Virus record (IMG/VR): IMGVR_UViG_3300032524_000070
From: a virus
DNA: 64,000 nucleotides
Direction: 5' to 3' (one strand)
A model generated the notes under the pieces. The model was given only the letters and a program-made list of their open reading frames with translations. It searched no databases and was not told where the DNA came from. Every line of letters begins with the position of its first letter. Position 1 is the first letter of the stretch. The translations under genes were made by a program, and so were the position numbers. Of this stretch, positions 1 through 64,000 are shown one piece after another.

Positions 1-1
1 C

Positions 2-229
2 AACCCCTCCACGGCGACGACGAAGGCCCGTGTCCGTGTCACCGTCGAGATCCTCGACTGCCCGGAGGTCGGTGACACCAGCTACTCGTTCACCCTCGAC
101 GAGGCGGTCATCTCGAACAGCCGCGAGGTGAAGCAGGTCGAGCTGCCGGACGGTGGGTACGAGCTGGTGTCCAGCCCGGATGTCACCTGGTCGATCACGG
201 GCACGGAGCTGGACGTTCCGAGCCACTGA
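2..229 (+). CDS. Hypothetical protein, 3' part (truncated by window start)
   Basis: Open frame from nt 2 (NPSTATTKARVRVTVEILDCPEVG...LDVPSH) to TGA at 227-229, with C/G-rich third positions like neighbouring genes. Not in the ORF track because it has no start. Confidence 0.7.
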   Translation, partial: NPSTATTKARVRVTVEILDCPEVGDTSYSFTLDEAVISNSREVKQVELPDGGYELVSSPDVTWSITGTELDVPSH

Positions 230-255
230 TCCGCCTATCAGCGGCGGGAGGTAGA
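224..255 (+). promoter_or_regulatory. Putative phage late promoter (class III motif)
   Basis: CACT-N7-CTAT-N12-GTAGA. The final A is the A of ATG 255. Matches a motif repeated upstream of structural genes. Confidence 0.45.
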
Positions 256-282
256 TGTACTTCCAGCTAACCGAGTTCCGGC

Positions 283-314
283 CGGTAGTTCTCCTATCAC
301 CTTCGTCAGTTGAA
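283..314 (+). promoter_or_regulatory. Putative phage late promoter (class III) carried by the endonuclease insertion
   Basis: CGGT-AGTTCTC-CTAT-N12-TTGAA, 15 nt upstream of ATG 330. Confidence 0.5.
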
Positions 315-329
315 GGTACGGAGACCCAC

Positions 330-1133
330 ATGCCATCTCGCAAGCACCACCTCATCGACAAGAGCCTCCTCACCAGACTCTATTTTGATGAGGAACGGTC
401 ACTTCGAGCCATCGTGGTGGCAACTGGGACGAACTACCGCCTGGTCAGGGACTCTTTCAAAGCACATGGGTTGTCCTGGCGGTCGAAGTCGGAGGCTCGT
501 GCTGGTCGGCCTTGGGACGATGTCACCAGGGCCAAAATCGCTTCCACAAGGTCAGGACAGAAAGATGCTCCTGAGGTAGCCGCCCGAAAGCGGAGGCAAC
601 TGTCCACTGCGGGCGGGCGCGGGTGGAACAAGGGGTTGACAGCGGCAACGGACGAGAGGGTCGCACGGCAGCGAGATGCTTCCGTTGTGGTTATGCATAC
701 TCCAGAGTTCCGTGCTCGTGCATCGCAAGCTAAGGCGGCACAAATCGAAGCCGGAGGCTACTGGGACCGGGGCTACGTCGAGACCCAGAAGTCCGGGCGC
801 TTGTACTTCATGTCCTCGTGGGAGAGGAGGCGTTGGCTTGAGCTGGATGCTGATCCCGATGTCGTGCAGTTCACTCGTCATCCGTGCCGTATCCCCTACC
901 AGTGGGAGGGTAACCAGCATTTGTATCTGCCAGACGTGCTGATTGGGTACACCGATGGCAGCAAGGTGTTGGAGGAGATCAAGCCCCGAGCACTGCTAGA
1001 TCGTCCGCACAAGGGGCAGAGTCGTCTGCTCGCCAAGGTGCAAGCTGGAGTTGACCATGCAGCCTCTCAAGGCTGGGGTTGGCGGATCTTCTCGTATGAC
1101 GGAGAAGGGGGTGCGTCATTTATTTCCAGTTGA
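330..1133 (+). CDS. Free-standing homing endonuclease: HTH + NUMOD3-like segment + TnsA N-terminal-like PD-(D/E)XK nuclease
   Basis: The C-terminal SSWERR..LELDADPDV..F...P.RIPY......YLPD........LEEIKP is the TnsA_N/T4 gp4-like pattern. The N-terminal LTRLYFDEERSLRAI...G is HTH-like and GRPWDDVTRAKIA is NUMOD3-like. RBS GGAG precedes ATG 330, with an in-frame ATG at 255. Codon usage is less GC3-biased than the flanks. Confidence 0.8.
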   Translation: MPSRKHHLIDKSLLTRLYFDEERSLRAIVVATGTNYRLVRDSFKAHGLSWRSKSEARAGRPWDDVTRAKIASTRSGQKDAPEVAARKRRQLSTAGGRGWNKGLTAATDERVARQRDASVVVMHTPEFRARASQAKAAQIEAGGYWDRGYVETQKSGRLYFMSSWERRRWLELDADPDVVQFTRHPCRIPYQWEGNQHLYLPDVLIGYTDGSKVLEEIKPRALLDRPHKGQSRLLAKVQAGVDHAASQGWGWRIFSYDGEGGASFISS

Positions 1134-2311
1134 CCGAGGCGTTGAAGAGACGGTTCATCGAGGAGCTGCGACGCTACTGGTCGCAGCACCCGAAGTACCG
1201 TGACGACCTCGTGCAGAACATCCAGGGGAAGTTCAGCTTCAAGGAGAGGCCCCAGCACGGGATCATCATCAAGACCGGCTCGGGCAACCGGGTAGACCTC
1301 TCAGCCGACAACTACATCGGCGTGATCGAGTCCTACTGCCTGATGACCCGGGTGAAGAACAAGCCCGGCCTCTCGGTCGAGTGGGTCCGCGAGGACTCCG
1401 TCGCCATCCAGAACAACAACGGCTACTTCCCCTCGCCTCCCGGCCTCTACTACCTCGACGTGCAGGATGAGGACGGGAAGCTCGTCTTCTACGTGGACCC
1501 GCTCGTCGAGGTCTTCCACGAGCCCGTGAGCCTCATCACCCCGACGAGTGGCCAGCTCCAGCAGACCCCGGTGATCGGCAGCCTCCGGCTCTTCGAGCAG
1601 CCGTCCCGCTTCCAGCTCGTAGAGGGCGTGAACTACGACCTCGACGCCACAGGGGGCATCACCCTGACCAGCCCGTTGACGGGTGGCCGGTGGTTGCAGG
1701 CGGACTACCGCTACCCCACAGCATCAACGGGGCCGTACACCATCCACGAGATGCACGCGAACAACGTGGCCGTCCCCGGAGTGGTCATCGCCTTCGGTCG
1801 GCGAGCACAGGCGGGCGACCAGATTGCCATCATGGTCCACGACATCCGGCGGCCCGCCTACATGGAGTACGGCGGGAAGTGGGAGCTGACCCTCGACTGC
1901 GACGTGATGAGCCGGGATGTCCACGCCCAGCAGGAGATCGTGGACCAGACGGTCATCTACCTCTGGGGCGTGCTCCGGTCGCACCTCTCGCACAAGGGCA
2001 TCGAAATCACGGATGTCTCGATGGGCGGTGAGTCAGAGGAGGTCTACGACGAGAACGGTGACGACTACTTCTACAACGCCAACTTCACCATCACCTGCCA
2101 GACCGACTGGTCCATCCATGTCCCCATCGACGGCTGGATGCGGCAGGCAGCTCCCCTGACTCGCGCTCAGGCTGCCCAGATTGCTGCCCTCTCCGACGAT
2201 GAACTTCGGGGGGAGGACGGTAACATCGTGGGTCTGGAGGCCCTTGGCGTCGAAGCGATCCAGGACCCCTTCTGGTCCGGCCGCCGAGGAACCTTCGAGA
2301 TGGTGAAGTAG
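1118..2311 (+). CDS. Putative neck / tail terminator (tail completion) protein
   Basis: 393-aa ORF from TTG 1130, extended here to ATT 1118 (IYFQLTEALKRRF) behind GGGGGTG. The C-terminal ELTLDCDVMSRD...EIVD...GIEITDVSMGGESEE...FYNANFTIT resembles tail-terminator folds. It lies upstream of the sheath. Confidence 0.55.
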   Translation: MYFQLTEALKRRFIEELRRYWSQHPKYRDDLVQNIQGKFSFKERPQHGIIIKTGSGNRVDLSADNYIGVIESYCLMTRVKNKPGLSVEWVREDSVAIQNNNGYFPSPPGLYYLDVQDEDGKLVFYVDPLVEVFHEPVSLITPTSGQLQQTPVIGSLRLFEQPSRFQLVEGVNYDLDATGGITLTSPLTGGRWLQADYRYPTASTGPYTIHEMHANNVAVPGVVIAFGRRAQAGDQIAIMVHDIRRPAYMEYGGKWELTLDCDVMSRDVHAQQEIVDQTVIYLWGVLRSHLSHKGIEITDVSMGGESEEVYDENGDDYFYNANFTITCQTDWSIHVPIDGWMRQAAPLTRAQAAQIAALSDDELRGEDGNIVGLEALGVEAIQDPFWSGRRGTFEMVK

Positions 2312-2319
2312 GAGCGAGC

Positions 2320-2559
2320 ATGGAAGAGGTCCGCCACAAGACGGCGAAGGCGTGGGTCGAGGCCATCGACAAGAGTCACGAGCTGGAGCCCGGCGACGAC
2401 GCCCGGCGGCGATGCCTCGGGTTCTTCGACCACACGGACGAGAAGCACCACATCCTGAGCATCACCCTGGCGAAAGCCACCGGCAAGGCGCTGGGTGATC
2501 AGAGGGAACTCCTGAAGACCCCGGAGGGCCGCGCGAAGCTCATCGAGGGCCGTGCCTGA
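2320..2559 (+). CDS. Hypothetical protein (79 aa)
   Basis: RBS GGAG before the ATG. Its TGA overlaps the ATG of the next gene. Confidence 0.75.
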   Translation: MEEVRHKTAKAWVEAIDKSHELEPGDDARRRCLGFFDHTDEKHHILSITLAKATGKALGDQRELLKTPEGRAKLIEGRA

Positions 2560-2987
2560 TGCCCCTCTACACCTTCCAGTGCGAGTGCGGCGTCCAGTTC
2601 GATGCCCGTGCAGCCATCGCCGACCGGGAGCAGACGAAGCCCTGCCCCGCCTGCCCGGAGCAGGGCAGGCCCATCCCCCCGTCCGGTGTTCACGGTCACT
2701 TCAAGAAGGAGGTGACCGGCCCCGTGCCGCAGAACACGGGCATCCACGACCTCGACACGAAGATCGACCGCGTGATCGGGCAGTCCAGCCACCAGGGCTG
2801 GGAGGTGGCCGAGGGGCGGAAGCGGATGAAGGAGGAAGTCATGCACCGTGAAGGCGTCACGGGCCACGACCTCTCCAAGAATCTCGACGGCTCCTACCGG
2901 GTGCTCAAGCCCGAAGAACGGGGTCTGCATGAACGCAGTCAGGCGATCCACCAGGCTGCGGGCGAGCGCAACAAGCCCAAGGGGTAG
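2559..2987 (+). CDS. FmdB-family zinc-ribbon protein
   Basis: MPLYTFQCECGVQF...PCPACP matches the FmdB MP.Y.(Y/F).C..CG..F...CP.C signature. Confidence 0.8.
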   Translation: MPLYTFQCECGVQFDARAAIADREQTKPCPACPEQGRPIPPSGVHGHFKKEVTGPVPQNTGIHDLDTKIDRVIGQSSHQGWEVAEGRKRMKEEVMHREGVTGHDLSKNLDGSYRVLKPEERGLHERSQAIHQAAGERNKPKG

Positions 2988-2988
2988 T

Positions 2989-3020
2989 CGGTAGTTTGAC
3001 TATCCCGCACGCTTATCAGC
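2989..3020 (+). promoter_or_regulatory. Putative phage late promoter (class III, partial match)
   Basis: CGGT-AGTTTGA-CTAT immediately after the FmdB stop. The downstream GTRR element is not conserved. Confidence 0.45.
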
Positions 3021-3049
3021 GAAGGGCAAGTTCGTAGAACGCGCCTCGG

Positions 3050-3217
3050 CACCTCCTCTCCGCACCGGAGATGGCTAGACGGATCAACGACGGAATGAGC
3101 CACAGCTTGTGCTTCCCCTGATGGGGACCTGCCTCCCGCGCTTCGGCGGGGATGGACACGATGAAGCCACACGGACTGACGCTCGAACCCTGTTGACCCT
3201 TCTCGTGAGGTGCCCTG
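3050..3217 (+). promoter_or_regulatory. Structured 5' leader of the sheath gene with two hairpin + ACGGA-loop units
   Basis: Unit 1 is TCTCCG-cac-CGGAGA then TGGCT...AGCC enclosing two ACGGA. Unit 2 is TCCCGCGC-TTCG-GCGGGGA-TGG...ACGGA. Similar units occur at 17459-17604. Confidence 0.55.
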
Positions 3218-6200
3218 ATGGCTTTCCCCGGTCTGAACTACGCCCCGCCCAACGTCTACACCCGTACCGAGTACGAGAACCCTCTCCAGGGGGCCATCGA
3301 GTCTTTGAAGATCCCGATCTTCATCGGTGAGGGCAACGAGTACCTGTCCCAGGTGGACCTGGAGTGCGTGCGCGGCTCGTCCGCGACCATCGACCAGCGC
3401 ATCGTCGGCGAAGACATGACGGGCCGTGCGGTCGTCAGCGTCTCTGCCACGGGCGTCGTGACGCGGGGTGCCTTCAACGGCGTGCTCAACCGGGTGCAGG
3501 TCCAGAACCTCCCCGTCGTGGACGGCTCCGGTCGGGGCACGACCAGCAACAGCCGCAGCGACGTGACGGTGACCCTGAACGGGCTCCCGGTGGTCGTGAC
3601 GGCCCTGGACGGTGCGGCAGGCATCCTGACCCTCGCGCAGTCCCCGGCTCTGGGCGACCTCCTGCGGGTGAGCTACTACTTCAACCGTGAGGACACGCTC
3701 GTCACGGACGACCTCTCGGAGCAGGTGACCACCCTGGCGGCCCTCATCGAGGCGTCCGTGGGCATCAAGGACGTGAACGCCCCGACGCCGGGCACCACGA
3801 CCATCGACCTGCACGCTGACGTGCTCGGGCCGAGTGGTCAGGTCATCGTCCCGGCGAACAACGTGCTGAACCTGGTCGTGGACGGAACGACGGTCGCGCT
3901 GACGCTGACCCCGAAGACCGACTACACGATGCAGCAGATCTCCAACGTGATCTCGGCTGCGGGCTTCGGGACGTTGACGGGTGCCACCTTCGTCAACAAC
4001 CACGGCGAGAGCACTCTCTCGCTGAACGCCGACCACGACCTGACGGTCCTGGAGGGGACGGCGAACGCCCTGCTGGGGCTGGTCACGGGCTCCGTGAGCA
4101 TCCGCCGGAAGACCTTCTACACGTTCAACGGCCCCATCGTGGACGGCACCAACGGCGGCGTTACGACGACCGACCCGAGCCACGTCGTCGTCAAGGTGGA
4201 CGGCGTGCAGGTCATCCCGACCACCGTGGACGGGGCGACCCGGGCCATCACCCTCGCGCAGGCTCCCGAGGCCGGTTCGACGGTGACGGCGACCTACTGG
4301 TTCAACACCTGGCAGGACACCTACGACCACCTGGCCCACGTGAACGTCACGAGCGTCGAGCGGGTCGGTGATGTCCCCGGCGGCAGCCAGTACACGCAGG
4401 AAGCGGACTTCATCCTCCAGAACGACCGGGTGATGTGGGGCACGGCAGCCTCGGTCGTCAGCGGCATCACGACCACGGGGTCGGAGCTGCTCGACGACAC
4501 GCAGGTCACCCCGACGCTGGTGGACAACCGGACCTTCATGTCCCTCTGCACGCCGGTCACGTCCGCACAGGGCACGGTCAGCACGAGCGACTTCCAGCTC
4601 CCCCTGAGCCCGACGCTGGGCAACGGGCGTTCGACGAGCCTCGGTCAGAGCCTCTTCCAGAGCATCAGCAACAACCGCATCGGCGTCCCGGTGAACCGGC
4701 CCGACGTGGTGGATGTCTACTGGGGCTTCTCGGTGGAAGACGCGCTGGTGCGCGGGCAGGTCGAGGCCATCAAGGTCGAGGGCAGTGTCATCACCCTGCC
4801 GGTGAACGTCCCGGTCGGGGCCAGCGTCTTCGCCAGCTTCTATCACAACATGATCGTGGACATGGAGTACACGCTGGCCGTGGTCCTGCCCGGCATCAGC
4901 GGCGTGGGCACCTACACCATCGCCGACTCCGCAGGCTCCAGCGTCTTCACGCCGACCTTCGACAACAGCACGAAGTCGGCGGGCCTGACGGGCATCGAGA
5001 TCGTCTTCCCGAGCGGCTCCGAGTTGACCCCGGACCTCCACTTCGAGGGAGGTGCCGGGACCGGCTTCACCGGCCCCATCGAAGAGGTCGTCACGGTCAC
5101 CCTCGCGGCGACCCAGGACACCCCGGCGAAGTTCACGGTCTCCGGCCCCTCGCCCTACGTCTTCGTCCCCGGTGAGTCCGACCTCATCGCCATGACGATC
5201 AACGGGGACCTGGTCCTCCCGGTCGCGGGCACCGACATGGACGTGCTCTCCGGCGGTGGTCTGGGCGTCATGGCCCACTTCGTCGGCAACGAGGTGGTCT
5301 ACCCGGACGGCATCGACTTCGACGCGGCTGACTTCGTGAACGGCAACGAGCAGGTCATCCTCACCCTCGACGCGGTGGAGGTCACGGCGACCGTCGAGGC
5401 CGCTGCGAACGTGACCGTGGACGGTTGGGTCGCGGCCATCAACGAGGCGGCTGACGGCCACCAGGGCGTCGCAGGCGCGGGTGCCCCGGCTACCACGACC
5501 TTCGAGCTGGCAGCGGGCAGCCGTTCCGCCGTGGACAACTACTACGCCGGGTGGCGGGTGGTCGTCGGCAGCGGTGCCTTCGCCATCACGGCGGGTTCCA
5601 TCGGTACGGTCGCCAGCTACGTCGGAGCCACGGGCATCATCACCCTGACGGCGGCCATCGCCGGGGCCGCCATCTTCACGGTGGGCGATCCCTACCGCAT
5701 CTACAACCCCGACACGATGGCCGAGGTCAAGGGAGCCACGCGCTTCAACGGTCCCATCGACCTGTCGGGTGGTGCGGGCTTCGACACCCTGACCCTGCGG
5801 TTCAACTGTCTCGCCACGGGGGGTGCGGTGAACATCAGTGCCGGTGTGGCGGCCCTGCACGCATCGGTCACCGCTCTGGCGACGGCCCTCAACACGGCCT
5901 TCCGTGGGGCCTCCGGCAGCGACATCCTGGTCACCCCGGCGGTCGGCTCCCCCATCGCCCTCGCCATCGTCGGTGATGTCCTCCTCTCGGGTCTGGACTT
6001 CATCTTCACGGCGGACGGCGAGGGTCGCCTGACGGTGGTGGTTCAGCTCCCGGGCCTCTCGGCGGCGGGCTTCCTGGAGTTCGTGGCACAGGGCGCAGCG
6101 GTCGATGACCTGGGAATCCTCGCGGGCTTCGACGTGGGCACGGCTGGCAGCGGCCAGATGAAGCTGAACATCGGCGAGGTGGCGAAGAGCTACCGGCTGA

Positions 6201-8527
6201 CTCAGGGCGGCGTGAACGTCCACGACCGGCTCATCCTCCGCAACCGCATCCACCCCGGCGGCTTCTCCATGAGCGCCCTGGATGCGGTCGGTCAGTGCCA
6301 GCTCCTCGTGGGCGCGGGCTCCGGCAACGCCAAGGCGGGTCTGACGAACGCGGACTACGGCGAGGCGGCCCACGGTGCCACGGTCCACGGGGCCACGATG
6401 GTCGGTCGGGTCGGCTTCGCTGGTGGCACGAACACGGCGGGCGAGCCGCAGGTGACCTTCTACGACGGTACGGGGGCACAGCCCGCGAACAACGTCCTGG
6501 CCTTCACCCTCGACGGTGTGCCCTTCAGCGTGACGTTCACCTCGTCCGCCACGGGCACGGTGAACATCCTCGGCATCGCGGCGGTCGCGGGCAACCGGAT
6601 CATCCTCCAGATCCAGACGGCCATGGCTGCTCTGCCGGGCGCTCCGTTCGGCAATCTGGCAACCATCCAGGGCGCGAACATCATCCGCCCCGAGGGTGCG
6701 GGCATCCGCATCACCAGCACGGAGATGCACGAGAGCGGCGTCATCGTCATGGGTGGCGGCTCGGCCAACTCGGTACTCGGCTTCACCGAGGGCATGGTCG
6801 CGGCCCGGCAGCTCGTCACGGCGGGGATGCTGGCGTCGGCCCTGAACTCGCACCGGGAGAACAACATCCCGGACTTCCTGCACGACTTCTCGGCCATCAA
6901 CAGCGCGGCTGCTGAGTTCGCTGCACAGGCCATCGCCAAGGTGGTCGAGGACACGGCTTCACGGAAGTTCCTGCACATCGCCTCGGCGGGTCCGGCCACC
7001 AGCGACTACGGCACCGGCTCCACCATCGCCCTGCTGGCGGCCACGACTCGTTCCTGGCTGTTCGTGGGCACGGGCATCGACGAGCTGAGCAACGCCGGTT
7101 CGGCGGGCGAGGCGGCCCTCAACGGATTCTTCGTCACGTCCTCGGACGGGGTGAACGGGTCGGGTTCGACTGACACCTCGGTCCTCAACGCGGGCACCGG
7201 ACAGGATGGGACCATCGGCCAGACGTACCGCGACGCGGTGACGGGCCTGACGTTCACCATCCTGCCTCGCGGCTGGCACGACAACCCGGCGGGTCCGTGG
7301 AACGCCTACCCGGCGGCGGCGACGTTCCGGTTCGCGGTCAGCTCGACGGTCACGACCGACGCGAACATCCCGGTTCGGTCCATCCCCGGTCTGGAGATGA
7401 AGGTCGCCAACACGGCCGGTGTGGGTGCGGGTGACACGGCCATCGTGCAGACGTTCCCGCGAGGGGGCGAAGAGCCCGCCATCGGGGACATCTACTACGC
7501 GAGCTACGTCTACCAGAAGCAGGATTTCACCACGGCATTCTTCACGAAGATGTCGTCCATCATCGCGGCCTACGGTGCCATCCACCCGGAGAACCCGGTG
7601 TCGCTGGCGGCCTACCTGGCGATGATCAACGGGGCCGTCCTCGTCGGCGTGAAGCAGGTGCCCCGTGCGACCGGGACCAACTTCGCCAGCATCACGACCT
7701 ACGTGGCGGCGGTCACGGAGCTGGAAGGTGTCCTGCCCGGTCACATCGAGCCGGACCTGATCACTCCCCTGCTCGGGACCTCGACGCAGCTCTTCCAGTT
7801 GCTCGCCCGCAGCAACGACATCCAGAGCAGCATCCGCTACCGCAGCGAGCGCACCAGCGTCATCGGGATGGCGGCGGGCTCGACCGAGGCGCAGGCGAAG
7901 ACCCTGGCTGGTGTCCTGTCCAACGACCGGATGCGGGTGGTCTACCCGGACATGGCCCTCATCGACATCGAGGAGGACGACGGGACCAGCAAGGAGCACC
8001 TCATCGACGGCCCGATGCTGGCCGCGATGCTGACCGGCTCCGTGGTCAGCCCGAACTACGACGTGGCCTCCCCCTGGACGCGACGGAAGCTCATCGGGCC
8101 GAGCCAGCTCGGTCGGACGCTCGACGCCGTGCAGCAGAACCAGCTCGCCCAGGCGGGCATCACGGTGCTGGACGACAAGCCCCCCTTCATCCGGGTGCGT
8201 CACGGTCTGACGACCGACATGACCAGCATCCTGACGAAGACGCCGACCGTCCGGCTCATCGCCGACCACGTGCAGCAGCAGAGCCGGTCCACGCTGGACC
8301 AGTTCATCGGGCTGAAGTTCCTGCCCGGCATCCTCTCGCAGGTCGAGGGGCGGCTGGCCAAGATGTTCCAGACGCTCGTGAAGCAGCAGATCATCGCCAT
8401 CTACACCGGCCTCAAGGCTCAGGTGGATGCCGAGGACCCGACGACGGCCAACGTCGAGGCGTACTACCAGCCGGTCTTCCCGCTGCTCTACATCGTCCTG
8501 ACGTTCCATTTGAGGGCCTCCCTCTAG
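3218..8527 (+). CDS. Giant contractile tail sheath protein (1769 aa)
   Basis: N-terminal YAPPNVYTRTE..IPIFIGEG and C-terminal IRVRHGLTT...PTVRLIADHV...FIG.K...AYYQPVFPLLYIVLTF are typical sheath termini. About 1300 aa of beta-rich insertion lie between them. RBS GAGGTG. Confidence 0.9.
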   Translation: MAFPGLNYAPPNVYTRTEYENPLQGAIESLKIPIFIGEGNEYLSQVDLECVRGSSATIDQRIVGEDMTGRAVVSVSATGVVTRGAFNGVLNRVQVQNLPVVDGSGRGTTSNSRSDVTVTLNGLPVVVTALDGAAGILTLAQSPALGDLLRVSYYFNREDTLVTDDLSEQVTTLAALIEASVGIKDVNAPTPGTTTIDLHADVLGPSGQVIVPANNVLNLVVDGTTVALTLTPKTDYTMQQISNVISAAGFGTLTGATFVNNHGESTLSLNADHDLTVLEGTANALLGLVTGSVSIRRKTFYTFNGPIVDGTNGGVTTTDPSHVVVKVDGVQVIPTTVDGATRAITLAQAPEAGSTVTATYWFNTWQDTYDHLAHVNVTSVERVGDVPGGSQYTQEADFILQNDRVMWGTAASVVSGITTTGSELLDDTQVTPTLVDNRTFMSLCTPVTSAQGTVSTSDFQLPLSPTLGNGRSTSLGQSLFQSISNNRIGVPVNRPDVVDVYWGFSVEDALVRGQVEAIKVEGSVITLPVNVPVGASVFASFYHNMIVDMEYTLAVVLPGISGVGTYTIADSAGSSVFTPTFDNSTKSAGLTGIEIVFPSGSELTPDLHFEGGAGTGFTGPIEEVVTVTLAATQDTPAKFTVSGPSPYVFVPGESDLIAMTINGDLVLPVAGTDMDVLSGGGLGVMAHFVGNEVVYPDGIDFDAADFVNGNEQVILTLDAVEVTATVEAAANVTVDGWVAAINEAADGHQGVAGAGAPATTTFELAAGSRSAVDNYYAGWRVVVGSGAFAITAGSIGTVASYVGATGIITLTAAIAGAAIFTVGDPYRIYNPDTMAEVKGATRFNGPIDLSGGAGFDTLTLRFNCLATGGAVNISAGVAALHASVTALATALNTAFRGASGSDILVTPAVGSPIALAIVGDVLLSGLDFIFTADGEGRLTVVVQLPGLSAAGFLEFVAQGAAVDDLGILAGFDVGTAGSGQMKLNIGEVAKSYRLTQGGVNVHDRLILRNRIHPGGFSMSALDAVGQCQLLVGAGSGNAKAGLTNADYGEAAHGATVHGATMVGRVGFAGGTNTAGEPQVTFYDGTGAQPANNVLAFTLDGVPFSVTFTSSATGTVNILGIAAVAGNRIILQIQTAMAALPGAPFGNLATIQGANIIRPEGAGIRITSTEMHESGVIVMGGGSANSVLGFTEGMVAARQLVTAGMLASALNSHRENNIPDFLHDFSAINSAAAEFAAQAIAKVVEDTASRKFLHIASAGPATSDYGTGSTIALLAATTRSWLFVGTGIDELSNAGSAGEAALNGFFVTSSDGVNGSGSTDTSVLNAGTGQDGTIGQTYRDAVTGLTFTILPRGWHDNPAGPWNAYPAAATFRFAVSSTVTTDANIPVRSIPGLEMKVANTAGVGAGDTAIVQTFPRGGEEPAIGDIYYASYVYQKQDFTTAFFTKMSSIIAAYGAIHPENPVSLAAYLAMINGAVLVGVKQVPRATGTNFASITTYVAAVTELEGVLPGHIEPDLITPLLGTSTQLFQLLARSNDIQSSIRYRSERTSVIGMAAGSTEAQAKTLAGVLSNDRMRVVYPDMALIDIEEDDGTSKEHLIDGPMLAAMLTGSVVSPNYDVASPWTRRKLIGPSQLGRTLDAVQQNQLAQAGITVLDDKPPFIRVRHGLTTDMTSILTKTPTVRLIADHVQQQSRSTLDQFIGLKFLPGILSQVEGRLAKMFQTLVKQQIIAIYTGLKAQVDAEDPTTANVEAYYQPVFPLLYIVLTFHLRASL

Positions 8528-8535
8528 TTCAATGA

Positions 8536-8548
8536 TTTCAACCACTTA
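8536..8548 (+). promoter_or_regulatory. IHF-like binding site
   Basis: TTTCAACCACTTA differs by one base from the IHF consensus WATCAANNNNTTR. It sits in an AT-rich patch 33 nt upstream of a -35 box. Confidence 0.35.
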
Positions 8549-8581
8549 GGTCCCTTCATCGGGCCGGGTGGTTGATAGTCG

Positions 8582-8610
8582 TTGACTAAGTATCGGGCAG
8601 TCCGTATCTT
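8582..8610 (+). promoter_or_regulatory. Sigma70-like promoter, predicted leaderless
   Basis: TTGACT-N17-TATCTT, then 7 nt to ATG 8618, with no clear Shine-Dalgarno. Confidence 0.65.
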
Positions 8611-8617
8611 CCGGGGT

Positions 8618-9958
8618 ATGGACTGCCCGATCTGCCCCACGACTGTCGTTGACGCCCGAGGGCTCGCGACCCACTTCCGCCATCAGGATGCGACCCACCC
8701 CGTCTACAAGACGTGGCAGGAGGAGCAGCGGTGGGCCGGGAAGGTCGAGGGGGAGGACTACATCGTCTGCCTGGAGTGCGGGCATCGAGCGGGGACGCTG
8801 GCCCGGCATCTGAAGGCGGTTCACGGGATCACGGCTGACCAGTACCGGGTGAAGCACGGGGACGTGCTCATCCGGGCCACCAGCGTCACGGAGAGGCGTC
8901 GGGAGGCCATCCAGAGTGCGCGGACTACCTCGACTGCTTACGACGGCTTCAAGAGCGTCGTGTGCCCTTCCTGCGGGGAGGGGCACGAGGTCCACAAACT
9001 GTCTGGCGTGGTGCCTTGCCCTGAGTGCAAGGAGCGAGCGGTGGCAGCCCACTGGGAGGGGAAGTCGGAGCCGGACGACTTCGTCGTCTGCCTGGAGTGT
9101 GGGTACCGGGCTGAGAACCTGACGAGCCACATCCAGAACGCTCATCCTGGGTACCGGGAGAGGCATCCCGATGCCTACATGGTGGCGTTGGGGTCTGCCG
9201 TCAGGGACAAGTCCGCGTTGAAGGGCCGCAGGCGGTCACCCGAGTTCAAGCAGGCCATCCGGGAGGCGAAGACCATCGGGCTGACCCAGGGGGACTTCGA
9301 GCCCTACCTGGAGGCTGACGGCACGGTGGACCATCGACGTGCGATGGAGGGCTTGATGGTCGCGTGGCCGACGCTCAAGCGGTACATGGACGACCTGGGG
9401 TTGAGCCCCACCGACAAGTACATCCGGCAGCGACAGGCCGAGCGGGTGGTGACCCTCACGGTGGAGGGTCTGGAGGCATTCAAGCTGAAGAACGGGAAGG
9501 TGAGCGTGGGCCAGGCCGCGAGGGACATGGGCTACTGCTTCAGGACGGTCAAACGGGAGTGCGACCGTCTTGGGCTGCCGACGTTCCATCGCCGAATCCG
9601 TCAGACGCTCTGCCTGGACGCCGTGTCAGAAGCCCTCGGTGGTCTGGACTACGCCGAGGAGTGGAAGTCCTGGCGGTTCACGAACCCTCCCACGGGTCAT
9701 CGGTTCCGGTTCGACGGCTACTTCCCGGACGTGGGGTTGGTTGTCGAGTTCCAGGGGCACCAGCACTACACGTTCCCGAACGCCTTCATGGTGGACGAGT
9801 CATACCGGGGGGAGTGGGAGGCCATGGTGGAGCGGGACCGGATCAAGCGGGAGCTGATCGAGGCGGCTCCCGATCTGCTCTACCTGGAGATCCGGGAGGA
9901 CGAGCCGTTCACGGACGAGATGTACCTACGGGGTCGTCTCGCTGGGCTGGGTCAGTAG
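8618..9958 (+). CDS. Zinc-finger (C2H2 + two ROS/MucR-like) homing-type endonuclease with C-terminal Vsr/DUF559-like nuclease
   Basis: CPIC...H...H, DYIVCLECG....LARHLKAVHGITADQYR (MucR-like), a second VVCLECG....LTSHI, NUMOD3-like KGRRRSPEFKQAI, and RFDGYFP...LVVEFQGHQH...RDRIK (Vsr/EDxHD-like). Confidence 0.8.
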   Translation: MDCPICPTTVVDARGLATHFRHQDATHPVYKTWQEEQRWAGKVEGEDYIVCLECGHRAGTLARHLKAVHGITADQYRVKHGDVLIRATSVTERRREAIQSARTTSTAYDGFKSVVCPSCGEGHEVHKLSGVVPCPECKERAVAAHWEGKSEPDDFVVCLECGYRAENLTSHIQNAHPGYRERHPDAYMVALGSAVRDKSALKGRRRSPEFKQAIREAKTIGLTQGDFEPYLEADGTVDHRRAMEGLMVAWPTLKRYMDDLGLSPTDKYIRQRQAERVVTLTVEGLEAFKLKNGKVSVGQAARDMGYCFRTVKRECDRLGLPTFHRRIRQTLCLDAVSEALGGLDYAEEWKSWRFTNPPTGHRFRFDGYFPDVGLVVEFQGHQHYTFPNAFMVDESYRGEWEAMVERDRIKRELIEAAPDLLYLEIREDEPFTDEMYLRGRLAGLGQ

Positions 9959-10254
9959 CCCGAATCGTCATCGTCTGCGTAGCCGGTGCCACATTCCTGA
10001 ACACACTCATTCGACAGGTAGACCTGGTCGAAGTACCTGGTGCATGAGCCCCTGGAGACGCAGCGCAGGAGGCAGTCGTTGACTCGTGCCTCGTCCTGGT
10101 TGAGACCGTCCGACACGTCCTCACAGACTGCCGTTGCGCTGGCGACGGTCCAGCCATCCCCCAGGTCTTCACATTCGTCAGCCTTCTCGTAGAACTGGCG
10201 ACAGGGGGTACAGCCCGCGAGGAGGGCCAGGGCGAGCAGAAGAACACGGTTCAT
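9952..10254 (-). CDS. Cysteine-rich lipoprotein (100 aa)
   Basis: MNRVLLLALALLAGC is a signal peptide with lipobox LAGC, followed by 8 more Cys. RBS GGAG. Its stop overlaps convergently with the endonuclease stop. Confidence 0.75.
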   Translation of the reverse strand: MNRVLLLALALLAGCTPCRQFYEKADECEDLGDGWTVASATAVCEDVSDGLNQDEARVNDCLLRCVSRGSCTRYFDQVYLSNECVQECGTGYADDDDSGY

Positions 10255-10277
10255 GTGGCTCCGGTGTGATCGAGCGG

Positions 10278-10976
10278 TTAGCGGGGAGGGCTTCTGTAGT
10301 GGCCTCGGACGTAGGTGCCATCGGCTCTGTAGTAGCCCTGCACCTGGACGGTCTTGGCTGCTCCGGTGTAGCCACTGGTGTCTCCGTAGCATGAACCGTT
10401 TTCAGCACAGCCAGGGGCGTAGGACACCGTCCTTGTCGAGCTTGATGACGGGTATGTGTACCTCGGTGTCGGCTCGATCCTGGGCAGGTTCGTGTAGATG
10501 TCTGTCGCCTTGTAAACGGGCGAGGGTGCTGCGGGGGCAGGGTCGAAGTAGTTGGAGCAGATCCTCTCGGAGAGGTGGCCCTTGTCACACAGGGCTACCA
10601 GCGTCCGTTCGGAATCGGTGAGGTTTGCAGCGGCGACTGGTGTCGCTGCCATGGGAACCACAGTCGCCTGTCGCACCTGAGCCGTTCGGCCTAGCCAGGA
10701 GGGGCACTGGACCTGACCAATCTGCTCATTGCTCTGGAAGTAGCAGGCGGACCCGGACTTGAAGATCCGCCCTTTCAGGCCTGTGCTCAGGTGCAGAGCA
10801 CAGAGGCTTCCAGCAGCAGTGAACACCACATCGTTCGGGTGCTCTGCACAGGTGAAGTACGCTGAGCACGAACCGCTATCTGGGTAGGTGGCCACGGTGC
10901 AGGGGTCGGCTTGTGCCACACCCACGTTGAACATGAGTCCAAGCAGGAATGCGAGAAGGCTGAGTCGAGTCATCAT
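10278..10976 (-). CDS. Secreted protein with C-terminal basic 'V.GYYR.DGTYV.GHYRS' module
   Basis: Signal peptide MMTRLSLLAFLLGLMFNVGVAQA, a Cys-rich N-domain, a Pro/Thr linker, and CAENGSCYGD...KTVQVQGYYRADGTYVRGHYRSPPR. RBS GGGAG. Confidence 0.75.
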   Translation of the reverse strand: MMTRLSLLAFLLGLMFNVGVAQADPCTVATYPDSGSCSAYFTCAEHPNDVVFTAAGSLCALHLSTGLKGRIFKSGSACYFQSNEQIGQVQCPSWLGRTAQVRQATVVPMAATPVAAANLTDSERTLVALCDKGHLSERICSNYFDPAPAAPSPVYKATDIYTNLPRIEPTPRYTYPSSSSTRTVSYAPGCAENGSCYGDTSGYTGAAKTVQVQGYYRADGTYVRGHYRSPPR

Positions 10977-10997
10977 GGTCTCCCGTCGTCTGACCCT

Positions 10998-11026
10998 ACT
11001 ACGGGCCACATCGACGTTCTGAGCCC
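10998..11026 (-). promoter_or_regulatory. Class II promoter-like motif GGGCTCAGA-N14-CGTAGT
   Basis: Exact copy 1 of 3, 21 nt upstream of ATG 10976. Confidence 0.7.
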
Positions 11027-11039
11027 CTTTCTGCACAGG

Positions 11040-11069
11040 TTGACACACCTGCTGGGGCTGCCTTACGCT
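11040..11069 (+). promoter_or_regulatory. Sigma70-like promoter with overlapping inverted repeat
   Basis: TTGACA-N18-TACGCT. CAGGT-N6-ACCTG overlaps the -35 box. A perfect 8-bp hairpin follows at 11072-11093. Confidence 0.55.
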
Positions 11070-11227
11070 GTGTTCAGCGCGACTACGCTGAACCTCATGG
11101 GCTCTCCCGCCTGAGACCCTCCAGGGGCAAACCGGACTCAGTCCGAGGTCGATCAACCACGGTTGAACTCAGCACGGCTCATCGAAGAAGGCGGACTTCG
11201 CAGAGTGGTGCGTGGAGTTCCCGATCA

Positions 11228-11922
11228 TGAGCGACAACAAGAAGCTGAAGACCGCCACCCGCGAGCGCATGGCTCGCACGGGTGAGAAGTACACCACGGC
11301 CAGGATGCACCTGCTGGGTCAGCAGGGCGTGAGCCGCGAGGAGAGGATCAGGAGACTGGTCGCCCCCTCACCCACTGGGATCTTCACCGACCTGGCCACC
11401 TGGGTCATCTGCAAGGACGGGGAGGAGCCGGAGGGCTTCTTCCGTCTCCCGCACAGGGGCATCATGGGGCTGCGAGCCCTCGTAGAGCCGAAGCACTACA
11501 GCACCCTCGGCCCGAAGATGCGGAGCTACGGGGAGCCGCCCGCCGTCTACTTCGAGGGGCGGGTGGAGGCGTGGGTGGAGTGGGGTGCCGAGCAGGGGAT
11601 CGCTCTGCTCAACGTCACGGACATCGCAGGCGACAGGGATGCCATCGAAGAGTTCCTGGGCCGTCTCGGTGTGCCTGCTCCGGGTCAGGCCCCGGAGGGG
11701 CACCTGTTCCCTCGTGGGGATGTCTGTTGTCGGGCCAGGGGAGACGAGTGGGCTGAGTTGCCCGTCCCCCTGACCTCGGTGTCCAGCCGCAGCGTGATCC
11801 GAAGGCCCACCACCGGCTCCGCACTCGGTACCACCAGTCCGTACTCATCCGGCCCCGGAGAGGCCATGCCTCTCCCACGATGTCGAGTAGCTCGGCCCCA
11901 CGGAGCTTCCACATCCACGTGA
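11228..11922 (+). CDS. Hypothetical protein with N-terminal K..(T/I)RERMARTGEKYTTAR helical motif; 3' end uncertain
   Basis: RBS GGAG before ATG 11228. The first ~160 codons look coding, while the distal part looks degenerate and overlaps antisense ORFs. Confidence 0.55.
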
Positions 11923-12111
11923 TGACGGCTCCGTGGGCCATGGCTTCCGGCCAGACGGCCCGGATCGCTGCGTCGGCCTCAGCCCAGGATGAGGCGCGTA
12001 GCTTCGGCCCGGCGAGCCCCATGGGGTCACCTCCAAGCTGCCCTCGTCGGAGGATGACCGCGCGAGCCTGTAGGCCCGAGGCGGGGTCCGGGGATGAGCC
12101 TCTGACCTCGC

Positions 12112-12429
12112 CTAGCGGATGCTCACGGTCGTCTTGGTCTCGACGGTGAGCTTCGCAGCGACCTTCAGCACCGCGAAGACGGGCGGCTTGTGCCCGTAGG
12201 AGTGCTTCGGCACCTCCGATAGTTCGTCCACCTTCGCCTGGAGGATGGCCTTGTCGGTGGTGACCCAGTGCTCGAAGGTGTCGGTGGTGACGGTGTGGGC
12301 GGGGTAGCCGTGCCCAGGAGCGGTACGGCTCCGCTCGTCACCTTCAACGTAGGTTGAGTCGGTCTTGTAGACGTGGACTGCGAAGTGCGGTCCTTCGGGG
12401 ATGTCAGCGGGGGTCTTGACCCTGTTCAT
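12112..12429 (-). CDS. Conserved-looking phage hypothetical protein (GDERSRTAPGHGYP motif)
   Basis: RBS AGGAG before ATG 12429, good codon bias. Confidence 0.7.
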   Translation of the reverse strand: MNRVKTPADIPEGPHFAVHVYKTDSTYVEGDERSRTAPGHGYPAHTVTTDTFEHWVTTDKAILQAKVDELSEVPKHSYGHKPPVFAVLKVAAKLTVETKTTVSIR

Positions 12430-12449
12430 TTCGGTGCTCCTGTTCGTGT

Positions 12450-13385
12450 TCACACTCGGTCCAGGACCGACCCACCAGCGGCGGGCAGCAGGTCGAGGAC
12501 GCGCTCCTCTGCATCGCGGAGCCGTTCCGTCAGTTGCTTGATCTCAGCAGCCTGATTCTCGATCTGCCGCTCAAGCGCACCTTTGGTCTGACGCATATCT
12601 GTGTCGGCGGCGTTCTGCCTGTCCATCGCCTCATGCCACCGCTGCTCTGCGGCTTCGGTCGCCTTGTTGGCAGCCTTGACCTCCAGCTTCATCGAGTCGT
12701 AGTCCACCATTCCAGCCCGGTGCTTATTGGCCTGCTTGCCAGCGAGCTTCACGTCGATACGGGCCTTCCCCTTGGGGAAGTAGTGGCCCCACACCCCATG
12801 GCTGGAGATGATCTTGGCGACATCGGAAGAGCAGAGGGTCAGCCGGGTCTTCTGACCCTCCGATCTCCATTCGTTGTACCAGACCTCAGTGTCAGGCCCC
12901 AGGTAGCTCAAGTTGGGGAACAGGAAGCGAAGCTCCGGCGGCTTGAATACTCCTTCCAGCTTGACGGGCTCCGTCATGTAGGGCCGAACCGAGCAGGAGT
13001 CGCTGTCCCCACACCACCAGTGCCCGCCGTTGTCCTGACGCACACTGGTCAGACTGCCCGGCGAGAGGTGTCCATCAACCGAGTCCTTCGTGCGTCGGGA
13101 GTTCTGCGGGAGTCCGATCTTCGGCAGGTCGAACATCCGGGGGGGCGGCGGCGTGAACTCTCGGGCCTCCCGGAAGTGCTGCTTCTGGGCAGCCGTGAGC
13201 CACAGCTCCTCGACATCGCCCGTGTGGCAGTTGAACAGGGGGTAGCTGACGTAGACATTCAGATCCGCCGACGTGATGTACGTCACCCCTTCCAGGGTGA
13301 CCCGCGACACCACCTTGGCGTAGTGGTGCGTCACTGCAAACATCGAGTCGCCTTGGAATAAGAATGCGCGGGTCTCCTTGTCCAT
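12450..13385 (-). CDS. Hypothetical protein with C-terminal coiled coil (311 aa), predicted leaderless
   Basis: The ATG lies 6 nt downstream of a class II CGTAGT box. The C-terminus is heptad-rich. Confidence 0.75.
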   Translation of the reverse strand: MDKETRAFLFQGDSMFAVTHHYAKVVSRVTLEGVTYITSADLNVYVSYPLFNCHTGDVEELWLTAAQKQHFREAREFTPPPPRMFDLPKIGLPQNSRRTKDSVDGHLSPGSLTSVRQDNGGHWWCGDSDSCSVRPYMTEPVKLEGVFKPPELRFLFPNLSYLGPDTEVWYNEWRSEGQKTRLTLCSSDVAKIISSHGVWGHYFPKGKARIDVKLAGKQANKHRAGMVDYDSMKLEVKAANKATEAAEQRWHEAMDRQNAADTDMRQTKGALERQIENQAAEIKQLTERLRDAEERVLDLLPAAGGSVLDRV

Positions 13386-13391
13386 GGGGCT

Positions 13392-13420
13392 ACTACGCTC
13401 CTGGTCGATGGTCTGAGCCC
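13392..13420 (-). promoter_or_regulatory. Class II promoter-like motif GGGCTCAGA-N14-CGTAGT
   Basis: Exact copy 2 of 3. It fills almost the whole intergenic gap. Confidence 0.7.
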
Positions 13421-13668
13421 TACACGTTGAGGGCTTCCAGAGCCCTCCTGACGAGCTTCCAGACGGGGTAGCTGAGCCGTGGGTAGTCGAGTACCTCGGC
13501 GGTCTTAGAGACCGTCTTGGGGCTCCCCTTGCGCATCAGCCGGATGGCGTAGTCCCCCCGCTTCGCACCCTTGCCGGTCCAGCTCGTGTTGTGGATGAGC
13601 ATCCGACCGATCTCTTTCGCCTTGCTCTCCCGGCCACCGGGCCACATCTCGATCTTGATGACGAGCAT
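13420..13668 (-). CDS. Small phage hypothetical protein (MLVIKIEMWPGG...)
   Basis: The ATG overlaps the upstream TGA (TGATG). 82 aa, basic. Confidence 0.75.
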   Translation of the reverse strand: MLVIKIEMWPGGRESKAKEIGRMLIHNTSWTGKGAKRGDYAIRLMRKGSPKTVSKTAEVLDYPRLSYPVWKLVRRALEALNV

Positions 13669-14351
13669 CAGCCAGCCGGTCCCTCGATGAGCCACGACTT
13701 CGCTGCGTCCTGCCAGCCGGGGCGGTTGTCATCCAGCCACTTCCGGGCCTCTGCCTCTGCCGCGCACTGCACGTCGCGGTTCGCCCTGTCCATCCCTTGC
13801 CGGACCTCGACGGGCATGTCGTCGGGGAACGTCAGGTAGTAGACGGAGTAGTGCTCGTAGTGGTTGATGTCGTCGCGGGAGTGCGGATAGGCCACCGGGA
13901 AGGACTTGATGGCCCCACCCCTGTCGAGCACCTGGACAATGCCGTGCTCCGGCCCGGTCTCCAGCAGCCTCACCTTGTAGCGAGGGATGACGGAGCCGCT
14001 GACCGGCTCCCACCCGTGGATGTGCCACCGCATCCGCTGATGCCCATCAGCATCGAACAGGCCATTGTGCCCGCCGCCGCCGTGACCTTTCGCCACCCAC
14101 CCTTCGGGGAGCCGCACCTTGAGGGTGCTCTCTGACCCGATCAGCTTGAGGATCTTGCCTTCCCCGATGATCTCGATGCCCCAGGCTTCGATGGCCTCAC
14201 GGAAACCACGACAGTCCCGGCCTTCCGGGATGGACCCTTCGGCCTCCTTGCGGGACATGGCGACGGCTGTGTCCAGCCCTCCCTGGCAGTCACCACCCAT
14301 CGAGATGCCGATGGCTGCGAGGAAGAACGGGTTGTCGGTCTGTCCTGCCAT
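13668..14351 (-). CDS. Hypothetical protein (227 aa)
   Basis: RBS GGAAGGA before ATG 14351, downstream of a class II motif. Confidence 0.75.
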   Translation of the reverse strand: MAGQTDNPFFLAAIGISMGGDCQGGLDTAVAMSRKEAEGSIPEGRDCRGFREAIEAWGIEIIGEGKILKLIGSESTLKVRLPEGWVAKGHGGGGHNGLFDADGHQRMRWHIHGWEPVSGSVIPRYKVRLLETGPEHGIVQVLDRGGAIKSFPVAYPHSRDDINHYEHYSVYYLTFPDDMPVEVRQGMDRANRDVQCAAEAEARKWLDDNRPGWQDAAKSWLIEGPAG

Positions 14352-14372
14352 AGTGGTTGTTCCTTCCTCGCA

Positions 14373-14401
14373 ACTACGCCTGGCCCCCGTCGTCTGAGCC
14401 C
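14373..14401 (-). promoter_or_regulatory. Class II promoter-like motif GGGCTCAGA-N14-CGTAGT
   Basis: Exact copy 3 of 3, back-to-back with a divergent class III motif. Confidence 0.7.
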
Positions 14402-14432
14402 GGTTTCTAGTTGATAGTCGGGGGGAGGTAGA
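14401..14432 (+). promoter_or_regulatory. Putative phage late promoter (class III variant)
   Basis: CGGT-N7-TGAT-N12-GTAGA upstream of ATG 14449. Confidence 0.45.
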
Positions 14433-14448
14433 ACCCTGGAGGCTTCCG

Positions 14449-14850
14449 ATGACGACCCCCCTCAATGATGACCGCGAGGTGCCCGAGCGCATTGCTCGCG
14501 TGATCGACCGTCTGGCTGATGCCTACATCAGGATCACTCGTCAGGCGGCGGCCGTCATCGTCGGCGACATCTTCGAGGCGACCTGGGGCCACGAGCAGAC
14601 CAACGTGGACTTCTATCAGGTGACGGCCACCACGCCGAAGATGGTGAAGATCCGCAAGATCAAGTCGAAGGTCAGCCGCAAGGGCGGGGACATGGACTAC
14701 TGGGTCATGCCGGTCGCCAACACCTTCGACGGGCCGGAGCTACGCAAGAAGCTCGACGAGTACCGGGGCACCCCGTTGGTGAAGATCACCAGCTACGCCC
14801 TCGCCTACAAGTGGAACGGCAAGGAGAAGCACGTCACCACCTACGGCTAG
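14449..14850 (+). CDS. Phage hypothetical protein (GDI...WG.EQTNVDFYQV motif) with N-terminal helical extension
   Basis: RBS GGAGG, strong codon bias. Its stop overlaps convergently (CTAG) with the next gene. Confidence 0.8.
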   Translation: MTTPLNDDREVPERIARVIDRLADAYIRITRQAAAVIVGDIFEATWGHEQTNVDFYQVTATTPKMVKIRKIKSKVSRKGGDMDYWVMPVANTFDGPELRKKLDEYRGTPLVKITSYALAYKWNGKEKHVTTYG

Positions 14851-15947
14851 CTCGCCTTGCGGTTCATCTCCGCGATCATCTCCTGGTGCTTGCTGATGTC
14901 CTGGCCGCCGGGAGCGTCGGGGTCGTTGAACAGGGCGATCCGCAGCTTCCGCTCGTGCTCCTGGTTGAGCGCACCGAAGTACCCACTCAGCGTCATCCCA
15001 CAGGCCCTCGCCCGAGCGATGTGGCTCACCCGAACGGCCTCGGTGACGCTCTCCCAGTCGTAGGGGCCGGGGACCTTCTCGCCCTCGGGCTCCTCCGCTT
15101 CGGTGGGCTCATCCTCCACCTCCGGGAGGGTGTTGATGGTGAACCCGAAGGGGTCGTCGGGCTCCTTCTCGTCGTCCTGGAGGATCTGGCCGAGATGGAG
15201 CGGGAGCAGGTCGTCCTCATCCGGCAGGGCCGGGGGAGCCTTGCCACTGGTCGCCCACCCGTCGTCGTCATCGTCGATGTCCGCGAGGGCGTCCGCGACC
15301 AGAATGTCCCTTGGGGCGGGCGAGCCCTTGTCCGGCAGGCTCTCGTCCAGCAGGCTCTCGGAGCACTCCTCGCACAGGCTCTCGTCGTTGAGATCGTCGG
15401 TGGCACCGCCGCAGCCCTCACACTGGTCGGGCTCGTCGTCCACTTCGATGCCGCAGGCGGCGTAGGTCGGCGTCCGGCTGCTGCGGTCCTCGACCACCGT
15501 GCCTGCCTCGACCAGATCGGACAGACCGCGACGGGCTGAGTCCAGGGAGATGTTGGAGATCGCGGCCACCTCGCGGGGGTTCGCCGGTCCCTGACCGAGC
15601 CGGAGCCGCTGCTGGAGCACGGCGAGGGACACCAGCTCCTTGTAGTTGTCGATGAACTTGTCCGAACAGGCGTCGAGCCCGTCCAGCAGATCGGCCATCT
15701 GCGACCCCTTCGGCGTGAACAGGTACTCGCCGTCCTCCAAGGTCAGCAACCCCTCCCCCGTCGTCATGCGCTGGAGGATCTGATCCAGAGCACCGGGGGC
15801 GATGTACGCCCGGCTGTAGCTGCCCGGAGCGTCCTTCCGCCGGGCCATGATGAACGCCGAGATGTGTTCGGCCTTCGTCTCGTGGTCGGCGACAGCTCGC
15901 TCACGGATGATGTAGAGGACCTGGAAGGTGCGGGCGTTGATGGCCAT
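14847..15947 (-). CDS. Putative DNA-binding protein: two winged-helix-like segments, CxxC..CxxC, acidic linker
   Basis: PANPREVAAISNISLDSARRGLSDLVEAGTV is wHTH-like, followed by CEGC...CEEC and a long D/E-rich tract. RBS AGGAG before ATG 15947, alternative ATG at 15977. Confidence 0.65.
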   Translation of the reverse strand: MAINARTFQVLYIIRERAVADHETKAEHISAFIMARRKDAPGSYSRAYIAPGALDQILQRMTTGEGLLTLEDGEYLFTPKGSQMADLLDGLDACSDKFIDNYKELVSLAVLQQRLRLGQGPANPREVAAISNISLDSARRGLSDLVEAGTVVEDRSSRTPTYAACGIEVDDEPDQCEGCGGATDDLNDESLCEECSESLLDESLPDKGSPAPRDILVADALADIDDDDDGWATSGKAPPALPDEDDLLPLHLGQILQDDEKEPDDPFGFTINTLPEVEDEPTEAEEPEGEKVPGPYDWESVTEAVRVSHIARARACGMTLSGYFGALNQEHERKLRIALFNDPDAPGGQDISKHQEMIAEMNRKAS

Positions 15948-16058
15948 GTCGGTGTCTCCTGAAGGCATCTGGGTCATCTACCCCTGGCCCCACCTGATGG
16001 ACCCCCTCCCGGTGGCGACCTTCCATGCTGAGTTCGAGCGACTCTGGAAGCTCAACGC

Positions 16059-16433
16059 CTAGTCTTCCCACACCTTCTTGCGACGCGGCTTCTCTACTTC
16101 CGGTCGTGGGATGTGGCTCCAGGTCTTCCCTCTTCCGATGTCCGCGATGGCCTGGCGGGTCACTCCGTAGTCCAGGGCCACGTCCTTCGGCTTCTCCCGG
16201 CCCCTGAGCCGGAGGAGGATGACCGGGATGTCTGTGGGCCTCAGCTTGCAGCCCCGGAGGGTCACATCCGGCGGGTCAGGTCGGTCGAGGTCGGGCCACG
16301 ACTTCCCCTTCACCAGGTTCGATACGGCACCTGCCGTGATCTTGAACTCAGCAGCCAGATTCTTCTGTGACTCACCTTCGGCCACCCGGTCGATGATGCT
16401 CTGAGCCTGGTCCTCTGTGAGGCGCTTGTTCAC
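16059..16433 (-). CDS. Tandem HTH protein (two HNH-endonuclease-type C-terminal HTH repeats, no nuclease)
   Basis: RLTEDQAQSI...GESQKNLAAEFKIT..AVSNLVKGKSW and KLRPTDIPVI...EKPKDVALDYGVTRQAIADIGRGKTW. The GTG start lies 6 nt after a -10 box. Confidence 0.75.
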   Translation of the reverse strand: MNKRLTEDQAQSIIDRVAEGESQKNLAAEFKITAGAVSNLVKGKSWPDLDRPDPPDVTLRGCKLRPTDIPVILLRLRGREKPKDVALDYGVTRQAIADIGRGKTWSHIPRPEVEKPRRKKVWED

Positions 16434-16439
16434 GCGGAC

Positions 16440-16468
16440 AGCGTACTCCGAGCCCAAAATCAAGTCCA
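16440..16468 (-). promoter_or_regulatory. Sigma70-like promoter, predicted leaderless
   Basis: TGGACT-N17-TACGCT on the minus strand, then 6 nt to GTG 16433. Confidence 0.55.
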
Positions 16469-16478
16469 TTTTGATTCT

Positions 16479-16510
16479 CGCTAGGGCTTCTATACGCCAC
16501 GGGTAGTGAG
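16479..16510 (+). promoter_or_regulatory. Putative phage late promoter (class III) for the tail tube operon
   Basis: CGCT-N7-CTAT-N12-GTGAG. Confidence 0.55.
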
Positions 16511-16545
16511 CGACAGGCGAAGCCCCCGCCCTACGGAGAACGATC

Positions 16546-17412
16546 ATGCCGAACATGGACAATGGCCCCGCGAACGGACTGGGAGGTTCCTCGTACCTCT
16601 ACGATTTCGGGACCTCTCCGAACACGCGGACGGCGGTGAGCCAGAAGGTGCGCCTGCTGACGCCGCACTACGGGTCGAGCGCAGCGATGCACCAGATGGG
16701 TGTCGTCTCCAGCTTCAACCCCTCGCAGAGCCGGACGGTCGAGCCCGTGCGTGGCGTGGGCTTCGGCGACCAGATCGCTGAGCTGGTGCCGAGCGTGACG
16801 GAGCCCACCACGGGTTCCTTCGAGCGTGCGCTCCTGTACCTCTGCAACCTGTGGCAGGCCACGGGCTACGCCTCGGGTGTGGACGGGCCGGTGCGGTCGC
16901 TGGCCCACCACAAGTGGCCGTTCGACATCGAGCAGCAGCTCGTCTTCTCGACGCTGGCGGACATCGACCTCGGGGCAGCGAACAGCGGGCACGCGGGCGG
17001 CACGGGCTCCTTCGACGGTGGTGTCAAGCAGACGGTCTACCCGGCGGTGACCCCGGACTTCGGCACGGCTGGAGGCCCGAGCGGACACGGCTCCGGTGGT
17101 CCTGCCACGGCTCCGGGAGCAGCCCGTGGTCACTCGGCCATCATCACCATCTACGAGGCCTGCTGGTTCACCTCCTGGTCCGCCACGTTCGCCAAGGACA
17201 GCGGCATGATCATGGAGTCCGGCGACGTGACCGTCTCCGACGTTCACGACTTCGCCTCGATGTACGGCGAGTTCCTGGCGACGGGCAACGATCCGACCAT
17301 CGGGCAGCTCGGTTCCATCCGCTTCGGTGAGAGCGACTCCGGCTTCCAGATCGCGCAGGTCGGTGGCGACCTGACGGGTGGTTCGCCGCAGTCGCCCTTC
17401 ATCAACACGTAG
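16546..17412 (+). CDS. Tail tube protein (T4 gp19-like fold)
   Basis: GVVSSFNPSQSRTVEPVRGVG...ELVP...FERALLY...PFDIEQ...TIYEACWFTSWS..F......ESGDVTV, located upstream of the chaperones and tape measure. Confidence 0.8.
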   Translation: MPNMDNGPANGLGGSSYLYDFGTSPNTRTAVSQKVRLLTPHYGSSAAMHQMGVVSSFNPSQSRTVEPVRGVGFGDQIAELVPSVTEPTTGSFERALLYLCNLWQATGYASGVDGPVRSLAHHKWPFDIEQQLVFSTLADIDLGAANSGHAGGTGSFDGGVKQTVYPAVTPDFGTAGGPSGHGSGGPATAPGAARGHSAIITIYEACWFTSWSATFAKDSGMIMESGDVTVSDVHDFASMYGEFLATGNDPTIGQLGSIRFGESDSGFQIAQVGGDLTGGSPQSPFINT

Positions 17413-17454
17413 CCGTCCGGGACAAGTAGCCGGGCTGGGTAAGATGTAGACGAC

Positions 17455-17667
17455 CACCTCCCCCATCAGGGGGGATGGTTCATGTGACCACGGAAACAGC
17501 CGGTGGCCCCTCAACGGACCAAACGGACAAATGTGACGACCCCCGCTTGCTCTGTACTCCTCTCCTGCGGGAGATGGCTGGATGTGCTGACGACGGAAAC
17601 GGCCTGATCACGACCGCTTGTTCTGTCCAGAGCCCCCGCTGCTGTTCCCGACAACAACCTGGGGAAC
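17455..17667 (+). promoter_or_regulatory. Structured intergenic leader with two hairpin + ACGGA-loop units and two extra ACGGA
   Basis: TCCCCC-atcag-GGGGGA-TGGTT...CACGGAAAC-AGCC and TCTCC-tgcg-GGAGA-TGGCTG...GACGGAAA-CGGCC, homologous to the sheath leader. Confidence 0.55.
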
Positions 17668-18867
17668 GTGCAGATGCAGATCGACTTCAAAGCTCTGGAG
17701 CAGGCTCTTGCTCCCATCGAGGAGATCGGCCAGGGCGAAGTGACCTTCGAGGCCGCCTCGACCACCATCACCTTGCGCGTTCTACGGCCCGCCGAAGAGG
17801 TGGAGGCACAGAGGTACGCCGCTTCGGTGTTGAAGGACGATGTCGAGGGCGACCACTCTGCGGTGGACTACCTCGACCGCTTCCGTATCGCCTGCCTGTC
17901 CCACTCCGTCGTCGCCATCGGTGACCTGGACTTCCGGGGCCTGGAGTACGTCGAGACCGGCGACAAGCTCCCCAACGGGAGCCCCATCAAGGTCACCAAG
18001 TCGAAGGCGATGCGGACGCTCCTGGCTCGTTGGACTCGGGCCACGCTGACGGTGGTGTACTCGAAGTTCAGTGACCTGACCACCTCGTCGGAGGTGGAGG
18101 CAGAACGCCTCATCGAGTACACGCCTTCGGACCTGTCTGCCGAACTCGACCGGCTCAACAAGCGGGTGGCCGAGATCACGGCGAAGATGGAACAGGAGAA
18201 GATGATCGAGAAGGCGAAGTTCAGCGACCAGGTGGAATCGATCTCCAAGGTCACCACCGACGCCATGAACCGGCCTCCCGCCACACCGGCCATCGCCGCA
18301 CCCGAGCCGGAACCGGAGGTGGACCCGGAACAGGCGTTGCCAGCCGCATCCCGCCGCACCGGCCCCATCAGTCCAACCACTGCCCCGCCCCCGGCCGCCA
18401 GGGAGCCCCGTGCTGCCCAGCCTGCTCCGGCACAGCAGCCGCTCCACCGGACGCCCCCGCCGCGTGCGGACTCGTCGTTCATCAACCCCGATGATGACGA
18501 CGGGATGAACGCTGCTCTCGACGCAGAGCACAACCGCATCCTTGCCATGCGTCGGCAGGCGGCAGCAGGCCAGCCCACTGTGGATGATGCGTCAGCTCTG
18601 GAGCAGATCCACCCGCAGACGGCCCACCGCCGGACGCCACCGCATCTGGAGGCCAAGGAGGCAGAGGATGATGTGGGGGTGCTGGACGCGGCGGCACAGG
18701 CGGCCAAGGAGGTAGGCGAGATCGATGGCAAGCCGGTGTTCGCTCTCCCCGCACAGGACTTGGGGGTGAAGGCCCCTCCCGCTCCGGCTGATGCACGGGC
18801 AGCCATCAACCCCCCGCAGGCATCTGGGTCCGAGAACCCTCGGTTCCAGCGTCGCAAGCAGCCCTGA
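17668..18867 (+). CDS. Putative tail assembly chaperone 1 with Pro/Ala-rich tail
   Basis: Lies between tube and tape measure. The N-domain ITLRVLRPAEE...LSHSVVAIG... is followed by a coiled coil and a disordered C-terminus. Start is GTG 17668 or ATG 17674. Confidence 0.6.
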   Translation: MQMQIDFKALEQALAPIEEIGQGEVTFEAASTTITLRVLRPAEEVEAQRYAASVLKDDVEGDHSAVDYLDRFRIACLSHSVVAIGDLDFRGLEYVETGDKLPNGSPIKVTKSKAMRTLLARWTRATLTVVYSKFSDLTTSSEVEAERLIEYTPSDLSAELDRLNKRVAEITAKMEQEKMIEKAKFSDQVESISKVTTDAMNRPPATPAIAAPEPEPEVDPEQALPAASRRTGPISPTTAPPPAAREPRAAQPAPAQQPLHRTPPPRADSSFINPDDDDGMNAALDAEHNRILAMRRQAAAGQPTVDDASALEQIHPQTAHRRTPPHLEAKEAEDDVGVLDAAAQAAKEVGEIDGKPVFALPAQDLGVKAPPAPADARAAINPPQASGSENPRFQRRKQP

Positions 18868-18876
18868 TCGAGACGG

Positions 18877-20082
18877 ATGCTCCCGAAGACCACACCAGAG
18901 CAGCGCAGCCGCTTCTACACCGACATCGAAGGACTCCTCTCCCCGGGATTCTTGACGCATTCGGTCGTGGTCAACGGTGTGCGTCTGCATCTGCGGTCCT
19001 TGGGGGCAGGCGACCTCTTCATGCTGAAGGCCCGCACCGAGGGGGCTTCGGGTCGTGAGTGGCGAGTGTGGTCGGTCGCTACGGCCATCTGGATGATCGA
19101 GGGGCGTTCCGTCCTGGGTCACGACGACGTGATCCCCTTCCTGGCCCGGTTCATCCGGGGGCTGCCGAAGGTCACCCTGGAGATCCTGTTCTCGCTCCTG
19201 CTAGGGCTGTGGATGCGGGTGGGGGTTGCCGTGAACTCCACGGAGGTCTTCTGCTTCGAGACGGCTTCCCGCTACAAGTGGAAGACCGTGGGTGCCAGCG
19301 GTCTGATGAACACGGGAGTCCCCGGAGCGAATCGACTCGGGTTCAACGCGGTTCAGCGCATCTGGGTGGCCTTCAACGAGATGGAGGACTCCCGCCGGGA
19401 TGATGAGACGGCGTGGGAGGGCTTCAAGCTGGTCGCCAGCTCCAACGCCCCCAAGGCCGTCAAGAAGCTGGACGACAAGGACACGCAGCGGCGGACGGAG
19501 ACGACGGAGACGCGGCAGAGGCAGCTCGACCTGCACTACTACCAGCGGCTCGGTGTGGTGGACGCCAAGGGTGCTGTCCAGGGCACGGACGGCTCGATGC
19601 ACCGCATCCAGGGTGCCAAGACAGTCGAAGACCTTGAAGAGGAGATGCGTCGGTGGGTCACCGATGATCAGGACCTTCACGACCAGGTGGTCGCCGACTA
19701 CAAGGCCCGCATCAAGGCCAACCGCGAGGCCGAGCAGGCAGAGCGGTCTGCTCGTCGGGCAGCCATCGCAAAGAAGCGTGAGCAGATGGGCTGGGAGGCC
19801 GGGGACTTCAAGCCGCAGCCTCTCGTGGCCATGACCACTCAGCAGCTCCAGCACATGCTGGCTACCCGGGGGCCTGGTCGCCCGGATGGTGTCAGCTTCA
19901 TCCCGAAGGCCCCGAGCGCGGACAGGCTCTACAGCAAGTACGTGAACGAGGGGGCTGGGGCAGGCCAGTTGGAGGTCGTGGACGGCAAGGTGCTGGACAG
20001 CGGAGCGAACCCGGAGACGGATGAACGGACGCTCAACCAGTTGATCAGGGGTCGCAACCCCGCCTTCGGATCGGGGGAGTAA
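18877..20082 (+). CDS. Putative tail assembly chaperone 2 (paralog of chaperone 1 plus helical extension)
   Basis: Directly upstream of the tape measure. LHLRSLG...VATAIWMIEG...LPKVTLEILF aligns by eye to chaperone 1. Confidence 0.55.
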   Translation: MLPKTTPEQRSRFYTDIEGLLSPGFLTHSVVVNGVRLHLRSLGAGDLFMLKARTEGASGREWRVWSVATAIWMIEGRSVLGHDDVIPFLARFIRGLPKVTLEILFSLLLGLWMRVGVAVNSTEVFCFETASRYKWKTVGASGLMNTGVPGANRLGFNAVQRIWVAFNEMEDSRRDDETAWEGFKLVASSNAPKAVKKLDDKDTQRRTETTETRQRQLDLHYYQRLGVVDAKGAVQGTDGSMHRIQGAKTVEDLEEEMRRWVTDDQDLHDQVVADYKARIKANREAEQAERSARRAAIAKKREQMGWEAGDFKPQPLVAMTTQQLQHMLATRGPGRPDGVSFIPKAPSADRLYSKYVNEGAGAGQLEVVDGKVLDSGANPETDERTLNQLIRGRNPAFGSGE

Positions 20083-20085
20083 GCC

Positions 20086-23000
20086 ATGTCCATCAATGAG
20101 GTGATGAACTGGACGGTAGACCTCAAGGCCAACACCACCCAGTTCATGAAGGACCTGAACGATGCCGCCAAGGGCATCAACATCGAGTTCGACAACAAGG
20201 GGTTGGTCAAGAGCTTCGCCGGGGCGCAGGGCGACATCCAGAAGCTCTTGTCGAACACCGTGGCTGCCGGGGCTACAGCGGGGTTCTCCCACGCGAACGT
20301 CAAGGCCCTGAGCAGCAAGATGGAGGTCATCACCGGGGAGATCGAGAAGTCCCTCAAGGACATCTTCAATCTCCAGGTGAAGGGGTCAACGGAAGCCGCG
20401 AAGGTCTGGGGTCAAACCGTCAAGGATGCCCATGCTAAGGCCCTTGAGGGAGAGAAGGCCAAGCTGGAGGGAGCGGAGCGGCGGTTTGCACTGGAGAAGA
20501 AGAACGCCGAGCGGCTCATCAAGCGTCGCCAGTCCGCTCGCCAGGATGCTGACCGTCTGGAGGACCGGAACGCCAGCGAGCGGGCCAAGGACTGGATGGA
20601 GTCCATCGGCGGGTCGGTCGCCAAGCTGAAGAGCGGGGACCTTGCCGGGGTGCTGTCGGGTGCGGGCAAGGGTGCTGCGGCTCGCGGTGTCGGGATGCAG
20701 GACAAGGCGGCTGCGGCGGGCGATGCCGGTGGGATGATGGGCAAGATGGGCGGCCTCATGGCCAAGATCGGCCCCATCATCGCGGGCATCGGTGCGGTCG
20801 TGGCGGGGTTCGCTGCTCTGGCGGCGATAGTGGTGCTGGTGGACGGTGCCGTGAAGGGCCTGAACAAGACCATGATGGATAGCGGGGTGGCTGGTGCGGA
20901 CATGGCCAACCAGTTCAACCAGCTCGGCAACACGATGGACAACATCCGAAAGTCGGCCAAGGGGTCGTTCGGGTTCAACCAGATCTGGGGTGTGTCCGGC
21001 AAGGACCACCTGGAGATCCTCGGGGCCTTCAACGCGGCGGGTCAGACCATCCACGAGATGGGCACCGAGATGGACCGGCTGCGGCAGTACACCCAGGCTG
21101 CGCTGACGTACAGCAAGCTCCTGGGGCTGAGCACTACGGATGTCAGCTCCTCGACGGCGGTCTACATGGAGGAGCTGGGGATGACCCTGGAGGGCGTCTC
21201 TGGCCGCTTCTCCAACATCACGGCGGCGGCCAAGGAGAGCGGCTTCGGGGTCAAGCGATTCTTCAACATGGTGCTCCAGGCCACGTCGGGGATGTCGATG
21301 TACAACGTCCGGCTGGAGGAGGCCGCCGGACTGCTCATCCAGCTTGGGAAGATCCTGGGCGAGAAGATGGGTGGCGACTTCCTTGCGACGTTGATGAAGG
21401 GCTTCAAGGACGAGGGCACGCAGGACCGCATCAAGAAGACGATCTCGACCGGCGTGGAGATGTCATCCCGCGTCCTCCGCAAGGATGCGGTGGCCTCTGC
21501 CGAGGAGTTCCAGCGGAAGCTGACTGAGCTGTCGGACCAGGACTCTGGCAAGGGAGCGGCTGTTGCCGAGATCCTCAGCCGGTACCAGCTCGACCCCACG
21601 GATGCGGAGGGGTTCGCCAAGAAGCTGGGCAAGATGGCCCCTCAAGAGCTGGGGATGATCACTCAGGAGTTGGCAGCACAGGGCGGTCAGGGCGAGGGAA
21701 TGGCTCGCAGCATGACGGACCTCGCCACGAAGGGTCAGGCCTTCCGGGGCGACCTGGCCGGGGCACAGGCGGCCCTCAGCTCTGCCGGGGGTGGGGCGAC
21801 CTTGTTCCTCCAGCTCAATGAAGCCTCGCGGGTGCTCGGCAAGAGCCTGGACCAGATCGATCTCTCGAACATGGAGCAGCGGGCGGCCTTTGAGAGCATC
21901 ACCGGCAAGTCCGGTGAGGCGGCAGAGCAGCTCCGGCGTATGGGCATGGGTCTGCGTGGCAAGTTCGACCTCATCCAGAAGGCCAACGAAGGTGGGACAG
22001 CGGGCCGGGAAGCCTACAACAAGAGTGGCCTGGCGAAGTCGTTCGGGGTGTTCCTCGACGAGCAGGGGAAGATGTACCGGCTGGATGCCGAGAAGAACCG
22101 TGTGGACATCGGGGACAGCCTCGAAGACCTGTTCATCGGCATCGGGAAGGAAACCCTGGGCAACGAGACGGCACAGAAGGCCGAAGACATCCTGCTGGCT
22201 CGGGAGATCGCCAAGAACACCACGGACATCGCCAGCATCCTTGAACGGGGGATCGAGTGGCTGCTGTCCGGCATCTACGACTCAGTGCAGCGGATTTCGG
22301 GGCTCATGGGTGGTCTGAGTGCCGATGAGAAACGGGGGAAGATCGCGGCTCTTGCGACATTGGGCGACGAGAGCACTGCGGCGATGCAGATGGCCCGAGA
22401 AGCAGAGAGTGACATCGCTGATCTCAAGCGGAGTAGGTCGGGTTCCACCCCAGAAAAGCAGGCTGACATCGACATCAAGATCAAGGCACGGGAGGACGAT
22501 CTCATCCGTGCGGAGATGCAGTCGAAGTCGTTGCTCCGACAGACCAGGAAGATTGAAAGGAAGCAGGACGACTGGGGCATCAAGGGCACCGGGACCAAGG
22601 AGTCTCAGTGGTTGGGCTTCGGGAAGGATGACGAATACAAATACATCGAGAAGGACGCCACGGCGCTGATGGGGCAGGAGCGGATGGACGCTGAGTTCAG
22701 AGCCCCCGGAGCCGAACGGGCTCTTGCGAACCCTGACCTCCAGTTCAACCCGAACCACTACGGAGAGGGCATGGCCGCGAAGTTGACGCAGAGAGCAACG
22801 AACAGTCAGGTTGCACTCGACCTCAAGGAGTGGTTGGCAGACCCCGAGGCCACTCGTAGGGCCGATGACCAGCGGGTTCTGAGGCAGACGACGGCAGAGG
22901 AGACCGCGATTTCCACGCAGACCACAGATCTGGTCTCGTCATGGAAGGACTGGCAGAAGGAGATGAGCCTCCAGGAGGTCTCTGCGGTACTGGCCGGGGC

Positions 23001-23406
23001 CGGGATTGAGGGCGACACGGACCAGATGGCCGCGTCGTTGTTGCGGGGGCAAGTCCCCAAGGGCTTGGACCTGGGTGCGAAGACCGCTGGCGGGATGAGC
23101 CTCTACGACAGGTTGTCGGGATCGAACCCCTCGTCTGAAATGGCTCGGGCGTTGTTCAGTGCTGAACAGGGTGGTCCGAGGGCCGAGGACTTCCTCATGC
23201 AGATCGGGACCGGAGGCCGGGTGAAGTTCGCCCAGCGCATCAGTGCCTCCGACACCGTGACCGCTACGGCATCGAAGCCCGGAGGCCCGATCCAGTCGTC
23301 CGGTCGGAAGGGCTCCGGGGGCTCGACCGTCGTGATCAACAGCTTCGGCAACGCTGCCGAGGTCGTGCGTGGCATCCAGGCAGCCGTGGCGGCGGGGGTC
23401 GTGTAA
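20086..23406 (+). CDS. Tail tape measure protein (1106 aa)
   Basis: Long helical A/G/K/E-rich protein with a hydrophobic stretch IGPIIAGIGAVVAGFAALAAIVVLV, in the canonical position. Confidence 0.8.
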   Translation: MSINEVMNWTVDLKANTTQFMKDLNDAAKGINIEFDNKGLVKSFAGAQGDIQKLLSNTVAAGATAGFSHANVKALSSKMEVITGEIEKSLKDIFNLQVKGSTEAAKVWGQTVKDAHAKALEGEKAKLEGAERRFALEKKNAERLIKRRQSARQDADRLEDRNASERAKDWMESIGGSVAKLKSGDLAGVLSGAGKGAAARGVGMQDKAAAAGDAGGMMGKMGGLMAKIGPIIAGIGAVVAGFAALAAIVVLVDGAVKGLNKTMMDSGVAGADMANQFNQLGNTMDNIRKSAKGSFGFNQIWGVSGKDHLEILGAFNAAGQTIHEMGTEMDRLRQYTQAALTYSKLLGLSTTDVSSSTAVYMEELGMTLEGVSGRFSNITAAAKESGFGVKRFFNMVLQATSGMSMYNVRLEEAAGLLIQLGKILGEKMGGDFLATLMKGFKDEGTQDRIKKTISTGVEMSSRVLRKDAVASAEEFQRKLTELSDQDSGKGAAVAEILSRYQLDPTDAEGFAKKLGKMAPQELGMITQELAAQGGQGEGMARSMTDLATKGQAFRGDLAGAQAALSSAGGGATLFLQLNEASRVLGKSLDQIDLSNMEQRAAFESITGKSGEAAEQLRRMGMGLRGKFDLIQKANEGGTAGREAYNKSGLAKSFGVFLDEQGKMYRLDAEKNRVDIGDSLEDLFIGIGKETLGNETAQKAEDILLAREIAKNTTDIASILERGIEWLLSGIYDSVQRISGLMGGLSADEKRGKIAALATLGDESTAAMQMAREAESDIADLKRSRSGSTPEKQADIDIKIKAREDDLIRAEMQSKSLLRQTRKIERKQDDWGIKGTGTKESQWLGFGKDDEYKYIEKDATALMGQERMDAEFRAPGAERALANPDLQFNPNHYGEGMAAKLTQRATNSQVALDLKEWLADPEATRRADDQRVLRQTTAEETAISTQTTDLVSSWKDWQKEMSLQEVSAVLAGAGIEGDTDQMAASLLRGQVPKGLDLGAKTAGGMSLYDRLSGSNPSSEMARALFSAEQGGPRAEDFLMQIGTGGRVKFAQRISASDTVTATASKPGGPIQSSGRKGSGGSTVVINSFGNAAEVVRGIQAAVAAGVV

Positions 23407-23409
23407 CCC

Positions 23410-24033
23410 ATGCCACGGGACAACACCCCGGTATTCAAGAGCGCCTTCGTATCTGCTGACGATGAGTTCAGCGGGCTCGGGGTGCGTCCGGTGGTGTTCG
23501 ACATCCTCGGCCCGGACCTGGCGACCAGCATTCTTCCGCCGGACCTGCGGATGGTGCTGCACGTCAACCCCTCGTCGATGTCCCCGACGTACAGCAAGCA
23601 GACCGAGCGCATCCAGACCAAGGGCGGCTTCGTCGAGCAGCACTGGGGCGAGGCCGCCAGAGCCATCAGCTTCAACATGGCCACCGGGGGCTTCAAGCGG
23701 CTCTACAGCGGCCTGTCGAACGTCACAGGAGGCGGCCACGACACCGAGGGCACCCGGCGGGAGACCATCGCCTACGACAAGTACCTGGACCTCCTGGCCC
23801 TGTTCCACAACAACGGGAGCATCTACGACGCCTCCGGGCAGATCGCCTTCCAGGGCATCATCAAGGTCACCTTCGACGGGGGCATCTACCTGGGGTGGTT
23901 CGCGTCCTTCGGCGTCACTGAAGATGCCGCGAAGCCCTACCAGTTCGACCTGACCGCTGAGTTCACCGTCGCCCATGAGGTCTTGCGGCTGCGGACGACC
24001 CTCTCCACGGCCAACCCCGGCGTGGGGAGCTGA
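23410..24033 (+). CDS. Tube-like baseplate/tail tube initiator protein
   Basis: LHVNPSSMS..YSK...IQTKGG.VEQHWGE...Y.GWF..F...E....PYQFD...EF is the pattern of tube-initiator (gp48/gp54-like) proteins. Confidence 0.7.
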   Translation: MPRDNTPVFKSAFVSADDEFSGLGVRPVVFDILGPDLATSILPPDLRMVLHVNPSSMSPTYSKQTERIQTKGGFVEQHWGEAARAISFNMATGGFKRLYSGLSNVTGGGHDTEGTRRETIAYDKYLDLLALFHNNGSIYDASGQIAFQGIIKVTFDGGIYLGWFASFGVTEDAAKPYQFDLTAEFTVAHEVLRLRTTLSTANPGVGS

Positions 24034-24035
24034 TC

Positions 24036-25403
24036 ATGGCGAAGCCGATCCTCGGGAGCCTCCAGGTCGGGTCAGCGACCCGTTTCGCCAACAGCGGGAA
24101 GCTCCCAGCCAACAGCGGGTACAGCCCGGATGTCTCGCAGGCGCAGTTGCAGTCGCCTCCGGCTCCTGGGGAGTACGCAGGGCTGAAATCCGGGCCTGAG
24201 TTCGGCATCGAGTACGAGGCCAACCAGACCACCCCCATCGACGGCAGCAAGGATCTGCTCCGGGTCCTCTCGCCCTTCATGATCCAGGTCGAGCCGCCCC
24301 TCATCACAGGCGGTTCCCCGGACGTGCAGGGCGGCAAGAAGGACTACGCAGGCATCTACGGCGGGGGCCACAGCGGAGCCCCTGGAGCGTTCAACGCGGC
24401 CCGGAATCGGATCATGCAGGACATCCCCGGCGGGGATCAGATGTCCAACGCTGGGTCCGTGGACAACTACGTCGCTGCCGGGCTTCAGCGGCGGGGTGCA
24501 GGGGGTGGTTCGGAGCGGACCATCGACGTGAAGGGCGAGGGGCCGACCCGTTTGGGTGCTCCTGCCATCGCCGACCTCTATACGGCAGTGGACATCACGA
24601 TGCAGCTCCGGGCGTTGGTGGAGACCCCGCCACTCATCCTGCTCATCAACCCGCAGTCGCTCTCGATGAACTACACGAAGATCCAGCAGTTCAGCGACCG
24701 GACACGCTATGGCTTCGTGTTCCAGGCCTGGGGCGAGGAGCAGCCGAAGCTGACGATCTCAGCGAAGTGCGGTGCCTTCATCACCAGCGGCAAGGGCGTC
24801 CAGTGGGCGAGCCGCCGGGACTCCGCTGCGTGGCAGAACCTTGCGACGGCGTTCCAGTTCTACCGGCACAACGGGTACATCTACGACACCGTGGGGAAGT
24901 CGAACGCCCACCACATGGTCGGGGCGCTCTCCATCCACTACGACGGGTGGGTCTACTACGGGAACATGGAGTCCTTCTCCTACGTCTTCGAGGAGAGCAC
25001 TCAGCTCGGCGGCATCGTCTTTGACATGGAGTTCACCGTGAACGCGATGGTGGACACCACCAAGCAGTCGGTCGTCGTCACCCCGATGCGGTCCCCGATC
25101 CCGTCCCGTTCTGATCCGCGCTACCAGGGCTTCGAGAACCGGGCTCTCCCCAGCCCCGGCGACGTGTCTGTCGGGCAGGGGTCGGGCGTTCACCTGGGCG
25201 GCCACGACTTCTACTCCCTCAACGACCCCGAACGGCTGGCGACCCCGGCCCCTGACGGCACGGCATCAGCCGCCATCACCAGCGGCACCTCTGGCGGTCA
25301 GGCAGCTCCGAAGTCCTCTGGCGGGTTCCAGTCGGCGACGGCTGTGGCGACCGTGGATGCCCCGGTGGCTCGGCCTCCGACACCCTTCGGCGTGAGGCGG
25401 TAG
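24036..25403 (+). CDS. Second tube-like baseplate protein (paralog)
   Basis: LLINPQSLSMNYTK...RTRYGFVFQAWGEE...YYGNMESFSY..EE.....FDMEFTV, with an extra N-terminal low-complexity region. Confidence 0.7.
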   Translation: MAKPILGSLQVGSATRFANSGKLPANSGYSPDVSQAQLQSPPAPGEYAGLKSGPEFGIEYEANQTTPIDGSKDLLRVLSPFMIQVEPPLITGGSPDVQGGKKDYAGIYGGGHSGAPGAFNAARNRIMQDIPGGDQMSNAGSVDNYVAAGLQRRGAGGGSERTIDVKGEGPTRLGAPAIADLYTAVDITMQLRALVETPPLILLINPQSLSMNYTKIQQFSDRTRYGFVFQAWGEEQPKLTISAKCGAFITSGKGVQWASRRDSAAWQNLATAFQFYRHNGYIYDTVGKSNAHHMVGALSIHYDGWVYYGNMESFSYVFEESTQLGGIVFDMEFTVNAMVDTTKQSVVVTPMRSPIPSRSDPRYQGFENRALPSPGDVSVGQGSGVHLGGHDFYSLNDPERLATPAPDGTASAAITSGTSGGQAAPKSSGGFQSATAVATVDAPVARPPTPFGVRR

Positions 25404-25406
25404 GCC

Positions 25407-28400
25407 ATGGGTCTCGAATCACGGCCATACGTCGGCACCTGGCGGCTCAACGGGCGGCAGCTCATCCAGCACACGCCCGATGCGCTGGTCTACGTCAACG
25501 GGGAGACCTCGCTTCCGGGCTGCTCCAAGTGCAGTGGTCGCATCGACATCCAGCGATTCTTGACCGAGGTGTCGGTGGACGCGGGGACGGAGCCGGGTTC
25601 GGCCTCTGCCAGCTTCTCGCTCGCCATCCCGCGACACCACAACGAGTCGTTCGCGCGGGACGCGAAGTTCCTGCTCAGGCCCGGCCTCGAAATCCACGTC
25701 TACATGCGGGGCTACTTCCCCGTGGCTGGCCTCTACAAGAACCTGGCCGAGGGCAAGGTGAAGAACGAGATCACGTCGCTGGGGGACGTGACACCGGCCC
25801 AGATCGAAGCAGAGCAGCTCCCTGACCCCACCTCCCCCGGCACCTACGGGGCGGACGACGTGCTCGGTGGGGCGACGGTGGATGCCCCCACGCGGGCCAA
25901 CGCCGAGGTCACGGCAGCGATGATGAACACGCTGGAGCCGTACCTCCAGCAGCAGTACCCCGGAGCGAAGCTCTCCGTGAACTCTGGCTACGAGGCATCG
26001 GGTCACTCAGAGGACAGCCAGCACTACCAGGGCAGCGCGGTGGACATCACGGCCACTTCGGACGCAGGCCCGATCTCGTCCACGGACATCTGGCAGTCGG
26101 TCGAGAAGCTCCGTGGGACGGGCCACCTTCCACGGGGAGGCACGGGTGCCTACGTCTCGGGCGGGAGCACCCCGGAGAATCCGCTCTACCGGAACTACGT
26201 CCACATGGACCACCGGGGCGGGAGAGCCTTCTGGGTCTACGACCAGACCACCCAGGAGAGCGTCGCCAACCCCAACGCATACCTGCGGGTGCTCAAGGCC
26301 GGGGTTGGAGGTCTCGTAGAGCCGGACAGCACCGTGCGGGCCTACGACGCTGCGGTAGTCCCTCCGGCCCTTGCTCCACCCGCGACGACAGCGGGAATCC
26401 AGGAGCCGGTGACTCTGGCGACCACAGCTCAGGTGGGGCCTTCCCTGCTGGAAGAGCAGGGGCTCGCCGGGCTGGGCATCGAGGACACGCTGGCCTATCC
26501 GTACTACCACGTGTTCCACGGGGTCGTTACGGAGGTGAGCCACAGTGCTTCGGGTGGGGTGGGCACCATCTCGGTGAGCTGCTCGTCGATGCTCCACTTC
26601 TGGCAGTACCAGAACATGAGCACCAACGCCTCGCTGTTCGGGGCGAGGCCCACGAACTCGAAGCTCAAAATGAGCCTCGTCGGCCACAACTTCACGGGGA
26701 TGCACCCCTACCAGATCATGTACACGCTGCATCACGACATGGTGGGGGCAGCGGGCGGGGTCGGCTGGGCACTCGCCAACAGGACCCACCAGACGGCCGT
26801 GAGCGAGGTGGGCGGCGAGTCCCTGTACTCGCTCAACATCCGGTACTGGCAGAAGCGGTTCTCCGGCAGGACCATCCGGCTGCGGATGCACGGGGCCACG
26901 GGCGACCTGTTCAGCACGATGGCTGCCGCCTGGCTGGGCCGCACGTCGTCGTCGAGCATCATGTCCTTGATGCGGAAGCGGTACAGCACGTCGAAGCCTA
27001 GTGCGGTCAAGGGTGTGCTGGAGCGGGTCGGGCTCTACAACAGGAACAAGCGGGCAGCTCTGGATGCTCTGGAGGCCCTGGAGTTCGCAGACCAGAGCCA
27101 CGGGGGGAATGCCGCGAACAAGCCCGACTTCGGGATCAACATCGTCGAGATGCAGGCGTTCGTGTCGAACATCGGCAACTGGGGCCAGGTCAACCTCTTC
27201 GAGTCGTCCTACGAGAGCAAGCTGGACGTGGCCCAGAAGGTCATGGAGATCACCGGCTTCGAGTTCTATCAGGACGTGGACGGTGACTTCGTATTCAAGC
27301 CGCCGATGTGGAACCTCGACACGAGCGGGAGCCGCGTCTACCGCATCGAAGACATCGACATCATCAACATTGGCTACTCGGAGAAGGAGCCACAGGTCAC
27401 CTACATGACCTGCAAGGGCAGCCAGTTCAAGAACATCCAGGGCACGGGGGCTGAGAACGAGTGGGGCGTCCGGGGGCAGTACATCGACTACCGGCTGGTC
27501 GCGCAGTTCGGCTGGCGTCCGGGCAGCTACGAGACGGCCTACTTCAACGACTCCAAGAGCATGTTCTTCAGTGCGGTCAACCGCATGGACGTGATGAACA
27601 TCGGCATCAACTCGGCCAACGTGACCATCCCGGTGCGGCCGGAGATCCGCCCCGGCTTCCCCGTCTACGTCGTCTACATGGACGCCTTCTACTACTGCAA
27701 CAGCTTCGCCCACAGCCACGCAGTCGGCGGGCAATGCACCACAAGCCTCCAGCTCGTCGGCAAGCGGGCGAAGTTCTATCCACCGGGTCGCCCTGGCTCC
27801 GGGGGCTCCGGGTTCCTGGCCGACGTGGACCTGGGCAACACCATCCTGCCGCAGCGACCCATCCAGGTGCTCTCCCCTGACGGGACTCCGAGACTCTCCG
27901 GGTTCCCGAACGTGGTCATGGCCCTCGACCCCACGGCCATCAACCCGTTGTTCTTCGTCGTCGGCAACGACATGGCGGACATCAGCGACGTGCGGGTCAT
28001 CAAGTACCTGCTGAAGTTCGGGGTGGGGTCGGGCGTACTCAGTGAGCCAGAGGCACTGGAGAATGGTGGCCAGGTCTACACGATGACCACGGGCTCGAAG
28101 ACCGGGGCGGGTGAGGACACTCAGCCCATCACCGTCCGCTTCTACTTCCAGGAGGACGACTTCGAGGGCACGGCCTCGGTGCCCAGCAGCGGTCCTGACG
28201 ATGCGGAGAAGCCGTTCAACATCATCGCGGAGGCCATCAACTACGAGCGGCTGGTAGCCGAGGCCACGGCCGCGCAGGAGAACGACCAGGAGGCGGTAGA
28301 CCGCATCAAGTACGACATCATCAGCAAGCAGTCGGAGATGGCCAACCTGCAACAGTCGGCGGACAGCAACACCCCTGCCGTGCAGGTCAAGATCGAGGCG

Positions 28401-30563
28401 CTGTCGGCTGAAGTGGCGACGTTGGAGCAGAAGCTCCGGGACAAGGTTGCTCAGTTCAATCAGGCGAAAGACGCCCTTCAGGAGAGCTGGAAGGACCCCA
28501 GCAACGCCAAGGGTCGTGGCGTCGCGTTCCTGTTGGAGATGCTCGACCAGGTGGGTGCCGCCTACCGGACATCCGACAACTTCCAGGGGCGGGGTGACCT
28601 CGGCAGCTCGACCGCCCTGCTCGACATGCTCTCCGACAAGAAGGCCATCTTCTCCAACGGGTCACAGCCGGGCAGCTACCGCTACTACTCGGCCTCGCAC
28701 CCGGACAAGGAGCACCAGGGACCGAGCGTCATCGAGTATGACTCGGCGGCGAAGGGCAAGACCAAGGAGTCGAACCCAGCCCCCATCGACGGCACCGTGC
28801 CCACCATCAAGATGTTCTCGCCCCACCCCACGGCCCCGTTCCCCGGAGCCATCGTCCCGGAAGCGGAGCTGGTGGACGGTCAGCCGGAGGTCGGCATCAG
28901 GGTGCTGGACGGCAGCGGGAAGGAAGGTGGGGCGTCCTACGCCACCAGCGACATCATGGAGCTGATGTTCTCCGTGCAGGTCGTCACGGTGGTCAAGAGC
29001 GTCACCACGAACTTCCGCACCACCAACATCGGCAGCCTCGGCCCGGCGGCTCGTGCTCAGATCGGGGTGAAGCTCGCCCCCACGGCATCCGTACTGCCGA
29101 CGCAGAGCCTCACGGATGTCCTGGGGCCGCAGTGGAGCGATCTGCGAATCCCGATCACGGCAGCCATCGCGGCGATGAAGGTGAAGGCCGATGCAGGTGG
29201 TTGGAAGATCGGGACCTCTGTGGCCCCGGTCTTCCCGTTGTTCATCAACCTCTGGGCGGCTCTTGTGGACACCACGAAGCCTCTGTCGAGCTTCGCCTAC
29301 GCCGACAACCCTGATGGGGCAACCAGCCTGGGTCAGGCGGGGCTCAAGGCGACGCAGGACCAGCTCATTACCAAGGCCGCAGGGGCACTCGCGGGCAAGT
29401 TCTATGGGGGTCTGGAGGCCATCCGTCGTGCCGCCGCCACAGCCCTCAAGGAGTCCGGTGCTACGGGGCCGCAGTCGGATGAAGTGATCGGCGTGTTCAA
29501 CACCGCTCTCGGGGCGGTCATCGGAACGTCGGTCGCTCCGAGCAACACCCGCAAGGGTCGGGAGACGCAGCGGAAGACAACGACGACCTCCAGCCCGGTC
29601 TTCCCGGTGTCGGACGCCCGTGGCTACGAGGTCATCGGGTCGTACCGCTATGGCCGCGAGGTGAGCATCGAGCCGGAGGGGGTGTTCGATCAGCTCCACA
29701 AGACCGACCTGTTCAGCTTGCTCGACAAGAACCTGGTGGAGCAGATCCTTCGGTCCTACGTCCAGGGGCAGAAGATTGCCACTCCGGCGATGGAGACGGT
29801 TCAGGTCGGGGACAAGACGGTGACCCGCCCCGTAGGCAACGGTGAGATGAAGGTCCAGAGCGGAGCTGCCACCTCCCGCTACCTCAACGATGAGGTGGTC
29901 AGGCAGCTCAGATCGAAGAACCTGACCGACAAGCAGATCCTCGACTACGGCTTCCTCCTGGAGGGCGGGGAGTCGAACCAACTCCAATTCTCGCTGGCCA
30001 ACATCTTCGCGGAGCAGAACCTCGACGGCATCCAGAAGATTCCGGTCATCAACGCGGCCTACTCGCTCGCCGACATGAACCTCCAGCAGGCCGGTCACAT
30101 CTGCGACTGCAAGGCCGCAGAGGCGGACGTTCACATCCTTGCCTTCGGTCAGGAGCAGTTCCTCTCGTTCACGCAGGAGGGCAGCCCGGCCCATGAGGGC
30201 CTGGGGATGGACTCGGCGGACGCAGGCACCCGATGGGTGGCCATGACGGCGGCACAGGCGTCCGTGTCGTGGCAGCAGCAGCAGGAGGCCCTGCGGGGTC
30301 AGGTGCTCGACCGGGGCGGGAGCCACATCGTCAAGCAGATCGTGGAGACGTTCGGCATTGACACAGGGCCGAGCGGCAACGATTTCACGGAGTCCCTCGG
30401 CATCGAAGGTCTGGAGCCCGGCATCAGGACGAGCGTGTTCGAGAAGACCAACGCAGAGGCACAGCACAACTTCACGGACGAGGATGGACCTCTTCAGGAG
30501 GCCATCCGGGAGGCAGAGCAGAACGGCCTCAACCTGACGACGCCGCCAGGGGGTGACCAGTGA
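25407..30563 (+). CDS. Baseplate hub (gp27/gpD-like) with inserted peptidase M15 domain (1718 aa)
   Basis: Hub motifs ASFSL...LRPGLEIHVYMRG, VFHGVVTEVS, SKLDVA...GFEFYQDVDGDFVFKPP and RPEIRPGFPV. M15 motif SGY.....SQHYQGSAVDI...YVHMDHRG. Confidence 0.8.
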   Translation: MGLESRPYVGTWRLNGRQLIQHTPDALVYVNGETSLPGCSKCSGRIDIQRFLTEVSVDAGTEPGSASASFSLAIPRHHNESFARDAKFLLRPGLEIHVYMRGYFPVAGLYKNLAEGKVKNEITSLGDVTPAQIEAEQLPDPTSPGTYGADDVLGGATVDAPTRANAEVTAAMMNTLEPYLQQQYPGAKLSVNSGYEASGHSEDSQHYQGSAVDITATSDAGPISSTDIWQSVEKLRGTGHLPRGGTGAYVSGGSTPENPLYRNYVHMDHRGGRAFWVYDQTTQESVANPNAYLRVLKAGVGGLVEPDSTVRAYDAAVVPPALAPPATTAGIQEPVTLATTAQVGPSLLEEQGLAGLGIEDTLAYPYYHVFHGVVTEVSHSASGGVGTISVSCSSMLHFWQYQNMSTNASLFGARPTNSKLKMSLVGHNFTGMHPYQIMYTLHHDMVGAAGGVGWALANRTHQTAVSEVGGESLYSLNIRYWQKRFSGRTIRLRMHGATGDLFSTMAAAWLGRTSSSSIMSLMRKRYSTSKPSAVKGVLERVGLYNRNKRAALDALEALEFADQSHGGNAANKPDFGINIVEMQAFVSNIGNWGQVNLFESSYESKLDVAQKVMEITGFEFYQDVDGDFVFKPPMWNLDTSGSRVYRIEDIDIINIGYSEKEPQVTYMTCKGSQFKNIQGTGAENEWGVRGQYIDYRLVAQFGWRPGSYETAYFNDSKSMFFSAVNRMDVMNIGINSANVTIPVRPEIRPGFPVYVVYMDAFYYCNSFAHSHAVGGQCTTSLQLVGKRAKFYPPGRPGSGGSGFLADVDLGNTILPQRPIQVLSPDGTPRLSGFPNVVMALDPTAINPLFFVVGNDMADISDVRVIKYLLKFGVGSGVLSEPEALENGGQVYTMTTGSKTGAGEDTQPITVRFYFQEDDFEGTASVPSSGPDDAEKPFNIIAEAINYERLVAEATAAQENDQEAVDRIKYDIISKQSEMANLQQSADSNTPAVQVKIEALSAEVATLEQKLRDKVAQFNQAKDALQESWKDPSNAKGRGVAFLLEMLDQVGAAYRTSDNFQGRGDLGSSTALLDMLSDKKAIFSNGSQPGSYRYYSASHPDKEHQGPSVIEYDSAAKGKTKESNPAPIDGTVPTIKMFSPHPTAPFPGAIVPEAELVDGQPEVGIRVLDGSGKEGGASYATSDIMELMFSVQVVTVVKSVTTNFRTTNIGSLGPAARAQIGVKLAPTASVLPTQSLTDVLGPQWSDLRIPITAAIAAMKVKADAGGWKIGTSVAPVFPLFINLWAALVDTTKPLSSFAYADNPDGATSLGQAGLKATQDQLITKAAGALAGKFYGGLEAIRRAAATALKESGATGPQSDEVIGVFNTALGAVIGTSVAPSNTRKGRETQRKTTTTSSPVFPVSDARGYEVIGSYRYGREVSIEPEGVFDQLHKTDLFSLLDKNLVEQILRSYVQGQKIATPAMETVQVGDKTVTRPVGNGEMKVQSGAATSRYLNDEVVRQLRSKNLTDKQILDYGFLLEGGESNQLQFSLANIFAEQNLDGIQKIPVINAAYSLADMNLQQAGHICDCKAAEADVHILAFGQEQFLSFTQEGSPAHEGLGMDSADAGTRWVAMTAAQASVSWQQQQEALRGQVLDRGGSHIVKQIVETFGIDTGPSGNDFTESLGIEGLEPGIRTSVFEKTNAEAQHNFTDEDGPLQEAIREAEQNGLNLTTPPGGDQ

Positions 30564-32980
30564 CCGACCAGTACGGCAGAGCGTGGAACACCCTGAGTCA
30601 GGTGCATCGCGGGCACCTGACTCAGCAGCCCTTCGCCAAGAAGAAGAAGCTCGACGACATGAACCCCGACAAGGGGGGCAGCCTGGGGCTGGGCGTCGCC
30701 CGTGTGGTGGGCATCGACTACGAGGAGCACTTCGTCACCCTGCGTACCGTCGTCGGCACTGAGCAGGAGTTCGAGCGCGTCCCTGTCCCCCTGACGTACC
30801 CCGGTGCGGGCTGTCGTCACTTCTTTGGAGCCATGCCGGAGGTCGGCGACTACTGCGTGGTCGGCTGGCTCCCCCAGGAGTCCTCTGAGAAGCACGGCGG
30901 CAGCAAGACCCCCGTGATCCTCAACTGGATCATCCCGGGCGTCTGGCCCGGCCGTGACTGGCTCGCGCTCTCGAACTTCACGGAGGACGAGCACGACTCG
31001 GGCACCAGCCGTAACCGGGAGGAGGTCAAGGGGATCTTCGACCAGATCCGGCACAAGCTCCGGCACCTCCAGCCGGGCAACATCCTCGCGTCGTCATCGC
31101 AGGGTGCTGACATGGTGCTGGATGAGAACGTCCACCTGGCCAACCGCCGGGGCAACGAGTTCATCCTCCGCGACTCCGACCAGGCCGTAGTCACCCGTGC
31201 TCTCCAGCAGTTCACGGCTCTGGCAGGCAGCCGCACCTACGCAGGCATGGTCCAGCGCGACGCCCTCCGGCTCCCGACCACGATGTTCAGCGATGGGTTC
31301 GTGTGGGACGGGCCGATCCAGGCATACGCGGGAGTCGCCCTGCATGAGGGTGACCTCCCTGTGGATGGGGTCTACCCCGAGGGGTTCCTGACCCCTGACC
31401 CGCAGCTTGCCCGGACGTTCGATGCGGACGGCAAGCTCACCAAGTCGCTGTACCAGTATCCCGCCTTCCTCGACCCCTACGTCTTCCTCCGCAACGGTGG
31501 CTACATTGACGAGGATGGTGTCGCCGTGGACTCGCGGCACCTCAACGACGCGGTGTACGGCGGCAAGGGCATCTACCGCATCGGCACCGGGTCACTCGCC
31601 AACACCGTCCTCGACCCCGGCGTCCCGGCCCTGACCGAGCACCGGATCGAGGTGTCCCACACCTCCGATGGCCTCCTCCCGGTCACGGAGCAGACGGATG
31701 GGTTCGACGCCGAACGGCTCCCGCCCTCTGACCCCGACACGCCCGGCGTCTCCGGCAACCAGCCCTACATCGAGTGGGTCATGGGCTCGGTCATCGGCAA
31801 CGACCCCTTCTCCGGGCAGGGCCGCAAGGAATACGGCCTCCCCCTGGTCACTCGCGTCTTCGATGAAACCGGGGGGCTGAGCCCTCGCATCGAACCAGCT
31901 CGCGTCGCGTCAGCAGGGAAGTCCGGCGGGACCCCGCTCGTCGAGCACGCAGCGACGTTGTTCAAGCTGACCCCGCCCTCTGGCCGCCTGGCTCCGACCT
32001 GGTGGTCCATCAACAAGCAGGGGCAGGCCCGCGTCAACCTCTCCGGGCCACCCACGGGCTACGGCCTCGACATGGCTGTCGCTGGTGGGATGCGACTCGC
32101 CGTGGGGGGTGGGCTGGAGCTGCTGCTCAAGGGTGGCATCCACATCGGCACGCTGTCGAAGAACAGCCTCCGGCTCCGTAGCGAGCAGGGGCCTCTCATT
32201 CTCTACGGCGGCGGCTCCGACCGGGGTGATGAGAGCACTCTGGAGCGCCTCCAGGGCACGAACGGCGGCGAGAGTGGCGTGCCGAGCGTGGACATTCACG
32301 CCAGGACGAATGCCAGGTTCCGGGCCGAGAAGCAGATGCTTCTGAAGGCCGAGCAGTTCGAGACCAACGCCAAGGCGGTCAAGGTCATCGGCCACGACCT
32401 GATCGAGGTGGCCACGTCGAAGCAGCTCTCGGTGGCCGCCGAGGACATGAAGTTCACGGCCAGCGGCAAGCGAACCGACAACTTCACGGGTCCGAAGCAG
32501 CTCGATTCAAGCAACGGAGCCCTACACGAGCGGAGCTACACCCCGAACTTCTCCGGTGTCGTGTGCGAGGAGGTCAACTACGAGTCGGGCGACCGTGAGG
32601 AGACGTTCCAGAACGGCAACCACACGACGAGCATGGTCATCGGGGACATGACCTACGAGACCGACCAGGGCACCTGGAAGGCCCGGTCGGGACAGAACAG
32701 CCAGGAGGTCAGTGCCGATGGGGTCATCGGCACGGCCACGACCGGGAGCGCGAAGCTCACCGCGACGGCCGGAGCAGCGGTGATGAAGGGCTCGACCTCT
32801 GTGCTCGTCGAGGCAACGGCAGGGCCACTGACGCTCAAGTCGTCCAGCTCCATCTTCTTGCAGTCCTCCGGGAATGCCCCGGACATCGGTGGTGTGCTCT
32901 GCGCTGGCTCGCTGGAGCCCTTCACGAACCTGCCCTTCTCCACATGGGGCCTCGGTGCCGCAGGAGTGGTGGTGTCCTGA
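30560..32980 (+). CDS. Central baseplate spike (gp5/gpV/VgrG-like, 806 aa)
   Basis: N-terminal OB-fold pattern ARVVGIDYE...VPL..P.....F.GAMPEVGD.CVVGW, and C-terminal short beta-repeats (GDREETFQNGNHTTSMVIGDMTYETDQG). Confidence 0.75.
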   Translation: MTDQYGRAWNTLSQVHRGHLTQQPFAKKKKLDDMNPDKGGSLGLGVARVVGIDYEEHFVTLRTVVGTEQEFERVPVPLTYPGAGCRHFFGAMPEVGDYCVVGWLPQESSEKHGGSKTPVILNWIIPGVWPGRDWLALSNFTEDEHDSGTSRNREEVKGIFDQIRHKLRHLQPGNILASSSQGADMVLDENVHLANRRGNEFILRDSDQAVVTRALQQFTALAGSRTYAGMVQRDALRLPTTMFSDGFVWDGPIQAYAGVALHEGDLPVDGVYPEGFLTPDPQLARTFDADGKLTKSLYQYPAFLDPYVFLRNGGYIDEDGVAVDSRHLNDAVYGGKGIYRIGTGSLANTVLDPGVPALTEHRIEVSHTSDGLLPVTEQTDGFDAERLPPSDPDTPGVSGNQPYIEWVMGSVIGNDPFSGQGRKEYGLPLVTRVFDETGGLSPRIEPARVASAGKSGGTPLVEHAATLFKLTPPSGRLAPTWWSINKQGQARVNLSGPPTGYGLDMAVAGGMRLAVGGGLELLLKGGIHIGTLSKNSLRLRSEQGPLILYGGGSDRGDESTLERLQGTNGGESGVPSVDIHARTNARFRAEKQMLLKAEQFETNAKAVKVIGHDLIEVATSKQLSVAAEDMKFTASGKRTDNFTGPKQLDSSNGALHERSYTPNFSGVVCEEVNYESGDREETFQNGNHTTSMVIGDMTYETDQGTWKARSGQNSQEVSADGVIGTATTGSAKLTATAGAAVMKGSTSVLVEATAGPLTLKSSSSIFLQSSGNAPDIGGVLCAGSLEPFTNLPFSTWGLGAAGVVVS

Positions 32981-33558
32981 TGGCGTTGACCCGTGCCCTC
33001 TACTACGCCGACATGGTGGCTCTGAAGGGGGCTGGCCTGTTCGCGTTCGATGGCGTCCCCTTCGATGACCTGGCACAGAGCGTCGCGGCAGCGATGATGG
33101 CCTGGGGGCCGACCGTCCAGCTCAAGGGGCAGGCGGTGGGTACGGCCGGGGCCGGGACCATCAACACGCCCACCAGCAAGGTCATCCTCGCCCCCAACCC
33201 TCCGGTGGTCATCGCGGGCCTGGCCTCTGCCGGGATGGTCGGGCCGCTGAGCATTGCCCTTGGCACCGTGGTCGGTCAGGCCTTGGCGAAGACCATCTCG
33301 ACCTCCGGTGGCTACTCCGGTGCGGTCGTGGGGGTCGGCATCGGTGCCGACGTGTCGAAGGTGACCGTGGCGGACGAAGCAAAGCTCTACAACACCCTGC
33401 TCATCCTGCTCGGCACTGGACCGGCGGCCTCGATGATGGCCCGGGGCCTGGCCACGGGCATCTCGAAGCTGCTGTTGACGGCCACGGGCGCGGGTAGTGT
33501 TGTGGGCTCCCCAAGTACAGCCCCAGCAACGGGCACCTCTACCTCGGTGATGGTCTGA
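32980..33558 (+). CDS. Gly/Ala-rich virion protein next to the spike (possible spike tip)
   Basis: The ATG overlaps the spike stop (TGATG). Three LA..VA/VG/LA..I...G repeats are visible. Confidence 0.6.
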   Translation: MALTRALYYADMVALKGAGLFAFDGVPFDDLAQSVAAAMMAWGPTVQLKGQAVGTAGAGTINTPTSKVILAPNPPVVIAGLASAGMVGPLSIALGTVVGQALAKTISTSGGYSGAVVGVGIGADVSKVTVADEAKLYNTLLILLGTGPAASMMARGLATGISKLLLTATGAGSVVGSPSTAPATGTSTSVMV

Positions 33559-36500
33559 TGGGAATCGAGTTCACAGGTCACGTCCTGCGGGCTCCCCGGG
33601 TCGCCCCGGGGAACTCGACGACATCGAGCCCTCCGGCGAACGGGGTGGTTCGAGACGTTCGGGTGCCCCCGGCTCGGACAACCACGGCTCCTCTCATCGT
33701 GGACTTCGCGGGTGACCAGTATCGGGCCGCTGTGCTCGAAGGCCCCGGCACCTCCCCGCATGAGTATCTGGTCTGGACCGCCGTGTCCTCGCAGCTCGCC
33801 CTGGTCGATGACGCGAGCTGGTGGATGGCGGATGGCACCGGCAGCATCCCAGCCGGAGTGACCTTCAAGGTCATCGTCACGGACGACGGTGGGCGAGCCA
33901 TCGGTCGGGTGACCCACCTGGTCATCTCCCGTGGTGACGTGGCCCACGTCGATGAGGGCTGGGTGGACGTGAACAACCCGGCGGCAGGCCGACTGGGCTC
34001 GCTGCCCTACTACGTCGTCGTCCCTGCGGTCGTGGACCAGAACCCGGTGTCCGGGGTGGTCACCCTGACCGACGACAACGTGTTCACGGCCACGGGAGCA
34101 GCCCTGGTCCCCAGCACCCTCGCGGCCTTGTTCGGGGGTGGCCTGTCCATCGAGCGCGGCGATGTCGTACAGGGTGTGCGCTACACCTTGTCGGCAGCCC
34201 GCTTCTGGTGGACTCGCAACGACCGCTACGAGACCCGCTTCGGCTGGAACGGTCGCCTTCAGCGGTGGATGCCCTACAAGGGATCGGCCCCGGTCAACCT
34301 CGGCCGACTCCTGTTCGATGAGTCGTACCGGATCTCGCCTCCCCTCAGCAACCTCCCTGTGGGCTCTGTGCTGCCGGGGAATGCCCTGGTGGGCGACCAG
34401 TACGCCATGCTCCGGCTGGGCTCGTCAGCAGGGGCTCTGAGCCTCCCAGTGGGTGTCTCCGACCCCGATGGGTTCGAGGGTGTGCAGGTCGTCGCGGATG
34501 CCGACGTGGCGACTGACTACGACTTCTCCGGGTCCGCTCGGGCAGCGGTCGTGGGTCAGACGACGGGCATCCTCCAGTTCAACCCGCTGTTCATCGAGGA
34601 GCACGCGGGCAAGGTCATTTGGTACGTCTACCGGAGCTTCGCGGCGGCCTCGACCGGCATCGTCGGCACCCTCATCGCCCCCGATGACCTGTTTCTTGCC
34701 CCGGTGCCTGGTCCGACCGACTATCCCTTCATCCGCATCAACAACCGGACGCCCCTGACCGTGACGCTGGCTGTCGATGAGGCAGCTCTGGCCGCTTTGA
34801 CGTTCGGCGAGGGTTCGTGCGGTGTGGCCCTGACGACGGGACGGCTGAAGCTCTCTCAGACAGACATCGACAAGGCAGACCCAGAGAAGCTGGCGACCTT
34901 CGACAAGCACTTTCTCGGGGCGAGCATCGTCTACGACGGGGTGGCCCTCAACGCGACTCCGCAGCCGACGAAGGGGCCTCGACCTCTGGTGCAGCTCGAC
35001 GGGGTGACGACGACGGTGCATCCGGTCGAGCCGATGTACCTGCCCGCTGCCCTCCCCTGGCCGGAAGACGCAGCAGGAGGGCTGTACGCAGGGCTCGGCC
35101 TCTCCGGTGTCATGCACATGCCGGACAAGACCGGAGCGGTCCCCGACCCGGAGGGGGTGAACCCCGCCATCGTGGTAGTCCCGGTACGACCGGGTGGTGA
35201 TGCCTTGCCCCCGCCTGGTGGTGGGGTGCCTCCGCAGACCATCGGGCTGATCCGCCAGATCGAAGACGGGGTGGGTGACACCATCCTGTTCTCGAAGGCC
35301 GGGGCCATCGAAGAGCTGATCGTGGTGGACCGCAACAGCGAGCTGCCGAACTTCCCGTTCGATGTCCCCGGCGGGGTGGCCTACATCGCCCGTGAGGCAA
35401 CGACGGTGGCAGGGGCTCCGCACTCAGCGGTGCAGCTCGGGTCGGAGACACGGACAGCGTTCGCTGGTCAGGATGTCTACTTCCTCCAGGCGTCGTTGAA
35501 CCCCTCGACGTACACGGAGACGGCCGCCCTCTACTCCAAGAGCCGCATCGTCTTCCGGTTCGACGGCACCGAAGTCCTGTACTTCGCCAGCGACGGCACC
35601 GGCCACGACTGGCACGCCAGCTCCTTGCCCGCGCAGGACTTCTACACAGCAGGCGAGGTGGCTGCCTCCATCCAGGCCCGCATCACCGCACAGGCAGGCA
35701 CAGCGGTCTGTCGAGCTGCTGGTGACCGGGTGGTGCTTGAAGCGGCTGACCCGGACGTGGGCTGGATCGAGATCGGCTGGGGCTTCCCGAAGGACTTGAG
35801 CGGGGCGGCGGCCCTCGGATTCTTGCCGGGCTGGCGAGCCCTGGGTGGCCAGCCGAACTGGCTGACCGATGCGGGCGTCTCGATGGGCTTGTCCCGGAGC
35901 TTGCTCAACCTGGACCGCAGCAAGCCAGACGCGGACTACCTCGCGCAGTACCGGCTGTCCGATGTGGTGGTCGCCTCGTCCGTGCAGGGGTCGCCCTTCG
36001 TGTTCTTCGACTTTCCGCCCGTCGAGGACGTGGCGGGCTTCGATGAGGGGGTGTTCTTCAACCTCCAGACGATGGCACTCAACGGCGACGACATCCGCAT
36101 CGTGGACAAGCGGCTGGGCCACTACGCTGAGATCGAGCATCGCTTCGCAGAGGGCAAGTTCTCCTGGCTGGACAGTGCCACCTCATCGAACCCGGTCATC
36201 CAGCGCACCTCATCCGTCAACCTGGGGCACTCGGCGGTCGTTCCAGAGACGCTGCTGGGCGCTCCGGGCATCGGCGGGGGCTTCATGGCTGCCGAGGATG
36301 CCGGTCAGTACGTCGTCCAGCGTCAGGGCGTGGACTACCTGATCACCGACGACGGCCTCTCCGGCACCACCCAGCTCATCACCCGCTACGGAGCACGGGT
36401 GGACTTCGGAGCCCGTGGCACCTACGCCCTCGGTGGCACCACCTTCGAGGACCCAGACGCGAACTTCTTGGCGGCGATGCAGCCTGGTACACGCCTCAAG

Positions 36501-39500
36501 CTGTCCGAAGGGTCGTACTTCGTCGATTCCATCACGGATGGGACCCACGTGGAGGTCTCTCCACCCTTCATCTCATCCTCGACTCGCCCGACCCCGTGGG
36601 AGGCGTTCGCAGGGTTCCCCGACAGCGTTTACGACCCGGCCATCGTCGCCGACCAGGTGTTCAAGCCCTTCGACCACCTGCCTGATGAGCCCTTCCGTGT
36701 CCGCGTGCTCTCGCCGCTTGGCATCATTGTGATTGCGGACTTCACGGCAATCGTGGAGGACGCGAACACCAGTGGCCGTCCCGTCAGCCTCCGGTTCGGT
36801 GCTGTAGCTGCTGGTCCTGGTCTGACGGCCACGCTCTCGCCTTTGACGTTGACCACGCTGGGGGTGTTGGCGAACAACCTGCTGGTGCTCCCCAAGACGA
36901 CGCACGTTGCCGAGGCGGCCTTCAGCATCCGGGTGGGCACCGTCCTGTACGAGCAGGCCGCCGGGCTGCTGCCCGTGGCGAGCTTCACGGCTGACCCGGT
37001 GGCGGTGGAGTACCTGACGGCTGATTGGGACGACGGCACGGTGGTTCACCCCGCTGGCGAGCTGAAGTTCAACTCGGTGTTGCTGGTATCGCTGGAGTCC
37101 AGTGCGGTGGTGCTGGTCGAGGAGCTGCGGGCGTCCGCCAACCTGACGGCGGGGACGGCTGAGTACGACGCGAAGACGGGGGCTATCCGCATCGCGGCAG
37201 CGGACGTGACGACCCACACCGGGGCGCAGCTCTACTTCACCGAGCAGATGATCACGCGGAAGCCGGGGGCCGACGTGGCGATCAGCCCGATGGTCGGTGC
37301 GGTATCGTTCCGCAAGCCCATCAACAAGGGCAGCCTCGTCGAGATCGAATACTGGCTGGCCGACTCCGAGGGGCGTCGCGTCGGCACCCCGGCGGATAGG
37401 ACCATCGAGTTCTTGCCTGTCTTCGTCCGCCGGGAGGCAGCGGTCAGGCTCACCGACCACGAGTTCAACCTCGACCCGCTCGGCGAGCACGCCATCGACA
37501 CCCGCATCAAGCCGGTGGTCTACCTGGGGCCGAAGCAGCAGAACTTCGGCAAGGTGGACTTCACGGTGGACGCCCCGGCCAACCTGCTGGGGCAGCGGCT
37601 CTCGTTCAACCGGGACCTGGCGACGTGGATCGTCCCCGAGGTCAGCTACGCCGTGTTCGACGCACTGGGCGGCGAGCGTGCCTTCCAGACATCGCAGAAG
37701 CCGGTCTATCGACCCCCCTTCTTCATCAAGGCGGGGATGGACAACTTCGGGCTCCGGGGCAACCGGGCAGCGGACTTCGAGGTCGGTCAGATGCTCCGCA
37801 TCGGGCCGGAGTGCTTCTACATCACGAAGATCCGCTACTTCGCTGACCCGGACACGACTCGGTTCGACATCTACCCCTCCACCGTGGGCGAGGTCGGCTC
37901 TCGTTCGCCCGGCAACGATGTCCTGACGCTGGTGACGGCTGGCCCCATCACCCCGACGCTCGATCCTGATGGGCTTGCCCCGATTGCTACAGCAGCCCCG
38001 GCGGGGTTCATGCAGGAGATCGTGCTCACGGACTTCCCGTTCGAGCCGGTCAACGCGAAGCAGAACAGCATCACGTTCATGGGTGACCTCACGGCCTTTG
38101 CCGTGCCCGGTCACATCATGGAGATCGCTGGGCTCCCCTTCACCATCGCCTCTGTGTCGTTGAGCGATGACGGCACCCGCACGAAGCTCATCTTCACCAG
38201 CCCCTTCCGGCTGGCCATCGACCCCACGGGCGGCCCCACGGTCAGGCTCTCCTACCGGCCGGTCTACCCCCCGGAGGTACGCCAGCTCGTCGGGGTCGGT
38301 CCCTACGTGGCCTCTGAGGGGGTCGAGCTGACGCTGTTCGGGGAGTTCATCGAGGGAGTCGAGCAGCCGGGCCGTCAGCTCGCAGAGGGCACGGAGTTCG
38401 AGATCGACCCGGAGACGGGTGCAGTCCAGTTGCTTGCCCCGCTGCAAGAACCTCTGGGGCCGAAGCAGAAGCTCCTGCTCTCGTTCACGAAGATTCGGGT
38501 CATGGAGCCCTTCTACTCGGGCGGCCAGGTGCAGTTCCCCCGGTGGGCCGCTCAGTACAAGCACGCGGTCTTGCCGAATGAGGACAACGGCTACTTGGGC
38601 GGCACGCTGACGGCCCGGTACACCTTTGACAACCCCGACTCCTTCTACTTCCGGGCGCTCCCGCTCCGTAGCTACCTCGGCGAGGCGGTCACACAGGCGG
38701 TCGCCGAGATGCAGCAGGGGCAGGCCTCTGGTGGCCCACGGTTGTCGTCCCCCGCAGGGACCAACAACTGGCAGCAGGGCAACGTCGGCCTGGCGTCCCA
38801 GCGGCGGGACTTGCTCGACAAGGACCGGGCGGCCCGCAGCCTCTTGACCTTCTACAACAACGCCGTCGTGGCCTTCGAGCAGGTCGAAGAGGCCATCACC
38901 GGCAAGTTCATCGGTGACCGGGACGGCAAGTTCCGCTTCTGGATCGGTCGGGGTGAGGAGTACGCCCCGCCGGGCTACGAGGACGACTACACGGGCGAGC
39001 TGAACCCCTCAATCGTGTGGAGCAGCGTCTTCAACGCGACTGACATCACGCGGGACATCCAGTTCCTCGTCACCGATCCCCTGGTGCGACCGACTCTCTG
39101 CACGATGGTCGATCTCCAGTTGTTCGGGGAGCCCCTCGGGGCCTCTCAGCTCCGCGACTTGATGGATCAGCAGCGTGCGCTCATCCGCAACGACGTGGAC
39201 GACGTGGTGCTGCTGGCGTCATCGACCCCCCGCATCATCACGACCAACGCACCTCCGTACTTCACGGTGGAGTCGGACGGGACGTTCGCCAAGATGGGCT
39301 CGGCCCACAGGTACTCCCGGCTGTTCCCGACCACGACGGAGGTGTTCTTCACCCTCCTGCCGGGCATCGAGGCCGACGTGGCGGGTGCTGGTGACGTGGG
39401 CTCCTACGCCTGGAACCGCATCACGACGACGGGGACAACGGAGTCCACCTACCGGGCTCCCATCGGCCAGGTCGGCAACCCCGTCATGGGGGCCATCGGC

Positions 39501-42500
39501 AACATCTCCGAGAAGGTCCTTCAGATGCGGCTCCCGCGAGCCCGCATCCTGAGCTACCACCCGGAGGGCCTGGACAGCTCAGCCTTTGGCATGGCCGTCC
39601 CGCTGCCCTGCTTGGTCATCTCGGCCGTCCCGCTGGCGGACCTGCCGATGGACCCCGCGACGGGCTTCCCCGACGTGAGCCGATTCTTGTCACAGAACGT
39701 GACAGGTGACACGGCGGACGCCGTGGCAGGCGACCCGATGTTCGCGCTTCCGGGCTTCGAGGCCGGTCAGAGGGTCGGCTGGGGTAAGCCGGACGGTCGG
39801 CTCCTGGCTGCTCTGTTCCCGGAGGAGGTCGATGTCTTCGGGTCGAAGACGTACACGGGGCTCTTCGTCAACCAGGTGCTCTACGGCTGCGTGCTGACCT
39901 TCAGGGACCGCCAGGGCAACGCCATCAGCGACCCGAACCAGATCCTCGTGGGCACCTCGCCGACGAGCGGCCTCGCTGCACACATCTTCGGCCTCATCGA
40001 GTCCGACACCATCTACGTCCTCCCGCCGGACACGGCCAACCCCATCAGCGACCCGGCCACTGAGTCGCCGACCATGGCGAACCAGCAGCAGGCAGCCCTG
40101 CTCTCTCCGGCCTTCCGGCAGGGCTTCGACCTGGCGGTGGACACCAGCGGCCAGATCAAGGATCTGTCGCTCCCGTCCTGGGGCGACCCCTCCCTGTTCC
40201 CGGTCAAGGAGCTGCTGGGGCAGAAGACGCCGGAGCCGATGAGTCACCTTGAAGGGGTGGTGGACTTCGCCAACGTGGACCAGCTCCCGCTGCGAACGCC
40301 TGCGCTGCTAGGCAACCCGCAGGACGACGCGGGCGACTACGCCATCCCCTACATGAAGGGCACGAACACGGAGCTGGCCCGGTTCGAGCAGGTCACCAAC
40401 GTCATCGGCCCGCTGATGGCTGCCGATGCTGTGGACGGGGGCTACTTCCCCGATGAGATCCTGTTCGTGGACGGTGAGGTCCCGGCAGCCCCGGTGCTCA
40501 TCGCCGGGCTCAACTACCGCGAACCCGCTGCTCTGATGACGCCGACGAAGACCGACCCTGCTGCAACGCTGGGTGTGGCTCCGGGCCGTGAGGGTGACTT
40601 CCTGCTGGTGGAGGTGAACGCAGGGGCTCCGCAGGGCTACCAGGGCATCCTGACGGTGGGTGCCCTGCGGAACGTGAACACGGGTGGGGCCGACTGGTCG
40701 TGGATCGAGCCGCCACGCTTCGTCACGCAGGTCAACCAGGGCTCATCCATCCGGTACCTCCTGGCCCTCTACGCCGTCCACACGACGCCGGGGAACTACC
40801 CGTTGGACCCGCAGGTCACCGACCCGCCGGGCGTCCGGCTCTTCGAGGACGTAGCGGGCAACCGCACCATCCTCTCGTTCCAGGACGTGGTGTTCGGTCT
40901 CAACGACGGCAACGCCATCAACACGGGGAACCTCAACACCATCCTTGCTGCTGATGTGGACAACGTGGTCGAGGTCCAGGTCTTCTCCCGCCCCGATGAC
41001 ACAGCCGTCGATGGCCCTGCTGGTCTGGGCACCTACACGAACGTCCAGAAGGACGGGCGCGACATCATCCGGGTCTTCCTCCGGTCGGGCTTCGGTCGGG
41101 TCATTGACTACCTCGGCAACGACACCGGCTGGATCGCCCATACCGGCGTGACCATCGGCGGCTTCGACGCCCTCGGTGGTGAGCCTGCTCCGGGCACCGT
41201 GGCAGACAACCGGCACATCATCATCAACGGCTGGGCCAGCCTGCCCCTGACGGCTGGAGTAGGACAGGAGGCCGACTGGTTCCTGCCCTACGACCTGATC
41301 GACCCCGGTGGTCCGAACGAGCGGAAGATCAGCAAGTACGGCTTCGAGTTCGGCGTGTCCATCAACACCCTCGGGACAGGGGAAAGCACCTCTGCCTACA
41401 TCGACGCTGACCGCCTGACCTTCCACGAGGTCGTGGACTTCCGTCTGGCTCGCCCACGGGGCTTCGCGCTGACCAATCCGAACGGTTCCCAGGTCTACGA
41501 GACGGCCATCAGGGTCGGGGAAATCACTCTGGGCGGGGCGGCCTTCTCCACGATCAACGACGTGGAGGGTACGACCATCACCATCAGGAGCCGGGACGGC
41601 TCCACGACGAGCATCGAGGGCACCTGGAACCCTGCGGCCTCCCCAGCCGAAGAGGGCTCCATCCGGGTCATGGGCTTCGAGTACAACAGCGTGGCGATCA
41701 CGGCCTCCGACGTGACGGCCTCGGTGGTGGCCTCGCAGACCACCGACCCTTCCGGTTCGGACATCCTGGTCGGTGACGGTTGGGCAGAGGCGGACCGGAT
41801 CGACAGCATCGTGGCTACGTCCGGCGACATGGACAACGTCCAGAAGGGCGATGCGGTCTACATCGACCGTTCGGCCACGGCCCTCCCGGATGCCGCGACG
41901 GCAAAGGCGGGGACGTACATCACCCGGTACGTCATCAAGCCGACTGCCGGGCCGAACTTGTACCTCCCGGTGACCAAGAGCAGCTACGCAGGCACGGGCA
42001 ACGGCTTCATCACCACGCGGTTCCCTCGTGTCCTGTCCCTGGACGTGCTCCTTCAGCGGTTGGAGATCGACGACCACCTGATGCTCCCGGCCACGGGCAA
42101 GCTCTTCATCGCCATTCGTCCTGCCGACCTCAACAGTGCGGTGGCCGGGACCTTCCAGAAGGCTCTCTTCAGCGTGGACTGGACGGCCTTCGACCTCGGT
42201 GGTCCGAACCCGAAGCTCGTCCTAGGGGCCTTCGACACCTGGCGGTGGGCTGACGACACCCCGATTGGGGCGAGTCTCGCGGCCATTGCCTTGCTGATCT
42301 CCACCGCCGATGTGGCCAGCCGCCAGATGTCCTGGCACGACAACCCTGTGGCGGGGCCTGGAGCTTCCGCATCCGGGTCAATGCAGGTGAACATCAGCGT
42401 CCGGGGCGGGGACCTCCCGGACGATTCTTCCGTCGTCGGCCACCACAACATCGGTGGTGGTGCGACGGATGCTGCCTACGGCTTCCACGGCATCACCTAC

Positions 42501-44687
42501 GAGACGATCTACGGCCCCTCCCTGGTGCTGGTGGGCAACATGATCGCTGGTGGGGCTCCCGCAGCCGGAGAGATTGGTGTGAGTCCCGGGACGCCCCACG
42601 CCAACGAGACCTTCGACCCCACCAACTCGGTGCCGGTCTACTCCAATGTCCCCCGGAACCTGCACTTCCGCGTCAATGACGTGCAGGGTCAAGCCATCAA
42701 CGACCCACAGCTTCACCTGCCGCCGGGCAACTTCGGTGTCTCTTGCCTCCTGCCGGGGACTGAGATCCGCACCGAAGACGGTAACCCGGCCTTCTTCGCA
42801 CTCGGCGGGGTGTTCCTGGAGCCATCACTCCCGAAGTACCCGCCCGACCTCAACCCGGCCACAGGGCCGAACGTGGTGGATGCCACTCGGTCGATGGGTG
42901 TGAACACGGTCGGGATGGTGGCTGCGGGGACTGCTGAGCAGGTTCACTTCGAGGTCCGGCGAGTTCGACGGTGGCACGGGCAGCAGAACGCCATCAACGA
43001 CGCCTTCCAGCCCTTGCAGTACGCCTACGAGATCCGCCGGGGCATCATCACGGGGTACACCCGGAACGAGCAGCAGGTCGGCACAGTGACGGCCCTCGAC
43101 TTCCAGATGAACTGGGCCGTGGCGAACCCAGCCTTGTCTCGCGTCGCCGACGTATGGAATGACGATGATGGGGTGCTCCACAGCGGCACGAACCTCGGGC
43201 CGTTCAACTCCGAGGACGTGAACATCAACCCCGGCGACACCTTCCGCCTGCTCGACGACGACGGTGTGGTGCTGGAAGAGGCTGTCGTAGGCGAGGTGGT
43301 GTCCGGTTCTGCCTTGAAGCTCCGGGCTCCGGGCTTCTCCACTCAGGCGGCAGCCAGCGTGGTCGGTCGTCGCTTCGAGGTCTGGCTCCGTCAGGCCCCG
43401 GTCCCGCATGAGCAGAGCAACGAGCAGCTCCTCGAACTCATCACCGACTCCGTGGTCCACGTCACGGCGGCTGACCACAGTGACGCCGACCCGCAGAACT
43501 GGGTGGGCGGCTACGTCCCGGAGACGGCTGGTGGCAGTGCGTGGGCCGACGTGAGCAACAAGCTGCTCGACGACTCAGCGGGTGGCGTGGACTTCACGGC
43601 TCTGGGCGTCCGGGCGGACGACATCGTGATCATCGACCCGATGGGCACCCTGCCGGTTGTGGACGAGCGGGGTGCCCGTCCGCTGGGTGACCGAAGCGTC
43701 CCGACCCGCACGCCAGCGGGTGCGTTCGATGCAGGTCCGGCATCCAGCCTGGACGACAACCGGGGCTTCTACCGGGTGGGCACGGTAGAAGCCGGGGAAC
43801 TCGGCATCGACCCCATCCACCTGTTCGCGGGGACGCTGGGTGGCGACGTGCTGATGGCGGCGGCCCGAACGAATCTCGTGTACGCCATCTACCCGACCGT
43901 CAGCAGCTCGGTGCTCTCGACGGATGGTGCCGAGGGTCAGAACGACTTGCGGCCGACCCGCAAGGCTGTGGGTGGGACCTTCACCAGTGGGGTGCCCGTC
44001 GAGGACAAGCACTCGATGAGGCCCTTCAGCTACCGCATCATCCGGCCCAGCTCGCTCTTCAGCACGGAGGTCGTAGACACGGTGCTGATGCTGCGGGAGC
44101 GGATGCTCTCGCTCATCGAGCTGTTCCGCAGCGCGACCAAGGGGACCAAGGGCGGCTTCTACTGGACGTGGCAGAACGCGGATCACGTCGAAGACCTTGG
44201 TGACCCGGCGGACCCGGACTCCGGGCGGGGGCTCTTCCCGAACCGCCTGGTCACGACCATCGTGGGCGAGACCAGCCGCTCGCCGTTCGTGAACACCAAC
44301 GACTGCCTGTCCATCCTGGATCGTCGCTTCTGGATTCACGACACGAAGCTGGACCTCCGCGAGCCCGACCCGAACAACCCGTTCGGGATGCGCGAGGCGA
44401 CGGGCGGGGTGCCCTTCGACGGCGTGGGCGGCCCCTACACGGCCTATACGGACGTGACAGTGGGTGGGTCAGAGGTCAGGCCGGTGTTGACCGACCACAT
44501 CAACCTGGTGCTCGACGTGCGAGATCGACTCCGGGACATCCGATACACCTGGCTGGCCTACCGGACGCACAGGTACATCGGGACGCTGGCTCGAATCGCA
44601 GCCTTCGACGCGGCCTTGCCGTCGAGGTTGGAGGAACGCGAACGGGCGATGCTGCTGGAGAGCACGGCCGGAGAGGTGACGGAATGA
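33558..44687 (+). CDS. Giant baseplate-associated structural protein (3709 aa)
   Basis: Uninterrupted ORF with strong codon bias, translationally coupled on both sides. Beta-rich, with modules shared with the sheath. Function not assignable. Confidence 0.8.
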   Translation: MGIEFTGHVLRAPRVAPGNSTTSSPPANGVVRDVRVPPARTTTAPLIVDFAGDQYRAAVLEGPGTSPHEYLVWTAVSSQLALVDDASWWMADGTGSIPAGVTFKVIVTDDGGRAIGRVTHLVISRGDVAHVDEGWVDVNNPAAGRLGSLPYYVVVPAVVDQNPVSGVVTLTDDNVFTATGAALVPSTLAALFGGGLSIERGDVVQGVRYTLSAARFWWTRNDRYETRFGWNGRLQRWMPYKGSAPVNLGRLLFDESYRISPPLSNLPVGSVLPGNALVGDQYAMLRLGSSAGALSLPVGVSDPDGFEGVQVVADADVATDYDFSGSARAAVVGQTTGILQFNPLFIEEHAGKVIWYVYRSFAAASTGIVGTLIAPDDLFLAPVPGPTDYPFIRINNRTPLTVTLAVDEAALAALTFGEGSCGVALTTGRLKLSQTDIDKADPEKLATFDKHFLGASIVYDGVALNATPQPTKGPRPLVQLDGVTTTVHPVEPMYLPAALPWPEDAAGGLYAGLGLSGVMHMPDKTGAVPDPEGVNPAIVVVPVRPGGDALPPPGGGVPPQTIGLIRQIEDGVGDTILFSKAGAIEELIVVDRNSELPNFPFDVPGGVAYIAREATTVAGAPHSAVQLGSETRTAFAGQDVYFLQASLNPSTYTETAALYSKSRIVFRFDGTEVLYFASDGTGHDWHASSLPAQDFYTAGEVAASIQARITAQAGTAVCRAAGDRVVLEAADPDVGWIEIGWGFPKDLSGAAALGFLPGWRALGGQPNWLTDAGVSMGLSRSLLNLDRSKPDADYLAQYRLSDVVVASSVQGSPFVFFDFPPVEDVAGFDEGVFFNLQTMALNGDDIRIVDKRLGHYAEIEHRFAEGKFSWLDSATSSNPVIQRTSSVNLGHSAVVPETLLGAPGIGGGFMAAEDAGQYVVQRQGVDYLITDDGLSGTTQLITRYGARVDFGARGTYALGGTTFEDPDANFLAAMQPGTRLKLSEGSYFVDSITDGTHVEVSPPFISSSTRPTPWEAFAGFPDSVYDPAIVADQVFKPFDHLPDEPFRVRVLSPLGIIVIADFTAIVEDANTSGRPVSLRFGAVAAGPGLTATLSPLTLTTLGVLANNLLVLPKTTHVAEAAFSIRVGTVLYEQAAGLLPVASFTADPVAVEYLTADWDDGTVVHPAGELKFNSVLLVSLESSAVVLVEELRASANLTAGTAEYDAKTGAIRIAAADVTTHTGAQLYFTEQMITRKPGADVAISPMVGAVSFRKPINKGSLVEIEYWLADSEGRRVGTPADRTIEFLPVFVRREAAVRLTDHEFNLDPLGEHAIDTRIKPVVYLGPKQQNFGKVDFTVDAPANLLGQRLSFNRDLATWIVPEVSYAVFDALGGERAFQTSQKPVYRPPFFIKAGMDNFGLRGNRAADFEVGQMLRIGPECFYITKIRYFADPDTTRFDIYPSTVGEVGSRSPGNDVLTLVTAGPITPTLDPDGLAPIATAAPAGFMQEIVLTDFPFEPVNAKQNSITFMGDLTAFAVPGHIMEIAGLPFTIASVSLSDDGTRTKLIFTSPFRLAIDPTGGPTVRLSYRPVYPPEVRQLVGVGPYVASEGVELTLFGEFIEGVEQPGRQLAEGTEFEIDPETGAVQLLAPLQEPLGPKQKLLLSFTKIRVMEPFYSGGQVQFPRWAAQYKHAVLPNEDNGYLGGTLTARYTFDNPDSFYFRALPLRSYLGEAVTQAVAEMQQGQASGGPRLSSPAGTNNWQQGNVGLASQRRDLLDKDRAARSLLTFYNNAVVAFEQVEEAITGKFIGDRDGKFRFWIGRGEEYAPPGYEDDYTGELNPSIVWSSVFNATDITRDIQFLVTDPLVRPTLCTMVDLQLFGEPLGASQLRDLMDQQRALIRNDVDDVVLLASSTPRIITTNAPPYFTVESDGTFAKMGSAHRYSRLFPTTTEVFFTLLPGIEADVAGAGDVGSYAWNRITTTGTTESTYRAPIGQVGNPVMGAIGNISEKVLQMRLPRARILSYHPEGLDSSAFGMAVPLPCLVISAVPLADLPMDPATGFPDVSRFLSQNVTGDTADAVAGDPMFALPGFEAGQRVGWGKPDGRLLAALFPEEVDVFGSKTYTGLFVNQVLYGCVLTFRDRQGNAISDPNQILVGTSPTSGLAAHIFGLIESDTIYVLPPDTANPISDPATESPTMANQQQAALLSPAFRQGFDLAVDTSGQIKDLSLPSWGDPSLFPVKELLGQKTPEPMSHLEGVVDFANVDQLPLRTPALLGNPQDDAGDYAIPYMKGTNTELARFEQVTNVIGPLMAADAVDGGYFPDEILFVDGEVPAAPVLIAGLNYREPAALMTPTKTDPAATLGVAPGREGDFLLVEVNAGAPQGYQGILTVGALRNVNTGGADWSWIEPPRFVTQVNQGSSIRYLLALYAVHTTPGNYPLDPQVTDPPGVRLFEDVAGNRTILSFQDVVFGLNDGNAINTGNLNTILAADVDNVVEVQVFSRPDDTAVDGPAGLGTYTNVQKDGRDIIRVFLRSGFGRVIDYLGNDTGWIAHTGVTIGGFDALGGEPAPGTVADNRHIIINGWASLPLTAGVGQEADWFLPYDLIDPGGPNERKISKYGFEFGVSINTLGTGESTSAYIDADRLTFHEVVDFRLARPRGFALTNPNGSQVYETAIRVGEITLGGAAFSTINDVEGTTITIRSRDGSTTSIEGTWNPAASPAEEGSIRVMGFEYNSVAITASDVTASVVASQTTDPSGSDILVGDGWAEADRIDSIVATSGDMDNVQKGDAVYIDRSATALPDAATAKAGTYITRYVIKPTAGPNLYLPVTKSSYAGTGNGFITTRFPRVLSLDVLLQRLEIDDHLMLPATGKLFIAIRPADLNSAVAGTFQKALFSVDWTAFDLGGPNPKLVLGAFDTWRWADDTPIGASLAAIALLISTADVASRQMSWHDNPVAGPGASASGSMQVNISVRGGDLPDDSSVVGHHNIGGGATDAAYGFHGITYETIYGPSLVLVGNMIAGGAPAAGEIGVSPGTPHANETFDPTNSVPVYSNVPRNLHFRVNDVQGQAINDPQLHLPPGNFGVSCLLPGTEIRTEDGNPAFFALGGVFLEPSLPKYPPDLNPATGPNVVDATRSMGVNTVGMVAAGTAEQVHFEVRRVRRWHGQQNAINDAFQPLQYAYEIRRGIITGYTRNEQQVGTVTALDFQMNWAVANPALSRVADVWNDDDGVLHSGTNLGPFNSEDVNINPGDTFRLLDDDGVVLEEAVVGEVVSGSALKLRAPGFSTQAAASVVGRRFEVWLRQAPVPHEQSNEQLLELITDSVVHVTAADHSDADPQNWVGGYVPETAGGSAWADVSNKLLDDSAGGVDFTALGVRADDIVIIDPMGTLPVVDERGARPLGDRSVPTRTPAGAFDAGPASSLDDNRGFYRVGTVEAGELGIDPIHLFAGTLGGDVLMAAARTNLVYAIYPTVSSSVLSTDGAEGQNDLRPTRKAVGGTFTSGVPVEDKHSMRPFSYRIIRPSSLFSTEVVDTVLMLRERMLSLIELFRSATKGTKGGFYWTWQNADHVEDLGDPADPDSGRGLFPNRLVTTIVGETSRSPFVNTNDCLSILDRRFWIHDTKLDLREPDPNNPFGMREATGGVPFDGVGGPYTAYTDVTVGGSEVRPVLTDHINLVLDVRDRLRDIRYTWLAYRTHRYIGTLARIAAFDAALPSRLEERERAMLLESTAGEVTE

Positions 44688-44923
44688 GCGAAGGGCTGAC
44701 CGAGGAGCAGGTGACCGAGCGACTCAAGGCAGCGGGCATTGACCCGAGCGCCTGGGGTGCGATGGGCGGCCACGGCCCGCAGACGCCGAAGTTCGCTCTC
44801 AGTTTGGCGGCGGATCTCCAGAAGGTCACGGCTCTCCTTCAGGGCGTAGTGAACGAGAAGCAGGGCAAGGTGCGGTCGTTGGAAGAGCAGCTCGCCCGGT
44901 TGCGCTACGGCGGGGGTAGCTGA
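44684..44923 (+). CDS. Small coiled-coil protein (79 aa)
   Basis: ATGA overlap upstream and TGATG overlap downstream. Confidence 0.75.
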   Translation: MSEGLTEEQVTERLKAAGIDPSAWGAMGGHGPQTPKFALSLAADLQKVTALLQGVVNEKQGKVRSLEEQLARLRYGGGS

Positions 44924-47910
44924 TGCCCGTCGATGACAGAACCGGCCAGTGGGGGACTCTCAGCCTCACCATCCCCGACTTCCTTGGGGACGTGCGGGAT
45001 GCCATCAACGACTTCGCGGAGCTGCTCATCAGCGTCCTGGAGATCGTCAACCAGGCGTTGGAGTTCGTGAAGGCCTTCATCAAGGGCTACATCGACCCGA
45101 TGGTCATCCTCATCGAGGCCATCATCGACGAGATCGTGGCCATCCTGACCGACCTGCGGGAGATCGGCCTCTACATCACCGGGGACTGGGCCTTGCTCGG
45201 CTGGCCGCCAGAGGATCTGCGAGGCGGCTTCAGCGAGTACGAGCGGCGGATGATCGCCCGCCTGTCGGACCGAACCGACCCGACGCGGCCTGACTTCTCC
45301 AGCAAGATGAAGGTGCTGGGGTTCTTCGGCTACCTGTCCGTGGATCCCAGCGAGTTCGAGCGGCTCGTCAACTTCATCACCACCATCATCAAGATGTTCG
45401 GGTTGAGCTTCTTCCCGGACACCTCCGGCCTCCCGGTGCCGACCATCCAGGAGACCCTGTACGGCCCCGACACCGTGGGGGTCACGACAGCCTTCCAGTT
45501 CGGGGCGCTCAAGCAGGCTCTCACGGCGGACGGTGGTTCCCCTCCAGCCCGGTGTCGTGTGACCTGGACTACGCAGCCCGCGTCGCAGAAGCATCCGCTG
45601 AACCCCTTCCCGGTCATCGGCCCCTCTGGCTACATCGTCACCGTATCGACGCTGCCGAACGGCATCGCCCTCAAGTACGCCCGACCGAAGGCGAACACCG
45701 ACAAGAAACCGGCTGGTGGTGACCCCGACAAGCTGGCCCAGCCCCGCGAGTCCGGCTCCGTTCTCGACTTGAACGGGACGCCCCTGGTGCTCCACGGTGG
45801 GGCAGAGATGCTGGCCTTCCAGGATTCGGGCTTCGGCTACAACGAGCACATGGACGACGGCATCCCCGAGGACGGGAGCTGTCAGGTCTTTGGGATGCTC
45901 GACCCAGCCTCGAACGAGATCATCCCGTTGGAGCTGCTCGGTCAGGCTGATGCTCTGGGGACGGCCCTTGACGGCAAGGGCAAGGACTTCTATCTCCAGC
46001 GGACCTTCCTGGTGGGGGCGGGGGTGGCTCTCGCTCAGTGGTTCGCGGGGGAGTACAGCGCGGTATTCCACCTTGACGACATGCCCCGTGCAGCTCGCTT
46101 TGAGAAGCAGTCGGACGGGACGTTCGACCTGGTGGATGACGGCCCGGCGGCCAACTACTACGTCCGCGTCTGGGCGACGGGCAAGGAGGTCGCCGAGGCG
46201 ACCCGGATTCCGCAGTGGAACTTCGAGGCACAGCAGGCCAAGAACAACGCCACCACTTCCGGGCAGCCCTTCGTCGTCGGCCTCAAGTGCGGCCCCTCCG
46301 GCATCGGGATGCCCTCCGGCCCTCGCAAGATCACCTTCGTCAACGCCAACACGAACGAGTACCTGCACGCCCTGGAGACCGCCCTGATGGTGCTGGTCTT
46401 GAGCCGGTCGGACTTGCCGTTGCTGGACGAGCTGGTGGGCTCGAAGCCGGAGGCCACCGCACAGGGCTACCGCGACGGCAAGTGGGCCGGGCAGGGCTTC
46501 GCTCTGACAGCGACGGGTCTGGAGGACTCCAGGCACCTCGTCAGCCTGATGTACCCGAACACCAAGACGCTGGAGAAGCCGAACCAGTCGCCCCAGGCGT
46601 GGCGGACGGTGCTGTTCCAGAAGGTCCGCCAGATGGCACAGGACATCTACGAGCAGACCGGCCCGATGCCCGATGTCGAGAAGATCATCGTCGATGCGAC
46701 CACGGAGCTGCGGACGCTCTCGTGGGATGCCCTGCTCGACTCGGACGACGCCGCAGGGGGTCGTCAGTACGTGTCGGCTGTCGAGGCGCTGGACACGGAG
46801 CCACCTCCGATGTTCAAGGCGCTGGACCCGAAGAATCCCGTGGCCGGGATGTCCGAGTTCGGCATCGCCCCGAATGTCATGTCGATGGGTGTCGCTGCAC
46901 AGGACGTGGAGACGTTGTTCTACGACCCGGTGGATGGGGGGCAGGGGCCGCTGCGGCATCGGGCCAGTGACTTCGTGCTCTGGGACGGCGGCAGCATCGA
47001 GATCGTCTACGAGGAGTCCGACCCGGGGAACGTCCGTGCGCTCAAGGCCAGCTCGCCAGCGAGTCTGGTCCGCATCTACGACAAGTTCACGGACAAGGAC
47101 GGCAAGCTGCTCGTCCCCGAGGACTGGCGGCAGTATTTCCAGGCGGTCGAGGCACAGTCGAAGGTGGTGGGCTCCGCTGACAAGGCCCCCGTCTTCGTAT
47201 CTGGAGCCTCGCAACTGGTGAAGTACACCAAGAGCGGCAGCTTGGTCGCTGCGTGGCCCGGAGCCCTTTTCTTGCGGGGCCTCTTCCGGCTCTATGAAGA
47301 CGGGCTTCTCTACCAGCAGGCGGCCATCGCCCTGCGGGTGGCTACGGCGGCATCGAGCCGGGCACCGGAGGACGGCGAGTGGATTGCCATGCGGCTGTTC
47401 GATGCCTTCCCGGAGCTGGAGACGTTCCTGAACGCGGTCGAGAACTGGGTGAAGTCCCTTGCGTCCGCCGCACAGTCGATGGCGGACGCCATCATCAAGT
47501 ACATCGAGTTCGTGCAGGCGCAGATCGTGGAGCTACAGCAGCTCATCGGTCGCATCAACGGCTTGATCCAGTCGTTCCTGTCCTTCAGCTTCGCTCTGCC
47601 GGAGTTCAGCGGCCTGATGCTGTTGTCGGACGGCACGGACGGGGTGATGTCCGACCTGGTGACGGCCAAGAACAAGCCCTCGGACAGCCCCCTGTCCTAC
47701 GCAGGCGGTCTGGCTCTCGTGATCCCCTTCGGCCCGTCCTTCATCTTCGACCTCATCGCTCTGGCTGGTGGGGAGGACAACGAGGGCTCGACCCCCAATC
47801 CAGACCCCAACGTCGCCATGACGATGATCGGGGCTCCAGACGCCATCGGCATCGAGCAGATCCCGCCGGGTGCTGGGCCAGCCCCGACCGATGAACCCGA
47901 CGTGCTGTAG
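44923..47910 (+). CDS. Virion-associated protein with N- and C-terminal amphipathic helices (995 aa)
   Basis: Coupled ORF. The ends FAELLISVLEIVNQALEFVKAFIKG and LETFLNAVENWVKSL...IEFVQAQIVELQQLI are helical. Confidence 0.7.
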   Translation: MPVDDRTGQWGTLSLTIPDFLGDVRDAINDFAELLISVLEIVNQALEFVKAFIKGYIDPMVILIEAIIDEIVAILTDLREIGLYITGDWALLGWPPEDLRGGFSEYERRMIARLSDRTDPTRPDFSSKMKVLGFFGYLSVDPSEFERLVNFITTIIKMFGLSFFPDTSGLPVPTIQETLYGPDTVGVTTAFQFGALKQALTADGGSPPARCRVTWTTQPASQKHPLNPFPVIGPSGYIVTVSTLPNGIALKYARPKANTDKKPAGGDPDKLAQPRESGSVLDLNGTPLVLHGGAEMLAFQDSGFGYNEHMDDGIPEDGSCQVFGMLDPASNEIIPLELLGQADALGTALDGKGKDFYLQRTFLVGAGVALAQWFAGEYSAVFHLDDMPRAARFEKQSDGTFDLVDDGPAANYYVRVWATGKEVAEATRIPQWNFEAQQAKNNATTSGQPFVVGLKCGPSGIGMPSGPRKITFVNANTNEYLHALETALMVLVLSRSDLPLLDELVGSKPEATAQGYRDGKWAGQGFALTATGLEDSRHLVSLMYPNTKTLEKPNQSPQAWRTVLFQKVRQMAQDIYEQTGPMPDVEKIIVDATTELRTLSWDALLDSDDAAGGRQYVSAVEALDTEPPPMFKALDPKNPVAGMSEFGIAPNVMSMGVAAQDVETLFYDPVDGGQGPLRHRASDFVLWDGGSIEIVYEESDPGNVRALKASSPASLVRIYDKFTDKDGKLLVPEDWRQYFQAVEAQSKVVGSADKAPVFVSGASQLVKYTKSGSLVAAWPGALFLRGLFRLYEDGLLYQQAAIALRVATAASSRAPEDGEWIAMRLFDAFPELETFLNAVENWVKSLASAAQSMADAIIKYIEFVQAQIVELQQLIGRINGLIQSFLSFSFALPEFSGLMLLSDGTDGVMSDLVTAKNKPSDSPLSYAGGLALVIPFGPSFIFDLIALAGGEDNEGSTPNPDPNVAMTMIGAPDAIGIEQIPPGAGPAPTDEPDVL

Positions 47911-47918
47911 GAGCTGCC

Positions 47919-48821
47919 ATGCCGTCGTTCACCAAGATGGGCAGCTTCCCGGTCGGATACTTCCGGGCGACGACTGCATGGCTGTTGCGGGAGCGGCGGG
48001 ATGTCGTGACCCGCATCGCCACGTTGCAGGCAGAGATGGCCCGCATCGGCTTCGTCACCATGAACTACCGGAAGGTCAAGGAGGGCGACAGCACCAAGGC
48101 GACGGCAGAACGCCTCGGCTTCTCCATCCCAGAGGGCACGAGCCTCGCCCGGCTGGTCCAGGCGTACATCGCCACAGGCGGCAACCCGTTCAACATCTCC
48201 GGCTTCCTCCACCCGAACACCACAGAGGTATCTCCGGCGGCGGACGGTGGCGTGTCCGTGGCACAGGACTACCCCGGTGGTGGGGCTCCAGGAGCGCAGT
48301 CAGTCGCCTACGACAACCCCCTGCCCGAAGGCCCCAAGGACGGCAGCACGAACCCTCAGAAGTCCGGCTACGAGGCCTACGAGGGCGGCTACATCGACCA
48401 CCCTGGCTACAAGCCTGCCCGGCAGGGCGGCAGGATGGACCGGGGCTCCTGGGATGACGCCACGGTCGTCCGGGTGATGCACGACACCCGCAACTGGGCG
48501 AACAAGGAGATCAAGGCCCGGCTCCAGAACAAGGAGTGGCAGATCATCAAGCTCTCCGACTGCTGGGAGCAGCTCCGGGTGGAGCGGGATGAAGTGCTCA
48601 TGGAGGCGTTCGGCGGGCAGTTGGTTGACCTGCCCGCCATGGACGACGAGACGTTCGACACCAAGCGGCTCTGCCAGGTCATCATCGCCGACATGTACGC
48701 GCTCCTGTTCGACGTGGATGACTCCGGCATCCCGACCGGATTCAAGCCGAGTCCCACCCTCGGTCTGCTCTATTTCGCCTACGAGGACGTGCCCGGGGAC
48801 GACGCAGGCCCCATGGGCTGA
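47919..48821 (+). CDS. Hypothetical virion-module protein (300 aa)
   Basis: RBS AGGAG, codon bias, short coiled-coil segments. Confidence 0.7.
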   Translation: MPSFTKMGSFPVGYFRATTAWLLRERRDVVTRIATLQAEMARIGFVTMNYRKVKEGDSTKATAERLGFSIPEGTSLARLVQAYIATGGNPFNISGFLHPNTTEVSPAADGGVSVAQDYPGGGAPGAQSVAYDNPLPEGPKDGSTNPQKSGYEAYEGGYIDHPGYKPARQGGRMDRGSWDDATVVRVMHDTRNWANKEIKARLQNKEWQIIKLSDCWEQLRVERDEVLMEAFGGQLVDLPAMDDETFDTKRLCQVIIADMYALLFDVDDSGIPTGFKPSPTLGLLYFAYEDVPGDDAGPMG

Positions 48822-48853
48822 CGGTTTCGGGCCTATACCTCGCCAGTGGTGAG
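48822..48853 (+). promoter_or_regulatory. Putative phage late promoter (class III)
   Basis: CGGT-TTCGGGC-CTAT-N12-GTGAG fills the gap before RBS AGGAGG. Confidence 0.6.
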
Positions 48854-48867
48854 GCCCTAGGAGGTTC

Positions 48868-50043
48868 ATGTCCCTGGAGTTCCAGCTCGCATTCCCCTGT
48901 CCACATCTGACGGTGGAAGAGGTGGTGTCCCTTGGAGACGATAGGCGGTCGCTAAACACGCGACAGCCGGTGGCGTCTGCCGGACAGGTGCGTGTGCTCG
49001 TCAACGACGACTTCTCCATCCCCCGCGAGGGCGTGCTCTCGGCAGCCGTGCTCTCCAGCTCGGTCTCTGGCCCCTTCGACATCATCGAGAACGAGGACAC
49101 CCTCACGGTCGAGGCCAGTGGCGGTACGGCCACCTTGTCCTTCGGGGCGGTGGGGACCATCCGGCTGACGACGGATCAGGTCGTCCGGCGGACGACCATC
49201 GCTGGCTGGGAGCACGTCGAGGTCCGCAACGACAACGGCCACATGGTCTTCGTGGACATCAACAAGGTCGGCCCCTCGGCCTTCGTCAAGGTGCGAGGCA
49301 CGGTGGCCTCTGCTCTGGGCTTCGGTCAGCCGACGCTCTCGGGCAGGCAGTGGGCGGCCTACGGCAAGGAGGTCTACCCCGGGTGGGACCTGTACCTCCG
49401 GCCCGACACCATCACCAACCGCTTCCCCCGGTTCCGCAAGCCGCTCCGCTTGAACCCGATGCTCAAGGTGACCTATGCCGTCCCGGTGCAGCGGTGCCTG
49501 CGATGCCAGGCGGGCTTCATCGAGAACGACTTCCGGTTCGACGCCAGCGGCAACATGCTGCTCATTCAGAACGAGGACTTGCTCTACCAGGCGGCCCTCA
49601 AGATTCTGCTGACCGACCGGGGCTCCAACCCCTTCTTCCCGTGGTACGGCACGACCATCCGGGAGCGCATCGGCAGCAAGGCTCTGTCCGGCGTCGCATC
49701 GGTCCTCAGCGAGGACGTGCGGAAGGCCCTGAGCCGCGTCCAGTCGCTTCAGACGGAGCAGGCGAAGTACCAGCAGGTCACGTTCAAGGAACGGCTCTAC
49801 AGCGTCCTGGCGGTGGACGTGAAGCGCCACACGCAGGACGCGAGCACCTATCTCATCGAGGTCACGGTGCAGAACGCTTCTGGGGAGCCCATCTCCCTCA
49901 ACATCGTCTTCTCGGTGCCCGAGGTGGTGGCCCTGATGGGGAGCAACGGCTTGATGCTAGGCGCGAAGTCAGCAGGGCTCGGGACCACAGAGGCCCGCCA
50001 GCTCTTCAAGAATGACCGCAACCTGCTGACCGGAGGCCAGTGA
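48868..50043 (+). CDS. Baseplate wedge / sheath initiator, gp25 (GPW)-like, with N-terminal extension
   Basis: DFRFDASG......EDLLYQAALKILLT.RGSNPF.PWYGT....IG is the gp25 signature in the C-terminal half. Confidence 0.85.
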   Translation: MSLEFQLAFPCPHLTVEEVVSLGDDRRSLNTRQPVASAGQVRVLVNDDFSIPREGVLSAAVLSSSVSGPFDIIENEDTLTVEASGGTATLSFGAVGTIRLTTDQVVRRTTIAGWEHVEVRNDNGHMVFVDINKVGPSAFVKVRGTVASALGFGQPTLSGRQWAAYGKEVYPGWDLYLRPDTITNRFPRFRKPLRLNPMLKVTYAVPVQRCLRCQAGFIENDFRFDASGNMLLIQNEDLLYQAALKILLTDRGSNPFFPWYGTTIRERIGSKALSGVASVLSEDVRKALSRVQSLQTEQAKYQQVTFKERLYSVLAVDVKRHTQDASTYLIEVTVQNASGEPISLNIVFSVPEVVALMGSNGLMLGAKSAGLGTTEARQLFKNDRNLLTGGQ

Positions 50044-53000
50044 TGGCTGCATACCCAGAGTTCCGAGGCCCGGACGGCACGCTCCGGCAGAAGTTCATCC
50101 TCTCCACGACCCTCCCGAACCAGGTGTTCACCGGGGCCATGCCCCTCGACACGGTGGACATGCAGGTGTCGGTGCGAGGCGGGACGTACACCAGCGACCC
50201 CGACTACATCACCTTCGAGGGTACCGGCTTCACGGTCCCCAACCCGTCCGCCTTCCCTGACGGCCTCCAGCTCCTTCCGGGCAGCAACGAGATCAAGGTC
50301 AAGGCCATCCTCTCCACAGGGTCGGTCACGCAGGAGGCAATTCTCCAGGCCAACCTCTCGCTCGAAGCGGACATCGGCGACCTGGCTGACCCACCGACCG
50401 GCATCTTCTTGGAGCGGTTCAACTCGACGGTCAGGGTCACGGTCGAGGGCCTGACCAACACGAACGTCGCGGGCTACCACTTCTACGCCTCCACTCAGCC
50501 GGGTGGCGGTGACGTGGGCTACTTCCGCATCAACCCCTCGCTGGTCATCTCCGGCGAGGTGGTGGAGGCCACGGACGCCCTGGCGACCCTCTCGGTCGAT
50601 GCGAGCATCGTGCTCGACTCCGAGGGCTTCCACGCGGCTGACCCACTGAACTTCCGGTTCCGGGGCACACAGGAGGACAGAGACGACCTGGTGCTGGGCA
50701 TCAACTTCGATGAGCTGCTGGAGGTCCCGGAGACGGCCAGCAAGCTCCGCATCGCCACGATCATCCAGACGGTGCGGGAGACCCAGCAGTACACCTTCGA
50801 GCACGACCGGCAGGCGTCGCTGGAGAGCACTTTCCCTGCTCTGCCACACGCTGATCTGGCGACGGTGCCGGAGGCCGACCCGCTCTACTACGTCGCCACG
50901 GCCATCCACATCATCAACGGCGAGGAGATCGAGAGCTTCTTCAGCCCGGAGGTGCTGGGGGCTCCCCTGCGGATCACCCCGTCCGTGGGCTCGTTCCCGC
51001 AGGTCACCCGTCAGCAGATGGTCAAGGGAGCCGTCCTGTCCATCTACCGGAGCCAGCCGCAGGTCCGGGTGGACCCGGGCTCAGCTCTGCGGGACACGTT
51101 CATCGACCCCTTCACGACCGAGGCGGATCGTGTCCGGTTCATCATCGACTTCCTGCACAACGCCCAGAGCTTCCCGACGCTGCTGCTCATCGACGACCCC
51201 GGCTTCACCGGCACGTCGATCCCTGTCGCGCAGTCGTCGTACAAGACGGCCTTGCGGGAGGCGTTCTTCCTGACATCGGACGCCCAGGTCCAGACGATCA
51301 TCGACAACGCCTTCGACAAGCTCGCCAGCAACTACGGCGTCATCCGGGACGGCGGCAAGCGAGCCCGAGGCGAGGTCACCTTCTTCGTGACCAACCGGCC
51401 CACGACCTCCATCACCAAGACCATCGGGACCATCTGCCTGGGTGGTGGGACGACGTTCCGCACGACATCCACTGCTGTCATCTCGCCCACGGGAGCCGGA
51501 CGGAACTTCAACCCGTCCACGGGTCGCTACTTCGGCAGGGCCTTCATCCAGGCAGACGCGGCTGGATCTGCGGGCAACCTGTCCGAGGGGCAGGTGTCGG
51601 TCATCTCCAACAACACGTTGAACGTCCAGGTGACCAACGAGTCCAGGACGTTCGGCGGCACCGACAGGCAGTCGAACCGCGACATCGCTCTCGAAGCCAT
51701 GCGGGTCATCGCCTCCGTGGATTCGGGTACCCGCATGGGGTACGTGGACAACGCCATCAAGACGCCGGGCGTCGAGCAGGTGAGCGTCATCGAGTCCGGT
51801 CACGCCTTGATGATGCGGGACCGCAACGACGCGGGCCGCCACGTCGGCGGCAAGGTGGACATCTACCTGCGGGGCAGCTCCGAGGCCAAGGTCACGGACT
51901 CGTTCGCCTTCGGCTTCCAGACCCGCCAGGCCCAGCAGTTCGAGCCGGTCGGCGACCTGGCGACTCTGCGCTTCCGGGCGGTGGACCCGGCCCTCTCGGC
52001 TGAGAACCCGCTCATCGAGATGCTGGACCTGCCCAGCATCGATCTGGTCTTCGAGAACGCCAGCAAGAGCCTGGTGTTCGACCTGACCGACGTGCAGTAC
52101 GTCGCCTACGACCAGATCCAGCTCGACGCAGCTCTCAACGACCCCACGAGCCATGACCTCGACGACGAGTACCGGGGTAGCTACCGCTACCGCACGTCGG
52201 ACAAGTTCGTGATGACCCGCCAGCCCGTCATTTCGGTGACCAGCTTCGTGGGTGCTCAGACCGGGGCACTGGTCGAGGGCATCTACGACCTCTACCGGGC
52301 GTCCGACCCGCTGGAGCTGGGCCGCTCCACGGACGCAGGCGACTACGTGCAGGTCACGGAGCCTCTGACCTCCGGGGCCACCATCCCCTCGTCTACGCCG
52401 ATCACGGTGCCCGGCGAGGCCCACACGATGCTCGACGGCATCGAGTACCTGAACAACCTGGGTGCCAACTTCTTGACGGTCCGGGTGTGGAACACCGAAC
52501 GGACCATCGAGTACAACGGCCCCCTCTCGACGGCCATCCGGGACTTCACCATTATCGACGGGACGGAGCGGGTGCCCCTCGGCCTCCAGCTCACGGACGG
52601 CAGCCGCATCGTCGAGGGCCAGTCGGTGCTGGTGGACTACTCGCACGACGAGAACTTCACCATCGAGTACCTGAGCAACGCGGTCGTTCGGGTCGTCCAG
52701 GAGAACATCGACAACGACTCCCACATCACGGCGGACGCCATCGCCAAGTGGGCGGTCGATGTCCCGGTGGACTTCACCGCCACCATCGTCCTGCTGGCCA
52801 ACACGAACGCCAACGTGGTGGACGGCCTTGTCCGTACTGCCCTGGCCCGGCTGTTCAACACCTTCGGTCTAGGCACAGCCGTCCGGCAGTCCGACGTGAT
52901 TCGCGCGATTGATGCCGTCGTCGGGGTCAGCTACGTCATCACCCCGTTGACCCTCATGGTCCGGGGCGACGGGGCACAGATCGTCCGCGAGGTGGTGACC

Positions 53001-53528
53001 ACCGACGCCGACACCGATGCGACGCTGGTGACGGCCTGGTCCTCCCCCACCGTCTCCGTCTACCTCCTCGTCAACGCTCTGGACGCGGCAACTTCAAACG
53101 CAGGTGGGCTCCGCAAGGAGTTCCGGGGCGTTTTCCAGGACGAGGTACGGCTCGTCCACCACGAGACAGCTCCGAACGTCAACGGCTTCCCGCTCCGGGG
53201 CTCCGCAGGTGGCAGCTTCATCATCGGGAGGGACGGGCTGAACATCCCGGGGGTCAGCGACGACGTGACCATCACGGCTGCCTACGTCCTGCCGTCCAAC
53301 GTGGACGAGAAGGCCGCCGAGATCCTCCGCATCCGCCGGGTGCTGACGGCGAACCGGGTGCTGGCGAGCTTCGTGCCGGGTGGGGTCATCCCGGACAGCC
53401 CGAAGCTGCACGACTACACGGTGACCTACGTGGTCAACGGCGACACCGGGGTCAAGAACATCGAGCCCGGCCCCATCGAGTACCTGACCATCGGTGACCT
53501 GAACTTCGTCTACGACGAGCGGACCTGA
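50043..53528 (+). CDS. Baseplate wedge protein, Baseplate J / gp6-like (about 1160 aa)
   Basis: VDPGSALRD.FIDP, DKLASNYGV.R..G.RARGEVTF, IQADAAGSAGN, GGTDRQSN, GGKVDIY, and C-terminal LGTAVRQSDVIRAIDAVVGVSY. Confidence 0.85.
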   Translation: MAAYPEFRGPDGTLRQKFILSTTLPNQVFTGAMPLDTVDMQVSVRGGTYTSDPDYITFEGTGFTVPNPSAFPDGLQLLPGSNEIKVKAILSTGSVTQEAILQANLSLEADIGDLADPPTGIFLERFNSTVRVTVEGLTNTNVAGYHFYASTQPGGGDVGYFRINPSLVISGEVVEATDALATLSVDASIVLDSEGFHAADPLNFRFRGTQEDRDDLVLGINFDELLEVPETASKLRIATIIQTVRETQQYTFEHDRQASLESTFPALPHADLATVPEADPLYYVATAIHIINGEEIESFFSPEVLGAPLRITPSVGSFPQVTRQQMVKGAVLSIYRSQPQVRVDPGSALRDTFIDPFTTEADRVRFIIDFLHNAQSFPTLLLIDDPGFTGTSIPVAQSSYKTALREAFFLTSDAQVQTIIDNAFDKLASNYGVIRDGGKRARGEVTFFVTNRPTTSITKTIGTICLGGGTTFRTTSTAVISPTGAGRNFNPSTGRYFGRAFIQADAAGSAGNLSEGQVSVISNNTLNVQVTNESRTFGGTDRQSNRDIALEAMRVIASVDSGTRMGYVDNAIKTPGVEQVSVIESGHALMMRDRNDAGRHVGGKVDIYLRGSSEAKVTDSFAFGFQTRQAQQFEPVGDLATLRFRAVDPALSAENPLIEMLDLPSIDLVFENASKSLVFDLTDVQYVAYDQIQLDAALNDPTSHDLDDEYRGSYRYRTSDKFVMTRQPVISVTSFVGAQTGALVEGIYDLYRASDPLELGRSTDAGDYVQVTEPLTSGATIPSSTPITVPGEAHTMLDGIEYLNNLGANFLTVRVWNTERTIEYNGPLSTAIRDFTIIDGTERVPLGLQLTDGSRIVEGQSVLVDYSHDENFTIEYLSNAVVRVVQENIDNDSHITADAIAKWAVDVPVDFTATIVLLANTNANVVDGLVRTALARLFNTFGLGTAVRQSDVIRAIDAVVGVSYVITPLTLMVRGDGAQIVREVVTTDADTDATLVTAWSSPTVSVYLLVNALDAATSNAGGLRKEFRGVFQDEVRLVHHETAPNVNGFPLRGSAGGSFIIGRDGLNIPGVSDDVTITAAYVLPSNVDEKAAEILRIRRVLTANRVLASFVPGGVIPDSPKLHDYTVTYVVNGDTGVKNIEPGPIEYLTIGDLNFVYDERT

Positions 53529-54934
53529 TGGCGGACAAGCCTGCCACCCCGAGTCTGCTCCCGACTCTGCTGACGCAGAATCCTGCCCCTGTGGGCGGGT
53601 CGGGTCAGGACCGGATCAAGGCGCGACGCGAGCAGGTGGACAGCATCATGTCTGTCTTCATGCAGGTGCTCCCGTCGAACTACGTCGCGCAGGTGCAGGG
53701 GCCGTTCTACACCGTCCAGTTCCAGGCAGCCGCAGAGGCCATCGCCGACTTCCAGATCACCGCGCAGGAAGCGTTCAGCGACTCCGACTACGACTACATG
53801 CGCGGCGAGTTCCTGTTTCAGCTCCTCGGCTCCCTGGTCTTCCCCGATGCGACGAGCGATGGCTACCCCACGCTCAAGGGTGACCTGACCTACCGCGAGT
53901 TCCTGAAGCGGATGGTGCTTCTGCTGCTCCAGGGGGCTACCAAGAGCACGGTCGAGGGTGGTCTGGACCTGCTCTCCGAGGCCACGTTCACGGTCATCGA
54001 GAAGGTCATCGCGGCCCGGGACACCAAGAAGAAGGTCTTCAACAAGGCCCTCGGCATCTACGAGATGCTGCCTGGCTCGGCCTGGGGCCTGGACGACCAG
54101 TTCGAGTTCGAGATCAACGTCTCCTACCTCGACCCGACCACGGGCACGCAGCGGTTCCCCGAAGACCCCTTCATCCTTTCTGAGAACGTCCGCATCGTCA
54201 TGCGGGCCTTGAAGCCTGCCCACACCCTCTACGAGTACCGGCACCTCTTCACAGAGGCGTTCGGAGCCATGTTCGACGGCTCTGTCTCCTGGGACCTGTC
54301 GAGCTACTACTACGCCGACTTTCGCCGCTTCTGCTGCGGTGCGAAGAACCTGACGGGGACGGCTGGCATCACCTGGACCGACCGCACGCTGTTCAGCGAC
54401 TCGACCCGCGAGTTCACCCAGCTCAAGGCCGGTTCGGATCTGGTCATCACCTCCGGCCCGAACAGCATCCACGTCGGCGGGACGGAAGGCACTGGAGCCT
54501 CCACAGACCGCCGCCACATCGGTCGCTACCGGGTCGTGGACGTGTTGACCTTCCCGGTAGGCACGGACGCTACCGCGAGGGCCTACACGACCTCTGGTGG
54601 CCTCTCAGGTACGGCCACGGTGGTCGGGAACGTGGTCGAGGACACGGCTCAGGACTGGAGTGCTGCGGCCAAGGGCGAGACCCTGACCTTCACGGAGGGG
54701 CCGAACGCAGGGACGTACCGGCTCAAGGCTGTGCTGGGCAACTACGGAGGCCCCGTGGGTGAGGCTCCTGGGCCTGGAACACGGGTACAGGTGGCATCGA
54801 GCCTCCTGCGAATCGAACGTCGAATGAAGCAAGCGACATCGGGCCAGAGCTACACGGTGACGGTGGACCGTCTAGGTGTGCAGGAGCCCCATGCGGTGGC
54901 GGGGGAAGATGCCTCCATCTACTTCGTCCTGTAG
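53528..54934 (+). CDS. Baseplate wedge protein (gpI/gp7-like)
   Basis: YREFLKRMVLLLLQGATKS..E and the IVMRALKPAHT motif directly follow baseplate J. Confidence 0.7.
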   Translation: MADKPATPSLLPTLLTQNPAPVGGSGQDRIKARREQVDSIMSVFMQVLPSNYVAQVQGPFYTVQFQAAAEAIADFQITAQEAFSDSDYDYMRGEFLFQLLGSLVFPDATSDGYPTLKGDLTYREFLKRMVLLLLQGATKSTVEGGLDLLSEATFTVIEKVIAARDTKKKVFNKALGIYEMLPGSAWGLDDQFEFEINVSYLDPTTGTQRFPEDPFILSENVRIVMRALKPAHTLYEYRHLFTEAFGAMFDGSVSWDLSSYYYADFRRFCCGAKNLTGTAGITWTDRTLFSDSTREFTQLKAGSDLVITSGPNSIHVGGTEGTGASTDRRHIGRYRVVDVLTFPVGTDATARAYTTSGGLSGTATVVGNVVEDTAQDWSAAAKGETLTFTEGPNAGTYRLKAVLGNYGGPVGEAPGPGTRVQVASSLLRIERRMKQATSGQSYTVTVDRLGVQEPHAVAGEDASIYFVL

Positions 54935-54949
54935 CTGCCAAGAATCAGC

Positions 54950-54971
54950 CTATACGGCGGGGGAAGGTGAG
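54950..54971 (+). promoter_or_regulatory. Putative phage late promoter (class III variant)
   Basis: CTAT-N13-GTGAG upstream of ATG 54998. The upstream CGGT is absent. Confidence 0.4.
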
Positions 54972-54997
54972 GGCCTCGTGCTCCAACGGAGGATCGA

Positions 54998-57900
54998 ATG
55001 CCTGCGGTAATCGAAAGCACCCTGTACGAGTCTCCCGGTGGAGCGGTCGTCGCAGGTTCCACACAGCAGAACAGCCGGGATGATCTCCGGCTGGGCTACC
55101 AGGTCACGCTGAACTCGGTACAGGCGGGCACCACCTACTCGTGGACCCTCGCGTTCGCGTCGGACTCCCCCGGCACGACCGTTGCTGGCACCCCGTTCGA
55201 CGGCACGGACTCCGCATCGTCCCTGCTGCCCCCAGAGGGCAGCACAAGCAAGACCGCGAAGTTCAACGTGGACTTCGAGGGCACGTACCTCATCCGCCTG
55301 ACCGTGGACGCTGGACTTCCGACCGAGGACTCGCAGTTCATCCGGGCGAGGGTGCTGACCCTCTTCGGCTCGCTCAAGCTCATCGCGGCTGGCGAACGAC
55401 GGGACGAGAACGGCGTCATCCCGGTAGACGCGACCCCCGAGGGGTGGGCGAACGACCAGAACGCGAACATGCAGCGGGTCGCTCTGCTGCTGCGTCGGGT
55501 GTCCCACAGCGGTCGCATCCTGTTCGTGGACAGCAACCGTGGTCGGGACTTCACCGAGGACCAGGACGACTACGACAACGTGATCGCCATCCCCGGGCCG
55601 GAAGTGGCTCGACCGGAGGCGACGGGCATGAAGTTGCGGGCGATGGCCCACGGCGACTTCTCATCCATCAACCAGGCCATCGCCTACGCCTCTGCGGCAG
55701 CAGCTCGTGGGGAGCCTGCCCCCAGTCAGAATGAGCCGTACTACATCGTGATCCGCAAGGGTCGGTACGCCGAAGACCTGAACCTGGTGCCCTTCGTCCA
55801 CCTGGTCGGGGACGACATCACCTTCACCAACATCGACATCAGCTCCGGTGGCCTCGGCAACGTCATCAACTACGGGGTGTCGGTCCAGTCCGTGAACGTG
55901 GCGGGAACGGGTACGCACCGTTTCAACCCGCTGGCGAACGCTGAGAACGCCTGGTGCTTCCTGTTCAACATGGCGTTGCAGGGGTCGGCGAACACCACGC
56001 TGCCGGTCCTCGATCAGCTTGGTGGTGCGATCAAGCTCTTCGGGTGCGCCGTCTTGCAGGATGGCGATGCCGTCAACCAGGGCGAGGCCATCCGGTGTGT
56101 CGTATCCAACCCGGCTCACACCCCGGCCCTCTGGCTGGAGGACTGCTTCGTCCAGTCCGATGCGACCACGGCTGACCGGGTAGCGGTCAGGTTCAACGCG
56201 ACCGGGGGCATCCTCAACCTCATCCACAGCCAGGTCGTCGCGGAGTCGTGCCAGGGCATCGTGGTGAACGAGGCCCTCTACACGGTCTGCGAGTGCTACG
56301 TCCGGGGTGACTCACTCCTCGTTGGAACCCCTCCCTACGTCGGGTACGGCTCGCTTCAGCGGTTCGAGGACTCCACCACCAGTCCAGTGGGCGGCGGCAC
56401 TCCCTCCATCAACGTGAGCGCCTTCGGTGGCGGTGCGGGCAGCAAGCCCGGCGATGTCACCCTCGACGTGCAACGGATGACGCTCAACGGCGTCATCTCC
56501 TTCGAGACCGCCGCTGCCGTTGGTTCGACCGTGCTGGTCAACTCCGGCAACGTGAACCGTCTCGGCGGGGCGACCCCCCACGTCCTCCTGCCGGACGCTC
56601 CGGGCGACCTGCCGAACCTCTCCATGCCCATCTTCGACGGGGAGTCGGTCGGCTACCTGCCGAACCACTCCGATCCCCTGCTGGGCCCCGGTGGTCCGAC
56701 GACCATCAACGCCGCCAACCAACTCCAGAAGCGGAACCTCCAGGAGGTCGTAGACCGCATCCTGCTGGGCGTCTTCCCCGTCGTCGGGAGCCCCTTCTAC
56801 TCGCTGCACACGGCCTACAGCGGCCTGGCGTCCCTCAACCCGCCGACGCTGGGCACCGGGCTCGGGCGGACCATCATCGCCAACGGTGGTGCGGTCCAGA
56901 TCACCGGAGGCACGGCCCCGTTCGCTCTTGACGCAGAGCGGAAGGATGGTGGTCTCCAGACCGAAGGCGTCATCGACATCGGCGGGCTCATCGGTGGAAC
57001 GGGCTCTACCCCTCTGGCCTTGGTCGGGCACTCGGAGATCCACCTCAACCCGAACATGATGGGCGTCGGCCCCGTCATCGCCCTTGGACGAGCTGCCTGG
57101 ACCACTGGCGTCAACGGTGGCGACCGGGGCTTCCCGGCTGCCGTCATCCGTGCGGACTCCGCGACAGCCCCGGCACTTCCGACTTTGTCGCCCTACCACA
57201 TCCACCTCCGCACGCTTTCGGGGAAGAACTCGAACACGGGTGGGCTCGGGAACATCTACATCGCTGCTGGCGGCATCACAGATCCAGCCAGCGTTGACAA
57301 CCCGGGCCATGTCCACATCAACGGCGGTGGGCACCTCAATGCAGGTGCCGGGAGCACAGGCGACATCTGGCTCGCTCCTGGTGACCTGTTCGGAGCAGCG
57401 GGGTTCGGCAAGGTCTGGTTCGCCGGAACGAACGGCACTCCGGCGAGTCTGACGGCTGCTGGCCCCTGGATCGGAGGCACCGCTGGGGTCATCACCATCG
57501 GTACGCCGAACGGCGTGGAGTTCTTCACCTTCACGGGTGCTGAGGCCAACGTCGCGGCAGCCACCGCCTTGTTCAACGCGACGGCCAGGGCCTTCATCGC
57601 TACCGACGATGGTGCCACCATCACGCTCATCGCCAACCCCAGCCCGGCCAGCGACATCGTGTGCCTCGGGGACGATGGCAGCGGGGTGAACGTCAACCTC
57701 GGTGACTTCCTTCCGGCAACGGCGACGTTCACGCCCGGAACCTACGGCGACCTGATCTCCGTGGACGTGCCGGTGAACGGTCGTCTGCGGGTGAACGGTG
57801 ACCTCCAGGTCACGGGAGCCATCATCGGGACGGTGGCTCCGGCCTACCGGGCGATCACCGGGGCTGACGCCTACCCGTATCCCTCGCTGGCGACTGAGCT

Positions 57901-58153
57901 GATCCTCGGGGCACAGCTCGTGGCCACCCTGGACCGCACCATCGTCCTCAACCCGGCCTACCCCATCGGAACCACGGTCGTCGTCAAGGATGAACTGGGG
58001 CTCGCCAACGCCATCCCCGCCCCGATTGGGCAGATGGTCAGCATCGTGGACGCTGCTCGAACCTTCGACGGGGCGACCCCGCTGAACATCACGACGGCTT
58101 ACGGTGCGGTAACGCTCTACAAGAACAGCGCGAGCAACTGGTCGATCATCTAG
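54998..58153 (+). CDS. Tail fibre/spike-like protein with PKD-like N-domain and pectin-lyase-like beta-helix (1051 aa)
   Basis: TYSWTL...F.VD.EGTYLIRLTV (PKD-like), GDFSSINQAI...YIVIRKGRYAEDL....VHLVG (beta-helix cap), Gly-rich repeats, and C-terminal GTTVVVKDE.G.A...DG....I...YGAVTLY......W domain. Confidence 0.65.
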   Translation: MPAVIESTLYESPGGAVVAGSTQQNSRDDLRLGYQVTLNSVQAGTTYSWTLAFASDSPGTTVAGTPFDGTDSASSLLPPEGSTSKTAKFNVDFEGTYLIRLTVDAGLPTEDSQFIRARVLTLFGSLKLIAAGERRDENGVIPVDATPEGWANDQNANMQRVALLLRRVSHSGRILFVDSNRGRDFTEDQDDYDNVIAIPGPEVARPEATGMKLRAMAHGDFSSINQAIAYASAAAARGEPAPSQNEPYYIVIRKGRYAEDLNLVPFVHLVGDDITFTNIDISSGGLGNVINYGVSVQSVNVAGTGTHRFNPLANAENAWCFLFNMALQGSANTTLPVLDQLGGAIKLFGCAVLQDGDAVNQGEAIRCVVSNPAHTPALWLEDCFVQSDATTADRVAVRFNATGGILNLIHSQVVAESCQGIVVNEALYTVCECYVRGDSLLVGTPPYVGYGSLQRFEDSTTSPVGGGTPSINVSAFGGGAGSKPGDVTLDVQRMTLNGVISFETAAAVGSTVLVNSGNVNRLGGATPHVLLPDAPGDLPNLSMPIFDGESVGYLPNHSDPLLGPGGPTTINAANQLQKRNLQEVVDRILLGVFPVVGSPFYSLHTAYSGLASLNPPTLGTGLGRTIIANGGAVQITGGTAPFALDAERKDGGLQTEGVIDIGGLIGGTGSTPLALVGHSEIHLNPNMMGVGPVIALGRAAWTTGVNGGDRGFPAAVIRADSATAPALPTLSPYHIHLRTLSGKNSNTGGLGNIYIAAGGITDPASVDNPGHVHINGGGHLNAGAGSTGDIWLAPGDLFGAAGFGKVWFAGTNGTPASLTAAGPWIGGTAGVITIGTPNGVEFFTFTGAEANVAAATALFNATARAFIATDDGATITLIANPSPASDIVCLGDDGSGVNVNLGDFLPATATFTPGTYGDLISVDVPVNGRLRVNGDLQVTGAIIGTVAPAYRAITGADAYPYPSLATELILGAQLVATLDRTIVLNPAYPIGTTVVVKDELGLANAIPAPIGQMVSIVDAARTFDGATPLNITTAYGAVTLYKNSASNWSII

Positions 58154-58171
58154 GCAGGGGAACGGTGACGA

Positions 58172-61100
58172 ATGGCTTTCACGCCGCCAACGAACCCCGA
58201 GGACAGCTACGAACTGAGCCCCTTCGGGTTCGGCCCGTTCCCGCTCCCTGGTGAGTCGGTTGACGTAGCTCCCCCGCACCCGGTCGGCGGTGGCTACGGC
58301 GGTGTCGGTTTCTTGTCGGCTGGTGACCTCCCGGACAACGGCAGCCCCTACGGCCTGGGCTCCTACGGCTCCCGGTGGTTCAGCCGCCCCAAGGTCAACA
58401 TCAGCGGCGGCTACGGTGGTGACCCCTACGGCCTGGGTGGCTACGGCAGCACCGAAGTCACGCCTCCCTACGTCTCATCGGCCATTTCGCTCGACGGCTT
58501 CACCATCGAGGTGTTCTTCAGCGAAGAGGTGGACACCACCAACCCCGCGTTGACCGACCCGACGAGCTACACGCTGGAGCCCATCACCGGGGCAGCTCCC
58601 GCGACGGTGCTCTCGGTTCACATCGAGAAGCTGGGGTCGGTCAACCTGGCTGCTGGCGACACCATCGCCGGGGCCATCTCGGTCGTCATCACCCACACAG
58701 GGACGACGCAGGGCGGGATGTACAAGGTCCACGCCACGGGTCTGACCGACATCGCGGGCAACCCGATCATCGACGCTGACGCTCCGTTCCTGGCCAAGGG
58801 TGAGCCGCCGACCTTCGCGGTCAGCCTTCCGGCCCCGGACGCAGGGAACGAGCTGCTGGTCACGTTCAGCCACCCGATGTTGCAGAACGCGGGTGGCTTC
58901 CCGGACCTGGCGAGCTACGACTTCGCGGTAGCCACGAGCAACCCCTACCCCATCGATCTTGTGCCGACGAGCATCGTCGTGGTGGACGACAAGCAGGTGC
59001 GGCTCGGGGTCAAGGGCATGACCTCGTTGAACTACGACCTGACGGTCAGCGAGGCGTTCGCGTTCGCCTTCGACACGACGCTGGGGCTCCGCAACTGCAC
59101 CGCTCTCACGCTGGGGGTGGGGACGGTCACGGAGTCTCCGGGCTACCTCGTGTTTTCGAGGCCGAACACCTCTGCGGGCTTCGCTCGGGAGTGGGACGAC
59201 ACGAGTGGCACCATCACCCCGCTGACCTCGACGCTGCGGTCGGACTGCACCTTCGACTTCAGCAACGCGGCCTTCGAGCCTGCGATCTCCCTGTTCCCGG
59301 TCCCGGAGGTCGGGGAGATCCTCTTCCAGGATGGCGTGCCCGGCAACGGCCTGTTCATCAAGGTCATGCTCCAGATGAGCATCACCGGGGTCGAGCAGGT
59401 GCGCTTGCGGTCGGGCACCTTCGACATGACGGTGGACGCCACCTGGTCGGATGCGGTCCACACGATCTCCTTCGTGCGGAACATGCAGGCGGGCATCGTC
59501 ACCTTCCTGCTCGATGAGCAGCCGCTCACGTCCACCGCGATTGCGAACGTGGACGCCCCGGCAGAGACACAGGCGTCAGTGCGCTTCGGCCTCTACCCCG
59601 GCGGGTGGAACATCAGCGGTGTCCGGCTGGTGAGCCTCATCACCACCAGCTCCACGACGGTCTTCTCGTCTGCCTGGAACTTCCTGCACGGCCAGATCGG
59701 GCAGTTCCTCGGCTCCGATCTGCTGACCCGTGACCGACTGCTGACGCAGCGAGGCCCGCTGGTCAAGGGCTGGGGTGACGCGACCCCAGCGACCGAAGCT
59801 GATGTGGCTGTCATCATCAATGGCACGGCGGTATCCATCGCCGAGGTGAACCCCTACATCGGCGGCATCGTCCTGACGGTGCCTGTACCCCTCCTCCCGC
59901 TCGGTGACCCACAGGCCAGCGTGGCGGTGGACTACAAGTGGTTCAAGAGTCCCGTCATGGAGCTGGCCGGGTTGAACACCCTCGGCCTGGTGCTCAACAA
60001 GTTCGACTGCGCCCGCAGAGGCCACCACGACCCGGCGGCCCACGGCGATCAGGTCCAGGTTCTTCCGGGGCAGCCGGACTTCATGGCGAACCCCGGACAC
60101 CCCAAGGGGGCCGTGGACATCCACCGCTTCCCGATGAGCGTGGTCCTCGGGCCGATGAGCCGGAGCGAACCGCTCTACATCGGTCACCGCTACATGGGGT
60201 TCGAGCGGGCGTACTCAGCTCTGACCAACAGCCCGACCACCCTGCGGCTCAACCAGGCCCCAGGGCGTGTATCCGTGCCCGGCTTCGAGCGGGAGGTAGC
60301 TGGGGTCAGTGTGGCCTACGAAGGGCTCGTGAAGCCCGTAGACGCCGCCCCTGCGTGGGCTCTGGACGGTGCTGACTTCGGTGCCGTGGATCACGACGCT
60401 GATGCAGGGATCGACCTCGGGACGTACACGATCATCGACCCCATCGTGGGGGACGCTGGGCCGACTGAGACGGCGACGGTCTACCACCGTGGGCTGGACC
60501 TCACCTATCCGTCGAGCGTTAACCTGGTGGCCCGCTTCCAGACGGCAGCCACGGCCTTGTTCGATACGGACCACGTGGCTCCTTCCCCGGCTCCGACCGG
60601 GCTGGTGGCGGTCCCCACGGCTGATGGTGTGTTCACGGGTGTCGGGTTCGGCATCCACGACAACAGGCACCTGTACTTCTGCGGGGTGCTCCTGATCAAC
60701 GGGGTCGAGCACGTCGGCCTGCTGCTCAACCCGAAGCGCATCCACGAGTGGGAGTCCTGGGCCATCGGGCCGAAGTCCATCCTGACGGCCTCCTCGCAGA
60801 GTCGAGGGGCCTTCCCGTCCTCGCAGGTGTCCACGGGGTTCACAGTCGGGTCGAAGTTCCAGCGACTCACGGGCACGCAGGTCGGGGTCTACACGGCGAC
60901 GAGCGTGGTGGCTCAGAGCGACGGCACGACGACGGTGGACTTCACGCCGGTCCTTCCCTCGCCGTGGGACATCTACGGCAACAAGTTCGTCGAGGTGGTC
61001 TTCGAGACGCGAGCGAGCATCAAGCCGTTCACATACCGGCTCGACCTCGACACGGACCAGCAGGTTGCAGAGCTGCGGATCTCCGGGGAGACGCGGGGGG

Positions 61101-64000
61101 TGGTCACCCGCATCGACGGCAACGTGCCTCCGGTCCCCGTGGCAGCTCAGACATCGCTCCTGCTCCCGGAGGAGATCGTCGGGCAGGTCTTCTGGGGCAG
61201 CTTGAGCAGGCAGGCGGCGAGCCGGGCAACGTGGTCCTTCATGCGTTACGGCCTGGTGCCCGACCAGGTGTTCATCCAGGGCCACGCGGTCGTCAACAAC
61301 ACGGAGATGAGCGACCTCCCCGAGGACAACCCGGCGGCCGGTGGCGGCCAGTGGTGGCCGGTGCAGACCTTCGGGACGGCAGAGATCCTGCCGAACGTGG
61401 ACACCTTGCTCTTGAAGGCCACTTCGGCGAGCAGTGTCTACGATCTGAGCTACGGCTACGCCCGAGTGGAGCCATTCTTCACCCCGGACGCCATCTTCGA
61501 CTACCGGGCAGGCATCCAGCTCGACTCGACCACCATCGGGGCAGGTGGAGCTGAGCTGCTGCTGGACGACACGCAGCGACAGACCGTCGTGCGCAGCCTC
61601 ATGGTGCTGGAGAACCTGTCGGCTGACCCCACGGCCTACCGGGGCCTGGTGTCGCTGCCGCAGGTGAGCCACACCGGCCTCTTCCCGACCTCCGAGATGG
61701 GCTGGGCGGTCGAGGCAGGTGCGACCGTGGTGGGGACGCATGAAGGCGCTCAGATGGTGGTGGTGCAGAACGCCACCCAGCGGGGCAAGTGGCTCAACAA
61801 CCTGGTGTTCGACGCGACTGACCCCGGCATCGTCGATGCGGACGAGGGGCGGGTCTTCGAGGCACGGCTGGAGGTCAAGGCCCGGACGACCAACGCCAAC
61901 GGCGACTCCGGCATCATCTTCGGTGGCCAGGTCGCGGCTGCGGGGGCCGGGTTCGCGTACTTCCAGATCGAGCTGGCCGGAGCCATCGGCAGCGAGGTGG
62001 TTCGGCTTCGGACTGCTGCCGGTGCCCCCATCGGCGAGTACACCTTCGACTGGACGGGGGAGGCCCACACGTTCCGGCTCCTCGCCAACCGGGTAGCGGA
62101 TACGGTCACCCTGGTCATCGACGACATCGTGCAGACGCCCAGCGTCGCGTTCACGGCCTTCACCGGGGGCACGAACAACACGCAGGCATTCTTCGGCTGC
62201 ACGGGTCGGGACGCTGCTGATGCCTTCGACACAGCCTTGACGGCCACGGTCGAGTGGCAGCACTTCCACGCCCACGTCCAGGCTCCGGCGGGTGTCGTGC
62301 GAACCATCGGTGTGCTGCGGGGGGTGACGGCCAACGCCTTCTCGCAGGACATCAACGACTACGAGCTGCCTCGAACGGACGCCTCAACGGCTCCGAACTC
62401 GTGGGCGACCGGGCCGGTCATCGAGTGGTGGGACTGGCGGCAGCCCATCGACCTGCGGGTCTACCGCGATCCAGGCTGGGGCGTCACGGTCTTCCGGCCC
62501 GACCTGCCCTTGCCGCCCTACTACGTGCCCGAGGACGGCACGGCAGGGGTGGGCTTCATCACGGAGTCCAACGAGCCTTCGGCGGGCTGGATCAACGTCG
62601 AGTACAAGAACCTGCCTCCGACGCGGGGTGAGCAGCTCGGGTTCGTGGGCTTCGGCAGCCTGATCCCCGAGGACATCAGCCAGGCCCGGTGGGACTGGGT
62701 CCGCTACCGGATGTTCAAGCACCCGACCGAGGACCGCATCGCTCCTGAGCACATGCTCCTCAACCAGTTCAACGTCATCACGAGCGGGGAACGCACGCAG
62801 GACGTGACCCTGGAGACGGTCATCGTCCAGACGATGGACAAGACGCGGCTGTCCTTGCTGCCGACGCACCTGTACGCCGAGTCCATCTACAAGATCATCG
62901 ACGGGGCGACGATCTGGACGCGGGAGTTCTGGACCTTCGACCCGGCTTCGCAGCTCGTCACCCTCCAGCCCGACCCGCTGACGGGAGCCGCACGGGAGTT
63001 CTCTGCCGAGCACGCCAACGTCACGGTGATGTTCACGCCGGGCTTGCCGGTCACGAACACGTACCTGGGGCTCCAGCCCCTCCTGGACGGGGTGACGCTG
63101 CTCAACGAGGGCACGCCTCCGATTCCGATGAGCCAGACGGCTGAGAGCCAGATCGAGACGGTGTATGGGTCGCACTTGAACGACCCGGAGGACGTGCTCA
63201 ACGACGACCCAGACTTCGTGCTCAACGACCCGCACAGAACGATCCGCCACAACGACGTGGAGGGCTCGCTCTACGAGTCGCTGGACTTCATCGAGGTGGA
63301 CAACAGCGGCCAGACCGACCTCATCGCGGCCATCTGCGAGGGTGGTCCCGGCACAGGCTTCTCCGGGCACTCGCCCACCGAGGGGGAGGACACCTACTCC
63401 AAGACCGGCGGCGGGGCAGCTCTCGGTGGCGTGGGTGGCGTGGCTGACCTGTTCGCCACGGGCACCAAGGTCGGCATGGCGGTCGGGGCCGAGGTCTTCG
63501 ACTTCAGCGGGACGATGTTCTGGCACGACACGGACTTCCTGCCCCAGCCGGACTGGCAGCAGAAGGGCGGGATGCCCGGCGGCATCCTGTTCGCCTCTGG
63601 CGGCAACTTCGTCAACCCGGTGGTGGACGCCCTGGGCAACATCATCCCTGGAGCGGTCGTAGCGGGCGGTGGCAACCTCGGGCCGGGCACGGCAGTCCTG
63701 TTCCCCACCTTCCCGGCCAGAGGGCCTGTGGGTGGCGACCAGGGGCGCATCTACCAGCGCACGGACTGGTACCTGAGCCTCCGCTCTGTGCTGGCCACCG
63801 ACCCCGGTGGTTCGGCAGGTTCGGCAGGTTCGGCAGGTTCGGCAGGTGGTGGTGCGGTCGAGACCCCGCTGGACGAGGACTGGACGGCATCCGGGTGGGA
63901 CACGGATGCTCCGAGTGGCCCTGCGAGTCAGGTCGTCAACCCGACCGGGGTGACCAACCCTCTGGGTGCGGCCATCGGGTACATGCTGGGGGCAGGCGAC
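58172..64000 (+). CDS. Very large virion/fibre-like protein (>1940 aa, truncated by window end)
   Basis: ATG 58172 (MAFTPPTNPEDSY...). The frame is still open at 64000 and the ORF track lists no stop in it. Contains GYG..PYG repeats, Ig-like (IEVFFSEEVD...DPTSY...GLTDIAGNPI) and LamG-like (HTISFVR.....VTFLLDE) segments. Confidence 0.8.
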   Translation, partial: MAFTPPTNPEDSYELSPFGFGPFPLPGESVDVAPPHPVGGGYGGVGFLSAGDLPDNGSPYGLGSYGSRWFSRPKVNISGGYGGDPYGLGGYGSTEVTPPYVSSAISLDGFTIEVFFSEEVDTTNPALTDPTSYTLEPITGAAPATVLSVHIEKLGSVNLAAGDTIAGAISVVITHTGTTQGGMYKVHATGLTDIAGNPIIDADAPFLAKGEPPTFAVSLPAPDAGNELLVTFSHPMLQNAGGFPDLASYDFAVATSNPYPIDLVPTSIVVVDDKQVRLGVKGMTSLNYDLTVSEAFAFAFDTTLGLRNCTALTLGVGTVTESPGYLVFSRPNTSAGFAREWDDTSGTITPLTSTLRSDCTFDFSNAAFEPAISLFPVPEVGEILFQDGVPGNGLFIKVMLQMSITGVEQVRLRSGTFDMTVDATWSDAVHTISFVRNMQAGIVTFLLDEQPLTSTAIANVDAPAETQASVRFGLYPGGWNISGVRLVSLITTSSTTVFSSAWNFLHGQIGQFLGSDLLTRDRLLTQRGPLVKGWGDATPATEADVAVIINGTAVSIAEVNPYIGGIVLTVPVPLLPLGDPQASVAVDYKWFKSPVMELAGLNTLGLVLNKFDCARRGHHDPAAHGDQVQVLPGQPDFMANPGHPKGAVDIHRFPMSVVLGPMSRSEPLYIGHRYMGFERAYSALTNSPTTLRLNQAPGRVSVPGFEREVAGVSVAYEGLVKPVDAAPAWALDGADFGAVDHDADAGIDLGTYTIIDPIVGDAGPTETATVYHRGLDLTYPSSVNLVARFQTAATALFDTDHVAPSPAPTGLVAVPTADGVFTGVGFGIHDNRHLYFCGVLLINGVEHVGLLLNPKRIHEWESWAIGPKSILTASSQSRGAFPSSQVSTGFTVGSKFQRLTGTQVGVYTATSVVAQSDGTTTVDFTPVLPSPWDIYGNKFVEVVFETRASIKPFTYRLDLDTDQQVAELRISGETRGVVTRIDGNVPPVPVAAQTSLLLPEEIVGQVFWGSLSRQAASRATWSFMRYGLVPDQVFIQGHAVVNNTEMSDLPEDNPAAGGGQWWPVQTFGTAEILPNVDTLLLKATSASSVYDLSYGYARVEPFFTPDAIFDYRAGIQLDSTTIGAGGAELLLDDTQRQTVVRSLMVLENLSADPTAYRGLVSLPQVSHTGLFPTSEMGWAVEAGATVVGTHEGAQMVVVQNATQRGKWLNNLVFDATDPGIVDADEGRVFEARLEVKARTTNANGDSGIIFGGQVAAAGAGFAYFQIELAGAIGSEVVRLRTAAGAPIGEYTFDWTGEAHTFRLLANRVADTVTLVIDDIVQTPSVAFTAFTGGTNNTQAFFGCTGRDAADAFDTALTATVEWQHFHAHVQAPAGVVRTIGVLRGVTANAFSQDINDYELPRTDASTAPNSWATGPVIEWWDWRQPIDLRVYRDPGWGVTVFRPDLPLPPYYVPEDGTAGVGFITESNEPSAGWINVEYKNLPPTRGEQLGFVGFGSLIPEDISQARWDWVRYRMFKHPTEDRIAPEHMLLNQFNVITSGERTQDVTLETVIVQTMDKTRLSLLPTHLYAESIYKIIDGATIWTREFWTFDPASQLVTLQPDPLTGAAREFSAEHANVTVMFTPGLPVTNTYLGLQPLLDGVTLLNEGTPPIPMSQTAESQIETVYGSHLNDPEDVLNDDPDFVLNDPHRTIRHNDVEGSLYESLDFIEVDNSGQTDLIAAICEGGPGTGFSGHSPTEGEDTYSKTGGGAALGGVGGVADLFATGTKVGMAVGAEVFDFSGTMFWHDTDFLPQPDWQQKGGMPGGILFASGGNFVNPVVDALGNIIPGAVVAGGGNLGPGTAVLFPTFPARGPVGGDQGRIYQRTDWYLSLRSVLATDPGGSAGSAGSAGSAGGGAVETPLDEDWTASGWDTDAPSGPASQVVNPTGVTNPLGAAIGYMLGAGD
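63809..63844 (+). repeat. In-frame 9-bp tandem repeat (GGTTCGGCA)x4 encoding (GSA)4
   Basis: Four perfect copies within the terminal giant ORF. Confidence 0.9.

Follow-up and report, generated by a model that had tools for sequence, protein, structure and literature searches.

How a nuclease gene can come to lie within the first codons of a phage structural gene and yet leave that gene whole is the question raised by the locus described here. It belongs to the window, the whole stretch of 64,000 nucleotides of viral DNA that was analysed, and its features are collected in Table 1. The start of a neck gene is written there twice. The first copy, at 255-275, reads ATG TAC TTC CAG CTA ACC GAG (MYFQLTE), and the second, at 1118-1138, reads ATT TAT TTC CAG TTG ACC GAG and continues as ALKRRF; 17 of the 21 bases are shared and the peptides are the same except for Met/Ile, and that one peptide is written there in different codons, as the original prediction had it, is read directly in the letters. 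When both strands of the 64-kb window were searched with the 21-mer of 255-275, the sole other site within four mismatches was the one at 1118, the shuffled-sequence control giving 0 matches per 20 kb. The reading frame 255-1133 is open, with the first copy in frame, and its stop codon TGA (1131-1133) overlaps the TTG at 1130. The second copy had also been described as overlapping the last codons of the nuclease behind a Shine-Dalgarno-like stretch, which is the case, with GGAGAAGGGGGTG at 1101-1113 and the TGA following. In the neck-gene frame a stop codon at 1097-1099 is followed by no ATG, GTG or TTG until 1130. The same arrangement is found in a second contig (L006), which is 100% identical over the 3,544 nt that it shares with the window's record and, given this identity, may share its source with the window.

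Table 1. Features of the repeated neck-gene start and of the nuclease gene lying between its two copies (positions in the window)
Feature	Position	Strand	Details
Native upstream signals of the neck gene	229..254	+	CCTATC 234-239; Shine-Dalgarno GGGAGGT 246-252
First copy, displaced original neck-gene start (ATG and codons 2-7, MYFQLTE)	255..275	+	
Cassette leader	276..329	+	Second CCTATC 293-298; GGAG 319-322, 7 nt before ATG 330
Homing-endonuclease-like gene, 267 aa	330..1133	+	ATG 330; 292 aa if from ATG 255
Replacement Shine-Dalgarno GGAGAAGGGGGTG, embedded in the last codons of the nuclease	1101..1113	+	
Second copy and recoded patch	1118..1148	+	ATT 1118-1120; gene bases 1-31
Neck/tail-terminator-like structural gene	1118..2311	+	397 codons if ATT 1118 is the start
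TTGA overlap	1130..1133	+	TTG 1130 (neck-gene codon 5); nuclease stop TGA 1131-1133

The interrupted gene is a conserved neck gene of a giant phage and is presumably essential. It lies upstream of a 1769-aa tail sheath gene (3218-8527, identified by phrog_2839), and its protein has 863 homologs at E <= 0.001. In a fold search, the protein model (pLDDT 80), in which residues 2-22 form a confident helix, came closest to the neck proteins of phage 812 (E 4e-8), to the E217 neck complex and to the A-1(L) terminator, whereas a profile of the neck gene run against the sequences of solved structures returned nothing. By tblastn, the only matches to the neck protein were a 485-kb uncultured phage (50% identity) and, at 27%, a "tail terminator".

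In four insert-free loci the neck gene is 94-95% identical to that of the window, and the ATG-led MYFQLTEALKRRF stands directly after AGGAGGTAG; in the empty alleles L003 and L007 the CCTATC and Shine-Dalgarno layout of 229-254 directly precedes the ATG, whereas in the window these signals would now serve the first copy and the nuclease. Insertion-free homologs had been expected to begin MYFQLTEALK, and they do, with ATG. The first copy differs from the empty-site alleles at 2 of its 21 bases, and similarity is gone from 276 on. Because the empty alleles start behind the same ribosome-binding site, the difference corresponds to an insertion of 863 nt after codon 7, and the predicted entry of the nuclease at that point of the neck gene is upheld by these closely related empty alleles. 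Our main reading, with a probability of roughly 0.7, is that the insert is a free-standing homing-endonuclease cassette which supplies a replacement 5' end to the gene without splicing.

The second copy had been called recoded, and it lies within a statistically significant patch. Compared with the empty alleles it carries 8 substitutions, at gene positions 3, 6, 13, 15, 18, 25, 27 and 31, all synonymous except the change from ATG to ATT; 8 differences fall within the first 33 nt and 10 within the 297 that follow (binomial p about 1e-5), and the patch is centred on the insertion point. The window's neck gene is about 76% identical to the ATG-type empty alleles over bases 1-33 and about 97% identical from base 34, which indicates that the 5' patch differs in history from the rest of the gene and travels with the nuclease. 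The window's patch is taken to be the derived one, as that of the empty allele L007 differs from the outgroup L026 at just 2 positions. The statistic rests on one close comparison, the other pairs being too divergent; the same test on 20 further pairs was uninformative, as these differ at 13-40% of sites. Cleavage resistance conferred by the patch is only inferred, and indirectly, from the clustering of 8 substitutions in bases 1-31.

About 30 relatives of the nuclease exist, and nuclease identity among those at the fixed site falls as low as 41%. In all 15 distinct loci whose DNA was read, the neck gene is directly preceded by the nuclease, intact or cut off by the contig end; 13 of these loci have a scorable start codon, and the other two are the window-identical L006 and the broken L020. 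P0122 (with P0011), the closest nuclease, on a 399-kb contig, occupies this position as well, although it is known from gene calls and protein ends only. The inserted gene, predicted to be a homing endonuclease, has that architecture and recurs at a single site in every locus examined. The nuclease is scattered over the neck-gene tree, and identity between nucleases does not track identity between neck genes. Its decay can be followed in the broken copy L020, in a 53-aa remnant (L049) and in short remnants before the neck genes of L023, L024/25 and L072, with a likely one before that of L036; empty sites, patchy tree and remnants together constitute a presence/absence polymorphism at a fixed site among close relatives. 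Equivalents of the first copy, 6-8 codons long, are present in L011, L012, L013, L016, L020, L068, L103, P0123, P0134 and P0145, and 6 of 10 such copies are open and share the frame of the nuclease. The first copy meets stop codons in L011 and L012, forms a 10-codon mini-ORF that ends at the nuclease ATG in L068, and is missing in five nuclease-bearing loci (L010, L017, L019, L101 and L104), so it is not required. The claim that MYFQLTE stays in frame with the nuclease is therefore true of the window and fails as a conserved trait.

The ATT-started reading is conserved. ATT or ATC is aligned with Met1 in 16 distinct alleles, in most of which a GGAGGTG-like Shine-Dalgarno stands 3-5 nt before it (weaker matches in some); in the window GGAGAAGGGGGTG lies 4 nt before ATT 1118. 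In 12 of the 16 the stretch from the closest in-frame stop upstream to the ATT/ATC contains no canonical start, and in L010, L061 and L070 the next canonical start is found only at codons 49-73. Initiation of the neck gene at ATT, an inference of the original prediction, is thus supported by comparison of these alleles, some of them without a nearby alternative. On sequence grounds alone, the neck gene has the Shine-Dalgarno spacing, the lack of a near canonical start and the conserved next codons that are criteria for an AUU/AUC-initiated gene, and a neck protein beginning at ATT 1118 is supported, its actual N-terminus being inferred. The non-canonical codons are not confined to the element. 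Behind intact or remnant nucleases the starts are ATT (9), TTG (6) and ATG (3), the lineages that keep ATG being L012, L013 and L016; without a nuclease they are ATG (23), GTG (16), TTG (6) and ATT/ATC (9), and AUU/AUC starts amount to 18 of 80 sampled loci. This association is uncorrected for shared ancestry, and different queries supplied the two classes. As 9 distinct ATT/ATC alleles have no detectable nuclease remnant, ATT is not unique to the cassette; two of the nine (L061 and L070) lie within about 20 nt of an upstream actin-like gene, and for this reason ATT may partly be a native polymorphism of a low-copy gene.

These nuclease-free ATT/ATC alleles speak for a rival explanation, namely that an ordinary homing endonuclease settled between two genes, that the ATT, the GGAGGTG and the codons of 1118-1148 are native to one class of neck-gene alleles, and that the first copy is a by-product, without a role, of illegitimate recombination with an ATG-type allele. 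It is also favoured by the five loci with a nuclease and no first copy, and by the unconserved in-frame state of the first copy. We consider it unlikely, though less so than the other alternatives, as it sits badly with the step in identity between the first 33 bases and the gene body and with the occurrence of first copies at the same junction (codon 6-8) in about ten nuclease-bearing lineages, six of ten in frame.

Less probable still is a start of the neck protein at TTG 1130 by termination-reinitiation, which would yield M-TEALK without YFQL and leave ATT-TAT-TTC-CAG as an untranslated relic. The TTG is the first canonical start in frame, it was chosen by gene callers (P0001), and it shares bases with the nuclease stop codon; a start overlapping an upstream stop is a classic coupling arrangement, and the TTGA remains a possible site for coupled re-initiation. 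However, a codon-5 TTG is absent from most ATT/ATC alleles, whose next canonical start lies at codon 9 to 73, and in the alignment of 36 neck proteins Y2 never varies and L5 hardly does. All differences from the empty alleles in codons 2-4 are synonymous, and the Shine-Dalgarno is 16 nt from the TTG but 4 nt from the ATT. We also considered, and rejected, a -1 frameshift that would join nuclease and neck protein, there being no slippery heptamer and the TTG-type cassettes using a different relative frame.

The nuclease itself matches Pfam PF08722 (E 1e-10, above the curated cut-off), a domain found in 29 of 29 family members, and NUMOD3 (PF07460) is detected in 8 of the 29 (best E 6e-11); the window's own protein falls below the NUMOD3 threshold, its N-terminal half being modelled as helical. 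The catalytic motif is encoded at 930-935 (P-D) and 972-983 (E-E-x-K), and PD..EE.K is invariant in the 29-sequence family alignment. The predicted structure (pLDDT 87) superposes on TnsA (1t0f; E 2e-5, rmsd 3.0 A, 127 columns). Similarity to TnsA extends over its N-terminal catalytic domain only, the C-terminal one being absent from the nuclease. As modelled, the protein would consist of a helical, DNA-binding N-terminal part and a TnsA-like PD-(D/E)xK C-terminal domain. It is apparently a site-specific endonuclease, with catalytic residues that are intact as judged from sequence and fold, and with site specificity and cleavage that are inferred. Its codon composition is foreign, with a GC3 of 0.64 versus 0.88-0.92 in the neighbouring genes. 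Megablast of 1-2400 against the phage collection gave no match, and a nuclease-only scan of viral_contigs returned no relatives; these were found by the metagenome scan and the neck-gene scan.

A different view would make the nuclease a domesticated gene of the phage, serving for example DNA processing or defence evasion and merely sharing synteny with the neck gene, or in a variant part of a Tn7-like transposon; this appears very improbable. Its constant position at one locus and PHROG matches that include families labelled "head closure" would agree with domestication, and the TnsA-like catalytic domain with the variant, but the nuclease is absent from the closest relatives, is scattered on the tree, has left pseudogenes and remnants, and is aberrant in codon composition. 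Tn7-like membership is not met: no TnsB/TnsC-like or transposase Pfam matches occur among the neighbouring genes, which are structural or unknown, and a repeat finder detected no terminal inverted repeats. A 13-nt match between 309-321 and 1141-1153 was judged to be due to chance, being no better than eight other such pairs.

Removal of the insert from RNA or during translation, by a group I/II intron or by ribosomal bypass from 275 to 1139 with the first copy as true start, can for practical purposes be set aside. In its favour, the first copy has the gene's native Shine-Dalgarno and ATG, and both copies extend to the same codon. However, a search of 1-2500 against Rfam gave no intron or other structured RNA even at E up to 10, and the nuclease frame fills the whole insert, so that a ribozyme core would find no space. 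The first copy is lacking in five nuclease-bearing loci and hits stops in L011 and L012, remnant alleles retain the second start after losing most of the insert, and we know of no precedent for a bypass of 863 nt. Neither splicing nor bypassing is then necessary, and membership among group I/II introns is not met.

Upstream motifs add to the picture of the cassette. C[CT]TAT[ACG] occurs within 80 nt upstream of the neck gene in 29 of 60 distinct nuclease-free loci versus 1 of 60 control windows, and CCTAT(A/C/G) also precedes the nuclease start in L010, L011, L012, L016 and L020. What had been taken for a late promoter of the insert (283-314) is the second CCTATC motif of the window, the first lying at 234-239; promoter function is inferred only, and a scan of 1-2500 for sigma-70 promoters and intrinsic terminators found none.

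Returning to the replacement of the 5' end by a homing cassette, the following course of events may be proposed. The cassette would bring a leader with a copy of the phage CCTATC motif and a ribosome-binding site, the nuclease gene, a new Shine-Dalgarno in the last codons of that gene, and a rewritten, ATT-led 5' end, from which full-length neck protein (fMet-YFQLTEALK...) would be made at 1118 without splicing. The old start, left behind, would feed ribosomes into the nuclease, here as a 25-residue in-frame extension. By inference, the nuclease would cut the uninterrupted allele near gene position 21/22, and the break would be repaired from a cassette-bearing genome, with nuclease and recoded patch copied together and the displaced fragment and upstream flank serving as left-side homology; the copied patch is inferred to render the new allele uncleavable. 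Later the nuclease would decay and be deleted, its last codons, the new Shine-Dalgarno and a non-ATG start remaining as scars.

Several known elements can be compared with this scheme. WHO elements of Torulaspora and Lachancea yeasts are relatives of the HO endonuclease (Coughlan et al. 2020, PMC7282813). The WHO nuclease gene adjoins a housekeeping gene and cuts its uninterrupted allele, cleavage having been shown; integration swaps one end of the gene for a divergent, resistant copy and leaves the old end beyond the nuclease (PMC7282813). The displaced fragment has been proposed to act as a homology arm, no splicing is needed, and repeated decay leaves pseudogenes (PMC7282813). By analogy, the closest counterpart of the cassette is the yeast WHO element, in mirror image: in both a gene end is replaced, a fragment remains on the far side, splicing is dispensed with and decay follows. 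A chimeric target gene with a divergent replaced end is seen in the phage as well, in one close pair only, and a displaced old end beyond the nuclease at 255-275 and in about ten other lineages. However, WHO replaces the 3' end and the phage cassette the 5' end, which obliges the latter to provide a ribosome-binding site and a start codon as well; the one resides in a eukaryotic chromosome and the other in a phage, and the replaced stretch is about 400 nt in WHO and about 30 nt in the cassette. WHO nucleases combine an intein-like LAGLIDADG domain with zinc fingers, whereas that of the cassette is TnsA-like PD-(D/E)xK, with NUMOD3 in relatives. Being unrelated to WHO, HO or VDE, it would work like WHO and is no member of that family. 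The original prediction of a non-splicing way to invade a coding sequence is supported by the absence of any detectable intron (Rfam, 1-2500), and it is not wholly new, since WHO does the mirror image at the 3' end (PMC7282813).

Free-standing nucleases of T4-like phages have been grouped as seg and mob, among them mobE in nrdA of Aeh1 and mobA in gene 60/39 (Edgell et al. 2010, PMC2988022). These genes are intronless, are inherited via double-strand-break repair with co-conversion of flanks, and embed in their coding regions expression signals for essential downstream genes, which favours their retention; they are commonly coupled in translation to upstream ORFs, and some lie inserted inside genes (PMC2988022). 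The cassette resembles them as an intronless phage nuclease with embedded signals for the downstream gene. It differs in that insertions of the mobE/mobA type split the gene into two polypeptides, whereas the duplicate 5' end of the cassette keeps the gene whole, and in that seg and mob belong to the GIY-YIG and HNH families. I-Ssp6803I is an intron-encoded homing endonuclease of the PD-(D/E)xK type. The EDxHD family (I-Bth0305I, PMC3239194) likewise places a restriction-endonuclease-like fold in a homing element of phage or bacterial context, but, like I-Ssp6803I, it is intron-encoded and sits on a different branch of the fold from the cassette nuclease. Among the papers searched, none mentions NUMOD3 together with TnsA.

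As to the start codon, AUU in the bacterial genes infC and pcnB is a deliberately weak start behind a Shine-Dalgarno, as at the neck gene, and in an E. coli reporter the AUU product was 6-8 times below that from AUG (PMC3592434). The neck gene differs in that AUU/AUC is polymorphic there, within a single phage structural gene, and enriched next to a mobile nuclease; no autoregulation is implied. It is conceivable, and we hold it as a conjecture at somewhat less than even odds, that the cassette is a phage counterpart of end-replacement homing which carries a portable ribosome-binding site, a weak AUU/UUG start and a recoded target, and whose repeated passage and loss seeded AUU, AUC and UUG starts in the gene family. 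If so, giant phages of a whole lineage would have had the translation start of a structural gene rewritten by a selfish element.

To our knowledge, homing endonucleases are thought to enter coding sequence only within introns or inteins, or by splitting the gene. The locus would represent a third route in a phage, in which the element brings a replacement gene end, a route documented before, as far as we could find, only for yeast WHO at the 3' end. Since an element at the 5' end must provide the translation signals, it becomes indispensable to the gene it has invaded, and its retention is favoured. The family further offers a compact PD-(D/E)xK nuclease that is apparently site-specific, its target being inferred to span about 30 bp, and a natural series of intact, decaying and lost copies in which the life cycle of such an element can be studied. 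It also provides a clear set of structural genes, inferred to be AUU/AUC-initiated, that standard gene callers mis-start; among the 120 top database homologs of the neck protein, 35 lack the family start M-[YFC]-[YF], many of them being truncated or extended calls.

Relative to four related loci (L003, L004, L005 and L007), whose neck genes are 94-95% identical and 397 aa long, the window carries 863 extra bases after codon 7 of its neck gene, bounded by a 21-nt duplication. No nuclease is present at these four loci, and the gene starts there as an ATG-led MYFQLTEALKRRF, directly after the same CCTATC...AGGAGGTAG that lies upstream of the displaced gene start (first copy) in the window, as had been predicted for insertion-free homologs. 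The first copy and the ATT-led start downstream of the insertion (second copy) share 17 of 21 bases; in the 64-kb window, on both strands, no site other than position 1118 matches the first copy at up to four mismatches, and the shuffled-sequence control gave none at that threshold. The duplicated, recoded gene start is confirmed as an observation, and its interpretation as homing is supported with corrections, cleavage and the protein N-terminus being inferred. One further locus, L006, has the same arrangement, and may not be an independent example since it and the window's own record are 100% identical over the 3,544 nt that they have in common.

Features of the cassette, its surroundings and related loci (window positions unless a locus is named)
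Feature	Position	Detail
CCTAT(A/C) copies	234-239, 293-298, 48832, 48945(-), 54949	
First copy	255-275	ATG TAC TTC CAG CTA ACC GAG
ORF from first copy	255-1133	open; stop TGA 1131-1133 overlaps TTG 1130
Nuclease gene	from ATG 330	GGAG 7 nt upstream; 267 aa
Catalytic motif	P-D 930-935; E-E-x-K 972-983	invariant in 29 relatives
Stop in neck-gene frame	1097-1099	no ATG, GTG or TTG in frame between it and 1130
GGAGAAGGGGGTG	1101-1113	4 nt upstream of ATT 1118
Second copy	1118-1138	ATT TAT TTC CAG TTG ACC GAG, then ALKRRF
Neck gene	1118/1130-2311	no Pfam or PHROG family
Tail sheath gene	3218-8527	1769 aa; phrog_2839
ORF directly 3' of tail sheath gene	8582-9958 (+)	458 aa; ROS/MucR zinc-finger domain (E 5e-15), further zinc-finger-like matches
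Broken nuclease	L020:243-1017	internal stop
Nuclease remnant	L049:1627-1785	final 53 codons only
Nuclease remnant	L024:~1716-1800 (L024/25)	about 25 codons and leader motif
First copy as mini-ORF	L068:~960-1012	10 codons, MYFQLTEARA; TAA directly abuts nuclease ATG

The recoding claim rests on one close comparison, the remaining pairs being too divergent to repeat it, and on recurring codon choices. Against L007/L021 the window differs at 8 of neck-gene bases 1-33 (positions 3, 6, 13, 15, 18, 25, 27 and 31) and at 10 of the 297 bases that follow (binomial p about 1e-5); ATG to ATT is the one change of the eight that is not synonymous, and the same codon choices (TAT, TTG, GCG TTG) recur in other nuclease-linked alleles. 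The patch reaches past the duplicated 21 nt, is centred on the insertion point, and is the derived state in the window, because that of L007 is nearly identical to that of the outgroup L026. It has the form expected of a roughly 30-bp homing site rendered uncleavable, cleavage and resistance being inferred from sequence. The tie between ATT and the cassette holds in part only: ATT/ATC starts are associated with the nuclease (Fisher's test, odds ratio 5, p 0.01), as are ATT/ATC and TTG taken together (odds ratio 13, p 5e-5), without correction for shared ancestry and with allele classes sampled with different queries, but nine ATT/ATC alleles have no detected nuclease, and ATT is not exclusively a cassette mark, because in some ATT alleles (L061, L070) there is no space for a scar. 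The TTG-type start (CA TTG TAT) is the ATT type (C ATT TAT) with one inserted G, which also accounts for the two kinds of nuclease C-terminus. The most serious rival reading makes ATT and the patch native features of a single allele class and the nuclease no more than an intergenic gene; at the window locus, the sharp step in divergence around base 31 of the neck gene speaks against this reading.

Start codon of the neck gene by nuclease status (distinct alleles)
Nuclease	ATT/ATC	TTG	ATG	GTG
Intact	7	3	3	0
Remnant only	2	3	0	0
None detected	9	6	23	16

At Met1, 80 IMG/VR loci (L021-L100) have ATG (33), GTG (19), ATT (15), TTG (10) or ATC (3), and about one in four neck-gene alleles has ATT or ATC. 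Most of the 16 distinct ATT/ATC alleles carry a GGAGGTG-like Shine-Dalgarno sequence 3-5 nt upstream, and in 12, the window's included, no canonical start separates the ATT/ATC from the nearest in-frame stop upstream; the next canonical start downstream lies at codon 5, 9, 14, 15 or 17, or at codons 49-73 in L010, L061 and L070. Synonymous variation leaves the residues following ATT as YF.L(T/S), Y2 does not vary within the family, and the model places residues 2-22 in a confident helix, whereas the TTG at codon 5, the window's only canonical option, is not conserved. On these grounds the gene is best read as initiating at ATT 1118, as proposed, although N-terminal proof is missing; that TTG 1130 is the sole start conflicts with the comparison of ATT/ATC alleles. 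AUU is a known weak start codon, as in infC and pcnB. Its yield in an E. coli reporter was 6-8 times lower than that of AUG (PMC3592434). Such a start would suit a low-copy neck protein, and re-initiation coupled to the nuclease stop, which lies 13 nt downstream of ATT, may add to it. Among the 120 top homologs 35 lack an M-[YFC]-[YF] start, and many database proteins have been truncated or extended by gene callers, which mis-start them because ATT/ATC replaces ATG, GTG or TTG.

The neck gene, within a 132.8-kb viral record, has 863 homologs in metagenomic giant-phage contigs. It is called neck or tail-terminator-like, a predicted product needed in few copies per virion, because neck proteins are the best matches of the model from 36 homologs (pLDDT 80), namely phage 812 neck chain G (E 4e-8), the E217 neck complex and the A-1(L) terminator.

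The inserted gene was correctly identified as a nuclease, although cleavage has not been shown: its C-terminal part is TnsA-like PD-(D/E)xK (Pfam PF08722, E 1e-10, above the cut-off), and its model (pLDDT 87) superposes on TnsA 1t0f (E 2e-5, rmsd 3.0 A). Matches to NUMOD3, a DNA-binding motif of homing endonucleases, occur in 8 of 29 relatives, the window's own protein being below threshold; no paper mentioning NUMOD3 and TnsA together was found in the literature searched. The nuclease lies directly 5' of the neck gene in every locus with readable DNA (L006, L010, L011, L012, L013, L016, L017, L019, L020, L051, which is cut by the contig end, L066/L068, L101, L103 and L104), with identities to the window's copy down to 41%, and gene calls alone give the same order for the database proteins P0122 and P0011. 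It is scattered on a tree of 71 distinct neck genes, and identities are incongruent (nuclease 64% and neck gene 55% between window and L068; 58% and 75% between window and L012). Besides the decayed copies in L020 and L049, 12-25 nuclease codons are left directly before the gene start in L023, L024/25 and L072, and a probable remnant of ~45 nt in L036. One site, patchy spread and stages of decay are the pattern of a homing element spreading, decaying and being lost. Neither a domesticated nuclease nor a Tn7 relic agrees with this patchiness, the pseudogenes, the composition of the gene (GC3 0.64 vs 0.88-0.92 in neighbouring genes) or the missing transposon parts, no transposase partner beside the nuclease and no terminal inverted repeats having been found.

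Equivalents of the first copy, 6-8 codons at the same junction 5' of the nuclease, occur in the window, L011, L012, L013, L016, L020, L068, L103, P0123, P0134 and P0145. The orphaned gene start is open and in frame with the nuclease in six of these, the window among them, but not in L011 and L012, where it reads into a stop, nor in L068, where the abutting mini-ORF suggests that ribosomes entering at the original neck-gene start re-initiate at the nuclease. Since it is also absent from the nuclease-bearing L010, L017, L019, L101 and L104, the first copy is not essential, but often channels ribosomes from the original start into the nuclease; it may further act as a left homology arm, in analogy to the WHO elements (PMC7282813). 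That the insert is spliced out or bypassed is very unlikely, and the inferred non-splicing invasion is favoured, as no intron model matches, the nuclease ORF fills the insert, some nuclease loci have no first copy, and the second start remains in use in remnant alleles.

In free-standing endonucleases of the T4 type, the nuclease gene holds expression signals for essential genes that lie downstream of it, and some of these nucleases split genes (PMC2988022); none was found that keeps a gene whole through a duplicate end. WHO elements of yeasts exchange the 3' end of FBA1 for a resistant copy, the old end staying behind as a fragment (PMC7282813). On the inferred mechanism, the present element mirrors this process at the 5' end, in a phage, with an unrelated nuclease fold; it works like a WHO element outside the WHO family.

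CCTAT[AC] is three-fold under-represented in the window (11 observed, about 35 expected), with several copies just upstream of genes. C[CT]TAT[ACG] occurs within 80 nt upstream of the neck gene, mostly at 29-43 nt, in 29 of 60 distinct nuclease-free loci vs 1 of 60 control windows, and is found again ahead of the nuclease in the window's cassette and in five others. By this comparison it is a conserved upstream element, a candidate promoter for the phage's own polymerase or a processing signal, promoter function being inferred; a scan of 1-2500 returned neither a sigma-70 promoter nor a terminator. An actin-like gene (Pfam PF25216, Volactin) lies 1-3 genes upstream of the neck gene in L003-L009, L019, L061, L070, L098 and L101, and just ahead of the window's start in its own record (G000); the actin-to-neck interval is a variable region, since the intervening genes differ in number and identity among giant phages.

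Follow-up and report, generated by a model that had tools for sequence, protein, structure and literature searches.

A predicted structured leader RNA upstream of the tail sheath gene in uncultivated huge myoviruses

The 230-nt spacer that precedes the tail sheath gene in this viral DNA, together with a diverged relative of it farther along the same strand, appears to represent a family of structured leader RNAs, from a clade of uncultivated huge myoviruses, that has not been described before. The spacer is conserved in related phages, its hairpins covary and its modules are repeated. In addition, the ribosome-binding sites (RBSs) that serve the sheath gene and the gene at 17674 are each base-paired in a conserved helix, which the first-pass annotation of this DNA had not noted; because both RBSs are paired in this way, a translational role is plausible. 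We read the sheath leader as a new cis-acting translational operator for a putative RNA-binding factor and hold this reading with about even confidence.

Conservation and covariation of the sheath leader

The window, which is the whole 64,000-nt stretch of DNA that was analyzed, corresponds to bases 32008-96007 of a 132.8-kb IMG/VR virus record (G000; CheckV completeness ~25%, G+C ~65%) and differs from that record at 15 single bases, with two short clusters, none of them in either leader. The sheath label is right because the last ~340 residues of the product (1421-1764) match the tail-sheath family PHROG 2839 (E 1e-22). The preceding ORF stops at 2987 and the genes upstream of the leader abut or overlap, so the gap of 230 nt before the sheath ATG stands out. 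A leader of this length in a tightly packed operon had been described in the first-pass annotation, and the gap was confirmed at 2988-3217 with all of the motifs named there at the positions given for them (Table 1). The phage nucleotide database held no match to this DNA, and the GTDB genomes searched contained no relative of the sheath, so no host was identified from them.

Table 1. Coordinates of the leader elements and neighboring features (window numbering unless marked; SD, Shine-Dalgarno sequence; % paired, share of alignment cells forming standard pairs)
Feature	Position	Strand	Sequence or remark
Zn-ribbon protein gene	2559-2987	+	142 aa; directly upstream of leader
Late-promoter-like box	2992-3006	+	TAGTTTGACTATCCC (also written TAGTTTGACTATCC); directly after upstream stop codon
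Box copies, window	286-300, 2992-3006, 16482-16496	+
Further box copies, record G000	4111, 8269, 14699, 26637, 32293, 48489	+
Sheath leader RNA, as matched by model R1	3017-3220	+	E 1e-47
P1 hairpin	3024-3046	+	GGGC/GCCU outer, GUUC/GAAC inner; 94.9% paired
Anti-SD arm	3048-3055	+	GGCACCUC; pairs with 3207-3214
P2 hairpin	3055-3074	+	CCUCUCCG-cac-CGGAGA(U)GG; A-U-G-G end, bulged U; 96.2% paired
P2 motif read from the sequence	3057-3062, 3063-3065, 3066-3071	+	TCTCCG, cac, CGGAGA
Word-flanking motif read from the sequence	3072-3076, 3098-3102	+	TGGCT and AGCCA, flanking ACGGA at 3079 and 3090
Unit-1 word region	3075-3104	+	AGACGGAU, CGACGGAA, AUGAG; optional weak stem 3072-3076/3098-3102
Box 1	3105-3113	+	GCUUGUGCU; family consensus GYUYGNRCY; CT.G..CT invariant or nearly so in 15 leaders
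P3 hairpin	3114-3127	+	UCCCC-ugau-GGGGA; 86.7% paired; 4/5 pairs changed on both sides
P4 hairpin	3132-3155	+	cUUCGg cap, end GGGGA(U)GG; 92.5% paired
Second-unit motifs read from the sequence	3132-3155, 3152, 3171	+	UUCG-capped hairpin, ATGGA, ACGGA
Unit-2 word region and box 2	3156-3189	+	CGAUGA, CACGGAC; box 2 GCUCGAACC at 3181-3189
SD and spacer	3207-3217	+	GAGGUG; 3' helix arm GAGGUGCC at 3207-3214; GAGGTGCC invariant in 15 leaders
Sheath gene	3218-8527	+	ATG at 3218; 1769-aa product
Putative sigma-70-type -10-like element, leader 2	17437-17445	+	GGGTAAGAT
Leader 2	17452-17673	+	Diverged relative; precedes gene at 17674
Leader 2, unit A	17457-17553	+	Hairpin CCTCCCCC/GGGGGGATGG at 17457-17478, three ACGGA, box GCUUGCUCU at 17545-17553
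Leader 2, unit B hairpin	17559-17577	+	CCTCTCC/GGAGATGG
Leader 2, unit B	17559-17624	+	Stem GGCU/GGCC at 17576-17579/17601-17604, GACGACGGAA, box GCUUGUUCU at 17616-17624
Hairpin enclosing SD (GGGGAA) and spacer of gene 17674	17639-17673	+	11 pairs; 90.9% paired; 6 phages
Reduced unit copy	G000:C1:8269-8324 (window -23738 to -23683)	+	Before 83-aa DUF5659 gene
Differences between window and record G000	4767, 13335-13361, 31897-32399

Using the first 500 sheath residues as query, 32 viral and 34 metagenomic loci of 38-93% identity were retrieved. The spacer upstream of the sheath is clearly homologous in the high-GC relatives, and homologous leaders precede the sheath gene in 19 related phage contigs. 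Fifteen distinct sheath leaders were aligned (alignment A4), and the RNAalifold consensus comprises 30 pairs in five helices, with 93.8% of cells forming standard pairs versus 32-62% when the 3' partners were slid, and 14 pairs altered on both sides versus 2-7 in the slid controls. None of 500 shuffles reached the observed pairing values. Each of P1 to P4 carries compensatory changes, so the covariation on which the first-pass annotation had made its proposed RNA depend is present in related phages. It is comparative evidence that carries the structure, since the minimum free energy of the single sequences is no better than that of shuffles (whole-leader z of -0.9 for the sheath leader and -0.1 for the second). 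Four A[CT]GGA words in 230 nt, at a plus-strand density of 2.2 per kb, give a Poisson p of ~0.002 by our own arithmetic; conservation and covariation in relatives are far stronger evidence than this count.

The covariance model R1, built from the same alignment (206 positions, 30 pairs), matches 17 other loci with E-values of 1e-23 to 1e-47, a distant high-GC relative (L099) at E 1e-7, and two further loci, L015 at E 5e-11 and L062 at E 7e-4. Indels among the aligned leaders are not multiples of three, so a conserved ORF on either strand is excluded. A pattern scan of viral contigs returned 28 loci; among those not already known as relatives, three were true leaders (L079, L088, and L099) and the rest were chance matches in coding sequence. 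Rfam 15 at gathering thresholds, a search that the earlier annotation had proposed, matched no family in the 64-kb window and gave only noise around the leader (E 3-7), and no published description of such a leader element was found in the literature searched.

In two of the relatives, the sheath start codon is the exact insertion point of a 247-aa GIY-YIG/I-TevI-like homing endonuclease ORF (L012:2254-2997, the same in L046). The RBS and ATG of the leader serve the endonuclease there, while the sheath starts at an overlapping TAAATG; both contigs keep the leader in full, 740 nt upstream of the sheath.

Repeated units and a second leader

Variation within the hairpins follows their pairing. 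Pair 11-29 of P1 occurs as CG (six), UA (four), GU (one), or UG (one), pair 139-155 of P4 as CG (six), UA (six), or UG (three), and four of the seven P2 pairs have changed on both sides. P2 and P4 are built alike, with a CCUCYCC arm and a GGRGA(U)GG arm in which the U is bulged and the final GG pairs with the initial CC; the AUGG end is present in 17 of the 18 distinct P2 versions and in 13 of the 17 for P4. The sheath leader contains two repeats of one unit, in which a bulged-U hairpin with a pyrimidine and a purine arm is followed by predicted single-stranded (A)GAYGGA(C) words and these by a GYUYGNRCY box. Box 1 recurs in both units of leader 2 and reads UUUGAGCU/CUUGAGCU in low-GC relatives, and in unit 2 the group as a whole keeps both CGATG and G(C/T)T(C/T)GAACC.

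Counted over the junctions of 17 leaders, GAUGG appears 28 times (6.8 expected) and AUGGA 19 times (5.4 expected); shared descent accounts for part of the surplus. The enrichment of GGA-type words, on which the first-pass annotation had focused, was upheld in this comparison, but the top word is GAUGG/AUGG rather than GGA. Some relatives carry tandem word arrays (ACAGAUGG four times in L062, AGACGGAC repeats in L099). The claim that the ACGGA words sit in a loop closed by TGGCT/AGCC found weak support: the stem is 67% paired versus 20-49% when slid, and 39-46 of 500 shuffles score as high. Such a word-enclosing stem is weak in the sheath leader and better supported in unit B of leader 2.

A number of candidate signals were rejected. 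A generic hairpin descriptor (CC-helix-A-U/C-GG) yields 12 hits on the plus and 9 on the minus strand versus 4-11 in shuffles, while the polypyrimidine version of the hairpin has five copies, all on the plus strand; short-motif scans for the GYUYGNRCY box and GACGACGGAA were noisy. Mimicry of the 16S 3' end by GGCACCUCCU and GGGGACCUGCC was dropped as not colinear, as were the GYUYGNRCY box as a -35 element (no -10 follows the box) and small uORFs starting from AUGG (no frame is conserved).

The recurrence of this architecture 14 kb away, previously placed at 17459-17604, is real: it extends over 17457-17604 and comprises two hairpins and a GGCT/GGCC stem. The sheath model R1 aligns the first hairpin of this leader to P2 and picks leader 2 as its next-best match in four of five genomes (G000, G001, G002, and G004; E 9e-4 to 0.07) as well as in L079 (E 6e-4) and L087 (E 8e-4), so the two leaders are related, which bears out the shared element proposed earlier. 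Leader 2 contains four ACGGA words, and helices 7 and 8 of its unit B are 97-100% paired with one pair each changed on both sides. Five other phages have kept the 255-nt spacer that leads up to the gene at 17674; its fold is 95.1% paired versus 39-52% when slid, with six changes on both sides versus 0-3, and the evidence, from six sequences only, points to the predicted structure less strongly than for the sheath leader. In the hairpin that encloses the SD of this gene, no pair has changed on both sides in the six phages.

The product of the gene at 17674 has given weak leads only, toward a tail-assembly chaperone (atlas score 0.87). Two genes on, a 1106-aa protein (20086-23406) has a sub-threshold match to PhageMin_Tail (minor-tail/tape-measure). 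Residues 167-290 of a 1718-aa protein (25407-30563) resemble an endolysin. As far as such matches suggest, these two genes and the one at 17674 look like a tube-chaperone-tape-measure block, split from the sheath by a 7-kb minus-strand island.

A reduced copy of the unit lies elsewhere in the record. It consists of a CTATAG promoter-like box, GCUUGAACU (also GAGCUUGAACU), and a 19-mer hairpin identical to that at 17559-17577, of which the purine arm doubles as SD. A terminator-like hairpin (GCCCGTGGAC...GTCCACGGGC) precedes this copy.

Pairing of the ribosome-binding site and its possible roles

The two arms of the long-range anti-SD:SD helix can form 6-11 bp in 18 leaders (-13 to -24 kcal/mol) and are mostly invariant apart from two independent compensatory changes, one to GACACC:GGUGUC in L012/L046 (G-C to A-U) and one to UUGGCACC:GGUGCCAG in L006 (G-C to U-A). 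The 5' arm is mutated in L048, where an alternative AGCACC lies just upstream, and the helix is not evident in low-GC relatives. By partition function, the unpaired probability of the SD is <=0.01 in 13 of 19 leaders versus ~0.25 with the upstream sequence shuffled. When accessibility over -15 to +3 is compared across 23 gene starts, the sheath and chaperone RBSs do not stand out in this GC-rich genome, so conservation and compensation, rather than energy, carry the case for occlusion. The SD and start region of the sheath gene thus pairs in a conserved helix that compensation maintains, and the folded leader is predicted to hide the sheath RBS.

Transcription of the sheath leader may begin from the box at 2992-3006, which is kept as GTTAGTTnnnCTAT in the leaders of relatives. 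The box in its general form, TAGTTnnnCTAT(A/C), has further copies, all of them on the plus strand and 45-220 nt ahead of a gene start. A raw count of the pattern shows no enrichment (~5 expected per strand), so the promoter case rests on position, strand, and phylogenetic conservation, and we infer from these a candidate late promoter of the phage clade. The same pattern is uninformative in the distant complete genome G007 at its low GC. The -10-like element of leader 2 reads TAAGAT, TAGGAT, or TACGAT in five of six relatives, with T1, A2, and T6 kept and position 3 varying, and the sixth (L038) has no TANNNT at this place. Variation of this kind is what a sigma-70-type -10 element shows, so leader 2 may have its own host-type promoter, in which case hairpin 2A would form the extreme 5' end of the transcript.

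In our proposal, the 230-nt gap would be the 5' untranslated leader of the sheath mRNA, with a transcript that probably starts a few bases past the 2992-3006 box. It would fold into the four local hairpins P1 to P4, with the whole domain closed by the long-range anti-SD:SD helix, and in this folded state the sheath RBS would be occluded. The repeated hairpin-word-box units could then serve as a binding platform for a putative sequence-specific factor from phage or host, and its binding would open or lock the occluding helix, setting the timing and amount of sheath and of the tail-chaperone/tape-measure protein set. Retention of the leader despite the endonuclease insertion in L012/L046 is telling in favor of an operator. 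The large demand for sheath sits oddly with an RBS that is off by default and counts against one. The first-pass annotation had proposed a shared translational operator, bound by CsrA or another protein, that co-ordinates sheath and chaperone output; the shared structured cis-acting RNA stands and the translational role is plausible, while the CsrA part was not borne out.

Each of the rivals, a stabilizer, an antitermination RNA, or a riboswitch, explains fewer of the conserved features. An mRNA stabilizer or processing element, with 5' hairpins and a closed domain that block 5'-end-dependent RNases or mark RNase cleavage and with no dedicated regulator, is unlikely. In its favor, P1 and hairpin 2A would lie no more than ~10 nt from where the transcripts are inferred to start, the hairpins have caps (e.g., UUCG) and a high GC content, the element stands before long or highly expressed late messages, and a partner protein was not found. 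However, such an element needs only a terminal hairpin, and it leaves unexplained the AUGG ends, the conserved words and boxes, the unit duplication, and the compensatory upkeep of the anti-SD:SD helix. A 5'-proximal stabilizing role may also combine with that of an operator.

The CsrA-specific reading, in which host CsrA/RsmA dimers bind A(N)GGA to repress or time translation, or the leaders titrate CsrA as a sponge, is in our view improbable. The words themselves suggested it: four A[CU]GGA per leader versus ~0.5 expected, several A(N)GGA sites 6-30 nt apart as would suit a CsrA dimer, the AUGGA enrichment in the junctions described above, and frequent GGAUG in the leaders, GGAUG being the flavor of CsrB repeats. 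Other properties of the leaders speak against it. No A(N)GGA lies in the SD regions of the sheath leader (GUGAGGUGCCCUGAUG, 3205-3220) or of leader 2 (RBS GGGGAACGUGCAGAUG), and the A(N)GGA words fall in junctions rather than in the loops of the conserved short hairpins, the sole candidate stem being the weak one in leader 1. The best-conserved word is GAUG(G), including GAUGC and GAUGA forms that lack GGA. GGA also decays in the low-GC homologs, where the words have drifted to arrays of GAUGAA, ACGAA, or ACAGA and some clusters are without GGA, while the high-GC group keeps many. A search for a csrA homolog, in which the positive controls scored, found PF02599 neither in the record G000 (133 kb) nor in five relatives, of which one is a complete genome of 427 kb. 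The RbpA-like fold of the neighboring protein described below and the TANNNT -10 hint, as a weak lead, at an actinobacterial host; to our knowledge, actinobacteria lack CsrA. For the sponge suggested in the first-pass annotation, the motif count was the sole support.

The gene directly upstream of the leader encodes a Zn-ribbon protein with an invariant CxC...CPxC followed by a VTGPxPQNTGI..LD.HIDRVIGQS motif, and all relatives, even at 25% identity, have it ahead of leader and sheath. Its structural model (pLDDT 74.6) comprises a zinc ribbon, a disordered linker, and two helices. Foldseek returned non-significant matches only, the best to the RNAP-binding actinobacterial RbpA (E 0.04-0.3); the PHROG label is "FmdB-like transcriptional regulator," no PDB sequence matched, and the atlas matches were viral hypothetical proteins only. 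On the fold match we take it as a lead toward a transcription factor rather than a Com-like RNA binder and claim neither. Ribosomal protein S21 was not found in the protein searches.

This neighbor, with its weak RbpA match and its PHROG label, would fit a put- or nut/EAR-type processive antitermination RNA, whose hairpins make RNAP read through both the sheath gene (5 kb) and the tail operon (46 kb), as would the promoter-proximal place at the head of long operons and the two hairpin units per site. We nevertheless regard this as very improbable. Terminator-like sites in 1-20 kb are no commoner than in shuffles, with none on the plus strand in the sheath gene or in the part of the post-leader-2 operon within these 20 kb; the leader regions themselves (2988-3217 and 17413-17673) contain no terminator-like site and no hairpin with a following U run. 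The likenesses of GCUUGCUCUGU to boxA (UGCUCUUUA) and of GUAGNAGCGA to ops were dropped by eye, as critical positions vary among homologs, and Rfam, the source of the put/nut sequence models available, gave no match in the window. Antitermination also leaves the RBS pairing unexplained, and the RbpA match is non-significant. A riboswitch, with a small-molecule aptamer in a multi-helix junction, is highly improbable: an SD-containing closing helix, a multi-way junction, and conserved junction nucleotides are present, but junction lengths vary (J2/3 39-47 nt), words are repeated instead of occupying set positions, the leaders carry the unit in duplicated and shuffled form, and Rfam gave no match.

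Comparison with known systems

Beyond T4, lambda, and Mu, almost nothing has been explored of how late structural genes are controlled post-transcriptionally, and nothing at all in the huge phages known only from metagenomes. The leader is a concrete and well-delimited RNA with a covariance model, two predicted ways of occluding an RBS, and a repeated code, and its synthesis and testing need no phage culture. Its words and hairpins are a ready bait for a dedicated binding protein, if one exists, and R1 can serve to annotate related metagenomic contigs for tail modules and late transcripts.

With CsrA/RsmA-controlled leaders and the CsrB/RsmZ sponges, the RNAs described here share several A(N)GGA in a 5' leader, a GGAUG flavor, and a proposed effect on translation initiation. 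They differ in having no site at the SD, words outside the conserved hairpin loops, and a GGA that is not conserved.

[quoted passage not shown] Here too a Zn-ribbon gene lies directly upstream of a structured leader, in all relatives. Unlike Com, however, its product has no sequence or Pfam relation to that protein, and its best fold match is to RbpA and weak, so the analogy with Mu is one of position.

The MS2 coat cistron combines a stable inhibitory RBS structure with flanking single-stranded RNA that could hold the 30S subunit on standby (PMC5934652). An inhibitory RBS structure is likewise combined with single-stranded RNA in the predicted leader fold, but the single-stranded parts are conserved words inside a closed domain and not an unstructured 5' tail.

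In principle, the closest described cases are the T4 genes e, soc, 49, and I-TevI, in which the SD and/or AUG are sequestered intramolecularly, limiting 30S binding, and a late promoter inside the structure yields late transcripts without the 5' arm (PMC3014915). The SD lies in an intramolecular helix in the sheath leader as well. In contrast to these genes, the candidate promoter at 2992-3006 lies upstream of the anti-SD arm, which would leave the structure complete in a late transcript.

In architecture, the autogenous translational operator of T4 gene 32 comes closest among those described: a structured nucleation element is followed by repeated single-stranded words toward the RBS, and binding by a protein controls translation (PMC3014915). 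A structured element with repeated words in a phage leader is common to both. The sheath leader, however, has bulged-U hairpins instead of a pseudoknot and G-rich GAYGGA instead of UUAAA words, its RBS is also closed by a long-range helix, and the regulated genes would be tail genes.

A more specific version of our proposal, which we consider rather unlikely, is that the repeated unit is the operator of a novel RNA-binding regulator of huge phages that couples the state of tail assembly to translation of sheath and chaperone/tape-measure proteins. Such a system would parallel, in phages, the FliW-CsrA-flagellin homeostatic loop, although both the protein and the RNA code would differ.

Follow-up and report, generated by a model that had tools for sequence, protein, structure and literature searches.

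How huge phages keep structural genes in balance when their products are needed in very different amounts is poorly understood. At the locus described here, a gap of 255 nt lies between the stop codon of a probable tail tube gene (17410-17412) and a GTG at 17668, and the gene that follows heads a run of + strand genes of roughly 47 kb with intergenic gaps of at most 63 nt. What is the function of such a gap? The initial annotation had taken it for a second copy of an RNA motif with ACGGA in its loops, acting either as a step-down control point or as the source of a processed small RNA. Our analysis leads to a related but different answer: with a probability of roughly 0.55, the gap would be a cis-regulatory 5' leader that limits or regulates the translation, and perhaps the stability, of the messenger of a long tail-assembly operon. 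The window, i.e. the whole stretch of 64,000 nt that was analysed, covers bases 32008-96007 of a contig of 132,823 bp and 65% GC. Its IMG/VR entry, a linear virus fragment of about 25% completeness, points to a huge phage. The MAG bins in which relatives occur belong to several phyla and are an unreliable guide to the host.

The genes on both sides of the gap are assigned on weak leads. The 288-aa upstream protein matches no Pfam or PHROG family, and profile searches against PDB and PHROG gave nothing usable, but its language-model neighbours in the ESM Atlas are a Phi812_tail_tube cluster (0.95) and a DUF2001 cluster (0.94), and it is on this basis a probable tail tube protein. Its AF2 model is beta-rich, unreliable (pLDDT 46) and too poor for a structure search. 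The 397-aa downstream protein, again without a Pfam or PHROG match, has weak Atlas leads to chaperone families (0.81) and is possibly a tail assembly chaperone; a 1106-aa protein follows, with a match to a tape-measure domain (24.7 bits) that lies below the Pfam cutoff of 33.2. For the downstream gene, ATG 17674 is the likelier real start than GTG 17668, since ATGCAG is kept at the start in relatives, and counted to this ATG the gap spans 17413-17673 (261 nt). Table 1 lists the features discussed below.

Table 1. Flanking genes, elements of the gap and related elements before the sheath gene, in window coordinates.
Feature	Position	Strand	Basis or remark
Module A1, paralogous, leader of the 1769-aa sheath gene	3053..3101	+	alignment, R1 E = 0.003
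Module A2, CCUCCCGC...GCGGGGAUGG...CACGGA, hp1a type	3133..3185	+	sequence
Sheath ORF, 1769 aa	3218-8527	+	tail-sheath C-terminal domain, PHROG 2839, E = 1e-22
Upstream gene, tail tube protein (probable), 288 aa	16546..17412	+	high GC3 frame
Weak hairpin GUCCGG...CCGGGC, no U tract, just 3' of tube stop	17415..17435	+	RNAalifold, close relatives
-10-like element GGTAAGAT; family GGTAnnnT, in AT-rich relatives TGGTAnnAT	17438..17445	+	comparison
hp1a (in unit 1 of the initial annotation); 5' arm CACCUCCCCC anti-SD-like, 3' arm GGGGGGAUGGUU SD-like	17452..17480	+	folds
Unit 1: TCCCCC/GGGGGA, TGGTT, CACGGAAAC, AGCC	17459-17503	+	sequence
hp1b CCACGG-AAACAG-CCGGUGG; first ACGGA (17490) in stem	17488..17506	+	folds
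Tail 1, purine-rich, ACGGAC at 17514 and 17523	17507..17542	+	5' strand of predicted long-range helix
Box 1 CUUGCUCUGU, family consensus YUUGNGCUGU	17546..17555	+	30-sequence alignment
Unit 2: CTCCTCTCC-tgcg-GGAGATGGCT..GACGACGGAA..GGCC	17557-17604	+	sequence
hp2 (in unit 2) UCUCC-UGCG-GGAGA with outer pairs, then UGGCU	17558..17577	+	covariance model, folds
Tail 2 with fourth ACGGA (17593)	17578..17616	+	window fold: pairs back onto box 1
Box 2 CUUGUUCUGUCC	17617..17628	+	3' strand of predicted long-range helix
Hairpin burying the SD GGGGAA (17661-17666), ends one base 5' of start codon	17639..17673	+	folds
Downstream gene, 397 aa from ATG 17674	17674..18867	+	starts + strand gene run

Relatives were gathered via the tube protein and comprise 80 IMG/VR loci of 32-68% GC. 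About 50 of them (42-68% GC) have 190-290 nt between the tube stop and the gene that follows, and a more distant group has about 68 nt. To the close relatives L002-L006, the nucleotide identity of the gap (0.80-0.85) is like that of the tube gene (0.82-0.85), and that of the downstream gene is 0.69-0.72, with 52-60% identity of the protein. Of 35 relatives, 34 have stops in all three + frames of the gap, the frame is disrupted by indels, and the distances from box to box do not differ by multiples of three; a peptide on either strand was rejected on these grounds, and the open minus-strand frames are due to the scarcity of T-containing stop complements on the purine-rich strand. Judged by this comparison, and in line with the initial annotation, the gap is a functional non-coding element and no peptide gene. 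The Rfam 15 covariance models gave no match at the gathering score in the whole window, the best sub-threshold matches in the gap (E up to 10) being the unrelated mir-2278 (18 bits, compared with 93 required) and Ms_AS-1 (16.7, compared with 37), and a tRNA and tmRNA scan found none. A literature search on leaders of this type found nothing. One relative deviates at this place: its tube gene and the following gene are separated by 384 nt (L012:3829-4214) that are free of leader elements and resemble inserted coding sequence.

What is kept in the family is an order of short elements. From 5' to 3', there is often a hairpin after the tube stop, then GGTAnnnT, a CCUCC...GGAG hairpin, a hairpin followed by GGUGG, and a purine tail with ACRGAY; next come box 1, hp2, whose 5' arm is CU-rich and whose 3' arm is GA-rich, with a subsequent UGGUYAGAU, a second tail, box 2 and the SD hairpin. 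The last is long, its 3' arm is the real SD, and it ends 1-6 bases 5' of the start codon. The gap, which is conserved, probably folds as a structured RNA, as judged from these comparisons. The hairpin after the tube stop is stronger in many relatives than in the window. The stem of hp1a has compensated changes in L004 and L006; in the window, its outer GACCA/UGGUU pairs are present in the centroid, and the inner stem only in the minimum-energy fold. At the place of hp1b, most relatives have a hairpin that is followed by GGUGG or GGCGG and whose stem varies (CCGAGG/CCUCGG, CUGGG/CCCAG, CCGAA/UUCGG), according to a reading rather than a formal count, for which the alignment (A6) is too short and shifted.

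Does this RNA belong to the transcript of the tube gene, or does it begin a transcript of its own? Within 80 nt of the tube stop, GGTAnnnT is found in 26 of 34 relatives, compared with 2.5 +/- 1.5 in shuffled sequences, and the short-gap and AT-rich relatives keep the element as well, spelled TGGTATAAT, TGGTACAAT and similar. It occurs at the same place across relatives and consists of a TAnnnT hexamer with a G two bases 5', as in an extended -10 element; as its T, A and final T are invariant and three positions are free, it is more like a -10 hexamer than an RNA motif. A consensus scan of 16400-18000 for promoters and terminators gave nothing, i.e. no -35 element of a sigma-70-type promoter, no two-hexamer promoter and no terminator-like site. 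As GGTAnnnT follows the tube stop so often, the gap is probably the 5' untranslated region, of about 220 nt, of a separate transcript that would start near 17452, and hp1a would be the 5'-terminal stem-loop of this transcript. For the same reason, a plain intercistronic attenuator is disfavoured. In short-gap relatives, a start about 7 nt past the -10-like element would fall inside a conserved hairpin, which is awkward for a simple picture of promoter and 5' hairpin.

The element is also seen elsewhere. GGTAnnnT, often as GGGTAG(C/T)GT, heads several + strand intergenic gaps (contig G000:C1 at 15271, 17812, 30684 and 127131; in the window, besides 17438, also at 2990), and it may be the common -10 element of the promoters of this phage. 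The AT-rich relatives with gaps of about 68 nt (L053-L078, e.g. L058:3832-3903) have a minimal leader, in which TGGTAnnAT is directly followed by a conserved hairpin, GGGUAGCCGUACCC, and then by an invariant AAACGGACAGGAU and the start codon; in these minimal leaders, ACGGAC adjoins the SD even at 42% GC.

At the other end of the gap, the sequence from the SD to the start codon is predicted to lie in a conserved helix. This SD hairpin is present in most of 34 relatives (about 30 by reading of the folds), with diverged stem sequences, and was assessed by per-sequence folds with controls. Its mean folding z is -1.45, compared with -0.21 at tube-gene starts (p = 4e-4). The unpaired probability of the SD is 0.27, and the corresponding value where the tube genes start is 0.51 (Mann-Whitney p = 3e-6). 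RNAalifold predicted no pairs in a MAFFT alignment from box 2 to the start codon (A8), which is explained by 3' arms that are out of register in this alignment. With the true SD inside the hairpin, free 30S subunits should seldom reach it, and the step-down after the tube gene that had been proposed initially is partly supported in this respect.

The module in the middle of the gap, hp2, can be followed by a covariance model (R1) that comprises box 1, hp2 and the following bases. In about 24 relatives, R1 has one strong match each, always at the same place, and since it is single-copy in each relative, the element appears to be locus-specific and not a dispersed promoter or terminator. In the model-guided alignment, 85% of the cells are paired in hp2, compared with 49-74% in slid controls, and there are 18 double-change cells, compared with 8.7 +/- 2.2 in shuffles, of which none of 500 reached this number. 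The two arms almost never swap: the 5' arm is CCUCUCC-like, as is the anti-SD of 16S rRNA, and the 3' arm with its tail is GGAG(G/A)UGGUC-like. The complementarity of this 3' arm and tail to the 16S tail (GAUCACCUCCUUA) is high, with a mean of -10.3 kcal/mol; the real SD of the downstream gene reaches -7.1 kcal/mol, and the best 5% of random 20-mers reach -9.3 kcal/mol.

The gap had been described as a second copy of a unit in the leader of the sheath gene, and this relation proved to be a true paralogy. In a global alignment, unit 2 and the sheath-leader unit at 3053-3101 score 21, compared with -3.8 +/- 4.1 for shuffles (best of 1000, 10), and R1 also matches there. The sheath leader (2988-3217) shares with the gap a -10-like element, CCUCC...GGAGAUGG hairpins, ACRGAY tails, a UUGNGCU box and an SD region, but the order and number of the elements differ, and R1 detects this leader only weakly. 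The sheath leaders of relatives are made of the same elements as the gap after the tube gene, although R1 did not detect them, and in contig G000 and four large related records, R1 found nothing beyond the gap and the sheath leader of the window. The composite pattern GGRGATGG-N3-30-ACGGA has four copies in the 132.8-kb contig, all on the + strand and divided evenly between this gap and the one that precedes the sheath gene. Outside the window (G000:C1:8290-8345; locus L115:391-446), the module occurs a third time, with a box-like GCTTGAACTAC and then a hairpin, CTCTCCTGCGGGAGATGG, of which 18 nt are identical to hp2, loop included. About 20 nt 3' of this copy, an 83-aa DUF5659 gene has its SD and start, and the module is thus not limited to tail genes.

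The PHROG match of the sheath protein is confined to its last approximately 350 residues and leaves out the long N-terminal part. An insertion of about 8 kb between sheath and tube genes, which also contains minus-strand genes, is headed by a gene (8582-9958) whose 458-aa product has weak homing-endonuclease matches and a Ros/MucR zinc-finger domain (PF05443, E = 5e-15); an internal duplication (8732-8800 and 9053-9121, 74% identical) lies in this gene.

Of the words in the gap, ACGGA had attracted attention first. Both units and the four ACGGA (starting at 17490, 17514, 17523 and 17593) are where they had been reported, but the enrichment that had been claimed for the word is weak within the window, where the + strand has 100 copies against about 71 expected, a marginal excess, and where another stretch of 250 nt, near 52321, likewise has four. 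Across the relatives, it is strong and strand-specific. In 34 non-redundant gaps, ACGGA occurs 35 times (11.4 expected) and the wider word ACRGAY 64 times (10.5 +/- 3.1 expected), with two occurrences on the opposite strand; in 15 sheath leaders, ACRGAY is found 20 times (4.5 expected), with none on the opposite strand. When k-mers were counted without bias in the 34 gaps, CAGAT came out at 45 occurrences instead of 8, with AGATG and ACAGA also standing out, and lower-GC relatives have ACAGA or CAGAU in place of ACGGA. In view of these k-mer counts, ACGGA is the high-GC spelling of a family-wide word, ACRGAY. RAYGK was considered as a broader motif and given up in favour of ACRGAY, being enriched in the close clade only. 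Clusters of purine words were also sought in G002, a relative of 400 kb, where the scan gave no leader-like peaks. The overlap of ACGGA with ribosome-binding sites, noted earlier, is true but trivial, as it amounts to an SD GGAG preceded by AC at 5 of 69 gene starts.

ACGGA cannot be regarded as the loop motif for which it had been taken, because the word is replaced by ACAGA or CAGAU at lower GC and because its four copies in the window are located in predicted helices, namely in the stem of hp1b, in a long-range helix with box 2 and in an extended hp2 stem. In the predicted ensembles, the unpaired probability of ACRGAY is 0.41, compared with 0.39 in the rest of the leader; the idea of single-stranded display sites was rejected on this basis, and this level of pairing fits the helices without proving them.

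With what does the word pair? The boxes are conserved themselves: T, G, C and T columns of box 1 are nearly invariant in an alignment of 30 sequences, and the box word TGTGCT occurs 22 times in the 34 non-redundant gaps, compared with 2.2 expected. ACGGA is complementary, with one G-U pair, to the UCUGU core that both boxes contain. Both the minimum-energy fold and the centroid of the window pair 17514-17526 with 17614-17626, the strands being ACGGA-C-CAA-A-CGG of tail 1 and CCG-C-UUG-U-UCUGU of box 2, and RNAduplex pairs GGAC (17516-19) with GUCC (17625-28) and GGACAA (17525-30) with UUGUUC (17618-23). In relatives, the duplexes of tail 1 and box 2 change in step (GGACAG/CUGUCC, GAUAG/CUAUC, AAGACAG/CUGUCUU, UUCACA..GCAA/UUGC..UGUGAA, UACAG..GCGA/UCGC..CUGUA, AAUAGC/GCUAUU). 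Co-variation was assessed by permutation, comparing own-genome with mismatched duplexes of tails and boxes, with one representative for each of 19 clades. For tail 1 and box 2, the own-genome duplex has -9.21 kcal/mol, compared with -7.81 +/- 0.40 kcal/mol when permuted (p = 0.00065, or about 0.003 after correction for the four pairings tried; p = 0.005 with a 17-nt box; Wilcoxon p = 0.013), and five of the 19 clades are without the effect. The same test gave p > 0.3 in all other cases, i.e. for tail 1 with box 1, for tail 2 with box 1 or box 2, and for two reversed-sequence composition controls. A long-range helix of tail 1 and box 2 is thereby moderately supported by the comparison. The enrichment of ACGGA is then explained by the complementarity of these words to the CUGU core of the boxes and not by a protein-binding loop motif.

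Other pairings of the boxes were considered. A helix between box 1 and the sequence after hp2, which would close module 2, was rejected as a family feature (mean z -0.08, no co-variation), and the pairing of box 1 with tail 2 is seen in the window's own fold only, where the ACGGA at 17593 is part of a window-specific extension of hp2. A pairing of box 2 with the 5'-most 70 nt of the coding sequence was likewise rejected (mean z -0.39).

Taken as a 5' leader that controls the downstream operon, the gap may function as follows. Transcription would start a few bases past the -10-like element, giving a leader of about 220 nt with hp1a at its front. In each of the three hairpins, a pyrimidine arm resembling the anti-SD would be matched by a purine arm resembling an SD, and the last of them would enclose the true SD, so that free 30S subunits rarely gain access. 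The ACGGA or ACRGAY words of the tail after hp1b would pair with box 2, just 5' of the last hairpin, and the resulting long-range helix would enclose box 1 and hp2. Such a fold could set a low or regulated rate of initiation for a gene whose product is required in much smaller numbers than the tube protein. In addition, the hairpin at the 5' end and the SD-like sequences, masked as they are, may guard the long messenger from decay or act as ribosome standby sites. A trans-acting factor may open the fold, and the conserved single-stranded boxes would then be its likeliest target. Dozens of uncultured huge-phage lineages, of widely different GC, retain this leader; it stands at the head of an operon exceeding 47 kb, and the giant sheath gene is preceded by a sister copy.

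What alternatives exist? The gap could be a control region at the level of DNA, in which a promoter and repeated binding sites for a regulator (ACRGAY and the boxes) gate the tail operon and RNA folding is incidental. The strong conservation of short words between variable spacers would suit such a region, as would the -10-like element that is retained even by relatives with 68-nt gaps, together with an operator-like inverted repeat over the expected start, and the folding energy of the whole leader is not unusual (z = -0.46 and -1.04). Against this, there are compensatory changes in hp2 and in the SD hairpin, tail 1 co-varies with box 2 at a distance of about 100 nt, and the arms retain RNA-type G-U pairs as well as their SD/anti-SD polarity, while direct-repeat DNA sites need no complementarity to the boxes. 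We therefore regard a DNA control region as unlikely.

A bolder form of the leader hypothesis appears slightly less probable still: the leader could be a ribosome-directed riboregulator of huge phages, of a new kind, that arose from a tandemly duplicated initiation region. Its masked, extra-strong SDs and anti-SD mimics (CACCUCC) would capture 30S subunits or compete for them, and the helix of ACRGAY and box would switch the true start on. If this were true, the expression of tail assembly could follow the state of the translation machinery or a phage factor.

Processive antitermination would assign the box (UGCUCU and UGUUCU in the window) and the hairpin a role like that of lambda nut or HK022 put, by a modification of the polymerase that lets it transcribe the entire operon (more than 47 kb) as well as the 5.3-kb sheath gene. 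The order of box, spacer and hairpin occurs twice, 3' of a promoter-like element and at the head of a very long + strand gene run, and the boxes may resemble boxA (GCUCUUUA). The family consensus GCUGU deviates from boxA, however, the hairpin loops vary (UGCG, ACCA, GGUC, GCU and others), unlike those of boxB, box 2 appears to be base-paired, and the consensus scan of 16400-18000 found no terminator-like sites nearby; such a function is improbable. Equally improbable is a leader that only stabilises the mRNA, by a 5' stem-loop and STAB-SD-type sequences that bind 30S subunits or block nucleases, with no role in the rate of translation. For 5' stabilisers of the polypurine or SD-like type, there are documented cases in Bacillus and mycobacteria (PMC2358910, citing Agaisse and Lereclus 1996 and Hue et al. 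1995), hp1a would be placed at the 5' end of the presumed transcript, and the 16S tail pairs more strongly with the 3' arm of hp2 than with the real SD. However, the SD-like sequences are masked by anti-SD-like arms, and the most widely kept feature is the occlusion of the true SD, which a pure stabiliser would not need. A separate or processed small RNA, as initially considered, or a small peptide gene is very improbable, for although there are a promoter-like element, several hairpins, an ATG directly 3' of two of them (GGAGATGG) and an ORF at 17475-17924, the consensus scan gave no terminator or 3'-end signal 5' of the next gene, the ATG is replaced by GTGG, CTGG, TTGG or ACGG in relatives, the GC3 of this ORF is unlike that of genes, and the frames are broken by the stops and indels described above.

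Which known systems does the leader resemble? Two candidates were rejected. Leaders of the CsrA/RsmA type have conserved GGA motifs, typically A(N)GGA, in loops or single strands, one of them over the SD; in the gap, the lower-GC forms ACAGA and CAGAU are without GGA, and the words of the window lie in predicted helices and are not more unpaired than their surroundings. Guanidine-II (mini-ykkC) riboswitches consist of two small hairpins, each with an ACGR tetraloop; the loops found here are CAUCA, AAACAG and UGCG, they vary among relatives, and there is no Rfam match.

The lambda nut site consists of boxA and the boxB hairpin, whose conserved loop is bound by N, and the put RNAs of HK022 serve a similar purpose of antitermination. 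The gap has in common with both that a short conserved box is followed by a hairpin, twice, 3' of a promoter-like element and at the head of a very long operon; it differs in its loops, which are not conserved, in a box consensus unlike boxA and in a box 2 that is seemingly paired. The STAB-SD and polypurine stabilisers (cryIIIA of B. thuringiensis, phage SP82 in B. subtilis, mycobacterial katG; PMC2358910) are similar in having non-initiating SD-like sequences in the 5' UTR with strong complementarity to the 16S 3' end, as is found here for the 3' arm and tail of hp2, and also with regard to a stem-loop at the presumed 5' end. The difference is that the SD-like sequences of the gap are predicted to be paired with anti-SD-like arms, and access of 30S subunits to them is therefore doubtful.

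Related to the proposed function are phage operators that occlude the SD, such as phage Mu mom, where a translation-inhibition stem is opened by Com, and the leader of T4 gene 32. Like these, the gap has a conserved hairpin that holds the SD beside the start codon. The likeness to mom extends to a conserved single-stranded element just 5' of the hairpin, where Com binds the mom mRNA, and to a small zinc-ribbon gene directly 5' of the sister sheath leader. This gene (2559-2987) encodes a 142-aa FmdB-like protein (PF09723 with 31.9 bits, slightly below the 34.4 required; PHROG 1076) and is found at this position in 23 of the 23 relatives where it was detected; its product is a candidate for an RNA-binding or regulatory partner. 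A structured leader that hides the SD is thus of a well-known kind, but this family is absent from Rfam, and in comparison with mom and gene 32, the leader is far longer and modular, contains repeated SD/anti-SD hairpins and a predicted long-range helix, and has no sequence similarity to them. If the proposed reading is true, SD/anti-SD hairpins, two boxes and a long-range helix together would constitute a portable, sequence-defined RNA module.
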